Assembly: GCA_040904565.1 (NCBI GenBank)
Contig: JBBDTI010000014.1
Coordinates: 1-45,079 of the forward strand
Length of the DNA: 45,079 bases
Reading direction: 5' to 3'
Origin: Rhodothermales bacterium
Lineage (GTDB): Bacteria; Bacteroidota; Rhodothermia; Rhodothermales; VXPQ01
Shown: piece after piece, positions 1 through 45,079 of the stretch
Layout of the letters: each line of letters begins with the position of its first letter
Numbering within the stretch: position 1 is the first letter of the stretch
Made by a program: the position numbers and the translations under genes
Notes under the pieces: model-generated
What the model saw: only the letters and a program-made list of their open reading frames with translations
What the model was told of the DNA's origin: nothing
Database searches by the model: none

Positions 1-47
1 TACGACTCATAATCGTAAGGTCGAGAGTTCGAGTCTCTCCCGCGCCA
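1..47 (+). tRNA. 3' part of tRNA with CAT anticodon (elongator Met or Ile2), 5' end outside window
   Basis: Anticodon arm TACGA-CTCATAA-TCGTA (1-17), T arm GAGAG-TTCGAGT-CTCTC (23-39), acceptor 3' strand CCGCGCC + discriminator A47; CCA not encoded. Lacks the three G-C pairs in the anticodon stem typical of initiator tRNA. Confidence 0.9.
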
Positions 48-138
48 CTTACCTAGACCCTCGCAAAAGCCCTCAGAGAGCCCTTAAACAGGCTTTCTGA
101 GGGCTTTTTTGGTTTTTGGAGGGCGGGTCGGTGAGGTG
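2..138 (+). repeat. Direct repeat copy 1 (tRNA 3' end/att core + terminator region)
   Basis: Ungapped alignment to 24046-24182; 31 bp identical core at 20-50 = 24064-24094. Confidence 0.92.
65..110 (+). terminator. Intrinsic terminator after tRNA
   Basis: AAAAGCCCTCAGAGAGCC / loop CTTAAACA / GGCTTTCTGAGGGCTTTT (one G-U), ending in a T-run. Confidence 0.85.
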
Positions 139-571
139 TCATTACACGGAAACTGTGATTTACACTGCGGCATCGTGTAGGTTAGGCGGCGAACCGGGGC
201 CGCATACTGTCGAGGAGCAGCTTCGCTAGAAGGGGCGTTCCTCGGTGATTCGCGTTCCGCGTGGCCGGGCTGACGAAATCAGTCGGCATCATTTCGGGAT
301 AGCGAGCGATCGCTTCGCAAGAGCCGTGCAAACCGCGGCCGCGATCGTGCGGTAAACCACGCGCGAACCGCTCTCGCAACCCTGCATAGACTGCGATCAG
401 GGTGAATAGCGCGAAGCCCCCCACCAGCAAAAGCGACTCAAGGCGCTTATCCTCCGTCTCACGGGCTGCGTCACCTTTTCTTACGTCGCCAACCTCGTTA
501 CCGGGCTCGGAAAGGAATTCACATACGGCACATTCGTGTCGGAGCCGACGTGGAAACAACGCGGTGTAGCC

Positions 572-599
572 GATCATATCATCATATACAAATATGATC
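572..599 (+). promoter_or_regulatory. Putative ArsR operator (inverted repeat)
   Basis: ATCATAT-N4-ATATGAT (581-598), nested in GATCATAT...ATATGATC, just upstream of the arsR ATG at 617. Confidence 0.65.
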
Positions 600-616
600 A
601 TAGCAGTAGCCGGCGT

Positions 617-967
617 ATGTTCACGTCTCTTCTTACCGGTACCTCCCTCAAAGCCAAGCTGTTCAGAGGATTCGCCGATCCGTCGCGACTCTCGATCGTC
701 GAAGCGCTACGAGGCGGACCGTTGTCGGTCGGCCAGATCGTCGAGGCGACGGGACTCAGTCAGTCGAACACGAGTAACCATCTGAGCTGTCTGGCCGACT
801 GTGGTCTCGTCTCCAGCGAGCGGGACGGCCGATTCGTCAACTACCAGCTTAGCGACCCGCGCGTCGCCGAGCTCGTCACACTGGCGGAGGAACTCCTCGC
901 CGACGTCGCGCACGGCGTTTACGCCTGCACGCGCTACGAGGAGACTTCAAATGGAACGTCCGAATAG
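617..967 (+). CDS. ArsR/SmtB family metalloregulator, CmtR-like (Cd/Pb sensor type)
   Basis: FADPSRLSI..L, SNHLSCLADCGLV (CxxxC in helix 4) and a C-terminal Cys (YACT); start set at ATG 617. Confidence 0.9.
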   Translation: MFTSLLTGTSLKAKLFRGFADPSRLSIVEALRGGPLSVGQIVEATGLSQSNTSNHLSCLADCGLVSSERDGRFVNYQLSDPRVAELVTLAEELLADVAHGVYACTRYEETSNGTSE

Positions 968-1133
968 CCATACGGTCGAGCTGCACGAAGGAGGCATGGA
1001 TTGCGCCGGCTGCGCCCGGAAGGTCCAGCAGACCGTCGCCGAAGTGCCTGGCGTCGAGTCGGATGACGCCCGACTCGCTCCTCCGTTCGCCCGCAAGCAT
1101 TCGGGAGCACGAATACAACGGCGGGGACGTTGA
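951..1133 (+). pseudogene. Truncated HMA domain (likely N-terminus of a deleted heavy-metal ATPase/transporter)
   Basis: GAGGAG RBS, then MERPNSHTVELHEGGMDCAGCARKVQQTVAEVPGVES (GMxCxxC); similarity breaks off near 1075. Confidence 0.75.
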
Positions 1134-1400
1134 GATCCACGGCCGCCGGTCGCACAATGAACCGTCATCGCCCTCCTCTTTCTTTCGACGTGCGATTCGA
1201 CGCCGGGCCTCCCTCCGGTATTCGGACGGTGGTCTTGTTGATCTGATTTCCTCTGCGCATACATCGTATGCGCGTCCGGCGCTGCAGCCTCGTCGCTCGA
1301 GGCGGCGCCGTGCCCATCGCTCCTGCCCGAAGCTAATCAACTGGTAGCCGGGTTCGGCAATCATCCTTCGTCTGCTCACCCCTTGAACATTCCTTGTGCA

Positions 1401-2723
1401 ATGCTACGACACAAGCACCCCGGGCTGCTTCTGCGTCTCGTCCTGACGTTCGCGGCCATCGGCGTCGCGACGAGTGCCTTGGCCCAGGCGCCCGACCTTC
1501 CGCAGCGACTCTCCTTCGAGGAAGCGCGCCAAATCTTCCTCGAGCGGAATCCGGACCTGAAAGCCGCGCGCTACCGCGCCGAACAACACGGACACGAAGC
1601 CTGGATTCCGGCTCTCTGGCCCAATCCATCCTTCTCGATGCAACGAAATCAGACAAGCCCACCCGGCGGCGGCATCAGCAGCGAGAATACCCTCGCCCTC
1701 GAACAGCCGCTGCGGTATCCGGGTGAACACGCCGCCTTGCGCCGGACCGCGGCGAGCCGCACGGATGCCTCCATCCAGATGTTCTCGGAAGAGGCGGCTG
1801 ATCTGTTCGAAGAGCTCCGCAGGCGCTATGCAGCCATCGTCACGGCCGAGAGCCGCTCTGCCGCGCACGAAAGGGCCACGGCTGCGATCCGTCGAGCCGT
1901 CGAGATCGGGGACGTTCGTTATCAGGAGGGTGATATCAGTTCGTTTGAACGTGCGCGGCTTCACATCGCGCTGGCGACGTACGAAGACGCCCTCGAAGGC
2001 GCGCGGAAAGACCGGCGCGACGCCCGCATCGAGCTGGCCTACTTCCTTTCACCTGATCCACATGCGGAGCACCATGCGATGGAAGAGGCGCAGCTTTCAG
2101 CTACGGACTCGCTCGTCTTTAAGCAGCTCGTGCTGGATTACGATCAGCTCGTTGCTCACGCGCTGGACCGCCGTGGTCTTCTTACCGCCACGGAAGCCGA
2201 AGTCGCCGCAAGCGAGCACCAGCTCCGCGCCGCACGCTATGCGCGACTCCCGAATCTCTCCGTAACGGCCGGATATCGAGGCGAGACACGGCCCGGCATC
2301 CTCGCGCCCGGATTCACGATAGGCCTGTCGGTGGGGCTTCCCGTCTGGCACCAGAATCAACCACACATACGCGCCGCGACGGCGGCGGCGAGTGCGGCGA
2401 GCTACGAAATGGCCGAGGCACGGCGCCGCGTAGAGCTGGACGTCCACGATGCCTATGAGCGGCTGCGAAGCTATGAACGAAGAATTGTACGGATCTCTGA
2501 TGACATCCTCGTCGGATCGGACCGGCTCCTGGAGGACGCTCTCTACGTCTATGAAGAGGGTGAGATCGGCCTGGTCGAACTGCTCGATGCCGTCGAAGCG
2601 ACGAGAACTGCTCAGCTGCTCCAGACCGATCTGTTAGCCCAATACAACCTGAGCCGCTACGCGCTGGAACGATCTCTCGGCGTCGACCCGACAGACGCGT
2701 CGCCCCTTGAACCTGCTGATTGA
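1401..2723 (+). CDS. czcC: TolC-family outer membrane efflux protein (CzcC-like)
   Basis: Signal peptide ALA/Q, NPDL, WPNP, LPNL motifs, YEEGEIGLVELLDA; first gene of a CBA operon. Confidence 0.88.
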   Translation: MLRHKHPGLLLRLVLTFAAIGVATSALAQAPDLPQRLSFEEARQIFLERNPDLKAARYRAEQHGHEAWIPALWPNPSFSMQRNQTSPPGGGISSENTLALEQPLRYPGEHAALRRTAASRTDASIQMFSEEAADLFEELRRRYAAIVTAESRSAAHERATAAIRRAVEIGDVRYQEGDISSFERARLHIALATYEDALEGARKDRRDARIELAYFLSPDPHAEHHAMEEAQLSATDSLVFKQLVLDYDQLVAHALDRRGLLTATEAEVAASEHQLRAARYARLPNLSVTAGYRGETRPGILAPGFTIGLSVGLPVWHQNQPHIRAATAAASAASYEMAEARRRVELDVHDAYERLRSYERRIVRISDDILVGSDRLLEDALYVYEEGEIGLVELLDAVEATRTAQLLQTDLLAQYNLSRYALERSLGVDPTDASPLEPAD

Positions 2724-2741
2724 ATTTATCTCCTTCCCGTC

Positions 2742-3920
2742 ATGAACTTTCTGCATTTTGCGACAATACAACGGCACGCGTCCGTCTCGTGCCTCCTATT
2801 GACGGCAGCCTTCCCGCTCATTCTCGCCGGATGCGGTGCCGGCGGAGAGCCGCCCGGCGAACTTCACGAGACGCACGATGACCATGCCGGAGAGCACGCC
2901 GACGAAGGGCGCACCGAAATCGTCCTCGCGGCGGCGTCACTGGAGTCGGTGAACGTCGAAACGGTTGAGGTTCGCGAGGCGCCCGTAGGCTCCCCGCTGG
3001 AGTATCCAGGCCGCGTCGTGCCCGTTTCGGATCAGGAGGCAATGGTAACGGCGCTCATCTCCGGCCGTGTCGATCAGATATTCATAAATGAAGGCGACCG
3101 CGTCCGGAAGGGACAGGCTGTCGCCGTCGTGAACGGTCCGGAGCTGGGCGATCTCGTTGCCGAGCTCCGCCACGCGCAGGCCGACCTGGACCGCCAGCAG
3201 CGTCTCTCGGAGCGCGGGGTCGGGATCGAAAAGCATCTCATCGAGGCGCGAACGTCGTTAGCGGCAGCCCGCCAGCACCTTCGATCGATCGGTTTAAGCC
3301 CGCAAGAGATCGATGAGATCGCGACGGGTACGGACGACGTAATCGGCGTTCCGCTCCGCGCACCGATCACCGGGCTCATCCTGAGCCGGAACGCGACGCT
3401 CGGCGGGCCGGTCTCGCCCGGTGACGTCCTCTTCGTAATGGCGGACCTGGCGCCGATCTGGATCGAGGCGGATGTCTACGAACGCGACTTGCCGCTCGTC
3501 AGCCCAGGTATGGACGTTCAGGTCCGCCCCGTTTCCGGCGGAGATCAGAGCCACCTCGGTACGATTCGCCAGATCATGCCGAATGTAGATCGTGAACGGC
3601 GCGTTTCGACGGTTCGGATTCAGCTCCCGAATGAGGGCGAGGCCTTGAAGCCGGGCATGTATGCGACCGTATCCGTCATGACTGCCGGGGAAGTCCTGCC
3701 GTCGCTCCCCGTCGACGCTATCCTAACGGACGGAACGCAGTCGTATGTGATCGTCGCGGACAATGACTCAACGTTCAGACGCATCGACGTGCGAGCCTCG
3801 GCGGATGCCGCCGGCACGGTGGCCGTTCCGGAGCTGCCCGTCGGCACGCGCGTCGTCACGACGGGTGCCTTCCAGATCCACAGCGCCATGCAGGGCGTCG
3901 AAGCCGGCCACGCACACTGA
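2742..3920 (+). CDS. czcB: RND periplasmic adaptor (CzcB-like), lipoprotein with His-rich linker
   Basis: LAGC lipobox, HETHDDHAGEH, lipoyl motifs (EGDRVRKGQ, LRAPITG), LKPGMY, C-terminal GHAH. Confidence 0.9.
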   Translation: MNFLHFATIQRHASVSCLLLTAAFPLILAGCGAGGEPPGELHETHDDHAGEHADEGRTEIVLAAASLESVNVETVEVREAPVGSPLEYPGRVVPVSDQEAMVTALISGRVDQIFINEGDRVRKGQAVAVVNGPELGDLVAELRHAQADLDRQQRLSERGVGIEKHLIEARTSLAAARQHLRSIGLSPQEIDEIATGTDDVIGVPLRAPITGLILSRNATLGGPVSPGDVLFVMADLAPIWIEADVYERDLPLVSPGMDVQVRPVSGGDQSHLGTIRQIMPNVDRERRVSTVRIQLPNEGEALKPGMYATVSVMTAGEVLPSLPVDAILTDGTQSYVIVADNDSTFRRIDVRASADAAGTVAVPELPVGTRVVTTGAFQIHSAMQGVEAGHAH

Positions 3921-3937
3921 GCCCATCTCTTTAGACT

Positions 3938-6900
3938 ATGATCGATAAGCTTATCTCTTTCGCCGTAGAGCAGCGGCTGCTGGTCATTCTACTGTTGGTT
4001 GCCCTGGCCGGTTGGGGCGTGTACAGCGTTCGGGAGGTGCCGATCGACGCCTTTCCCGACGTGACGAACAACCAGGTCCAGATCATGACCAAGGTGTCCG
4101 GCATGTCGCCGATCGAGGTCGAAAAGCTGGTCACCTATCCGGTCGAGGTCGCAATGGCCAGCCTGCCCAACATCGTGGAGAACCGCTCCATCAGCCAGTT
4201 CGGCCTCAGTGTCGTCACCATCGTATTCGAGGACGCCGTCGACGTCTATTTTGCCCGCCAGCTGGTTTTCGAGCGCCTGAGCGAGGTTCGCGACGAGCTT
4301 CCAGCCGGAGCCGAGCCCAATCTCGGTCCCCTCTCCACGGGCCTGAGCGAGATCTACCAGTACACGCTCCGCGATGCGCCCGGCGACGAATACGAGTATT
4401 CCAACATGGAGTTGCGCGAGCTTCAGGACTGGATCCTCGCGCCCGAGCTCCGGACCGTGCCCGGCGTGATCGAGGTGAACTCGCTCGGCGGTTACGTGAA
4501 GCAGTACCACGCCCTTATCGATCCGAACGCCCTCGTCAATTACGGCATCACGCTCGAAGACGTGTACCGAGCGCTTGAGGAGAGCAATCAGAACGTCGGT
4601 GGACAGTACATCGAGCGCGGCGACGAGCAGTTTCTCGTGCGCGGACTGGGTCTGCTGGGCACGGAGACGGACGTGATCGGCGATCTCGAGCAGACGGTCA
4701 TCACGAGCCATGACGGCACGCCGGTCCTCATCGGCGACATCGGCCGCGTCGGAATCGAGCCGGCGGTCCGCTTCGGAGGCGCCACGGCGAACGGAGAGGG
4801 TGAGACGGTCGTCGGCGTCGTGCTCATGCTAAAAGGTGCGAACGCGGATCAGGTGGTTGAAGGAGTCGAGAACAGGTTGGCGACGGTTCGTGCGGCGCTG
4901 CCGCCCGGCGTCGAAGTCGACGTGTTTTATGATCGGACGGAGCTCACCAGGGCCGCCGTCGGCACGGTGACGTCGAGCCTGCTTATCGGCGCACTCCTGG
5001 TCGTCATCGTGCTTTTCGCTTTCCTCGGCGACTGGCGGTCGGCGCTGATCGTGAGCCTCGTGCTTCCGATGACGGCGCTGATCACGTTCATCCTGATGGA
5101 TCATTTCGGCTTCAGTGCCAATCTCATGTCGCTGGGCGGCCTCGCCGTCGGTCTAGGCATGCTGGTGGATGGTGCCATCGTTATGGTCGAAAACGTCTAC
5201 CGGCTGCGTGCCGAGGAGCCGGCCGCGCCGGTTGCCTCCGTCGTGCTCCGTGCCGGCCGTGAGGTGGGCCGGCCCATAGCCTTTGCCGTCGGGGTCGTCA
5301 TCGCGGTGTTTCTTCCCCTCTTCACGCTGCAGGACCTGGAGGGGCGGATGTTTCGGCCGCTCGCCTTCACGGTCAGCTTCGCACTCGTTGCCGCCCTCTT
5401 CCTGGCACTGACGATGGCACCCTCGCTCTCGACCTTCTTACCGGCACGGCGGCGCCGATCCTCCGCGAGTAATGACGCGGACGATTCCTCAAGTGAAGAA
5501 ACCGAGCGGAATCCGCTCGTACGTCTAAGCAAGCGCTTGTATCAATCCGTACTTGGCGCCGCTCTGCGGCACCGGCGAGCGACGGTAATCGCGGCCGGTT
5601 TCACAGTGGCTGCCGGCCTGGCCGTCTTTCCGTTTCTCGGCACGGAGTTCGTTCCCCAGCTCGAGGAAGGTTCGGTGGCAATTCTGCTTTCGCGGAAGCC
5701 GTCGGTCTCACTCGACGCCAGCCTGCGCATCAGCGGCGAGGTGGAACGTGCCCTTATGGAATTCCCGGAAGTAGAGAAGGTCGTCACGAAAACGGGCCGT
5801 CCCGAGGTCGCAACGGATCCGATGGGGCCGGAGACGTCGGACGTGATCGTCACACTGGCACCGCGCGATACGTGGCGATTCGACTCCAAAGAGGAGCTCG
5901 TCAACGCGATGCGAGAGCGCGTCGAGCAGATACCAGGCGTAGGCGCCAATTTCACCCAGCCAATCGCGCTCCGTGTCGACGAACTGATCAGTGGCGTGAA
6001 GAGCCAGGTGGCGGCGAAGATCTACGGTCCGGACATGGACGTCCTGGCTAGGCTCGGTGATGAGGTCGCTGATGTCATCCGCTCCGTAGAAGGTGCCGCG
6101 GATGTGAAGGCCGAACAGACGACGGGGCTCGGCTATCTTCAGGTGAAGATAGACCGGCAAAGGGCGGCTCGTTACGGTTTAACGGTGGGAGCCATCCAGG
6201 ACGTCGTACAGACGGCGATCGGCGGTAAAACGGCTACTGAAGTGCTCGAGGGCGATCGCCGCTTCGCCGTCGTCGCCCGCTATCAGGAGCCGTACCGCAA
6301 CTCTCCTCATGCCGTCCGAAGCATCCGCCTTGCAGCGCCGGCCGGCCAGGTCGTCCGGCTGGGTGACGTAGCGGACGTGCGCATCGACCAGGGACCGGCT
6401 CAGGTGAGTCGCGAGGAAAGCAAGCGCCGGCTTACGGTCGAGTCGAACGTGACCGGCCGCGACATCGGATCCTTCGTTGAAGAGGCGCGGACCGCCATTG
6501 CCCGCGACGTCGACTTTCCCGCCGGCTACTATGTGGATTGGGGCGGGCAGTTCGAGAACCAGCAGCGAGCGCAGCGTCGGCTGAGCGTCATCGTCCCCAT
6601 CACGCTTGCGATAATCTTTGTCCTGTTGTTTATGACATTCGGCTCGATGAAACAGGCGCTCCTCGTCCTGCTAAACATCCCCGTCTCACTCGTCGGAGGC
6701 GTGCTCATTCTCTGGGCAACCGGACTCTACATGAGCGTGCCGGCAACGGTAGGATTCATCGCGCTGCTCGGCATCGCCGTGCAGAACGGCATCGTAATGA
6801 TCACGTTCATCAATGACCTTCGCCGTCAGGGTCGAGGAGTTGTCGAAGCCGTTCACGAGGGCGCGATGCTCCGGCTTCGACCTATTCTCATGACCGGCGC

Positions 6901-7111
6901 CACGACCCTCCTCGGCCTGTTGCCGCTGCTATTTGCGACGGGGCTGGGCTCTGAAGTACAGCGTCCGCTCGCCGCCGTCGTCGTCGGCGGATTATTTACG
7001 GCCGTGGGATCCACGCTGCTGCTCCTTCCCGTGCTCTACGGGTGGTTCGATGTTCCGTTAGCAGAGGAGAAACGCGTCACACCGCATAAGACTGCTCACG
7101 CGCTTCCTTGA
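3938..7111 (+). CDS. czcA: CusA/CzcA family heavy-metal RND permease
   Basis: 1057 aa; PIDAFPDVT, LVDGAIVMVEN, WGGQFENQQRA, RLRPILMT, EVQRPLA. Confidence 0.95.
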   Translation: MIDKLISFAVEQRLLVILLLVALAGWGVYSVREVPIDAFPDVTNNQVQIMTKVSGMSPIEVEKLVTYPVEVAMASLPNIVENRSISQFGLSVVTIVFEDAVDVYFARQLVFERLSEVRDELPAGAEPNLGPLSTGLSEIYQYTLRDAPGDEYEYSNMELRELQDWILAPELRTVPGVIEVNSLGGYVKQYHALIDPNALVNYGITLEDVYRALEESNQNVGGQYIERGDEQFLVRGLGLLGTETDVIGDLEQTVITSHDGTPVLIGDIGRVGIEPAVRFGGATANGEGETVVGVVLMLKGANADQVVEGVENRLATVRAALPPGVEVDVFYDRTELTRAAVGTVTSSLLIGALLVVIVLFAFLGDWRSALIVSLVLPMTALITFILMDHFGFSANLMSLGGLAVGLGMLVDGAIVMVENVYRLRAEEPAAPVASVVLRAGREVGRPIAFAVGVVIAVFLPLFTLQDLEGRMFRPLAFTVSFALVAALFLALTMAPSLSTFLPARRRRSSASNDADDSSSEETERNPLVRLSKRLYQSVLGAALRHRRATVIAAGFTVAAGLAVFPFLGTEFVPQLEEGSVAILLSRKPSVSLDASLRISGEVERALMEFPEVEKVVTKTGRPEVATDPMGPETSDVIVTLAPRDTWRFDSKEELVNAMRERVEQIPGVGANFTQPIALRVDELISGVKSQVAAKIYGPDMDVLARLGDEVADVIRSVEGAADVKAEQTTGLGYLQVKIDRQRAARYGLTVGAIQDVVQTAIGGKTATEVLEGDRRFAVVARYQEPYRNSPHAVRSIRLAAPAGQVVRLGDVADVRIDQGPAQVSREESKRRLTVESNVTGRDIGSFVEEARTAIARDVDFPAGYYVDWGGQFENQQRAQRRLSVIVPITLAIIFVLLFMTFGSMKQALLVLLNIPVSLVGGVLILWATGLYMSVPATVGFIALLGIAVQNGIVMITFINDLRRQGRGVVEAVHEGAMLRLRPILMTGATTLLGLLPLLFATGLGSEVQRPLAAVVVGGLFTAVGSTLLLLPVLYGWFDVPLAEEKRVTPHKTAHALP

Positions 7112-7146
7112 AGCCCCTCCTTATTGGAATCCAAGACGATTAGCAG

Positions 7147-8502
7147 ATGCCAAACAACTATGACCTAGTGGTAGTCGGAACCGGGGCCCGAGGCAGCCCG
7201 GCCGCCTTCAAGTGCGTGAATGCCGGATGGAATGTGGCGGTCGTCGATGCCCGCCCGTACGGCGGAACGTGCGCGCTCCGCGGCTGCGATCCCAAGAAGG
7301 TGCTCGTTGGGGGCGCGCAGCCGGTCGATTGGTCGCGGCGCATGCGCGGCCACGGAGTTACGGGCGACGTATCGATCCGCTGGTCCGATCTGATGGCCTT
7401 CAAACGGACGTTTACCGATCCCGTACCTGAACAGCGCCGCAAGAGCTTCGAAAAAGCAGGCATCGACACGTATCATGGCCGCGCCCGCTTTGTCGACGAA
7501 GATACGCTCGCCGTCGGCGAGGAGCACCTGCGAGCACGGCACGTCCTACTTGCCAACGGCGCGAAGCCGGCACCGCTTCCATTCGAGGGGGCGGATCTCC
7601 TCACAACGAGTACGGATTTTCTCGAGCTGGACGAGCTGCCCGATCGGCTCGTCTTCGTGGGTGGCGGTTTCATTTCCATGGAGTTCGCCCACATTGCGCT
7701 GCGAGCAGGAGCGCAGGTCACGATCATCGAGTTCCTGAAGAGGCCACTCGGTGGTTTCGATCCCGATCTCGTCGACCGGCTTGTCGATGCGACGCGAGAG
7801 CTCGGTGCGGATATCCGGCTGGGTACGAAGGTGAATCGCATCGAGCGTGCGAAAAGGGGCTTCCGCGTATTCGCCGAGTCGAACTGAGACGCGTACACCT
7901 TCGAAGCCGACCTGGCGCTGCACGGAGCCGGACGCGTGCCGGAACTCGACGACATGGAACTCGAACGCGGCGGTGTCGAACGGAGCGAGGGCGGCGTGAC
8001 CGTGAACGAATATCTTCAGAGCGTGAGCAATCCGCGCGTGTACGCGGCCGGCGATGCGGCGGATACGGCCGGCATGCCGCTAACTCCCGTCGCGGCCATG
8101 GAATCGCGCGTCGCGGCATCGAATCTGCTCGACGGCAACCACCGGAGGCCGGACTATCGCGGCGTGCCGGCCGTCATCTTTACGGAGCCGCCGCTCGGGC
8201 TGGCCGGCCTGACGGAGGGCCAGGCCAAAGACCAGGGCTATGATGTCGAGGTGAAGCGAGGCGATATGCTGAACTGGTACACGTACTGACGTGTACGTGC
8301 CCGGACGGCCACCTACAAGGTGCTCATCGATCGGGATCGGGATGTCGTCATCGGTGCGCACCTGCTCGGCCCGGGGACTGACGAGCTGATCAACCTCTTT
8401 GCCCTGGCGATCCGCTTCGAAATCCCGACTCGCGAATTGATGCGGACGATCTTTGCGTATCCGACGCACGGATCCGACCTGGCATATATGCTCGGCGGGT
8501 GA
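7147..8502 (+). pseudogene. Class I pyridine nucleotide-disulfide oxidoreductase (glutathione/mercuric reductase-like) with two in-frame TGA stops
   Basis: ORFs at 7147, 7936 and 8320 share one frame; GGTCALRGCDPKK, VGGGFISMEFA, VYAAGD, AYPT; stops at 7885-7887 and 8287-8289. Confidence 0.85.
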
Positions 8503-8600
8503 GGCGAAGGAGTCTAGCCGTGATGCGAACTGCGCCGAGCCGGCGACCGAGCGTCACTGGACCAGACCATCCGCCATTGGAACTCCTTCCATAGCACTTG

Positions 8601-8618
8601 GTTTGATGGATATCAAAC
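8601..8618 (+). promoter_or_regulatory. Putative operator GTTTGAT-N4-ATCAAAC
   Basis: Perfect 7-4-7 inverted repeat upstream of the membrane protein-arsR pair; related site at 12473-12490. Confidence 0.6.
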
Positions 8619-8644
8619 TATTTAGCAGAACAAGGAGGCGGTAC

Positions 8645-9106
8645 ATGGCGACAGATCGAACGGCCCATTCAGCTCTCACCCATTCTTCGCACCGCATCGC
8701 CGCCGGCTTCGGCTGGGGCGTCGTGGCGACGATTGCAATGTCGATCCTGATGATCATCGGTGTCAGGACCGGCATTGCACCCATGCCAAAACCCATTCCC
8801 GCTGCCATTGTCGGCAAATTGCTGGGCGGCGGACCGAAAGCCCTCGTCATGATTCTGGCGATCGTCTCGCATATTGCCTATGGCGGATTCTGGGGCGCCG
8901 TGCTCGCCCGTTTTGCCTCTCCGGTGACGATAGGAAAAGGTCTAGGACTGGGTGTTATCCTCTGGCTCATCATGCAGCTTGTCGTGCTCCCGTTCCTCGG
9001 TTGGGGCTTGTTCGGCAGTGCCGTAACGCTGAAAATAGCCGGAGCCACGTTGCTGCTCCACCTCGTCTATGGTGCGGTCCTCGGCGCTCTCATCGACCGG
9101 AAGTGA
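8645..9106 (+). CDS. Four-TM membrane protein (DUF6789/DUF2938-like)
   Basis: AGGAGG RBS; hydrophobic segments with GVVATIAMS, HIAYGGFWG, HLVYGAVLG. Confidence 0.75.
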   Translation: MATDRTAHSALTHSSHRIAAGFGWGVVATIAMSILMIIGVRTGIAPMPKPIPAAIVGKLLGGGPKALVMILAIVSHIAYGGFWGAVLARFASPVTIGKGLGLGVILWLIMQLVVLPFLGWGLFGSAVTLKIAGATLLLHLVYGAVLGALIDRK

Positions 9107-9112
9107 ATTAAG

Positions 9113-9481
9113 ATGATGGAATTGGACGTAATCAACGCACCGGGTCCGGAGGCGGACAACCGGCTCAGTGATGCATTTAGCGCACTCGGCCATCCGCACC
9201 GGCTGACGATCATGCGTCGCCTTCTCGAGCATGCACTATCCTGCTGCGAGGCCGACCGGCCGGAGGACTGTACCCTCGATCCCACGTGCTGCAACTTCGG
9301 AGATTTCGTGGATGAGTTGGAGATCAACAAGGCGACCGTCTCCCATCACCTTAAGGCGTTGGAGCAGGCCGGGCTCATCGAGCGCATCCGCGAAGGGCGA
9401 CGCGTGTTCGTACGGGCCAACCTTGACCGGCTCGATTCACTGCGGCAGTTCCTCGATCCTCATCTGCATACGGTCGGGTGA
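9113..9481 (+). CDS. ArsR/SmtB family regulator with Cys-rich insertion
   Basis: FSALGHPHRLTI, ATVSHHLKALEQAGLI, REGR; SCC-x6-C-x5-CC segment before the HTH. Confidence 0.88.
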   Translation: MMELDVINAPGPEADNRLSDAFSALGHPHRLTIMRRLLEHALSCCEADRPEDCTLDPTCCNFGDFVDELEINKATVSHHLKALEQAGLIERIREGRRVFVRANLDRLDSLRQFLDPHLHTVG

Positions 9482-9492
9482 CGCGCTGTAGC

Positions 9493-9639
9493 ATGATATT
9501 ACCATCCGGCTTGCCGTCCTTCGCATACCTCGGCTGGGGCCTCTTGGGTAGTGCACGTACATCGAAGATCGCCACGGCCACGCTCATCCTCCGCCAAGTC
9601 TTCGGCCTCGTTCTGGGAGGCCTCCTAGACCGGAGCTAA
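9493..9639 (+). pseudogene. 48-aa remnant paralogous to the C-terminus of 8645-9106
   Basis: My translation MILPSGLPSFAYLGWGLLGSARTSKIATATLILRQVFGLVLGGLLDRS vs FLGWGLFGSAVTLKIAGATLLLHLVYGAVLGALIDRK. Confidence 0.75.
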
Positions 9640-9673
9640 TCGCGATTGTGCCATACGAAAGAGGTCAAATACC

Positions 9674-10108
9674 ATGGAAACAACGAGGATTGTCACCGAA
9701 CCCATTGACGCGCATGCATCCGTCGTTCATCGGATCGCAGCCGAGCATCACATCCCGCTCGACGATGCCGAACGTCGTGTCGAAGAGTTGATCAAGTTCC
9801 TCTACGTTGCGGCCGAATCCGATGCGCCCGTCGCCCCATCGAAGGCCGTTGACGCGGCGTGGCACGCCTTCATCCTGCATACGCGTAACTATGCGGGCTT
9901 TTGTGAGAAGGTGTTCGGAAGGTTCATCCATCACGAGCCGGCCGATGCCGGCGCAGACACGGATACCGCGTATCGGACGACTCTCGAACGCCTTGCAGCG
10001 CGCTTCGGCACGCCGGATCCGCGCTACTGGCCTCCCGCAGACGCAGCGGGCTGCGAGGAAGGTCAGTGCACCGATGAATGCACAGGCTCCTGTAAGGGGG
10101 ACGGATGA
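9674..10108 (+). CDS. GRDP-like (glycine-rich-domain-protein/TIGR04222-related) protein with Cys-rich tail
   Basis: PSKAVDAAWHAFILHTRNYAGFCEKVFGRFIHHEP family motif; tail GCEEGQCTDECTGSCKGDG; GAGG RBS. Confidence 0.72.
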   Translation: METTRIVTEPIDAHASVVHRIAAEHHIPLDDAERRVEELIKFLYVAAESDAPVAPSKAVDAAWHAFILHTRNYAGFCEKVFGRFIHHEPADAGADTDTAYRTTLERLAARFGTPDPRYWPPADAAGCEEGQCTDECTGSCKGDG

Positions 10109-11548
10109 GCGGTATTGAGCCAAGCGCTCCGGGCATCGCCGACTACGCCATGCTGTCGGACTGCCATTCGGCGGCGCTGGTTAGCCGCCATGGATCCGTC
10201 GACTGGCTGTGCCTGCCGCGATTCGATGCGCCGTCCATTTTTGCCAGGCTCCTGGACGCGGAGGGCGGACACTGGGTCATACGGCCTGCCGGTGAGACGG
10301 ATGTCTCGCGCCGATACGTGGAAGGCACGCTCGTTCTGGAGACGACCTTCACCACGGAGCGCGGCCGAGCCGTGATGGTCGACGCGCTCGCCGTAGGCGC
10401 CGACGAGCGGGGACACGAGCTCGGCCGCTCCTCTCCGCACGCGCTGCTGCGCACCGTCGAATGTGTGGAGGGAGTGGTCTCTTCCGGAAGTCGTAGGCGG
10501 CGAGCGCAACTGGGATTACCGCTACACGTGGATTCGCGACGCCAGCTTGACGCTCGAAGCGCTCTGGGTGGCCGCCTGCCCCGATGAGGCCCAGAAGTTC
10601 TTCAATTTCCTGACACGCACAGCCACGACGCAGATTCGCCGCGGCGCAGAACTTCAGATCATGTACGGGGTCGCGGGCGAGTACGCCCTTCACGAACACA
10701 ACATGGACCATCTCTCCGGGTGGCGCGGGAGCCGGCCGGTTCGCGTCGGCAATGCCGCGTGGAAGCAGCGGCAGCTCGACGTGTACGGCGAGCTCATGGC
10801 CGCCGTACACCGCCTACGCGATTATCTAGAAGACATGGGCGCTCCAAGCCGGGAATTTCTCATCCGCGTCGCCGATGCGGCGGCTGACCGGTGGAAGCAA
10901 AAAGATCGGGGCATCTGGGAGATCCGCGGACCCGAGCGCCACTTCCTTCATTCCAAGCTGATGTGCTGGACGGCGCTCGACCGAGCCCTTGACCTCGTTG
11001 ACATCCTGGACGCGGAGGACAGGATTTCATCCTGGCGAAATGCTAGGAAGGAGGTTCGCATGGCGATTCTCAAGCAGGGGTGGAGCGACGAGGCCGGGTA
11101 CTTCAGGCAGGCATTCGACAACGACGAGCTGGACGCATCGAGTCTCATGATTCCGATCGTCGGTTTCCTCGACGGCGATGATCCGCGCGTGCGATCGACC
11201 GTCGAGGCTGTAGGCGATCATCTGACGAGCGAGAACGGCCTCGTTTTCCGCTACCGGAATGCCGACCACCTGGGTGGCCGAGAGGGTGCTTTCCTACTCT
11301 GCACATTCTGGTATGCGCACGCGCTGGCGCTGACCGGAGAAGTTGAACAGGCGCGGGAGGTACTTACGTCAACCTCCAGGTTTGCCAACGATCTGGGCCT
11401 GATGGCGGAGGAGGTCGATCCACATACAGGCGATCTCCTCGGGAATTTCCCCCAGGCATTCAGTCACATCGGCCTGATCAATGCGGCGTGGGCCATCGCC
11501 GAGGCATCGGGAAAGAACGCCGGTGGCGACAGGCCCGCGGCGGGCTGA
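10105..11548 (+). pseudogene. Glycoside hydrolase family 15 (trehalase/glucoamylase-like), internally deleted and frameshifted
   Basis: N-terminal GSVDWLCLPRFD domain joins at ~10479 in another frame to SLPE..GGERNWDYRYTWIRD; GIWEIR, GNFPQAFSH; the TGAIVAAPTT region is missing. Confidence 0.85.
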
Positions 11549-11602
11549 ATGCTGCGCGAGCTTCCTACGCTGACCGGCCGCCGGCGGTGCGCCGATGCTC
11601 GC

Positions 11603-11962
11603 CTATTCCGTGGAACCCTTCCGACGGAATTCGACGCGCTCCAGCACGAATCCGCATCCTTCGACGGCTTCCGTCAACCGGTCTTCCGTGACCGTTGCTC
11701 CGTCTTGAAGGAAGAGGTCCACATACTGCTCTCCCTCGAGAAATACCTGCGCATTGTCGATGCCATCGATCTCAATCAGCCGCTCCTTCATCGTTTTGGC
11801 GCAGCTCTCGCACGCCAGTCCTTTTACGTGGAGCACGACGTCGGCCTCGCTCGGCGTTGCAAAATTGTGATCGGCCCCTTTCGCGGCGTCCGCGCCAGAC
11901 GACATGACGATCACAACGGCTGTAAAAAACAGAACGGTTGCGGCTGTGAATACGGATTTCAT
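11603..11962 (-). CDS. Exported heavy-metal-associated (HMA, MerP/CopZ-like) protein
   Basis: Signal peptide followed by VKGLACESCA. Confidence 0.85.
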   Translation of the reverse strand: MKSVFTAATVLFFTAVVIVMSSGADAAKGADHNFATPSEADVVLHVKGLACESCAKTMKERLIEIDGIDNAQVFLEGEQYVDLFLQDGATVTEDRLTEAVEGCGFVLERVEFRRKGSTE

Positions 11963-12008
11963 AGCTTCATATGATTATGAATATGTACGAAGAAGAGGGT
12001 TGGATGCG

Positions 12009-12410
12009 CTAGACGCCCAGCAAATTCGTGAGCGGAACAAGTGCGTACGCGAAGAAGCCGCCGACCGAAAAGATGCCGACAGAGATCCAGAACATGACCT
12101 TCGTGAATCGTCCGGCTATCTCACAACCTTCGCCGCCCGTGATACTGCAAGCAACGCGCCCGCGGGGCCGATGGATCAGCGCACCGCTCATGAGTATCAT
12201 GAGACCGGCGGCAAGAAAGATCCATCCCTTGTGCTGCGACAATGGAACTACCCACGGAAAGGTGACGACAAACGAGGTTACGGCGGCGCCACCCGCGACG
12301 GCAGCGAGGGCCGACGGGAGCGCACAGCACAACAGCGTGCCGGTTGACGTAAACAGAGCGAGATAGCTCGACGCCTTCTGCTTAAACGAGCGGTGATTCA
12401 TGATCTCCAC
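12009..12410 (-). CDS. MerT/MerC-like small metal transport membrane protein
   Basis: STGTLLCCALP Cys pair in TM1; loop C-x7-C; about 3-4 TMs; adjacent to the HMA gene. Confidence 0.75.
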   Translation of the reverse strand: MEIMNHRSFKQKASSYLALFTSTGTLLCCALPSALAAVAGGAAVTSFVVTFPWVVPLSQHKGWIFLAAGLMILMSGALIHRPRGRVACSITGGEGCEIAGRFTKVMFWISVGIFSVGGFFAYALVPLTNLLGV

Positions 12411-12472
12411 ACTGGATCTGTCTCGCCTCGATTCAGGAGCCTCTGATATCTAAGCGTCGCATCAGCGACTTT

Positions 12473-12490
12473 GTTTCACATCTATCAAAC
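12473..12490 (-). promoter_or_regulatory. Second copy of the putative operator
   Basis: Minus strand GTTTGATAGATGTGAAAC, 15/18 identical to 8601-8618; lies between the divergent merT-like and ynfA genes. Confidence 0.55.
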
Positions 12491-12585
12491 AATCCGCGTA
12501 CGGTTGGGTTCCTCACGTTCTCGTCTTCTCCGCGGCTCCTTTGTAACTTGGCAGATGGTAAGCGAAACCCTGAAATGAAATTCCA

Positions 12586-12912
12586 ATGCTCGTAAAATCG
12601 ATTCTATACTTCCTGCTTGCCGGCCTCTGCGAGATCGCAGGCGGGTATCTCGTCTGGCAGTGGCTTCGCGAAGGGCGGAGCATCATCCTCGCCGCGGCGG
12701 GCGCGGTGCTTCTGGTGCTCTACGGTATCATCCCGACGCTGCAGCCCGCCCATTTCGGCCGGGTATACGCCGCCTACGGGGGCGTTTTTGTCGTCCTCGC
12801 CCTGCTCTGGGGCTGGGTATTCGACGGCATTGCCCCCGATCGCTACGATCTTGCCGGCGGATTGATCGTCGTAGTCGGCGTGGTCGTGATCATGTACTGG
12901 CCCCGCCCTTGA
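12586..12912 (+). CDS. ynfA: YnfA/UPF0060 family SMR-like membrane protein
   Basis: [30 protein letters not shown]; 108 aa. Confidence 0.92.
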
Positions 12913-12947
12913 CGCGCTGCTGCGCCGGCTCACTCGACTCGCGCTGC

Positions 12948-13516
12948 TCCTTACGGCCATACCGGAGAAAGAGGGCCGGCACGACCACCGTGTTCTGAAT
13001 GATTGAGGTGAGCAGTCCGCCCAGGATTATGATGGCCATGGGCGTCTAAATCTCCTTCCCGGGTTCGCCGCCGCCGAGCGCCAGTGGGATGAGGGAAATC
13101 AGAACGATGGAAAGGATCGACAGAAGCGAGATCGCCCTCGTAGCACGCCGAGCGACCTCGAATTGCCCGCCAAACTCCACGTAGTAATACTCGGGCATCT
13201 GGACGCGGTTGGAAATCTTATCGTGAATGTCTTCAACGACGCTGCCGACGTCGCGCCCGGCAACGTTCGATGACACGACAATCTTTCGCTGCACGTTTTC
13301 GCGACTGATCATGTTTGGGCCGCGTTCCGAACGCACGTCCGCGAGCTCGAGCAGCGGCATCTTGGATCCAAGCGGAGTGTCGATCAGCGTGCAATTCTTC
13401 GGGAGATCGACTTTATCGATCGCCTCGTCCATATCTGCTACCTCTCGACACACTCCTTCGATCTCTGGACCGCGAGTACCATGCTCTATTTCGCCGCGGC
13501 GACCTCGTACGAGCAC
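12948..13516 (-). pseudogene. C-terminal fragment of a third CusA/CzcA-family permease
   Basis: GPNMISRENVQRKIVVSSNVAGRD, FGGQFE, then a jump to LIPLALGGGEPGKEI*TPMAIIILGGLLTS (TAG at 13046-13048). Boundaries approximate. Confidence 0.85.
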
Positions 13517-13609
13517 TGCCGGGTAGACGGGGCTCGAGGCTTTCTTCCGGCCGACGACGAGAGCCGATCCCGACGAGCCAATCGGGCCCCTCCGGCTGTT
13601 TCATCATCC

Positions 13610-16117
13610 TCATACCCGGTAAGCGAGTAGACGCAGCGCGTTGAAGACCACGACCAGCGTGGACCCCTCGTGGAACGCCACGGCGGGCCCGATGCCGAGT
13701 CCGAGGATGGTCGCCGGGACGAGGAAAGCGACCATTCCCAGGCTGATCCACAGATTCTGACGAATTATCCGGCTCGTTCGGCGCGAGAGCCCGACAGCGA
13801 ACGGGAGATGTTCCAGCCGGTCGGCCATAAGTGCCACGTCGGCCGTTTCCAGCGCCACGTCGGATCCGGCCGCGCCCATCGCAATGCCGACCGTTGCGTT
13901 GGCCATTGCCGGCGCGTCGTTGACGCCGTCGCCGACCATCGCGACCTTCTCTTCGTGCCGCAGGCTGCGGATCGTTTCCACCTTATCGTCCGGCATCAGG
14001 TCGCCTCGCGCTTCGTCGAGGCCCACGCGGCGGGCCACCGCGTCGGCTACGCGCTGGTTGTCGCCGGAGATCATCACCATGCGGCGAATCCCCAGGTCTC
14101 GCAGCCTCCGAAGCGTCTCGGCCGCCGCATCGCGGGGCGTATCCATCAGCCCGATCACACCGAGGTATTGATCACCGCGCCGGACGATCATCGTGGTTCG
14201 ACCGTTCTCTTCCAGGTCAACGGCGGAGCGAAGGAGATCGTCGGGTAGGCGTGGTCCATCAACTTCTTCAAACAGATCATCCTTGCCGATGTAGACCGCC
14301 TCGCCGTCCATTCGTGCCCTCACCCCGCGCCCGGTGATGCTCTCAAAATCGCCCGCCTCCGGTAGCGAACCGGACCCTTCCAGCCGCTCTACCGCGAATC
14401 GAACGACGGCACGCGCTAGAGGATGGTCGGAGAGCTTCTCGACAGCCGCCGTCGTCGCGAGAAGATCCTCTTCCGAGATAGACCCGTACGGCTGCACGTC
14501 GGTGACGCGCGGCTTTCCCTCCGTCAGCGTTCCGGTTTTGTCGAAAGCGATGGCCGATAGCGTGCCGAGGTTTTCCAGCGGACCGCCCCCTTTGACGAGG
14601 ACGCCGCCGCGGCCGGCGCGGGCCACGCCGCTCAGGACGGCGCTGGGCGTGGCAATGGCGAGCGCGCACGGACTCGCCGCCACGAGGACCGCCATCGCGC
14701 GGTAGAAGCTGGCGCTGAAGGGTTCGTCGACGACAAACCATGCGAAGAAAAGCAGCACGACGAGGCCGAGCACGGCCGGAACGAACACCCGCTCGAAACG
14801 ATCGGTGAAGCGCTGCGTCGGCGACTTCTCCGTCTCCGCTTCGGCAATCAGCTTTACGACGCGTGCCAGCGTCGACTCGGACGAGCGTTTCGTCACCATG
14901 ATCTCCAGCGCCCCCGAGCCGTTGATGGTCCCGGCGAAGACGCGGTGCTCCGCTGCAAGCGCCTCGGGGTTCTGGGCTGCGGCATCCGGATCATCCACCG
15001 GCTGCTTGTCGACGGGCACGCTTTCACCGGTCACGGGCGCCTGGTTCACGGCGCTTTCCCCCTTAACGACCAATCCATCGGCCGGAATCCGCTCGTTCGT
15101 ACGCACGACGACGACGTCCCCCACGCGCAGCTCTTCGACAGACACTTCCTCTTCGCGGCCGTTGCGCCGCACGACGGCGGTATCGGGAGCCATCTCGGCA
15201 AGCGCCTCGATCGCCCTTCTCGCCCGTCCCATCGCGAAGTGTTCCAGCGAATGGCCGAGCGAGAACAGGAATAGCAGGAGCGCGCCCTCCGCCCATTCAC
15301 CCAGAACCGCCGCACCGGCCGCCGCCACGAGCATCAGAAAGTCGATTTCGAAGCGGCCCATCCGGATGCTGTCCATGGCTTCGCGGAGCGTATAGTAGCC
15401 TCCGAAGAAGTACGCCAGAAGATATCCCGCGAACGGCACGCCGCCGGCCACTTCCGTAAAGGTATCCAGAAGCCAGCCGGTCGTGACGAATACGCCCGAA
15501 AGGATGGCGAAGATCAGCTCCGTATGCTCACCGAAAACGCCGCCGTGAACGTGCTCGCCTTCGTCTTCATGCTCGAGTTCGTGCTGGCGTGCGTGGTCGA
15601 TCGCTCTCTCAGCCTCGTCTTCCACCGCGCCGCCAGGCTCCTCCACCCGGCGGACTTCCAACGGCTTTTTCTCGACGACTCGCACGTTCATCTCGCGAAG
15701 GACCGACCGCAGCGTACGCTCGTCGGTTTTCTCGCGGACGAACTCGATGCGGATGGGGCCGTGCGTCCCGGCCTCCGCTTCCATCACGCCGGGGTCCCGG
15801 CGCAGCCGCTCGGCCACCGTCCGCGCCCGTCGACGGTGATACAGGCCTTCGACCTCCCATACCACGTGCCCGAAGTGGTCCGTTAGCTGGGCCCCCATTC
15901 GCAGTGCGGCAATACGGATGTGCGACAGCGATACGAGGTCGGGATCGAAGTGAACGCACAGCTTCGCAGGTTCGTCGTCCGTAGCGGCAAGTACGTGCGC
16001 CCGCTCTACGCCGTCATAATCTTCCAACAGCTCGACCAGCCGGCGGACACAGTCATCGCGCCGATCCGGAACGTCGGGCAGGACAATAGGAAGATCGATT
16101 CGCAACTTATCGTTCAT
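13610..16117 (-). CDS. Heavy-metal P1B-type ATPase, P1B-4 subclass
   Basis: TGES, SPC (ASPCALA), DKTGTLT, HP, GDGVNDAP, HEGST; His-rich linker. Confidence 0.95.
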   Translation of the reverse strand: MNDKLRIDLPIVLPDVPDRRDDCVRRLVELLEDYDGVERAHVLAATDDEPAKLCVHFDPDLVSLSHIRIAALRMGAQLTDHFGHVVWEVEGLYHRRRARTVAERLRRDPGVMEAEAGTHGPIRIEFVREKTDERTLRSVLREMNVRVVEKKPLEVRRVEEPGGAVEDEAERAIDHARQHELEHEDEGEHVHGGVFGEHTELIFAILSGVFVTTGWLLDTFTEVAGGVPFAGYLLAYFFGGYYTLREAMDSIRMGRFEIDFLMLVAAAGAAVLGEWAEGALLLFLFSLGHSLEHFAMGRARRAIEALAEMAPDTAVVRRNGREEEVSVEELRVGDVVVVRTNERIPADGLVVKGESAVNQAPVTGESVPVDKQPVDDPDAAAQNPEALAAEHRVFAGTINGSGALEIMVTKRSSESTLARVVKLIAEAETEKSPTQRFTDRFERVFVPAVLGLVVLLFFAWFVVDEPFSASFYRAMAVLVAASPCALAIATPSAVLSGVARAGRGGVLVKGGGPLENLGTLSAIAFDKTGTLTEGKPRVTDVQPYGSISEEDLLATTAAVEKLSDHPLARAVVRFAVERLEGSGSLPEAGDFESITGRGVRARMDGEAVYIGKDDLFEEVDGPRLPDDLLRSAVDLEENGRTTMIVRRGDQYLGVIGLMDTPRDAAAETLRRLRDLGIRRMVMISGDNQRVADAVARRVGLDEARGDLMPDDKVETIRSLRHEEKVAMVGDGVNDAPAMANATVGIAMGAAGSDVALETADVALMADRLEHLPFAVGLSRRTSRIIRQNLWISLGMVAFLVPATILGLGIGPAVAFHEGSTLVVVFNALRLLAYRV

Positions 16118-16560
16118 GACATCCTCATTTCGTCTTCTCCGACGGACGCCAGTGCCTCCCGTATTGCAGCCTCGCTTGTCCGGTCACGATTGTATTCAAC
16201 CCGCACCCATCCGCCCGGCGCACTTTCGACGCTTCGCACGCCGGCCGTCTCGCGCAGCCGGTCTACCGTCCTGCACGCGGCCTGCACCGATGCTAGCCGT
16301 ACCGAAAGATGCCCGAACCGCGTCTGAAGCGCGTCGCTCAATCCTTCGGCCAGTTCCACCGCGCGCTCAGATGAGAGCACCTCGGGGTCGTAATGGATGC
16401 AAAGCTGCTCCGGCTCGTGTGCCGGGCCCTGCAGAACGTGTACCGCCGTGATGCCGGCGTGCGACTCCATCGTGCTCACCAGCCGGAAGAGGCAGGCGTC
16501 GTGTACGTCGGTGAGTTCCGGCAACAACTCAGATACGTCCAGCATCAGCGTATTCGGCAT
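16114..16560 (-). CDS. Stand-alone paralog of the ATPase N-terminal HMA-like domains
   Basis: GAGG RBS before ATG 16560; LLPE..D..DAC..RLV, HVL, EPEQLCIHYDP, RFGH align with the ATPase N-terminus; ATGA overlap with the ATPase start. Confidence 0.78.
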   Translation of the reverse strand: MPNTLMLDVSELLPELTDVHDACLFRLVSTMESHAGITAVHVLQGPAHEPEQLCIHYDPEVLSSERAVELAEGLSDALQTRFGHLSVRLASVQAACRTVDRLRETAGVRSVESAPGGWVRVEYNRDRTSEAAIREALASVGEDEMRMS

Positions 16561-16684
16561 ATCGTAGTTCCTCTTCTTCTGGTTCAGTCTGCTTCGTCCG
16601 GCTCGTTCCCCGCGAGTTAGGATACTCATTTGCTCCACGTCTTCCTGTTGATCGGAACGCACGGAAGCCCCCCCGTCGCACCGG

Positions 16685-17029
16685 CTATACGGCCGCTTGG
16701 CCTCGCTCTCCTGTAGAAATCCGGACGGCATCCTCTACATGGGAGAGCACGTAGATCTTGCCGTCACCTCGTAACCCCGTATGCGCCGCCCTCCGAATCG
16801 CTTCGACCACGTCGTCGACCATCTCGTCGCGGCAAAAAATCTCGATGCGGCTGTGTAGGACGTAGTCGACCACGTCCTCGCGGCCGGAGCGCGGCTCACC
16901 GGAGGCGTGTCCGCGTCCGAATCCCTTCACCTCCGACACGCTCATTCCCGTAAGCCCGTCTACGTGGTGAAGCGCCAGCGTCACGTCCGAAAGTCTATGC
17001 GGTTTGACGTGCGCTCTAATCTCTTTCAT
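16685..17029 (-). CDS. PII-family (GlnB-like) protein
   Basis: MKEIRAHVKP, GMSVSEVKGFGR, AHTGLRGDGKIYV, AVRISTGERGQAAV. Confidence 0.92.
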   Translation of the reverse strand: MKEIRAHVKPHRLSDVTLALHHVDGLTGMSVSEVKGFGRGHASGEPRSGREDVVDYVLHSRIEIFCRDEMVDDVVEAIRRAAHTGLRGDGKIYVLSHVEDAVRISTGERGQAAV

Positions 17030-17074
17030 ACCATCTTCCGTTGATCGTGACAGAGGGTGACCATTTCGTTCCGA

Positions 17075-20000
17075 TCATCTCGTGATTGCTGCTTCGACCG
17101 GAACGGCCTCGTGGTCCGATGCTTCCTCGCGTTCCGGTACCGCGCTGAACCACTTGTAGAGCGCCGGGAGGACGAGGAGCGTCAGGAGGGTGGAGGTGAC
17201 GAGACCGCCGACGACCACCGTGGCCAGTGGCCGCTGCACCTCGGCGCCCGTTCCCTGCGAAAAGAGCAGCGGGATCAGGCCGAGCGACGTCGTGAGCGCC
17301 GTCATCAACACCGGGCGCAGACGCAGCAGCGCCCCTTCGACGGAGGCTCGGTCCATCGGCACGCCGTCTCGGATAAGCTGGTTGAGGTAGGTCACCAGCA
17401 CCATCCCGTTTTCGAGGGCGATGCCGAAGAGGGCAATGAAGCCCACCGACGACGGCACCGAGAGGTTCTGTCCTGTAATCCACAATCCGACGATGCCGCC
17501 GACGAGCGCGAGCGGAATGTTGATCAGGATGAGCGTCGCGTTCTTCAGCGAGCCGAAGCTCGAATAAAGCAGCAGAAGGACGATCAGCAGCGTGATCGGC
17601 ACGACGACCATGAGGCGCCGGTTGGCCTGCTGCTGCAGCTCGAACTGTCCACCCCAGGTCGTGAAATACCCGGTCGGCAGATCCACGCGCTCGCCGATCA
17701 CGTCCTGGGCCTCGCCGACGAATGAGCCGATGTCGCGACCCTCCACGTTGAGCTGCACGGTGATGAACCGCTGGTTGTTTTCCCGCGTGATCTGGCGCGG
17801 ACCTACGATCTCATCGATCTCGGTCAGTTCGCCAAGCGGTACCTGTACGCCGCCCGGCGCAGGGATTAGGAGTGCGGCGATCTCCGCGGGCGTGGAACGG
17901 TACGTCCCCTGAAACCGCACGTAAATGGGGAAGCGGCGGATTCCTTCGAAGATCTGGCCCGCTTCGACCCCTCCGATGGCCGTGGCCACCGTACGCTGGA
18001 CGTCGCCCACGTTGATGCCGTAGCGGGCGATGGCTTGTCGATCGACCATGACGCGTAGCTGCGGCGTCCCCGTCACCTGGTCGGCCTGCACGTCCGCGGC
18101 GCCTTCGACCGTTTGGAGCGCGGCGGAGATCTCGTCCGCCTTTTCCTTCAGCGTCGAAAGCTCGTCGCCGAAAAGCTTCACGGCCAGCTCGGCCTTCACG
18201 CCCTCCAGCAGCTCGTCGACCGTCATCTGAATCGGCTGCGTGAAGTTCGTCAGCACGCCGGGGATGTTACCGAGCTCGTCGCGCACGACGGTCATCAGCT
18301 CGGTCTGGGAATCGAAGCGCCACTCGTGTTCATCCTTCAGGAGCAGGTACATCTCCGCCGAGTTGATCGGATCGGCGTGAGCTCCGACCTCTCCCCGGCC
18401 GATTCGGCTCACGACTCCGGTGATCTCGGGAATCTGCATCAGGCGGCGCTCCACGCGCTGCGTCGTCGCTTTGCTCTCCGTGAGGGAGATGGAGGGAGCC
18501 ATCGTCAGGCGAAGCACGAGCGTGCCCTCCTGCAGCGTCGGCGTAAACTCGCTTCCGAGAAACGGGAAAATGGCCGCGCCGACGACGAGCAATCCTGCCG
18601 CGAGTCCTACCGCCCACGCCCGCTCCTTCACGAAGAAGCGGACGATCGGCCTGTACCAGCTCATTAAGCGATCCAAAACGCGGTCGGCCAGCGGCTTCTT
18701 CGCCGCCGTCGCGGGCGGCCGGCGCATGAAGAGATCCGAGAGCACGGGAGCGAGCACGACCGCGAAGACGAGCGACCCCAGCATGGCGAGCGCCGTCGTG
18801 TAGGCCAGCGGCCGAAACGTCTTGCCCTCGACGCCCTGAAGCGTGAAGAGCGGCAGAAACACAACGATGATGATGCCGATAGCGAAAATCACGGGCCTCG
18901 CCACTTCGGCGCACGCACGCGCCACGACGTGCGCGCGCGGCTCGTCCGGCGGCGCTTCCCTCAGCATCCGATCGACATTCTCGACCATCACGATCGCCCC
19001 GTCGACCATCATCCCGATGGCGATGGCCAGCCCGCCCAGCGACATCAGATTGGCCGAGATGTCGAACTGGTTCATGAAGATGGTGGCGAAGAGTACCGAG
19101 AAGGGAATCGCCAGCGCCACGACAATGCTCGGCCGCCAGGAGCCGAGAAAAGCCACCAGCACCAGAATCACGAGCAGAATCCCTTGCCAGAGTGCGTTGG
19201 TTACGGTAGCCACGGCCGCCTCTACGAGCGTCTTCTGCTCGTAGTACGGCACGATCTCGACGCCCTCCGGGAGGATGTCGTTGATCTCCGCCAGCTTCTC
19301 CTCGACACGGCCGATCACGGTCGACGAGTTCGCACCGTAGAGCTTGACGACCATCCCGGAGACGACTTCCTCGATGCCGTTCCGCGTCTGCAGCCCTCGC
19401 CGGATGGCGCCGCCGATCTCGACGTCGGCCACGTCCGGCAGGAAAATCGGCGTGCCGTCCCTCGTCCGCACGACGATGTTCTCGAGGTCGACGACCCCCG
19501 TCGCGAGCCCGACCGAGCGCACCAGAAACTGCTCGCTTCGCTGCTCGATGTACTGGGCTCCGACGTTGAGATTGTTTTCCTCGATCGCCTCGACGACCTC
19601 CGCCAGCGCCACGTCGTACCGAAGCAGAGCATCGGGATTAACGTTGACCTGGAACTGCCGCTCGAATCCTCCGATGCCGAGCACTTCCGTCACGCCCGGC
19701 ACGGTCTGGAGGTTGAACTTCACGATCCAGTCCTGCATCGTGCGCAGCTCCTCGAGACTATACTGACCCGTCGTGTCGTCGAGATAATAAAAGAGCACAA
19801 GGCCCATTCCCGTCGAGATCGGCCCCATCGCCGGCTCACCGAACCCTTCCGGAATCTGCTCCCGGGCCTCTGTGAGCCGCTCCCCGACGAGCTGCCGCGC
19901 GAAATAGACGTCCGTGCCTTCCTCGAAGTACACGTTGACGACCGAGAGGCCGAAGTTGGAGATCGAACGGATCTCCTCGACGCCCGGCAATCCGTTCATC

Positions 20001-20212
20001 GACGTCTCCACGGGGTACGTCACGTAGCGCTCGACTTCTTCGGGAGCGAGCCCCTCCGTTTCGGTAAACACCTGCACGAGCGACGGCGATACATCCGGAA
20101 AGGCATCGACCGGAAGCTGCCGGTAGGCGAACCAGCCCGCCGCCATCGTCAGGACGGCCAGGGCCAGAACCAGGAGCCGGCTCCGCAGCGCAATTTGAAT
20201 AAGCTTTCTCAT
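17075..20212 (-). CDS. czcA: CusA/CzcA family heavy-metal RND permease (second copy)
   Basis: 1045 aa; PVDAFPDVS, MVDGAIVMVEN, WGGQFE, RLRPVLMT, EVQRPLA. Confidence 0.95.
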   Translation of the reverse strand: MRKLIQIALRSRLLVLALAVLTMAAGWFAYRQLPVDAFPDVSPSLVQVFTETEGLAPEEVERYVTYPVETSMNGLPGVEEIRSISNFGLSVVNVYFEEGTDVYFARQLVGERLTEAREQIPEGFGEPAMGPISTGMGLVLFYYLDDTTGQYSLEELRTMQDWIVKFNLQTVPGVTEVLGIGGFERQFQVNVNPDALLRYDVALAEVVEAIEENNLNVGAQYIEQRSEQFLVRSVGLATGVVDLENIVVRTRDGTPIFLPDVADVEIGGAIRRGLQTRNGIEEVVSGMVVKLYGANSSTVIGRVEEKLAEINDILPEGVEIVPYYEQKTLVEAAVATVTNALWQGILLVILVLVAFLGSWRPSIVVALAIPFSVLFATIFMNQFDISANLMSLGGLAIAIGMMVDGAIVMVENVDRMLREAPPDEPRAHVVARACAEVARPVIFAIGIIIVVFLPLFTLQGVEGKTFRPLAYTTALAMLGSLVFAVVLAPVLSDLFMRRPPATAAKKPLADRVLDRLMSWYRPIVRFFVKERAWAVGLAAGLLVVGAAIFPFLGSEFTPTLQEGTLVLRLTMAPSISLTESKATTQRVERRLMQIPEITGVVSRIGRGEVGAHADPINSAEMYLLLKDEHEWRFDSQTELMTVVRDELGNIPGVLTNFTQPIQMTVDELLEGVKAELAVKLFGDELSTLKEKADEISAALQTVEGAADVQADQVTGTPQLRVMVDRQAIARYGINVGDVQRTVATAIGGVEAGQIFEGIRRFPIYVRFQGTYRSTPAEIAALLIPAPGGVQVPLGELTEIDEIVGPRQITRENNQRFITVQLNVEGRDIGSFVGEAQDVIGERVDLPTGYFTTWGGQFELQQQANRRLMVVVPITLLIVLLLLYSSFGSLKNATLILINIPLALVGGIVGLWITGQNLSVPSSVGFIALFGIALENGMVLVTYLNQLIRDGVPMDRASVEGALLRLRPVLMTALTTSLGLIPLLFSQGTGAEVQRPLATVVVGGLVTSTLLTLLVLPALYKWFSAVPEREEASDHEAVPVEAAITR

Positions 20213-20223
20213 TCGTTCTCCGG

Positions 20224-21456
20224 TTAGTGCGCGTGACCCGCGCTCATTTCACTCTTCTCCAACTCCGATTTGAGCGCGAATCCACCCGAGGCTACGTATT
20301 CGTCCCCGGGCGCAAGCCCGCTCGCGATCGCCACCCGGCCTTCGCTTTCGTCGGCGGTGACTACGGGGCGGGCCTCAAAGCCGTCCGCCGTTTTCACGAA
20401 CACGACCGTCTGCCCGTCCAAATCCTGAAGGGCACTTTTCGGCACGACCACGTCGACCCGCGGGGCATCCAGTGCGACAGCGCCGGTGACGAACATGCCG
20501 GGCTTCCATCGACCGTGCGGATTGGGCAGCACGATGCGTGCAAGCGCCGTCCGCGTCTCCTCACCGACAATCGGCCGGACGTAGGCGATTTTGCCGCGGT
20601 CGCTGTGCCCGCCCGCCGTGATGACGACGTCCTGTCCCTCGGTAACTAGAGCCATGTCCTGCTGATAGATGGAGAGGTCGACCCAGACGGTGGACAGGTC
20701 GGCGACTTCGAACGCCCCGGCGTCGCCGTCGAGCGCTTCGCCCTGCGTGATGTGTTTTTCCACCACGGTCCCACTGAACGGCGCAGCCAGCGGGTAGAGT
20801 GTAAGCGAGGCCTCTTCTTCGTTGGGCAGATCCTCGATGTAGTCGGCGGAAAACCCGAGCGCCCGCAACTTTTGCGTGGCGGATCTGACATTGATACGTG
20901 CTTCCGCCAGCCGCTGCCGGGCTTCGAGGAATTCCTGCTCGGACGAGATTTCCCGCTTAAACAGCCGCTCTTCCCGCTCGAAGTTCGATCGCGCCAGCTC
21001 CAGGCGTTCGTTCACGGCAAGGTATTCCGCCTTGGCGTCGGCGAGCTCCCGGCTTTCGAGCACGGCCATAGTTTCACCGGCGCGTACGGCATCTCCGAGG
21101 TTCTTTCTGACCGAACGCACGATCCCCGGTACGCGAGGCACGACGTGCGCGTACCGGTCTTCGTTGACGCGCACCTCGCCGGGGTACGTCTTTGTCACCC
21201 GCATCTCGGCCGGCCCTGCCGCTCGGATCTCGATTTCGAATTCCTCGAGCTCGGCTGCCGTGAGGCGAACGAGTTCCGGTCCAAGATCGGCCGCCTCGCC
21301 GGCGTGGTCTTCGCCGCTTTCACCGGCGTGACCCTGTTCATCTTCCGCCGAGTCGCTCGCCTGGTTCGCCTCGCCGCCGCCGCAGCCGGCCATTAGCGCA
21401 AGTCCGACCGCGAACAGCAAAACCGCGAAATAAGAGGTTGGAATAGTCATGGTCAT
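20224..21456 (-). CDS. czcB: RND periplasmic adaptor (CzcB-like), lipoprotein
   Basis: MAGC lipobox, VPRVPGIV, APFSGTV, ADLSTVW, WKPGMFV, C-terminal GHAH. Confidence 0.9.
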   Translation of the reverse strand: MTMTIPTSYFAVLLFAVGLALMAGCGGGEANQASDSAEDEQGHAGESGEDHAGEAADLGPELVRLTAAELEEFEIEIRAAGPAEMRVTKTYPGEVRVNEDRYAHVVPRVPGIVRSVRKNLGDAVRAGETMAVLESRELADAKAEYLAVNERLELARSNFEREERLFKREISSEQEFLEARQRLAEARINVRSATQKLRALGFSADYIEDLPNEEEASLTLYPLAAPFSGTVVEKHITQGEALDGDAGAFEVADLSTVWVDLSIYQQDMALVTEGQDVVITAGGHSDRGKIAYVRPIVGEETRTALARIVLPNPHGRWKPGMFVTGAVALDAPRVDVVVPKSALQDLDGQTVVFVKTADGFEARPVVTADESEGRVAIASGLAPGDEYVASGGFALKSELEKSEMSAGHAH

Positions 21457-21542
21457 TTGTGCTTTTCAGCGCATGTTGTAATGGCAAAGTGGCACGCGGA
21501 GCTACACGGGCGCGCATGCAACGGAATGTGGTTGTTTGGGCT

Positions 21543-22901
21543 CTACTCGATGAGGATTTCTGATAGTGGCGTACCGATGAGCCGCTCGACCTCCGCGCGT
21601 GCCTGGTGATAGGTCGCGAGCGCCTCGACGTAGTTGTTCGTCGACTCGAAGAGCGTTCGCTGGGCGTCGAGCACACTGAGGAGGTCAAATTTCCCCTCTC
21701 GGTAGCCCTCCTCGATGCCTTCGAAGCTCCGGCGCGCCGCGGGCAGGACGGACGTCCTGAGGATGTCGATGCGGTCGAGAGCCGCCGCCAGCGTTTCGTA
21801 CGCGGACGCAAGCCGGCTTTCCGCCTCGACTCGCGCCGAACTCGCGCCCGACTCGGCCTGCCGAATGCGGTATTTCGACTCCTGGATTGCGCCCTGATTG
21901 CGATCGAAGATGGGCAGCGGTATGGAGATGCCGGCTCGAAATGCCGTCTCGCCTGTCTCCTGGAACCGGCTGGGACCAGCAGTGAAGATGGGGTCCGGGA
22001 TGCGGTTGGCGCGGGCGAGACTCAAGTCGGCTCGCCGGAGCGTGATCTCCGTCGACCATCTCGCGACGTCCGGATTGCGCTCGACCAGCGACCGAACGGA
22101 TTCGTATGCCGGTATCGGTCCGACTTCGGCGAGCGATCCGACTACACGTTCAAAGGTGGGCGTTGTCTCGCCCCACGCGGCGCCGAGCTGCTTCCTCGCC
22201 GCTTCGAGGTCGGCGACCGCCTCTCGCCGCTCGATGACGACGTTAGAGCGAACGATGCCGGCTCGCTCCACTTCCAGCGGCGAAACCTTTCCGGCCTCGG
22301 CGCGACTCGCCACGGTCTCGAGAAATCGATCGGCGATTTGGAGCAGGCTGTCTGCCAGCGCGAGCCGGCGCTGAGCGGCGAGCACGTCCACAAACGTCTG
22401 CATTGTGTATGTCGCGACGTCGAGCCGGGCCGCCTCGTACGTCCAGCCGGCGAGGTCCCGTTCACGTGCAGCCACGTCGCGGCGCGCACCGACGTCTCCG
22501 CCGAAGGGCAACAGCTGGCCGATGCCGCCCCCGATTTCGGCGGCGCTCAGGGCGGCGAGCGGTCCGGTACCCCCGAACTCCTCGATGTCGGCGCCGATCT
22601 CCGGATTCGGCCACAGACCGGCCTGAAGCGTCGCGGCCTCTCTCGCACGGACTTCCCAGCCTGCTTCGCGCAGTTCAGGATTCTGCTGCAGGGCCAGCCG
22701 GAGCGCTTCGTTCAGCGCCAGCGTATCGCCGGCAACATCGTCTGTGGTTGAGTTGGATGCCTCCGGATCGATCGGAGGCTTGTAGGTGGGGAATTCCTCA
22801 GCGAGTGGACGCGGCTCCGGCCAAGCGACGTTGCGGGCCGTTCCACACCCGCCGACGACGATGACAAGCATCGCCAGGAAGGGTACGAATCGTGTGGACA
22901 T
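21543..22901 (-). CDS. czcC: TolC-family outer membrane efflux protein (CzcC-like)
   Basis: GGC lipobox, NPEL, WPNPE, PLPIFDRNQG, YREGKFDLLSVLDAQR. Confidence 0.9.
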   Translation of the reverse strand: MSTRFVPFLAMLVIVVGGCGTARNVAWPEPRPLAEEFPTYKPPIDPEASNSTTDDVAGDTLALNEALRLALQQNPELREAGWEVRAREAATLQAGLWPNPEIGADIEEFGGTGPLAALSAAEIGGGIGQLLPFGGDVGARRDVAARERDLAGWTYEAARLDVATYTMQTFVDVLAAQRRLALADSLLQIADRFLETVASRAEAGKVSPLEVERAGIVRSNVVIERREAVADLEAARKQLGAAWGETTPTFERVVGSLAEVGPIPAYESVRSLVERNPDVARWSTEITLRRADLSLARANRIPDPIFTAGPSRFQETGETAFRAGISIPLPIFDRNQGAIQESKYRIRQAESGASSARVEAESRLASAYETLAAALDRIDILRTSVLPAARRSFEGIEEGYREGKFDLLSVLDAQRTLFESTNNYVEALATYHQARAEVERLIGTPLSEILIE

Positions 22902-23037
22902 AGACGTATCTCAAGTTCGAAAGTCCGATGGTTGAGGGATGCCTTCGTCGATGGACGAAGGGGACTGTCGAAGCGCATGATCGAGCCATGCGCCCATCCG
23001 CCCCACGTAGACGCACGTGGGGCGAACAGCTTGACGT

Positions 23038-23511
23038 CTAAATCAGAAGATGTGTGGTCCGGACCGGAGCAAGAGAAAGGAATTGGAAGTGCTCGTCTGC
23101 CTCACCGCTCTGCGCCCAGGCCCGATAGACGTTCGATTCGTCGAGCTGCAGCAGAGCAACCACGACGGCAACCGGCGTCAGGTCCGGCTGAGCGTCCGGC
23201 TTGAACGACGCGCAGTCCTGATCCGCACCTGGCGGCATGGGGATGTCGGTGTGGTCTGTCGCGTGTGAAGACTCGTGACCCGCCTTTTCGACCGCAGGAA
23301 GGAAATGATGCGCTTCCTCCAAGTGATCCGACAGCAGTACCCCGCTGGAGACGGTGCCCTCAACAGGGGCGCCCGCATCGCCGTCGCCCTTTATGCAAAG
23401 CACGGCGTCCGCCGCGTGGCTTCCGAGTGGAAGGACCAGCAGCAACGACGCCATCACCCATGCGAGCGGCCTCGAGAATCGTCTGATATGAGTGATCCTG
23501 GGTGTTTGCAC
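23038..23511 (-). CDS. Exported His/Cys-containing protein upstream of czcC (positional CzcI-like)
   Basis: Signal-like N-terminus, VLCI, His cluster, C-terminal VRTTHLLI; first gene of the czc operon. Confidence 0.6.
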   Translation of the reverse strand: MQTPRITHIRRFSRPLAWVMASLLLVLPLGSHAADAVLCIKGDGDAGAPVEGTVSSGVLLSDHLEEAHHFLPAVEKAGHESSHATDHTDIPMPPGADQDCASFKPDAQPDLTPVAVVVALLQLDESNVYRAWAQSGEADEHFQFLSLAPVRTTHLLI

Positions 23512-23762
23512 GCCTACGTGGTTGAGTGTCGCTAACGATCAGTCATAGTGGTAACCGAACGACAAGTTTCCTAAAGTGAAAAAAGATCGCAGGTCCCAAC
23601 ATGGGCCTTCCGCTCTAGGAGATCCGAAGCGCGAGCCGTGGAAGAGCAGGATGTCATAGCGAAGAAACTACCCTTCGCCGAGGACATTCCCGAGAGCATC
23701 ATTTCTCGATGCCCGGCGTGACATGCTAGAGGCGGATGCTCTTCATATAGCACCGAACGCAT

Positions 23763-23940
23763 CGCCTCCATATGGGCGGTCATGTAGTCGGCACCCGCGC
23801 GTGCAAATACATCCATGAAAGACTCCGACTGCTCGACGACGACGTATACGTCGATCACTACATCACTCCTTTCTCGACGCGCCTCATGGCTTCTACCGCA
23901 TGCTCCCGAACGATTTCTTCGGGACGAATCGTCGGCCCAT
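23763..23940 (-). pseudogene. rpe: Degenerate ribulose-phosphate 3-epimerase remnant
   Basis: Across frameshifts: MGRRFVPKKSFG / AVEAMRRV / IDVYVVVEQSESFMDVFARAGADYMTAHMEA, resembling Rpe MDGxFVPNITFG...DVHLMV..P...FAKAGADxITxHxEA. Confidence 0.65.
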
Positions 23941-24045
23941 CGAGGCCTCAGATTCTTTGGGGAATATATGGGGGACGACCCTTTCGCAAACCACTATAAT
24001 CCGCGTTTACAGGCCCAATACGCCGGTTATTCCAAACACGGATTG

Positions 24046-24182
24046 ACGACTCGCAATCGTAACGTCGAGAGTTCGAGTCTCTCCCGCGCCACTTCCTTAG
24101 AACCACGCAGAAGCCCTCAGGAAGCCCGTAAGCAGGCTTTGTGAGGGCTTTTTTGGTGTTTGGGGGATGGGTCGCTCAGGTG
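24046..24182 (+). repeat. Direct repeat copy 2 (att site, tRNA 3' fragment + terminator region)
   Basis: ACGACTCGCAATCGTAACGTCGAGAGTTCGAGTCTCTCCCGCGCCACTT matches 2-50 with 3 mismatches; no tRNA 5' half upstream. Confidence 0.92.
24111..24154 (+). terminator. Terminator hairpin (paralog of 65-110)
   Basis: AAGCCCTCAGGAAGCC...GGCTTTGTGAGGGCTTTTTT. Confidence 0.75.
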
Positions 24183-24238
24183 CGAAAAGTGCCCGGAAGT
24201 ACTTCTCGCCTTCTGCCGCAATCACCGACGCGTTTCCT

Positions 24239-25087
24239 CTAGCCAATCAGCTTTAGTAAGCGTCGGACGCTGCCCACATATTCCGCGACGTATTCGTCAT
24301 TTACCGTTTGAAATAAGAAACGCGAAGCGTCTCGCGGACCCATTGCCTCCTCACTCGAGAAGTCGTTACGGAGGATCTCGATAGCCAGCTTTGTAGCGGG
24401 ATGATCTTCGATAATCTTGAAACGGGCAGCGACATCCTCTGTAGATTGGCCATAGTATCGCAGAACGTACCCCATATCGTACGCATCTTTGCGTGCTTTT
24501 CGATTACTAAATGCGATAGCCTTTAGTACGACAAACGCAGCTGGACCACATACCTGTATCTCCCTCGATGCAGCATCACCTTCCAGAGTTCGACCGATAA
24601 TCTCGACCACATTGACATCCTCGAAAGCAAGACGTGCACCAAAAGCCCGAATAGCTCCAAGGTCATCAGTCAGTGAGTGAATGCGTCCCCATCCGTGATC
24701 CTCCGTATCGCTCTCGTCAATGAGGAAGTCGAGCGTGACTGCCTTTTCTGGTTCTCGGTACCTCCATCGCTGCTTCGTTTCATTCCCCTTTTCATTCGTA
24801 TCCGGCAAAAAGTCTTGAGCCCTGAGTCGTTCAGCAAGTAGCTGGTATCGCTGTTGTGAAATCATTGAGAGTGACAGAACAAGATCGACGTCAACCGATC
24901 CGACGTGCGATTCCTTGCTTCCGTCAACTTCTTGAGCAATTAGAAAGACCGGAACAAGTCCGCCGACGAGCACGACATCCCTGGCAAAGTCTCCCAGGAA
25001 TGTGGCGGCGTGCAGGAGCGTATTCTTACTCCTCTCCAATTGCTCCGAAGTGTAGTCGGATGCGTATGTCAGTGTATCGTCAGTCAT
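24239..25087 (-). CDS. Nucleotidyltransferase, AbiEii-like type IV toxin
   Basis: VLVGGL, HVGSVDVDL, LDFL, FVVLKAIAFSNR..RKDAYD. Confidence 0.75.
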   Translation of the reverse strand: MTDDTLTYASDYTSEQLERSKNTLLHAATFLGDFARDVVLVGGLVPVFLIAQEVDGSKESHVGSVDVDLVLSLSMISQQRYQLLAERLRAQDFLPDTNEKGNETKQRWRYREPEKAVTLDFLIDESDTEDHGWGRIHSLTDDLGAIRAFGARLAFEDVNVVEIIGRTLEGDAASREIQVCGPAAFVVLKAIAFSNRKARKDAYDMGYVLRYYGQSTEDVAARFKIIEDHPATKLAIEILRNDFSSEEAMGPRDASRFLFQTVNDEYVAEYVGSVRRLLKLIG

Positions 25088-26165
25088 TCCGCAAGTGGTC
25101 GACTGGACCCCACCGAATACAATCCTCCCTAAGGGCTCGCTCGAACTCGTCAGCGCGTTCGCCTTCGTGCATTAGATCGACATAGACCTGCACTGGCGCA
25201 GCACACGTGATTCCTTCCACATTTCGTTGACCTTCGAATACGCCGACGTCATCTGCGAATAGTATGGTGACATTTGGGGCATTCGACTCTCGCCGAAAGC
25301 CCATCTCCTCCAATACGCCTTCTCCTACTTGCCGCGACATGAAGACGGTTGAAGAGCGGAATCCTGCTGACTTCGTGTACGCCCAGGCAGCACAAAGACC
25401 CGTTGCGGCATAGGGGACATTGGCATGCTCTACAGCATCAACAAACCGTCGGAGGACGTCCTCTCCCGACCGACCCGAGACATGGCCCTTCAATTGCTCA
25501 TGTCTGTAGGCATTACCGTCGGCCCAGGCATCCAGAAGAAGGTCATAATCCCGCGGGTAGACTTCTCCATCTGGCGTGCGTGCAAGTAAGTCTTCTTCCT
25601 CAAGCCGGCGTACCAGTCTACTCACATGCCCTTCGTCAACGTTTGTGGCCTCGGCCAAATCTCGCTGCCTGAAAGCCTTTCCTGGGTGCAGGAGCAGGTA
25701 TCTCGTCAGCCGGCTGGATTTTGGCGCAAAGAGATTCTTCGGGCGACCACGACGTTTGAATTTGTTAGGCCGGCCACGAACTGAGATAAACATGCGTGGT
25801 TCGGACTCATGACGAACGGAAGCGTTGCCGGATAGATCTATCCAGTTGACTCCCATATCGATCATCTTCTCGGCTTTCGAATCGCTCATATAAGGAACCA
25901 CGAGTACTGGTTCGATATGAGCCGCGCCGTCCTGGAGTGGAGAGCCATGGGCGTCCTCCGTACAGAAATCAGGTATGCCTGCATACGAGGCATCTGACTT
26001 CAGGATTACACCTAATGCTACGTCACCAGTCGTGACGATGAAATCAAAATCTTCGGGAGCGGAGCCGAGAGTCCGGAAGTTCAGTCCAGTCCACTCACGG
26101 AGCAAATTAGGAAGCTCCCTCTTGGCTTGAAGCTCTAATCCTATGCTGGAGAGGGATTTCAACAA
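25080..26165 (-). CDS. AbiEi-like type IV antitoxin with central wHTH
   Basis: WIDLSGNA, QRDLAEATNVDEGHVSRLVRRLEEE HTH, YAATG, PNVTI, APVQVYVDL...ERADE; overlaps the toxin start. TTG start uncertain. Confidence 0.78.
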   Translation of the reverse strand: MLKSLSSIGLELQAKRELPNLLREWTGLNFRTLGSAPEDFDFIVTTGDVALGVILKSDASYAGIPDFCTEDAHGSPLQDGAAHIEPVLVVPYMSDSKAEKMIDMGVNWIDLSGNASVRHESEPRMFISVRGRPNKFKRRGRPKNLFAPKSSRLTRYLLLHPGKAFRQRDLAEATNVDEGHVSRLVRRLEEEDLLARTPDGEVYPRDYDLLLDAWADGNAYRHEQLKGHVSGRSGEDVLRRFVDAVEHANVPYAATGLCAAWAYTKSAGFRSSTVFMSRQVGEGVLEEMGFRRESNAPNVTILFADDVGVFEGQRNVEGITCAAPVQVYVDLMHEGERADEFERALREDCIRWGPVDHLRND

Positions 26166-26614
26166 TTTGTTTTATATAACGCACTTGCCCACGCATACAA
26201 GTTATTCTTTTTTACGCAAGTGCACTTTCTTGTTCCTGGGGAATAATGAATATCGGAGCTTGACTAAAAAGACCGACTTGTCCACTTAGCCAAATAGTAT
26301 GTGATAGACAAGTGAGCCGCTGCGGTTCCAGATTGGTTGATTGGCGTACGACTACACCCCTAAATCTCTTCTGGATCAAGAGGCATCGTTCACCTGTCCT
26401 CCGACTCGAGTTCGGCCAGCATCAGGCGGGCAAATTCGTCCTGCTCGTTTGGCGCACACTGACACGAGAATTCAAAGCTCAGGGCTAGCCTTTTGCCAAT
26501 TCGGACGAATTCAGCTGTCGCATGCATACGTAGCAGAATGTATGGACTTAGTGACTACCGCGTGACAAGATCCCCCGTCCCTGAAACGTGCCTTCAAGAA
26601 GGTCTCGCGCCGCC

Positions 26615-27418
26615 TCACCCAACCAGATTGAGCACGCTCTGCCGGGTCGCGTTGGAGTGGGCGATCGCGGCGAGTCCCGCCTTGGCTACGATCTGCAGCC
26701 GGATGAGCTCGGTCGACTCCTTGGCGAAGTCGGCGTCGGCGATGCGGCTGTTGGCGCCTGCAAGGCTGATGAGGCTGTCGTTGACGTAGTCGCGGGCGCC
26801 ACGAAGCTGTGATGCGGAGCCGTTAAAGCGGCTGCGTGCGTCGGCCATCGTGTCCCTTGCGTCGGAAATCGACTCGAGGGCGGCACGGGCGCTGTCGCCG
26901 TCCGCCAGGCTGGCGCCGTCGAGTCCGAGCGCCTCGGCGCTCACGCTCTCGCCGTCGACGACGATCGTCTCACCGCCCTCGTCGACCAGCACCTCGTAGC
27001 CGGCGTCATCTCCGAAGACAGCCTCGCCGTTGAAGCTCGTCCCGCCGTGCAGCTCATCGAGTTCCGCAAGCAGGCCGCTCATCTCGCTGTCGAGCATGGC
27101 TCGCTGTTCGTCCGAGACGGTGTCTGAGCCGGCCTGGACGGCCAGCTCGGTGGCCCGTCCCAGGATGTCGTCCACCGTGTCCATGGCGCCGTTGGCCACG
27201 TCGATTCGCGACAGTCCCATCTCCGCGTTGTCGAGTCCCTGCGTCAGCCCGCGAATGCGGCTCTGGAGCTTGCTTGAGATGCTGAAACCCGCACTGTCGT
27301 CTTCGGCGCGGTTGATCTGCAGGCCCGTTGCGAGGCGCTGTCCGGTCACGGCCAGGTCTCGGAACGTCTTGTGCAGGGCCACGAGCGGTTTGTTGGTGCC
27401 ATCGAGCGGTCGGGTCAT
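26615..27418 (-). CDS. fliC: Minimal flagellin
   Basis: RLATGLQINRAEDDSAG, ELAVQAGSDT, TSFNG, SRIADADFAKE, SVLNLVG. Confidence 0.92.
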   Translation of the reverse strand: MTRPLDGTNKPLVALHKTFRDLAVTGQRLATGLQINRAEDDSAGFSISSKLQSRIRGLTQGLDNAEMGLSRIDVANGAMDTVDDILGRATELAVQAGSDTVSDEQRAMLDSEMSGLLAELDELHGGTSFNGEAVFGDDAGYEVLVDEGGETIVVDGESVSAEALGLDGASLADGDSARAALESISDARDTMADARSRFNGSASQLRGARDYVNDSLISLAGANSRIADADFAKESTELIRLQIVAKAGLAAIAHSNATRQSVLNLVG

Positions 27419-27469
27419 GGGTACGTAATGACTGGTGCACGTCGAGCGAAAACAAAGCGTCCACTCTCC

Positions 27470-27496
27470 GTATCGGCGGCCAGGCTGAAAACTTAA
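27470..27496 (-). promoter_or_regulatory. Sigma-28 (FliA) promoter
   Basis: Minus strand TTAAGTTT-N11-GCCGATAC vs consensus TAAAGTTT-N11-GCCGATAA, about 50 nt upstream of the flagellin ATG. Confidence 0.85.
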
Positions 27497-27690
27497 ACGG
27501 CCACCCCGGAAGCGCAGACTTGAATGGAGGAACTGCGATGCTACTGGACTGCGATGCCACCTGAATGCGCGTTTGAATGCGTGGGGACGCTTACAAGGAG
27601 GAGACAGATCATCACGAGCCGGCGGTTATATCCGCACCGGTTTTGTGTCTATGTTAGCGTAGACGAACCGGCCGAGGCGAACGTCGTATA

Positions 27691-28143
27691 ATGAGGAGAG
27701 ATTTTATCCATCAGCACTTCCAGAAGTCGGGGTTCGACGAGATGCAGGCCGACGCCCTTGCTGCCGTATTCGAGGAGATGGCGACGAAGCACGATCTCGA
27801 ACTGCTGAGATCCGAGCTGACGGCTAGCCTGAACGCGCTGAGGTTGGAGTTGACGGCGAGTCAGGACGCACTGAGAGCGGAGCTGAGGGCGGGCCATGAC
27901 GCACTGAGAGCGGAGTTGAGGGCGGGCCATGACGCACTGAGAGCGGAGCTGAGGGCGGGCCAAAATGCACTCAGGGCAGAGTTGATAGCGGGCCAGGATG
28001 CCTTCGGCAGTGAGATCAACGCGTCGCTGAGCGCGATTCGAACCGAGATGGCGACGATGAAGGCCGATCTGACCTGGCGTTTCATCGCGCTGACCGTCTT
28101 TCTATCGACCGTCGTGGGACTTATCGGCGTGTTTGCCGCATAG
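27691..28143 (+). CDS. DUF1640/CCDC90-like coiled-coil protein with C-terminal TM anchor
   Basis: SGFDEMQADAL...ATKHDL head, 11-aa repeats DALRAELRAGH, C-terminal hydrophobic helix. Confidence 0.75.
   Translation: MRRDFIHQHFQKSGFDEMQADALAAVFEEMATKHDLELLRSELTASLNALRLELTASQDALRAELRAGHDALRAELRAGHDALRAELRAGQNALRAELIAGQDAFGSEINASLSAIRTEMATMKADLTWRFIALTVFLSTVVGLIGVFAA
27799..27996 (+). repeat. 33-bp coding tandem repeat (about 6 units, 3 near-identical at 27865-27963)
   Basis: GACGCACTGAGAGCGGAG(C/T)TGAGGGCGGGCCA(T/A). Confidence 0.9.
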
Positions 28144-28216
28144 CACTTCCCCGTCGGCGAATCGAGATTAGCGTTTCACGGATGGTATCCTACCGGTTCG
28201 TTAGATACGAGACCGC

Positions 28217-29242
28217 TCACTCCTCCAGCGGTACGAACGCGAGCCCGTTGTTCGGATTCATCGGGATGACGAGCTGGTTGCCGCCCTCGTCGTAGCACAT
28301 GGACGCCGCACTCGGGATGTTCTCCGCGATGAGCTCGGCCGGCTCGCCCGGACGGATGCGCGAGACGCCGCCCTGACGGACGCTGCTGATGTACTTCGTC
28401 CCATCCTCCATGATCACGAGCCCGTCGTTGCCCGGCTGCGCGGCCTGCTCGGTCTGCACCAGGTTACCGTCGGCGTCAAACGTCATCACGGCGTCGTCGC
28501 CGATGTTCACCACGACGATGCGGCCCTGCGGATCGAAGGCGACGCCGTTCGGCTGGAACAGCGGCGCTCCCTCGACGACGACCTCGGAGCTTCCATTCGG
28601 ATTGATGCGCCAGAGCTTGAACGAGTTGGGATCCGGGTTCGGCCCGAAATCACCCGACTGTGAGGCGTAGATGGTACCGTCCTCCATGACCTCGATGTCG
28701 TTGAGCCACGGCGATCCGCCCACACGGACCTCCCCCGCCGGCTCGCCGGTTTCCATATCGAACCACCGGATGACGGCGACGCTCGGATCGTCCGGCGACG
28801 TGCCGCCGTCCCGATCCGCGACGTACAGGACGTCGTCTACGATGTCACTACCCAGCGGGTAGTTCAGCACGAGCGGCGGCTCCAGGCTGCTGCGGGCGCC
28901 GGGGGACTGCACGCCGATCCACCGGGGCGTGTGCACCGAGCCGTCGTGATTGATCAGCGAGATGAAACCGTCGTTGGCCAGTACGTTCTGGGGATTACCG
29001 CGGTTGGGCACGACGAGAAGATCCCGCACGGGATCGTACGAGCAGCTCTCGGCTGAAACGAGCGCTCCATACACTTTAACGTTGGACGACATGGGCGCGA
29101 AGCTGCCGTCATCGGACGGCTCAATCGGCACGCCCAGTGGATTGCCGACATAGTAGGGCCGGCTTTCCTGGGCGAGAGCAGCCGTGGTCAAAAAGCTCGC
29201 GGCGAGCAGTCCTGCGAATACGAGAAGGGGTATGCGTTTCAT
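28217..29242 (-). CDS. Secreted SMP-30/gluconolactonase-like beta-propeller protein
   Basis: Start reset to MKRIPLL (signal peptide ALA/Q); AES, LND, QPNGV, NDGL motifs. Confidence 0.75.
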   Translation of the reverse strand: MKRIPLLVFAGLLAASFLTTAALAQESRPYYVGNPLGVPIEPSDDGSFAPMSSNVKVYGALVSAESCSYDPVRDLLVVPNRGNPQNVLANDGFISLINHDGSVHTPRWIGVQSPGARSSLEPPLVLNYPLGSDIVDDVLYVADRDGGTSPDDPSVAVIRWFDMETGEPAGEVRVGGSPWLNDIEVMEDGTIYASQSGDFGPNPDPNSFKLWRINPNGSSEVVVEGAPLFQPNGVAFDPQGRIVVVNIGDDAVMTFDADGNLVQTEQAAQPGNDGLVIMEDGTKYISSVRQGGVSRIRPGEPAELIAENIPSAASMCYDEGGNQLVIPMNPNNGLAFVPLEE

Positions 29243-29358
29243 GGCTGGAGGGTCCTCTATAGGATTTCCTGAATGGAGCGACAGGGGTGACAGACGATCT
29301 AATAGGTGGATTACATGTACTGTAGGTAAGATATGCACGAGAGAGTTGACAGGAAATA

Positions 29359-30000
29359 ATGATGACCGGCATGGACGTTTTCGAACGCAACGCTTCCGAC
29401 TACGACGCCTGGTTCGAGGAGCACGCGGCCGCATACGCCTCCGAGCTGCAGGCCGTACGAGAACTGTGGCCTTCGGTAGGGATCGGACTCGAGATTGGTG
29501 TGGGCACGGGACGATTTGCCGCAGAGCTCGGTATTCGTTTTGGCGTGGAACCGGCAGCAGCCATGAGAGAGGCGGCCGAGAATCGCGGCCTCGAAGTGTT
29601 CAACGCGAAGGCCGAAGCGCTGCCGTTCGCGGACGAGACGTATGACGCCGTCTTGATGGTCACGACGGTTTGTTTCCTGGATGACCTGCCAAAGGCGTTC
29701 GAGGAAACGTATCGCGTTTTGAAGGGCCGGGGATATTTTGTCGTCGGGCTTATAGACCGGGACAGCTCGCTCGGCCGGCGCTACGAACGGCATAAGGACC
29801 GTAGCACGTTTTACAGCGCTGCCCGATTTCATTCCACAGGTAACGTCGCGCACGCGATGGAGGAGGCCGGATTCGTGGACCTCACGTATCGTCAGACGCT
29901 GTTCGGGGATCCCGACGCGATGCAAGAACCCGACCCGGTCCGGGTGGGATACGGCGACGGCGCGTTCGTCGTCATTCGCGGCCGGAAGCCCAGCGCATAG
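29359..30000 (+). CDS. Class I SAM-dependent methyltransferase
   Basis: GLEIGVGTGRF, GVEP, AEALPFADETYD, RVLKGRG. Confidence 0.9.
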   Translation: MMTGMDVFERNASDYDAWFEEHAAAYASELQAVRELWPSVGIGLEIGVGTGRFAAELGIRFGVEPAAAMREAAENRGLEVFNAKAEALPFADETYDAVLMVTTVCFLDDLPKAFEETYRVLKGRGYFVVGLIDRDSSLGRRYERHKDRSTFYSAARFHSTGNVAHAMEEAGFVDLTYRQTLFGDPDAMQEPDPVRVGYGDGAFVVIRGRKPSA

Positions 30001-30009
30001 GTAAGGAGC

Positions 30010-31851
30010 CTATTGTTTCCCCCAGAAGATAAACGTCCCCCGGTCGCCCGACGTGACGACGTCCACCGCGCCGTCGCCATTCAGATCCACAACTTCGAAC
30101 TGCGACCCGACGCCCGAGCGATTGTGAATGAGATTCGGCTCGAAGGCGAGTCCGCCCGGAACCGGCGCATTCTTCACCGTGCGAAACCAGTAGACCACAG
30201 CCGGGCTGTAGGGATCGGGATCGGTCGAGCTGTCGAGGTGCGCCCAGTAGCGCTTGCCCGTGACGAGGTCCGGGGTTCCATCCCCGTCCACATCCGCAAT
30301 CTCCACGCCGGAGTGAAGCTGCGAGAACGCCACGAAGTCGGGATTCTCATGCGTCAGGGTTCCCATAATGAGGTGCGGCTCGAAGGTGATACCACCCGAC
30401 GCGTCGCGCTGCTGCTCGAACCACGCGAGGCCCCAGCCGTGCGCGTTGAGGCTCGTCGCCACGTCATTCAATCCATCCCCATTCAGATCCACGACGGCCA
30501 TGTTCGCGCCGCCGCTCCCATCGATGCCACCCGCTTCCGTAAAGGGAAAGGCGTGGTAGGTCCACGTACCGCTCTTCGCACCCGTGGCAGGCTGTTCCAA
30601 CCATCCATCCGGGAAGAGGACGTCGGCGCGGCCGTCTCCGTTCACGTCGCCGGCCCCGAGCCCGTGAATCGTATTCCCGAAGCCCATGGGCTCGGATACC
30701 TGATAGACCGTCCACAGCGAGGTCGGGTCGTTCGGGTCGGGCTCGGCGTAGGCTAATATGCCCTCGTCGGCCGTATGAACGACTTCCGGCTCACCGTCAC
30801 CGTCCATATCGTGCAGAATCGTCGTTTCCGAGATAATGTCCGGTATCGCCTCATGGCGGGTCCACCGGCGGCTCTCGCCCCGCGGGTTGACGTAGAGCAC
30901 CATGGCCCGCGACTCGGTCGCCAGCACATCCGGCCATCCGTCGCCCGTAAAGTCGTGGGCGTGCGTCACCATATCCTCCGTGTACTCGGTGCTCGGATTG
31001 TACGTGACACCGAGGTACACCTCTTTTCGCGTCGTGAAGTCCGGTCCCAGATAGATGTAGGGGCCCGCGACGACATCCAGCACCCCATCCTGATTGAAGT
31101 CGGCGATCCCCGTATCCCACGCGTAGTAGAACTCGTCGAGCTGCTGCAGGGTGAAGTCGTCGGAGGTCTGCTCCGGGGCGATGTGACGCATGTTGTAATC
31201 GGCTACGCCAACGTCGACGAACTCGACGGCGTCCGACCCTCCGACGTAAAGTGCAACCGGACCGTAGCCACTGGATCCGTCGCCCGTAACACCGCTCGGA
31301 CCGCCCCAGCCGTTGAGATGGGCCCTCACGACGTTGGCGTCGAGTACGATCGTAAGCTCCTGCCACCCGTCTCCGTCAAACGAAACCAACTCGGACGGCT
31401 CGGAAGCATCCGCGGCAATCCGCACTTGCGATCCCACGCGAAGAAGACGTTCCCGGCTGTCGATGCTTCCATCGTCTCCCAGCGAAACACGAAAGAATCC
31501 TGCCTCATCCGAGAGATCGAGAAAGACGCCCTCGTATCCGTCGTCGGTCTCCTCCATCCGAAGCAGCACACCCGTATTGCATGCCTCTGCACAGCGAAAA
31601 CGTAGATACATCTGTACGTCCTGATACGAGCGATCGAGCACCAACCAGCCGGACGCTCCGCCCGGCGTACCGGTGATGACGCCGCTGTCGGCCTCCCATG
31701 CTGCGTCACCGAGCATGTGCCAGTCGGAAAGGCTCGACCCCTGGAACGTCCAGTCTGCCTCAAAGTGCGGCGTCGGCTGCGCCACCGCCGCGAGCGGCAG
31801 AAACAGGGCGAGAAGTGCGATAATCCAGTTCGACTGCTTTGGGAGCATCAT
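30010..31851 (-). CDS. Secreted DUF1080-like + FG-GAP/VCBS-repeat protein
   Basis: Start reset to MMLPKQ (signal AVA/Q); FQGSSLSDW, CNTGVLLR; multiple DxNxDGxxD repeats. Confidence 0.8.
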   Translation of the reverse strand: MMLPKQSNWIIALLALFLPLAAVAQPTPHFEADWTFQGSSLSDWHMLGDAAWEADSGVITGTPGGASGWLVLDRSYQDVQMYLRFRCAEACNTGVLLRMEETDDGYEGVFLDLSDEAGFFRVSLGDDGSIDSRERLLRVGSQVRIAADASEPSELVSFDGDGWQELTIVLDANVVRAHLNGWGGPSGVTGDGSSGYGPVALYVGGSDAVEFVDVGVADYNMRHIAPEQTSDDFTLQQLDEFYYAWDTGIADFNQDGVLDVVAGPYIYLGPDFTTRKEVYLGVTYNPSTEYTEDMVTHAHDFTGDGWPDVLATESRAMVLYVNPRGESRRWTRHEAIPDIISETTILHDMDGDGEPEVVHTADEGILAYAEPDPNDPTSLWTVYQVSEPMGFGNTIHGLGAGDVNGDGRADVLFPDGWLEQPATGAKSGTWTYHAFPFTEAGGIDGSGGANMAVVDLNGDGLNDVATSLNAHGWGLAWFEQQRDASGGITFEPHLIMGTLTHENPDFVAFSQLHSGVEIADVDGDGTPDLVTGKRYWAHLDSSTDPDPYSPAVVYWFRTVKNAPVPGGLAFEPNLIHNRSGVGSQFEVVDLNGDGAVDVVTSGDRGTFIFWGKQ

Positions 31852-32036
31852 GGTCGTCTCGGGTACGTCGTTCGCTAAAAAGGGATAGGCGTCTCGTGGG
31901 GACCATATTACGCGATGCGCACCGCCCCTGCGGTGTCGCATCTTTAGGGGATCCTGTACCATCTTTCGATGACGCACGCCGACGTTCGCTGGACGATGTA
32001 ATTCCGGACGCACGCCTCGTGCGTGAAACGCCCGGG

Positions 32037-33527
32037 TTATATCTCCCAGCCCTTTCTGTACGTCCGCCCGACAAACTGATTGGCCTCTTCGAGGTTCGTG
32101 ATGCGCATGTTCTCGCCGTCCCACAGCAGCTTCCGGCGGGCGTAGAATTCCACGTCGCCATCGCTGTCTTCCTTGCGCAGCATGTAGCTGCGGATGGCGA
32201 GGTTGCCCATGAGGACCGTCTCCGTCATCGGACCGGCATAGTCGAACGAGGACGTAAGGGCCTTGTGCTCGGGGCTTCCAAAGCCGGCCTTGCAGGCATC
32301 CACCCAACGGCGCTGGTGGCCGTATTCGGGCTCGTCGTTCGGCTCCGTCTCGGGGCCGAATTCCTGCGTCCCGTCGTTTAGATACAGCTTCGGCATCAGC
32401 GGCGAGCTGTCGTTGATATTCGTGGAGATGACACCCTTCTCCCCGATCATCAGCACGCCGTTCGCGCTGTTACGGCCGCCGATGTCGTGGTCGGCCGGGA
32501 TGGCGTCCGGATGAGGAGGCCGGATGCCGCCGTCCATCCAAGTCATCTCGATGGGCGCCCGGCTCTTGTCGGTCGCGTCGAAGTGCAGGGTGATGAGCGA
32601 CGAAGCCGGAGCTCCCTCCGGATGATAGTCGGGCGTCCACATGCCCGTATAGATCGTCCCCACGCTGCATTCGGCGTCCGTGGGATAGTGCAGATCGAGC
32701 GTCCGGAAGGGAATGTCGATGAGGTGACAGCCCACGTCGCCCAGTGCTCCCGTGCCGAAGTCCCACCAGCCGCGCCAGCTGAAGGGATGCAGGCCGGGCC
32801 GATAGGGTCGTTCGGAGGCCGGCCCCAACCACAGGTCCCAGTCGAGTGCCCCCGGTCTCTGGCTCGGATCGGGTTCCGAGGGCGCGACGCCCTGCGGCCA
32901 GACCGGACGGTTCGTCCACACCTCAACCTTCGAAATCTGTCCGATGACGCCGTCATCCACCCATCTCTGTACCATCCCCAGCAGCGGATTCGACGCGCCC
33001 TGGTTCCCCATCTGCGTGACGACCTGATGCTCCCGCGCCATCTCCGTCAGCAGACGTGCCTCGCGGATGTTGTGGGTGATGGGCTTCTGGACGTAGACGT
33101 GCACGCCCCGCTCCATGGCGAGCTTCGCTGCCGGCGCGTGATTGTGATCGGGCGTCGAAATCGTGACGGCGTCGATGTCCGTCATCTCATCCAGCATGAC
33201 GCGGTAGTCGGCGTAACGCATCGCGTCCGGAAATCGCTCGACGGAATTGGAGGCGGATCCCGAGAAATCCACGTCACACAGCGCCGCCACACGCTCGCGC
33301 CCGTCCACCGATGCATTACGGATGTCGCTCGCACCTTTACCGCCCGCACCGATCGCCGCCAGGTTCAGCTGATCGCTAGGCGCCGTGTACCCGGGTCCAC
33401 CCAGCACGTGCCGGGGAAAGATGAGAAAGGAGCTGCCTACGGCGGCCTTCTTCAGGAAGGACCGGCGGGAGGTGCGTGCGTTCTTCGATTCAGACTTCTT
33501 CGATTCAGATTTCTTAGACCGGTGCAT
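32037..33527 (-). CDS. Tat-exported Gfo/Idh/MocA oxidoreductase
   Basis: SRRSFLK, IGAGGKG, STPDHNH, YVQKP, QMGNQ, WDLWLGPA, WRGWWDFGTGALGD. Confidence 0.92.
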   Translation of the reverse strand: MHRSKKSESKKSESKNARTSRRSFLKKAAVGSSFLIFPRHVLGGPGYTAPSDQLNLAAIGAGGKGASDIRNASVDGRERVAALCDVDFSGSASNSVERFPDAMRYADYRVMLDEMTDIDAVTISTPDHNHAPAAKLAMERGVHVYVQKPITHNIREARLLTEMAREHQVVTQMGNQGASNPLLGMVQRWVDDGVIGQISKVEVWTNRPVWPQGVAPSEPDPSQRPGALDWDLWLGPASERPYRPGLHPFSWRGWWDFGTGALGDVGCHLIDIPFRTLDLHYPTDAECSVGTIYTGMWTPDYHPEGAPASSLITLHFDATDKSRAPIEMTWMDGGIRPPHPDAIPADHDIGGRNSANGVLMIGEKGVISTNINDSSPLMPKLYLNDGTQEFGPETEPNDEPEYGHQRRWVDACKAGFGSPEHKALTSSFDYAGPMTETVLMGNLAIRSYMLRKEDSDGDVEFYARRKLLWDGENMRITNLEEANQFVGRTYRKGWEI

Positions 33528-33712
33528 CGGTACGGACGTGAATTGCTGAGAGGGCTCCAGCGTGCAGGTTAACGCATTTCAAGCTCGCCCACAAGCCGTC
33601 CGATTGCGTAAGGTTCTTTACGGCCACTCGACGAGCACACGCTCGTAACGCATGAGCACGAGTTACAACCTACATATCCATCGCGATGAGTAAACTAAAT
33701 TCATGATGCCTT

Positions 33713-35047
33713 TTGTCCCGACGGCTACTCCTCTTCTTTTTCACGCTGACTATCCCGTTCGCGCTCGGCCCTCCAGAGGCGTCCGGACAGTCTGACCGCG
33801 CCAGAGGCGGCGAGAGCCGAACGGATATGCTTCGCGAGGCGCGTGTGGCCCGAGCAGACAGCGTGCGTCCTCCGCAACGTTCCACGCTCCACCGAGTGCT
33901 CCTGGCGACTGAGAACCGCACGCTGCTTCAGCGGATCCCGTCGCTGTCCATCTACGGCTTTCGACCCGGCTTCGGCGGCATTCAGGGTGGTGCCGGAACG
34001 ACTGCAGGCGCCGTATACGACCCGGCATACGTCCCGCAAGGATGGAACCTCCTCGTGGACGGTCTCGCGAGCACGAAGCGCTACTGGCAGGCGCGCCTCC
34101 TCCTCGGATACGATGCGGGGCGGACCGTCTTCTACGGCTTCGCGCGGTATCGACACCTGCCCGAAGAAGGCTTCTGGGGAGTCGGACCGACAACGTCTCT
34201 CGACAACGAATCGGATTATCGGCTGGATGACGCGCTCGTCGGCGGCCTGCTAGGCTACCAGCTGAGTGACAGAGCAAACATCGGTGTGCAGGTAGGGTAC
34301 CGAAATAACTGGCCCGGGCCCGGGCGCGACCCCGAGCATCCAAACGTCGACGATCGATACCAGGCCGGCGAACTCCCTGGTCTTTCGTCGACGATCCGCC
34401 ACCTCGTACTGGGCGGATTCGCCGAATGGGACGGCCGAAATCCTTCGCGTCCCTTCGGTTCCGGCCGCCGATATGCGCTGGTCGACACACGCCTCGATGG
34501 ACTCTCGTTCGACGCCAAACATGGTTTTTACGCCCTTGCGGAAGTCTCCCACCAGATCCACATCGACGCGGAAGACCGGGCTGACGAGCATTTTTCGTAC
34601 GTGCTGGGACGCGTCGTCCTTCAAGAATATGCAGCCTTCCGCCGAGGCATGCAGCGCATTGCATTCCAGCAGGTCGCGGCCTATTCGAAGGTCACAAACG
34701 ACCGGTTCGGAGCCGTCCCTTTCTACGACCTGCCCTCGCTCGGTGGATCGAACTCACTGCGTGGATTCGACAACCTGCGATTCCGTGACCGCGGCTCCAT
34801 GATGATCAATGCCGAATATCGCTGGCAGATCTGGCATTTCACGGATCTGGTGGCCTTTGTGGACGCCGGCCAGGTGTTTCGAGATGTCCGCGACATCGAC
34901 CTTGACGACACGGCTGTTTCATACGGCGGGGGCATTCGCTTCAAGCTCGGTACCCTGCATCAGGGCCATCAGTCGTTCGCCCGACTGGAAGCAGCCACGG
35001 GTAAAGATGGGGCGCGCATTATCTTCAAGTACGGAAGCTTTTTCTAA
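33713..35047 (+). CDS. Omp85 (BamA/TamA-family) outer membrane beta-barrel without obvious POTRA domains
   Basis: Signal peptide; LGGSNSLRGFDNLRFRD, NAEYRW, FVDAGQV, SYGGGIRF, terminal Phe. Confidence 0.85.
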   Translation: MSRRLLLFFFTLTIPFALGPPEASGQSDRARGGESRTDMLREARVARADSVRPPQRSTLHRVLLATENRTLLQRIPSLSIYGFRPGFGGIQGGAGTTAGAVYDPAYVPQGWNLLVDGLASTKRYWQARLLLGYDAGRTVFYGFARYRHLPEEGFWGVGPTTSLDNESDYRLDDALVGGLLGYQLSDRANIGVQVGYRNNWPGPGRDPEHPNVDDRYQAGELPGLSSTIRHLVLGGFAEWDGRNPSRPFGSGRRYALVDTRLDGLSFDAKHGFYALAEVSHQIHIDAEDRADEHFSYVLGRVVLQEYAAFRRGMQRIAFQQVAAYSKVTNDRFGAVPFYDLPSLGGSNSLRGFDNLRFRDRGSMMINAEYRWQIWHFTDLVAFVDAGQVFRDVRDIDLDDTAVSYGGGIRFKLGTLHQGHQSFARLEAATGKDGARIIFKYGSFF

Positions 35048-35051
35048 TCCT

Positions 35052-36710
35052 ATGGCCCTGCACGACTGGATCCACGTCGGCAGCCTAACTGCGCTGCTGT
35101 TCAGCCTGACGCTCGCGCCCGCCGCGGGCGCCCAGGTGTTTTTTGTTGACGATCCTATCCAGAAGGACCCCGACCGCGTTCCGCTCGACCGCGAGCCGGA
35201 GGAATACCCTGTCTCGGATTTATTCAACGCACTCGACGTCACGATCCGCACGCCCGGTCATGCCGACGGCCCGGCTCCAAACGTCAACACGCTCGGTGAC
35301 GTGCCGGCTTCCAGCTGGTACGAGCCCCGCCACTACGCTCGACCGATGACGCCGGCCGAGCTGGCTCGGGGCCCGAACACCACCGGGGGACCGACCGGAG
35401 AAATGTGGACCGTCGTCAGCATCAAGGAGGAGGGGGTCACACCGGGCTTGACAATCCTGGACGGCCGGGGGCTTCGCTACATGCTTAAATTCGATGGAAA
35501 AAAATATCCGGCCATGGCGTCGGCGGCCGAAGCGATCACGACGAAAATATTCTATGCCCTCGGATATCACGTGCCGGAGAATTATATCACCCATTTCAGG
35601 CCGGAGCAGCTCGTTCCGGACACCGCCGAAGGGATTCGGCAGTCGGACATCGCCGAGCTTATCGGAGAACTCACGACGTACGGCGAAGGGCGACATCGCG
35701 CGCTGGCCAGTCTCTTCCTCAACGGCGTGCCGATCGGACCGTTCACCTACTACGGAAGGCGGTCGGATGACCCTAACGACCTCTATCCCCACGAAGCGCG
35801 TCGCGAGCTCCGCGGGATGCGCCTGGCGGCCGCGTGGACGGACCACTTCGACTCGCGCGCCCAAAACTCACTCGACATGATCGTCGAGCGGGAGGACGGC
35901 ACAGGCCGGTACGTGCGGCATCACCTGATCGACTTCGGCACGACGCTCGGCGGGGGAGCGCTCGGACCAAAGCGATTGTGGTATGGTGCGGAATATGCCT
36001 TCGAACTCGATGCCATCCTCGCGCGGACCGTAACCCTGGGCATTGCCCGCTCTTCGTGGGCGTCTCACAGCTTTCCCGACATCCCGCACGTCGGATTTTT
36101 CGATGCCGAACAGTTCGATCCGGTAGGCTGGAAGCCGGGATTTCCGAACCCCGCCTTTCGGCGTATGGACGCGCGTGATGGCTTCTGGATGGCCAAGCAG
36201 ATCGCACGATTTGACGATGCCGGCATAGAGGCCATCGTCCGCTCTGCTGAGTATCCCGACGAAGCAGCGACCCGTCACGTGACCGAAACGCTCGCCGAAC
36301 GACGGGATCAGATCGCGGATGCGTATCTGACGCTGGGCGGCGGCATCGACGCCTTTGAAACCAAAAAAACGCCTGGCGGGACCGTCCTGACCTTTCGCGA
36401 GCTGCTGCCCGAAAAAACCGGCAACTCGCGCACCGTAGCGTGGCATCGCTTCGACAATGCGTTCGATGCGGAAGGCGGCCCCGCCGTCGGACCGTCGTTC
36501 AAAGAGGAAGAAATCGAAGACAATGCTGTCGCAGTGCCGGACCACTCCCACGAATTTATGGTCGCGGTCATCAAGACGCCCGGATATGGGGCCACGCGCG
36601 TTTTCTTGCGGAAGCGAAATCCGACGCCGGCTTCCGGGGAGGCCACCTTCGAGGTGGTCGGCATTCAACGCCGTTCGAGTGACGAGCACTTCAAGCCGGG
36701 TTGGGGCTAA
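35052..36710 (+). CDS. Secreted protein with predicted atypical kinase fold (HipA/PI3-4K/CotH-like)
   Basis: Start reset to ATG 35052; signal peptide AAGA/Q; KEEGVTPG, YMLKFD, AEAI, GYHVP, HFDSRAQN, LIDFG in canonical order. Confidence 0.7.
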   Translation: MALHDWIHVGSLTALLFSLTLAPAAGAQVFFVDDPIQKDPDRVPLDREPEEYPVSDLFNALDVTIRTPGHADGPAPNVNTLGDVPASSWYEPRHYARPMTPAELARGPNTTGGPTGEMWTVVSIKEEGVTPGLTILDGRGLRYMLKFDGKKYPAMASAAEAITTKIFYALGYHVPENYITHFRPEQLVPDTAEGIRQSDIAELIGELTTYGEGRHRALASLFLNGVPIGPFTYYGRRSDDPNDLYPHEARRELRGMRLAAAWTDHFDSRAQNSLDMIVEREDGTGRYVRHHLIDFGTTLGGGALGPKRLWYGAEYAFELDAILARTVTLGIARSSWASHSFPDIPHVGFFDAEQFDPVGWKPGFPNPAFRRMDARDGFWMAKQIARFDDAGIEAIVRSAEYPDEAATRHVTETLAERRDQIADAYLTLGGGIDAFETKKTPGGTVLTFRELLPEKTGNSRTVAWHRFDNAFDAEGGPAVGPSFKEEEIEDNAVAVPDHSHEFMVAVIKTPGYGATRVFLRKRNPTPASGEATFEVVGIQRRSSDEHFKPGWG

Positions 36711-36716
36711 TCCTTT

Positions 36717-38036
36717 ATGCGTACTCATCCTGTGCACACCCATTGGTTCGCCACCAGCCTCGTCGTCGCCGCACTCGTGCTGCTGGCAGGCTGCGCGTCG
36801 AAAGGACTGCTCGAACGCGACGTCTATGACGACGCCATCCATCTGCCTGAATCCGTTCCCGATTCCCTCGACGCACACGACTTCCTCATCATCGGCGACA
36901 CGCAGTCGTCCTGGCGAGCGGAAGTCAAGTTTTACCGGCGCAAGAACTGGGTTACGTGGAAGCAGCTTCTCGTCCCGTTCTATCAGGTCTACCTGCTTGG
37001 CAACGGCATCTTGGGGGGCGTCAACTGGTATCGGCAGAAGCCCGATTACGGCGGGCGCGCGCGCCTGGCCGTCCGACAGGCGCTGCAGGAGGAGATCGAT
37101 GCGTCGCCGCCCCCGTCGTTCCTGCTTCACCTCGGAGATATCGGCGCGCACGACGGCCGGTATCCCGATCACTGGGACATCTTCCTGGACGAGTACGGGC
37201 GCGGCTCACCATCCATCCTGGAGCAGCTGCCCATGGCACCCGCCATCGGAAACCACGAGTACGCATCCGATTCCACCTACGGGTGGCCGAACTTTCGACA
37301 CGTCTTCGACGCGCCTCGGTTCTACGTGATCGATACGCCTGAGATGGCCATTTTCGTTCTCGATTCGAACCTCCTGCTGGATCAACACCAATTTCTTGAC
37401 GATGCGGTGCAGGATCGCCTGTTTCGAACCTGGTTCGTCGACGATTCGGTCGCGGACGGATCGCCACAGGCGGCCTGGCTGCAGCGGGAGCTGGAAGCGC
37501 GGAAGGATCGATCGATAAAGATCGTGGCGATGCACCATCCGATCGTTTCTTTCGGCTGGCACAACCGTGACTGGTACAGAGGCTCTCTCGGTACGGATCT
37601 GTTGGAGAAGAGAGACGCTCTGCTCCGGCTGTTTCGAGATCAGGGCGTGCAGGCCGTCCTCTCCGGCCACGAACATCTCTACGAACATTCCACGATCCGC
37701 CTTGCCGACGAGATGGATTCGACCGACGCCTTCGTGCTCCACCAGATCGTGTCCAGCGGCGCCGGGGCGGCCGTCCGTCCGCCGACGGCTCCCGAAGACG
37801 TCCGGCAGCGGACGGAGAAATACCGTAGCGAAGGCCTTTCCGTAACGCTGGAGACGCAGGTATCAACATATCACTACACGCGCGCCCGAATTCGACGTGA
37901 TTCCCTGATCCTGGAGACCCGGGCCGTGGATGTGCACGATCCGTCCGAAACGACGCCTATCGATCGCGTCGGAATCGGTCCAATTCCATCCCACATCTCC
38001 CCGACCGCGCCCGACGAAGATCAACCCGAGCGATGA
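36717..38036 (+). CDS. Lipoprotein calcineurin-like metallophosphoesterase
   Basis: LAGC lipobox; GDTQ, HLGD, IGNHE, MHHP, SGHEHLYE, SSGAG. Confidence 0.9.
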   Translation: MRTHPVHTHWFATSLVVAALVLLAGCASKGLLERDVYDDAIHLPESVPDSLDAHDFLIIGDTQSSWRAEVKFYRRKNWVTWKQLLVPFYQVYLLGNGILGGVNWYRQKPDYGGRARLAVRQALQEEIDASPPPSFLLHLGDIGAHDGRYPDHWDIFLDEYGRGSPSILEQLPMAPAIGNHEYASDSTYGWPNFRHVFDAPRFYVIDTPEMAIFVLDSNLLLDQHQFLDDAVQDRLFRTWFVDDSVADGSPQAAWLQRELEARKDRSIKIVAMHHPIVSFGWHNRDWYRGSLGTDLLEKRDALLRLFRDQGVQAVLSGHEHLYEHSTIRLADEMDSTDAFVLHQIVSSGAGAAVRPPTAPEDVRQRTEKYRSEGLSVTLETQVSTYHYTRARIRRDSLILETRAVDVHDPSETTPIDRVGIGPIPSHISPTAPDEDQPER

Positions 38037-39397
38037 AGGCACTCGAAACCGCCTATAAGAAATTCTTCAATATCCGAAGGGATGAGTGGCCTAAGGCACT
38101 CGGACTGGCGCTATTATTCTTCCTCGTGATTGCCACGTTCTGGGTGCTCAAGCCTATCAAGCGAGGCCTGATCATCGCCTATTTCGGACAGGATGCCCTG
38201 CAGATTCTCGGGTACGCGCTGAACGGCGCTCAGGCCGAGCAAATCGGTAAGGTCATCAACATGATCGTCGCTTACGGTGTCGTGATTGTCTTCACGCTCC
38301 TCGCCCGCCGCCTGGATAGAGCGCTTCTGATCGCGGTGCTCGCAGGCGGCTTCGGAGTCCTCTTTATCGTTTTTAGTTTTCAGATGGCCGAGCCCACGGC
38401 CCTCGTCGTCTGGACATTCTACGTCATGGGCGACATCTTCACTACGGTCATGGTCGTCAGCTTCTGGGCCTTCGCGAACGACATGAACGAGGGATCTGAA
38501 GCCGAACGGCTCTACGGCGTGGTCGGACTCGGAGGCGTCGTGGGTGGATTTGCCGGGGCGACGCTCGTATCCACGCTGGTCGAGCCGCTTGGACGCGCTG
38601 CCCTGCTGTACGTGTGTACCGGCCTCGTCGCAGCGCTGGTCGTCGTCGCCTACGCGGTCGACATCTACGTCCGAGGCGATGCAGATAGACGCCCGGCATC
38701 CTCTTCGGGCACCGCCGAGGCACCCGTCGAAAAAACGAGCGCCGTGTGGGAGGGAGCTCGCGTCGTTCTGAAATCAAGGTATCTGCTCGCGATCATGGCG
38801 CTGGTCGGGCTCTACGAGATCGTGTCGAACGTAGCGGACTTTCAGCTGGCTACGTTCGTGGAGCTGCACGTGCCGGGTGACACGGAGAAAGACGCGTTCT
38901 TTGGATTTGTCGGACAGCTTACGGGCATCGTGTCGATCGGCGTGCAGCTGCTGGTAACGACGTACGTTCTTCAGAAATATGGCACCGGAGTAGCCCTATT
39001 TTTCCTTCCGATAGCCATTCTCGTCGGCTCGGCCGGCTTTATGATCGTACCGACGCTTGTACTTATCACCTTCGTCAGCGTGAGCGACAACGGCCTCAAT
39101 TATTCCATCAATCAGTCCGCGCGTGAAACCCTTTATACACCGCTCTCACAGGACGGCAAATACAAGGCCAAAGCCTTTATCGACATGTTCGTGCAGCGCG
39201 CGGCAAAGGTACTGGCCGTCGGCGTCAATCTCGGATTGACCGTCCTGGTCAGCACGCAGGTCAGGTGGTTGTCGCTGCTCTCCGTCGTCCTCATCTCCGC
39301 GTGGCTCTGGATCATCTATTATCTGGGACGAGAGTTCAGCAAGAAGAAAGAGAGCTCCCTAATTGATCAGTTGGCGGTATCCGGTAGTGCGCCGTGA
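38033..39397 (+). CDS. Npt1/Npt2 (NTT/TLC, ATP/ADP translocase) family transporter
   Basis: About 12 TMs; LKPIKR, FWAFAND, ARETLYTPL...KYKAKAFID...RAAK. Confidence 0.85.
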   Translation: MKALETAYKKFFNIRRDEWPKALGLALLFFLVIATFWVLKPIKRGLIIAYFGQDALQILGYALNGAQAEQIGKVINMIVAYGVVIVFTLLARRLDRALLIAVLAGGFGVLFIVFSFQMAEPTALVVWTFYVMGDIFTTVMVVSFWAFANDMNEGSEAERLYGVVGLGGVVGGFAGATLVSTLVEPLGRAALLYVCTGLVAALVVVAYAVDIYVRGDADRRPASSSGTAEAPVEKTSAVWEGARVVLKSRYLLAIMALVGLYEIVSNVADFQLATFVELHVPGDTEKDAFFGFVGQLTGIVSIGVQLLVTTYVLQKYGTGVALFFLPIAILVGSAGFMIVPTLVLITFVSVSDNGLNYSINQSARETLYTPLSQDGKYKAKAFIDMFVQRAAKVLAVGVNLGLTVLVSTQVRWLSLLSVVLISAWLWIIYYLGREFSKKKESSLIDQLAVSGSAP

Positions 39398-42300
39398 CAC
39401 GATTTCTGGAGAAGATTGCGGACATACGAGCGGGCGAGAGACGCCTGACCCTCGTCATGGGCTCGTATTACTTCGTCCTTCTCATCAGCTATTATCTCCT
39501 GAAGCCCGCCCGGGACAGCCTCTTTCTTACGGAGCTGGGGGCGGAGCAGCTTCCGCTCGCCTTCATTTTGATCGCCCTGGTAGCCCATCCCGTCAGTCAG
39601 GTTCACGGCTGGGCCGCCCGAAAAATGGGAATCGGCCGGCTCATCGGAGCCGCCTCGGCCGTGCTCGCCGCCATTCTCGTCGGCCTTTACCTCCTCTTCA
39701 GCCAGTCGAATCCGACCGATTCTCCGGCCGCTTACTATACCCTCTACGTCTTCGTCAGCTTATGGGGTGCGCTGACGATCAGTCAGTTTTGGCTCCTCGC
39801 TAATCGCGTGTACATCGCCTCACGCGCGCGAAAGATGTTCGTTCTCCTAAACGTCGGAGCGATGCTGGGAGCGTTCGCCGGAGGGGAGCTCGCTAACGCA
39901 GTCGTGACGTACACCAGCCTCTCCACGGCCCACTTACTGCTGGCGGGCGCCGCCGTCCTCGCCGTGAGCACCGCCTGGGTACCTGCCGCGCTGAAAAACG
40001 AACAGGGCGGCCACGAAGTCCAAACGGACGAGGTACAGGACGAATCCGATACATCGGATGCCGACCCCGCGTCTCGTCAGAATCTCTCCTCTGCGTTCGC
40101 GACGATCCGAGGCAACCCCTTTCTCTTGCTCATCGTCGCGATTCTGGGCCTGGAAATGTTCGCCTCCACATTTGTCGACTTCCAGTTCAAGACGATCGCG
40201 ACGGACGCCTTGGCCGACGAACGAGAGCTCACCGGCTTCCTCGCGACATTTTACGGCCGGGTCAGTCTGATCGCGCTGGCCTTTCAAATTTTCGTTCTGC
40301 CGCAGATGCTGCGGCGCTACGGCCCGCGGAGCGCGATGCTGATTATGCCCGCGGGGCTGATCGCAGGCTCGGCCCTGATCCTAGCCGCCCCCATCCTGCT
40401 GACCGCGACGATCCTCCGCGGTGCCGATCAGATTTTCGAACACTCGGCTGACAAGGTCGGGCGGGAACTACTATTCCTGCCCCTCCCGATGTCGACAAAG
40501 AAAAAGGTAAAGGTATTCATCGACGTAGCCATTGACCGCGGCTTTCGCGGATTGGCCGGCGCTACCCTTCTACTGTTGACCGGCGTCCTGGCGTTCGATA
40601 TGCGCATGTTAAGTATCGTCACGCTCGTCGTCCTGGTCGGCTGGATTGTCCTCGTGCTAAAAGTACACACCCTGTACGCGGAAGCGTTCGCCGAGGCCGT
40701 CGACGAGCGAAGGTTGGAGATGAACACGACGTGGACGCGGACGGTCTCCCTCGATCAGGCGCTGAAAGCCGCCGAACATGCACTCGAAGATGCGGATGAT
40801 ACCCGCTTCCTGTATGCTCTCGACGCCATGGCCCGGTATGACGACGACCGCATCGTCCAGCTAATCCGACCGACGCTACACCACCCGTCAGAGGTTGTGC
40901 GGCGCTGCGTGCTGAAGGTGCTTCGGATGCAGTCTACCACCTCGGCTTCGGCCGACCTTGTGCTCAAGAGCGAGGAATATGCCGGACACGCAGAAAGCGT
41001 CGACCACCTCCTGCACGACGTGGACGCCGGACTGCGCCAGCTTCGCGATCATTCCCACGTCGAGCGGGACTATCCCGCCGAGAACGACACGCGTTGCGTA
41101 CTCAAGGTTTACGCGGCTCGCGACGAACTGCTTTTTGGCGCGGCGGATCTCCGCGAGGTCGCGGGAAACAAGGACACCCGCCTCCGCCTCACGCTTGCTC
41201 TCTTGCTGGGCGCGCCGGCCACTCCTCGTTCGCAGCAAGACACGGTCACGGTAACATTCTGCTCCCCCTCGTCGAAGAAAGGTACCGCACCGCATGACCC
41301 CGTGGAAGACGGTGATACGGACATGCACGACGCCGTTCCAACCGTCGTGCAAGAGACGCTCATGGAACTGAGCGAGGATTCCGATTCGGTCGTGCGGAGA
41401 GCCGCCATCCGATCGATGGGCCGCCTGAAGACGCCCGAATTTGTGGACCGACTCATCGACTCGCTCGGCGACGACCAGGTGCTGGCGGCCGCGTGGACCG
41501 CGCTGACGCGGTACGGTACGGACATTCTCGGTCCGATCGACGAGGCTTTTGAGCACCCGAGTACAAGTGAGGTCGTGCGCCGCCGGATTCCAAGAGTCGT
41601 CGGCGAGATTCCGACACAGGAATCCGCCGACCTGCTCATGTCGCGGCTCCACTGCGAAGACCCCGTCCTCCGCTTCAACGTGTCGACGGCACTTTTGCGG
41701 CTTCGAAGCCAGAAGCCGTCCGTCCAGCTCGATACCGATATGGTGGAGGAGGCGCTCGATACGGAAATTGATACCTTTTATCGGCTCGCGCTGACCCAGC
41801 ACGCGATATGGAAGCACAGCGGGGATACGTCCGAGCATCTTCGGCCGCTCGCAAACTTGCTGGACCAGCATCGCGATCGCAGTTCCGAACGCATCTTCCA
41901 GCTTCTCGGGCTTCGGTATTGCGAGCACCAATTTCACGAAGCCTACGATGCGTTTTCCGGAGACCGTGACGAACTGCGTGGCCTGGCGGTAGAGTGGGTG
42001 GATAACGTACTGGACGCCGATCTTCGATTGCTGCTGCGGCCGATTCTGGACCCGCCCTCGCTGCCCGTACTCGCGGCGCGGGCGAAGAAGGTATTGGGAC
42101 CCCACCACACGGCAGAGCTCGATGCATCGCTTCAATTCCCCTTCGTGCAGGGCGTGCAGCTGCTCCTGCAGAGTCCCATTCCGCGCCTGCAGCGCCAGGC
42201 GATCGAAGTGGCCAGGCGCCGTCTCTCGGACGCAGACGATCTTCCCCAATCCGACCGCGAACGTACAGAGCTGGCTAAAATCGTCCTTCAGCGTGTCGAC

Positions 42301-42432
42301 ATCATGCAGGAGGATGCCGACGAAGCGGTCCGGCACGCCGCACGGCGCGCCGTCCGCGCCGCGCGCGGGCTGCTGGAAAGAAGAAACGTTCCCGAATCGT
42401 CAGTCTCGGGACGCCCCAGCACGAGCGCATAA
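39394..42432 (+). CDS. Npt1/Npt2 family transporter fused to HEAT repeats
   Basis: LKPARDSLFL, QFWLLAN, RELLFLPL...KKKVKVFID; C-terminal HEAT repeats (DSDSVVRRAAIRSMG, EDPVLRFNVSTAL). Confidence 0.85.
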   Translation: MTRFLEKIADIRAGERRLTLVMGSYYFVLLISYYLLKPARDSLFLTELGAEQLPLAFILIALVAHPVSQVHGWAARKMGIGRLIGAASAVLAAILVGLYLLFSQSNPTDSPAAYYTLYVFVSLWGALTISQFWLLANRVYIASRARKMFVLLNVGAMLGAFAGGELANAVVTYTSLSTAHLLLAGAAVLAVSTAWVPAALKNEQGGHEVQTDEVQDESDTSDADPASRQNLSSAFATIRGNPFLLLIVAILGLEMFASTFVDFQFKTIATDALADERELTGFLATFYGRVSLIALAFQIFVLPQMLRRYGPRSAMLIMPAGLIAGSALILAAPILLTATILRGADQIFEHSADKVGRELLFLPLPMSTKKKVKVFIDVAIDRGFRGLAGATLLLLTGVLAFDMRMLSIVTLVVLVGWIVLVLKVHTLYAEAFAEAVDERRLEMNTTWTRTVSLDQALKAAEHALEDADDTRFLYALDAMARYDDDRIVQLIRPTLHHPSEVVRRCVLKVLRMQSTTSASADLVLKSEEYAGHAESVDHLLHDVDAGLRQLRDHSHVERDYPAENDTRCVLKVYAARDELLFGAADLREVAGNKDTRLRLTLALLLGAPATPRSQQDTVTVTFCSPSSKKGTAPHDPVEDGDTDMHDAVPTVVQETLMELSEDSDSVVRRAAIRSMGRLKTPEFVDRLIDSLGDDQVLAAAWTALTRYGTDILGPIDEAFEHPSTSEVVRRRIPRVVGEIPTQESADLLMSRLHCEDPVLRFNVSTALLRLRSQKPSVQLDTDMVEEALDTEIDTFYRLALTQHAIWKHSGDTSEHLRPLANLLDQHRDRSSERIFQLLGLRYCEHQFHEAYDAFSGDRDELRGLAVEWVDNVLDADLRLLLRPILDPPSLPVLAARAKKVLGPHHTAELDASLQFPFVQGVQLLLQSPIPRLQRQAIEVARRRLSDADDLPQSDRERTELAKIVLQRVDIMQEDADEAVRHAARRAVRAARGLLERRNVPESSVSGRPSTSA

Positions 42433-42488
42433 CGCATCCTGCTTCAGATCTGGGCATCGGAATTCGACGGTGCAGGATTACCATCACG

Positions 42489-43445
42489 TCATCCCCCCAA
42501 ACGTGACCTCAAGGACTCCAACCCAGGCGCCGGCATCGCCTCCTCCCGAGCGATGTCCAGCCACGTATCCAGCATCATGCGCGTTTGTCCGCCGATCTTC
42601 GAAAAGTGATACTGAAGGTAGGCTTCCATGGGAATGGGTACTACGAGCGGTGCAAAACGTAGCGCGGCGGCGAGGATCATTCGATAGGGCAGCCGTGCGG
42701 CGAGACCAGCGCTTCGGCCCATGTACGAGGCGGTGGCCCGGATCGCCTCTACCGCGGCCTGCTGCACGACTGACAGATGGTCCCTTCCCCGCAGCCGCTG
42801 CAGTGACCATTCGGAATGCTCCAAAGCCGCCACCGTACAGATCAGGACGGCGGCGCCGCGCGCGGCGGTCCAGGCCAGATCGGAGCGCGTTCTGGCGGGC
42901 AGCCCACCCGCTCGCAGCCACGCTGCCGCACGGTCACCTTCGGGCGACTCCTCCAGCAGGGCCGCGGCAAATGGCGGTAAGAAGTAGCCGAATCCCTCCA
43001 GCGTACTGTCCGTCCCGGGCAGCGGGCTCTGGAACGACAGGAAGCCGATCACGCCCTGGACGATCGGTCCGCGGTTGGCTCCGTTGTACATCTTCTCAAG
43101 CCGATCCCGATCGCGGACGTCGGGCGTCCAGGTAACCACCGGCGTGCCCGGTGCCAGCTCGCCGAGCCGCTCCGCCAGCCACTCCGACTCCAGCGCCGTC
43201 GACGGCAGGCAAAGCCAGACCTGGTCCCACGCACCCTCGGCGCTCGTCACACACGGCACGTGCTGCGTCACCGTGCGCCTGCCGCCCAGCACCCTATACT
43301 CGTGCAATGGACGCGGCATGGCCGCGTTGGAAGACTCCCGGTCACGAACCAGAAACGTCACGCTGCAGCCCGCCCGATCGAGGTATTCGGCATATATGGC
43401 ACCTACCGCGCCGCTGCCCGCTATGAGGACCCGCGTATCAGTCAT
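42489..43445 (-). CDS. Ketopantoate reductase (PanE/ApbA) N-terminal-domain family oxidoreductase
   Basis: VLIAGSGAVGAIY..L..AG..VTFLVR Rossmann motif; divergent C-terminus. Confidence 0.75.
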   Translation of the reverse strand: MTDTRVLIAGSGAVGAIYAEYLDRAGCSVTFLVRDRESSNAAMPRPLHEYRVLGGRRTVTQHVPCVTSAEGAWDQVWLCLPSTALESEWLAERLGELAPGTPVVTWTPDVRDRDRLEKMYNGANRGPIVQGVIGFLSFQSPLPGTDSTLEGFGYFLPPFAAALLEESPEGDRAAAWLRAGGLPARTRSDLAWTAARGAAVLICTVAALEHSEWSLQRLRGRDHLSVVQQAAVEAIRATASYMGRSAGLAARLPYRMILAAALRFAPLVVPIPMEAYLQYHFSKIGGQTRMMLDTWLDIAREEAMPAPGLESLRSRLGG

Positions 43446-45018
43446 GGCAATCGAAAAACCTGCCTCTGAACCTCGGCGTACACGAGCTGGAGATCCGTAA
43501 CGAGCCCGGACATTTCCTCGGTGACGTCAGTGCGGGACCTCTCGTATTCCGGCCCCGCCGCCTGGTCGGCCCGGTACGTCGCATCCATCGCGGTGACCGC
43601 GCGGTACAGCCGTTCGTAGCGGGAGCGCACCGCCGAAACGGGGTCCGCGTACCGCGTTTCAACCTCCGATGGCGCGTTCCCGAGAAAGCCTTCGAGCAGG
43701 CTCAGCGTACGGTCGGCCTGACGCAGGCGACTGCGGAGGCGTTCAAGTACGTCTTCCGGTCGGTCCAGAAATGCCAGGTGCGTCCGTTCGACTGTGCCTT
43801 CGAGCTCCGCGACTGCGCGCTCGAGGCGTGGACGTCCATCTCGCCCCGTCTCGGGAGCAAGGGGATCGACCCCGTTCAACACGCGTCGTACCGAATCCCG
43901 TGCGGCGCGGACCTCCCGGAGCAGCCCGGCGAGGTACAATTCTCGATCGCCCTCGGCCGCAACGAGCCGTTCCGCCAGGTCCTCGATGTCGTCGTCGACG
44001 TCGGCGAGGCGGGACTCGGCGTCCGCATAGCCGCGCCGGATCTCCTCCCCTTTGGCACCACCTGCCGACTCGTTCGATGCAGCCGGCACGTCGTCCGCGG
44101 CGACACCCTCTCGATGGCCCGCGTCATCGCTCTCTCGAAGCGTCGCATCATCTCCCACGTCCCATGCGTTTCCCAGCGCCGTCACGTGGAAAACCGGCTG
44201 CGCGCGCTCGTAGTTACGACGATCTGTTCCTCCTCCTGCATGGCTATCAACGCGCGACCGAGCACGGCCTTGAGCGCATCGGCATGCGCCCGGCCAAGCT
44301 CGCGATAGGCCTGGCTGTGTTGGTGGCGAAGCCGGCTGTGAAACCGCCCGTAATACAGGTCGAATGTCGTGCCGTATTCGTGCGCGCTCTCTCCCCGCGC
44401 GGCGTTGGCGTTGGTGCCGCGGAGGTGTGCCTGGTCGATGCCCGTGCGGAGCACGTTCGTCACGATGAACCGGTAAGGAGGTAACCCCAGCGCCCGGAGA
44501 TCTTTCTGAAACCGCTGTCCGATGCGATCCAGGGCCGTCGCCGCAGGCCGAACAAGCAGCGGAACGGCATATCCCATTCTCGGGTCGATGATGTAGAAGT
44601 CGTTCGTTCGCAGCGGCACGACGCCGCTCACCTCGGGCGGCTCGCTCATCATAAGGCCTGCCGTCCGGCGATCGTCGACCGGCTCGATCCCTATGCTCCG
44701 CGCTGCCGCAAGATGTTCTTCTTGAAGGTGTCGCCGCAGGCGCGCCTCTTCACCACGCGAGAGCGGTGCGATAATCCGTAGAAGGGAGTCCACACGAAGG
44801 AGTTGCAGCGCTGCCAGGCTGTCGGCCGCCATCCTCGCGGCCTCCTGATGAACCGCAGGATCCGCTTCTAAACCCGTCACCGCATCACTATCCGAAAACG
44901 CTTCACACCCAACCGACGTCAGCGCGAAAACAAGCAGCACAACTATCCACGGCCGTGCAGCCACTCGTGCAGCCGCAGTGCCACTGCATGCCCCAATGCC
45001 GTACCGCTCGCTCCGCAT
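43442..45018 (-). pseudogene. DUF5715-like (peptidase M15-fold) protein + coiled-coil tail, split by a frameshift near 44213
   Basis: ORF 44182-45018 has TNVLRT, NANA, SAHEYGTTFD; the expected end motif YERAQPVFHVT is in the frame of ORF 43442-44185. Confidence 0.7.
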
Positions 45019-45079
45019 GTCGTATTATGCGCTGTTTGATGGCCGCACTGGTAAACGGCTCGATCGACGCCTGACGTAC

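Follow-up and report, generated by a model that had tools for sequence, protein, structure and literature searches.

A gene for an exported kinase-like protein, almost always beside that of a small outer-membrane barrel: a hint of extracytoplasmic phosphorylation driven by ATP

The window, that is, the whole stretch of 45,079 nucleotides analysed from a Rhodothermales bacterium, carries a gene for an exported kinase-like protein (P0001). In this family the gene is almost always found beside one encoding a small outer-membrane barrel, an arrangement suggestive of ATP-driven phosphorylation in an extracytoplasmic compartment. The analysis yielded a kinase fold, conservation across a large family, an export signal, the gene pairing and a complex prediction that passes its mark. 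We consider it probable that a Sec-exported kinase-fold enzyme, docked under an Omp85 barrel, phosphorylates an envelope substrate from a nucleotide triphosphate. An earlier sequence-only reading had proposed a secreted atypical kinase; new beyond it are the Omp85 pairing, the complex model, the recurring exchangers and phosphatases, and a PAP2 fusion. Positions of all features are given in Table 1.

Table 1. Features of the kinase-like gene and its operon (positions in the window; residues refer to the kinase-like protein)
Feature	Position	Strand	Details
POTRA-less ('noNterm') Omp85-family outer-membrane barrel, predicted docking partner	33713..35047	+	PF01103, model
Exported kinase-like protein (P0001), the feature under study	35052..36710	+	552 aa, stop TAA
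Predicted Sec signal peptide	35052..35132	+	residues 1-27, AGA/Q; read from sequence
Conserved N-terminal segment of mature protein, F30-x-x-D33-D34-P35...D39	35139..35225	+	predicted contact with Omp85 helix
Bilobal kinase-like core (predicted)	35379..36329	+	about residues 110-426; K146, E160, D267-x4-N272, D294-F-G
KEEGVTPG ('Gly loop')			residues 125-132
YMLKFD			residues 143-148; K146 codon 35487-35489
AEAI			residues 159-162; contains E160
Family signature loop R237-x-D-D-x-N-D-x-x-P-H-E-x-R-R-E-L-R254	35760..35813	+	predicted contact with Omp85 helix R44
HFDSRAQN			residues 265-272; D267, N272
LIDFG			residues 292-296; D294
C-terminal fibronectin-III-like beta-sandwich (predicted)	36330..36674	+	residues 427-541; model strands 432-541
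Lipoprotein metallophosphoesterase (lipobox LLAGC)	36717..38036	+	PF00149 49 bits vs cut-off 21.5
NTT/TLC-type NTP/NDP exchange transporter	38033..39397	+	PF03219 95.8 bits vs cut-off 21; TIGR00769 E 1.7e-25
NTT-HEAT fusion transporter	39394..42432	+	PF03219 53.4 bits vs cut-off 21; HEAT_2 62.6 bits

The kinase-like gene starts 4 bases past the upstream stop codon, at a position that agrees with the start of a 552-aa homologue, P0002 (98% identity, 100% coverage); the alternative longer frame, starting at 34809, would overlap the upstream gene. All five motifs quoted by the sequence-only reading were recovered in the translation (5/5), where it had placed them and in the same order. In the AlphaFold2 model each is predicted to sit on the expected structural element: K146 at the end of strand 142-147, E160 within helix 155-169, D267 and N272 in the loop joining helix 251-262 to strand 273-279, and D294 just after strand 286-292. 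The label 'Gly loop' held only in part, as the KEEGVTPG segment is present but the canonical GxGxxG is not, and only G128 (117/123 representatives of the family) and P131 (95/123) are well kept.

Conservation was determined on 123 representatives of the family, with a mutual identity of at most about 50%, and on a second set of 82 genomic copies. Among the representatives, K146 was kept in 110, E/D160 in 105, D267 in 112, N272 in 109 and D294 in 121, so that the presumed catalytic residues are each conserved in 85-98% of relatives. The complete K-[ED]-D-N-D pattern was present in 94/123 representatives and 76/82 genomic copies. Such conservation across the 123 representatives shows that the kinase motifs did not arise as a mere coincidence of sequence. 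The signature loop 237-254 is even better conserved than the catalytic residues, with D240, D243, H247, R251 and R254 invariant in 123/123 representatives and 82/82 genomic copies. In the N-terminal segment, F30, D33 and P35 were kept in 80 of the 82 copies and fall in a gap in the remaining two. The family comprises 2,576 clusters at 50% identity (E <= 0.001), and is carried by only two of the 201 home-phylum genomes searched, this genome included. That it is unnamed, as supposed earlier, was borne out by the absence of matches for P0001 both in Pfam (0 families at E <= 10) and in NCBIfam (0 matches). A literature search, mostly without subscription journals and without supplements, returned nothing on the family or on the Omp85-kinase pair.

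The AlphaFold2 model of the protein (pLDDT 92.3, pTM 0.92) points to a bilobal, protein-kinase-like (PKL) fold. In a structural search of 48,161 chains, the best 15 matches were all atypical kinases (Z 13.9-8.0), namely Fam20C, CtkA, PI4KIIalpha, CotH, HipA/HipT, actin-fragmin kinase, MavQ and PI4KIIIbeta (Z 8.0), and they covered about residues 105-430. The top match was Fam20C (Z 13.9, 254 aligned residues, rmsd 4.1), CtkA scored Z 13.6 (225 aligned, rmsd 3.9), and PI4KIIalpha, CotH and MavQ reached Z 12.5, 12.2 and 10.3. Foldseek gave six hits at E <= 0.001, all of them CtkA, the first at E 9.1e-5. The check suggested by the sequence-only reading, an AlphaFold model followed by structure searches, returned a kinase fold of the clades Fam20, CtkA, PI4KII, CotH and HipA; that reading had named these clades apart from CtkA. 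None of the three outcomes it had listed as refuting (another fold, non-conserved catalytic residues, a cytoplasmic location) was encountered. Residues 427-523 matched Fn3 structures at Z 6.4-7.1, a range that the search tool rates as common.

At the sequence level the relationship is distant. PDB sequence searches with the single sequence and with the 123-sequence profile found no kinase, only chance-level rows (E 1.3 and E 0.68, respectively). Comparison by hhalign of the 123-sequence profile with 12 HipA_2 proteins gave a probability of 95.1% (E 3.4e-8) over 233 columns, spanning residues 125-436, with K146, E160, D267, N272 and D294 falling on the conserved K, E, D, N and D of HipA_2; HipA_2 was picked after weak hits to it, which makes the test less independent. 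Of 35 relatives scanned, 5 scored 15.8-20.5 bits for HipA_2, below the cut-off of 27, and 1 scored 16.8 bits for HipA_C (cut-off 30.5). PF06702, PF08757 and PF00454 were absent among the 36 members of a family alignment scanned with Pfam. The profile result indicates remote homology as judged from sequence, not membership. For the Fam20C, CotH and PI3_PI4_kinase families the likeness was one of fold only, with weak language-model leads (0.79-0.81) besides.

Neither K nor R occurs in the N-terminus of the protein, MALHDWIHVGSLTALLFSLTLAPAAGA/Q, where a hydrophobic core and an AxA-like site can be recognised. By a hydropathy heuristic, a hydrophobic N-terminal core was present in 119 of the 121 relatives with enough N-terminal sequence, and a lipobox-like motif was seen in 36/121, so that about 36 look like lipoproteins. 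This heuristic, together with reading of the sequence, indicates that the family is consistently exported, in line with the signal peptide proposed earlier. The term 'secreted' needs qualifying: the protein appears to be exported, but the gene pairing and the complex model place it more readily in the periplasm, docked beneath an Omp85-type barrel.

The product of the upstream gene scored 37.7 bits against PF01103 (cut-off 24), has a signal peptide, and in its model (pLDDT 85.5) shows 16 strands and periplasmic helices 36-50 and 58-68. No POTRA family was found in it by Pfam, and in the model only these two helices stand ahead of the strands. Its best structural matches are Sam50 (Z 26.0), TamA (25.9), BamA (25.0) and FhaC (21.7), FhaC and CdiB together ranging over Z 20.7-21.7. 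It carries the L6 RG[FY] and strand-13 FxDxG motifs, and R36, R350 (in LRGF), F382, D384 and G386 were invariant in 38/38 sequences. In 71/80 loci the gene immediately preceding the kinase-like one, with the same orientation, encodes an Omp85-like homologue, and in 5 more such a gene lies within 2 kb; the loci come from several phyla, with carriers in Rhodothermales, Calditrichaceae and Acidobacteriota. At one locus (L059), a single open frame runs across both genes. Omp85-kinase fusions may exist outside the length range of the homologue search; the long relatives P0228 (969 aa) and P0241 (1,158 aa) have no Omp85 domain, and their extensions gave no Pfam hit.

Complex models of the barrel with the kinase-like protein reached ipSAE values of 0.80, 0.80 and 0.81, versus 0.00 for the best of three controls, with a partner pLDDT of at least 86 and at least 86% of contacts in common between runs. 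The ipSAE mark used was reached by 116/157 solved complexes and 2/215 mismatched pairs, counts that are only rough with self-made alignments. On the kinase-like side, the interface consists of residues 31-58, 237-242 and 244; on the barrel side, of the N-terminal helices and of turns 310-313, 375-376 and 413-419; strand parity, reckoned from the C-terminal end, puts these turns on the periplasmic side. The residue pairs with the lowest error (barrel:kinase-like) were 1:44-2:242 and 1:44-2:241. The interface is made of residues that are invariant in both families. The kinase-like protein is thus predicted to dock on the periplasmic face of the barrel.

Downstream in the operon, the first transporter gene overlaps the preceding stop by 4 bases, and the two transporter genes of the operon account for all TLC matches in the 4.02-Mb genome. 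Over the family, NTP/NDP exchangers were the commonest accessory gene: a TLC transporter was detected by tblastn near 28/80 kinase-like loci, leaving 52/80 without, and near 16 of the 47 loci having at least 5 kb on both flanks. Metallophosphoesterase genes were found near the kinase-like gene in 19/81 loci, cNMP-binding genes in 8/81 and PAP2 in 7/81, and one relative, P0248, is a kinase-like-PAP2 fusion (PF01569, E 4.3e-13). These conserved gene partners, the most informative part of the locus, had not been seen in the sequence-only reading. Five kinase-bearing genomes lacking a neighbouring TLC gene were searched throughout, and two of them, recorded as single chromosomes, had no TLC match anywhere. 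Therefore, ATP supplied by NTT is not a general requirement. PADLOC gave no defence-system match for any of the five operon proteins, and a promoter and terminator scan of 33400-42900 remained at chance level (3 promoter-like elements versus 2.4 expected, 7 terminator-like versus 7.1 expected). The four sequencing runs on record are all labelled DNA, a type marked as guessed, and come from one study of sediment metagenomes.

The catalytic set was clearly lost in 3/82 genomic copies, among them a paralogue in this same genome (K146T, D267R, N272T, D294N) that has retained its own Omp85 partner. As degenerate copies keep the partner, the kinase-like fold also serves a non-catalytic role. A TLC gene was nearby in 0/3 clearly degenerate copies versus 28/76 intact ones, a comparison involving three degenerate copies only. 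That one genome holds both an intact copy and a degenerate one, each paired with a separate barrel, is reminiscent of kinase/pseudokinase pairs and may be a sign of regulation.

These observations can be assembled as follows. The kinase-like protein, with its predicted protein-kinase-like fold, would belong to a large unnamed family distantly akin to HipA-like kinases and structurally nearest to the group of Fam20, CtkA, PI4KII and CotH. After Sec export, the mature protein would dock on the periplasmic face of the POTRA-less barrel encoded upstream, its invariant FxxDDP segment and R-x-DD-x-ND loop gripping three of the barrel's periplasmic turns and its arginine-bearing N-terminal helix. Once fixed at the outer membrane, the protein would phosphorylate an envelope substrate using a nucleotide triphosphate, K146 and E160 serving nucleotide binding, D267 and N272 forming the catalytic loop and D294 binding metal. 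Here, the pair of NTT-type exchangers encoded in the operon would most plausibly bring ATP into the periplasm against ADP, and the lipoprotein metallophosphoesterase would take off phosphate or clear spent nucleotide. As PAP2 and metallophosphoesterase genes recur among the partners, the likeliest substrate would be the phosphate of a lipid or glycolipid, or else a protein of the outer membrane. Catalysis, phosphate donor, substrate and direction of nucleotide transport are the elements of this explanation that we infer. A wider proposal is that some free-living diderms run a self-contained periplasmic phosphorylation system, with NTT-type exchangers working outward (cytoplasmic ATP against periplasmic ADP), a barrel-held kinase acting on an outer-membrane lipid, glycolipid or protein, and PAP2 or metallophosphoesterase erasers; this is a tentative idea, possible though rather doubtful.

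The same locus could be explained without catalysis. The protein would then act in the periplasm as part of an Omp85 machine without POTRA domains, taking their place as a scaffold, a plug or a sensor of ligands, and its kinase motifs are relics or bind nucleotide merely as a regulator. This would account for the fact that the most conserved positions among the 123 representatives are interface residues and not catalytic ones, for the barrels retained by degenerate copies, the same-genome paralogue included, for the fact that no ATP-supply or phosphatase gene is linked to the kinase-like gene nearly as tightly as the barrel (71/80), and for the two genomes out of five without a TLC gene. However, survival of the full catalytic pattern in three quarters or so of such divergent representatives (94/123) argues for selection on catalysis, and the phosphatase neighbours and PAP2 fusion point to phosphate chemistry; a purely non-catalytic subunit is in our view unlikely. 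An active kinase-fold enzyme might also not be an ATP phosphotransferase at all, and perform AMPylation or another nucleotidylation, or use another extracytoplasmic donor. Chemistry is not fixed by the fold alone; SelO-type AMPylases and SidJ-type glutamylases have the same kinase fold. The two TLC-free genomes would fit a donor other than exported ATP, and the nearby periplasmic metallophosphoesterases could process nucleotides. Yet it is with phosphotransferase residues, those of HipA_2 and of the structurally matched kinases, that the motifs line up, none of the 15 best structural matches is titled AMPylase or glutamylase, and NTP/NDP exchangers head the list of accessory genes, which leaves such a chemistry quite improbable.

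It is more improbable still that the barrel exports the kinase to the cell surface or medium, towards external targets, as the cargo of a two-partner-like secretion system. As in TpsB/TpsA, one operon encodes first the barrel and then its partner, the barrel matches include FhaC and CdiB, and the top Foldseek match, CtkA of H. pylori, is titled 'proinflammatory kinase'; CtkA is released from the cell. Against this, BamA, TamA and Sam50 fit the barrel better than FhaC, two helices take the place of any POTRA domain, the partner has a kinase fold and an Fn3-like domain instead of a TPS beta-helix, the predicted interface corresponds to docking of a folded protein on periplasmic turns, and about 36 of 121 relatives look like lipoproteins.

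The periplasm is generally held to be ATP-free, which counts against the main reading, as does the non-canonical glycine loop, and no paper on ATP export to the periplasm was found (literature searched mostly without subscription journals, without supplements). An intact catalytic set on a kinase fold in this textbook ATP-free compartment, in a large family without a name or an assigned function, poses a sharp and testable question. The conserved gene set would give a complete working model, with an anchor (Omp85), a writer (the kinase), erasers (phosphatases) and a fuel line (the NTP/NDP exchanger). It offers a hypothesis for two questions presented as unsolved in the available text of earlier papers, the role of NTT and NTT-HEAT in free-living bacteria and that of POTRA-less Omp85 proteins. 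If true, a periplasmic phosphorylation system would be the first function for NTT outside parasites and for noNterm Omp85 barrels, and would contradict the rule that no ATP-dependent chemistry takes place in the periplasm.

Among known kinases, the HipA-like ones (PF20613 HipA_2, PF07804 HipA_C) are the sole family with a detectable sequence-level link, K, E, D-x4-N and D being in register, and they are matched structurally as well (HipT Z 10.8, HipA Z 10.7 and 10.2). In contrast to HipA, a cytoplasmic toxin, the present family appears exported, is longer by about 110 residues at the N-terminus, carries in addition the invariant acidic loop 237-254 and, at its C-terminal end, an Fn3-like domain, and has as gene partner an Omp85 barrel, with metallophosphoesterase and NTT neighbours, rather than a HipB-type antitoxin. 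Fam20C, the Golgi casein kinase, is the best structural match (Z 13.9, 13.3, 13.0 and 11.7 over 228-256 aligned residues). Extracytosolic action would be common to both, the placement of the kinase-like protein being predicted, and both families include catalytically dead paralogues, Fam20A being one. A Fam20C-Fam20A complex entry is among the structural matches. Fam20 differs by the lack of any PF06702 sequence match, by only 9-11% identity in structural alignments and by a wholly different context from the Omp85 envelope setting.

CtkA (Helicobacter pylori), CotH (Bacillus), PI4KIIalpha and Legionella MavQ have the atypical kinase fold in common with the protein, which, unlike CotH and PI4K, has no PF08757 or PF00454 match. 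CotH and CtkA act outside the cytoplasm; the entries of PI4KIIalpha and MavQ bear titles of lipid kinases, in keeping with the link of the family to PAP2. To our knowledge none of these four is docked to an outer-membrane barrel. Compared with two-partner secretion, the barrel does not have the two POTRA domains of TpsB, nor the partner the N-terminal TPS beta-helix of TpsA.

The barrel shares with 'noNterm' Omp85 proteins its 16 strands, the L6 RGF and strand-13 FxDxG lid-lock and the absence of POTRA. That subfamily is described as uncharacterised in the available text of PMC4104836 and PMC11358297, from which the word 'kinase' is absent. This clade differs in that its N-terminal helix is conserved and bears arginine, and in its obligate kinase-like neighbour. 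Both downstream transporters have the NTT and NTT-HEAT architectures of Major et al. 2017 (PMC5381601), whose NTT loci likewise have cNMP-binding genes nearby. The available text of that paper reports the function of NTT and NTT-HEAT in free-living bacteria as unknown; neither 'export' nor 'periplasm' occurs in it as a word. Compared with the transporters described there, those found here are tied to an exported kinase-like gene.

The kinase-like gene of the window is an uninterrupted frame of 552 codons followed by TAA, and is part of a tightly packed run of five genes whose junctions are, in order, a gap of 4 bases, a gap of 6 bases and two 4-base overlaps. Its ATG at 35052 lies four bases past the stop of the upstream gene, and a Rhodothermales MAG encodes a collinear homologue, also of 552 aa (98% identity at 100% coverage). 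The five kinase motifs quoted in the sequence-only reading were found in the order claimed (KEEGVTPG 125-132, YMLKFD 143-148, AEAI 159-162, HFDSRAQN 265-272, LIDFG 292-296). The proposal of an unnamed family also stood, as Pfam and NCBIfam gave no match to the protein, P0001, even at E <= 10. Among 8,000 candidates scored in a word-indexed search, 954 proteins reached E <= 0.001, every name supplied at source being "hypothetical"; 50%-identity representatives numbered 2,576 at E <= 0.001 and 1,777 at E <= 1e-10. The family appears commonest in Acidobacteriota and is rare in the home phylum (2 of 201 genomes searched). The one further carrier found there, genome G103, harbours two such copies within 10 kb, one match containing a TAA.

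Coordinates of the features discussed (window positions unless a locus or genome is named)
Feature	Position	Strand	Remark
Low-GC patch	24239-26165	-	GC 0.53 vs 0.59-0.66 elsewhere
Flagellin gene	26615-27418		adjoins low-GC patch
Exported sugar-oxidation pair	30010-33527	-	divergent from the operon
Omp85-like barrel	33713-35047	+	first gene of run
Kinase-like gene (P0001)	35052-36710	+	second
Lipoprotein metallophosphoesterase	36717-38036	+	third
NTT/TLC exchanger	38033-39397	+	fourth
NTT-HEAT fusion	39394-42432	+	fifth
Second kinase-like copy, home genome	C13:177441-179033 (L081:8388-10049)		42% identity to P0001
Its Omp85-like gene	L081:7080-8381		34% identity to the window's barrel
Single Omp85/kinase frame, Acidobacteriota	L059:6741-9605
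Kinase-like copies, genome G103	C3:274977-285632

Solved kinases gave no sequence match, whether queried with the single P0001 sequence or with a 123-sequence profile. An AlphaFold2 model of P0001 (36-sequence alignment) had a mean pLDDT of 92.3 and a pTM of 0.92, with the quoted motifs on the expected elements. Exhaustive comparison with 48,161 chains placed atypical kinases at all of ranks 1-15 (210-256 residues aligned, rmsd 3.8-5.0), among them Fam20C (Z 13.9), CtkA (13.6), Hydra Fam20 (13.3), Golgi casein kinase (13.0), PI4KIIalpha (12.5), CotH (12.2), an unnamed "kinase with AMP-PNP" (11.8), a Fam20C/A complex (11.7), HipT and actin-fragmin kinase (10.8 each), HipA (10.7 and 10.2), MavQ (10.3) and PI4KIIIbeta (8.0). 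Foldseek, which ranked CtkA first (E 9.1e-5), concurred with the kinase fold claimed from sequence. A separate domain, residues 427-541, is an Fn3-like sandwich (Z about 7, which the comparison tool rates as common). In a language-model look-up, the nearest labelled clusters were the same four kinase families named by the earlier reading (HipA, PI3/4-kinase, CotH and Fam20-like), with scores of 0.79-0.81 that are rated as leads only.

A Pfam scan of 35 relatives gave sub-threshold matches to HipA_2 in five and to HipA_C in one, all over the N-lobe. Because of these, HipA_2 was chosen for one planned pairwise profile test, picked after the weak matches were seen, with a reference profile built from 12 HipA_2 genes of the home phylum. 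The hhalign comparison with the P0001 family gave 95.1% probability (E 3.4e-8, 233 columns) and placed K146, E160, D267, N272 and D294 in register with the conserved K, E, D, N and D of HipA_2. Among 123 representatives, K146 was kept in 110, E/D160 in 105, D267 in 112, N272 in 109 and D294 in 121, and the complete pattern in 94. Of 82 genomic copies, three have clearly lost the catalytic residues, and three further copies carry single substitutions (D294E once, D267E twice).

Related loci (80) were drawn from one-genome-per-species collections and came from Rhodothermales, Salinibacter/Salinivenus, Calditrichaceae and many Acidobacteriota. An Omp85-like gene was present at 76 of them, directly upstream on the same strand at 71 and within 2 kb at five (four same strand, one opposite); of the four without one, locus L046 has just 7 bases of upstream sequence. 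The window's partner is a true Omp85 barrel, with PF01103 above cut-off, 16 strands, Z 25-26 to Sam50/TamA/BamA, and invariant L6 RGF and strand-13 FxDxG motifs. It has no POTRA domain and two helices only (36-50 and 58-68), carrying the invariant R36 and nearly invariant R44, and was therefore assigned to the poorly understood "noNterm" class. In locus L059, one open frame covers both Omp85-like and kinase-like matches, which may reflect gene fusion or a coincidence of frame. Divergent from the operon, a gene for a large FG-GAP/3-keto-disaccharide-hydrolase protein follows that for a GFO/IDH/MocA oxidoreductase whose leader (RRSFLKKAAVG) is twin-arginine-like. Elsewhere in the window, a low-GC patch bears an AbiEi-like/MarR-type regulator gene overlapping one with a sub-threshold nucleotidyltransferase-family match; together they resemble a type IV toxin-antitoxin system carried by a small island.

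The cleavable signal peptide proposed earlier is predicted in P0001 as well, from a hydrophobic core and a site between AGA and Q. Export in the family was judged by a hydropathy heuristic that looks for such a core N-terminal to the conserved F30 column; it was present in 119 of the 121 relatives with enough N-terminal sequence, and 36 of the 121 had a lipobox-like motif. Co-folding of the mature barrel and kinase-like protein gave ipSAE values of 0.80, 0.80 and 0.81, against 0.00 in all three controls, with partner pLDDT of at least 86 and at least 86% of contacts common to runs; of solved complexes, 116 of 157 pass the mark for this score, as do 2 of 215 mismatched pairs, counts that are only rough with user alignments. 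The model thus lends support to barrel-kinase binding, short of proof. The predicted kinase-side interface comprises two stretches: 31-58, for which 80 of 82 copies preserve F30, D33 and P35, and 237-244, for which all 82 preserve R237, D239, D240 and D243. It would explain the most conserved residues of the family, which have no counterpart in kinase motifs. Barrel-side contacts fall at 33-68, 310-314, 369-381 and 414, the last three being periplasmic turns when strands of the model are counted back from the periplasmic C-terminus. Two-partner-like secretion is one rival reading; since the predicted interface lies on periplasmic turns, the protein is best described as periplasmic, docked under its own barrel. 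Of the earlier term "secreted", export therefore holds and release probably does not. That an exported kinase-fold protein and a POTRA-less Omp85 barrel together make up one unit is, in our judgement, very probable.

Whether this unit is catalytic is a separate matter. The second copy in the home genome has K146T, D267R, N272T and D294N, retains the invariant docking motifs and is preceded by its own Omp85-like gene. Such losses, behind a retained partner, indicate that docking is more strictly conserved than catalysis, as a non-catalytic Omp85 accessory subunit would have it; on the other side stands the K-E/D-D-N-D pattern, complete in most representatives. (This pair is flanked upstream by an abutting MscS-type channel gene and downstream by an M23 peptidase gene of opposite orientation.) The same pattern, in register with HipA_2, speaks against a further rival, other chemistry or another phosphate donor. 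We consider an active phosphotransferase on an envelope substrate more probable than not.

Neighbours across 81 loci included metallophosphoesterase (19), cNMP-binding protein (8) and PAP2 phosphatase (7). In the natural fusion P0248 (782 aa), a kinase-like domain (about 72-440), without the FxxDDP N-terminal motif, precedes a membrane PAP2 phosphatase domain (644-754). Because of this fusion and the lipid-kinase structural neighbours, our guess at the substrate tilts to a lipid or glycolipid phosphate. Three other relatives, P0228, P0245 (969 aa) and P0241 (1,158 aa), have C-terminal extensions of 430-650 residues with conserved stretches in common; these extensions are not Omp85 and drew no match in Pfam.

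TLC transporters were found in the fetched flanks of 28 of 80 loci by tblastn, 25 of 81 when complete ORFs were scanned by HMM, and 16 of the 47 whose flanks both reach 5 kb or more. The home genome (4.02 Mb, 94.9% complete) gave three TLC matches, all within the operon's two transporter genes; this tandem (38033-42432) thus accounts for every TLC-family match in the genome of a free-living sediment bacterium. Five kinase-bearing genomes had no adjoining TLC gene: in three of them one lies elsewhere, and in two, both titled single chromosomes, there is none anywhere; TLC is not universal among kinase-bearing genomes. It is a doubtful though conceivable idea that ATP exported by the exchangers fuels the kinase-like protein, within a cycle of writing and erasing in the periplasm.

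NTT and NTT-HEAT(-cNBD) architectures like those of the operon have been catalogued in free-living bacteria, with function reported unknown (Major et al. 2017, PMC5381601); the words "export" and "periplasm" are absent from that paper. Likewise, a term search of PMC4104836 and PMC11358297, on the POTRA-less "noNterm" class, returned no mention of a kinase. The fold of the kinase-like protein and the chemistry that goes with it are of a known kind; no paper searched describes the family itself, its predicted obligate attachment to a barrel of the Omp85 type, or its tie to nucleotide exchangers and phosphatases.
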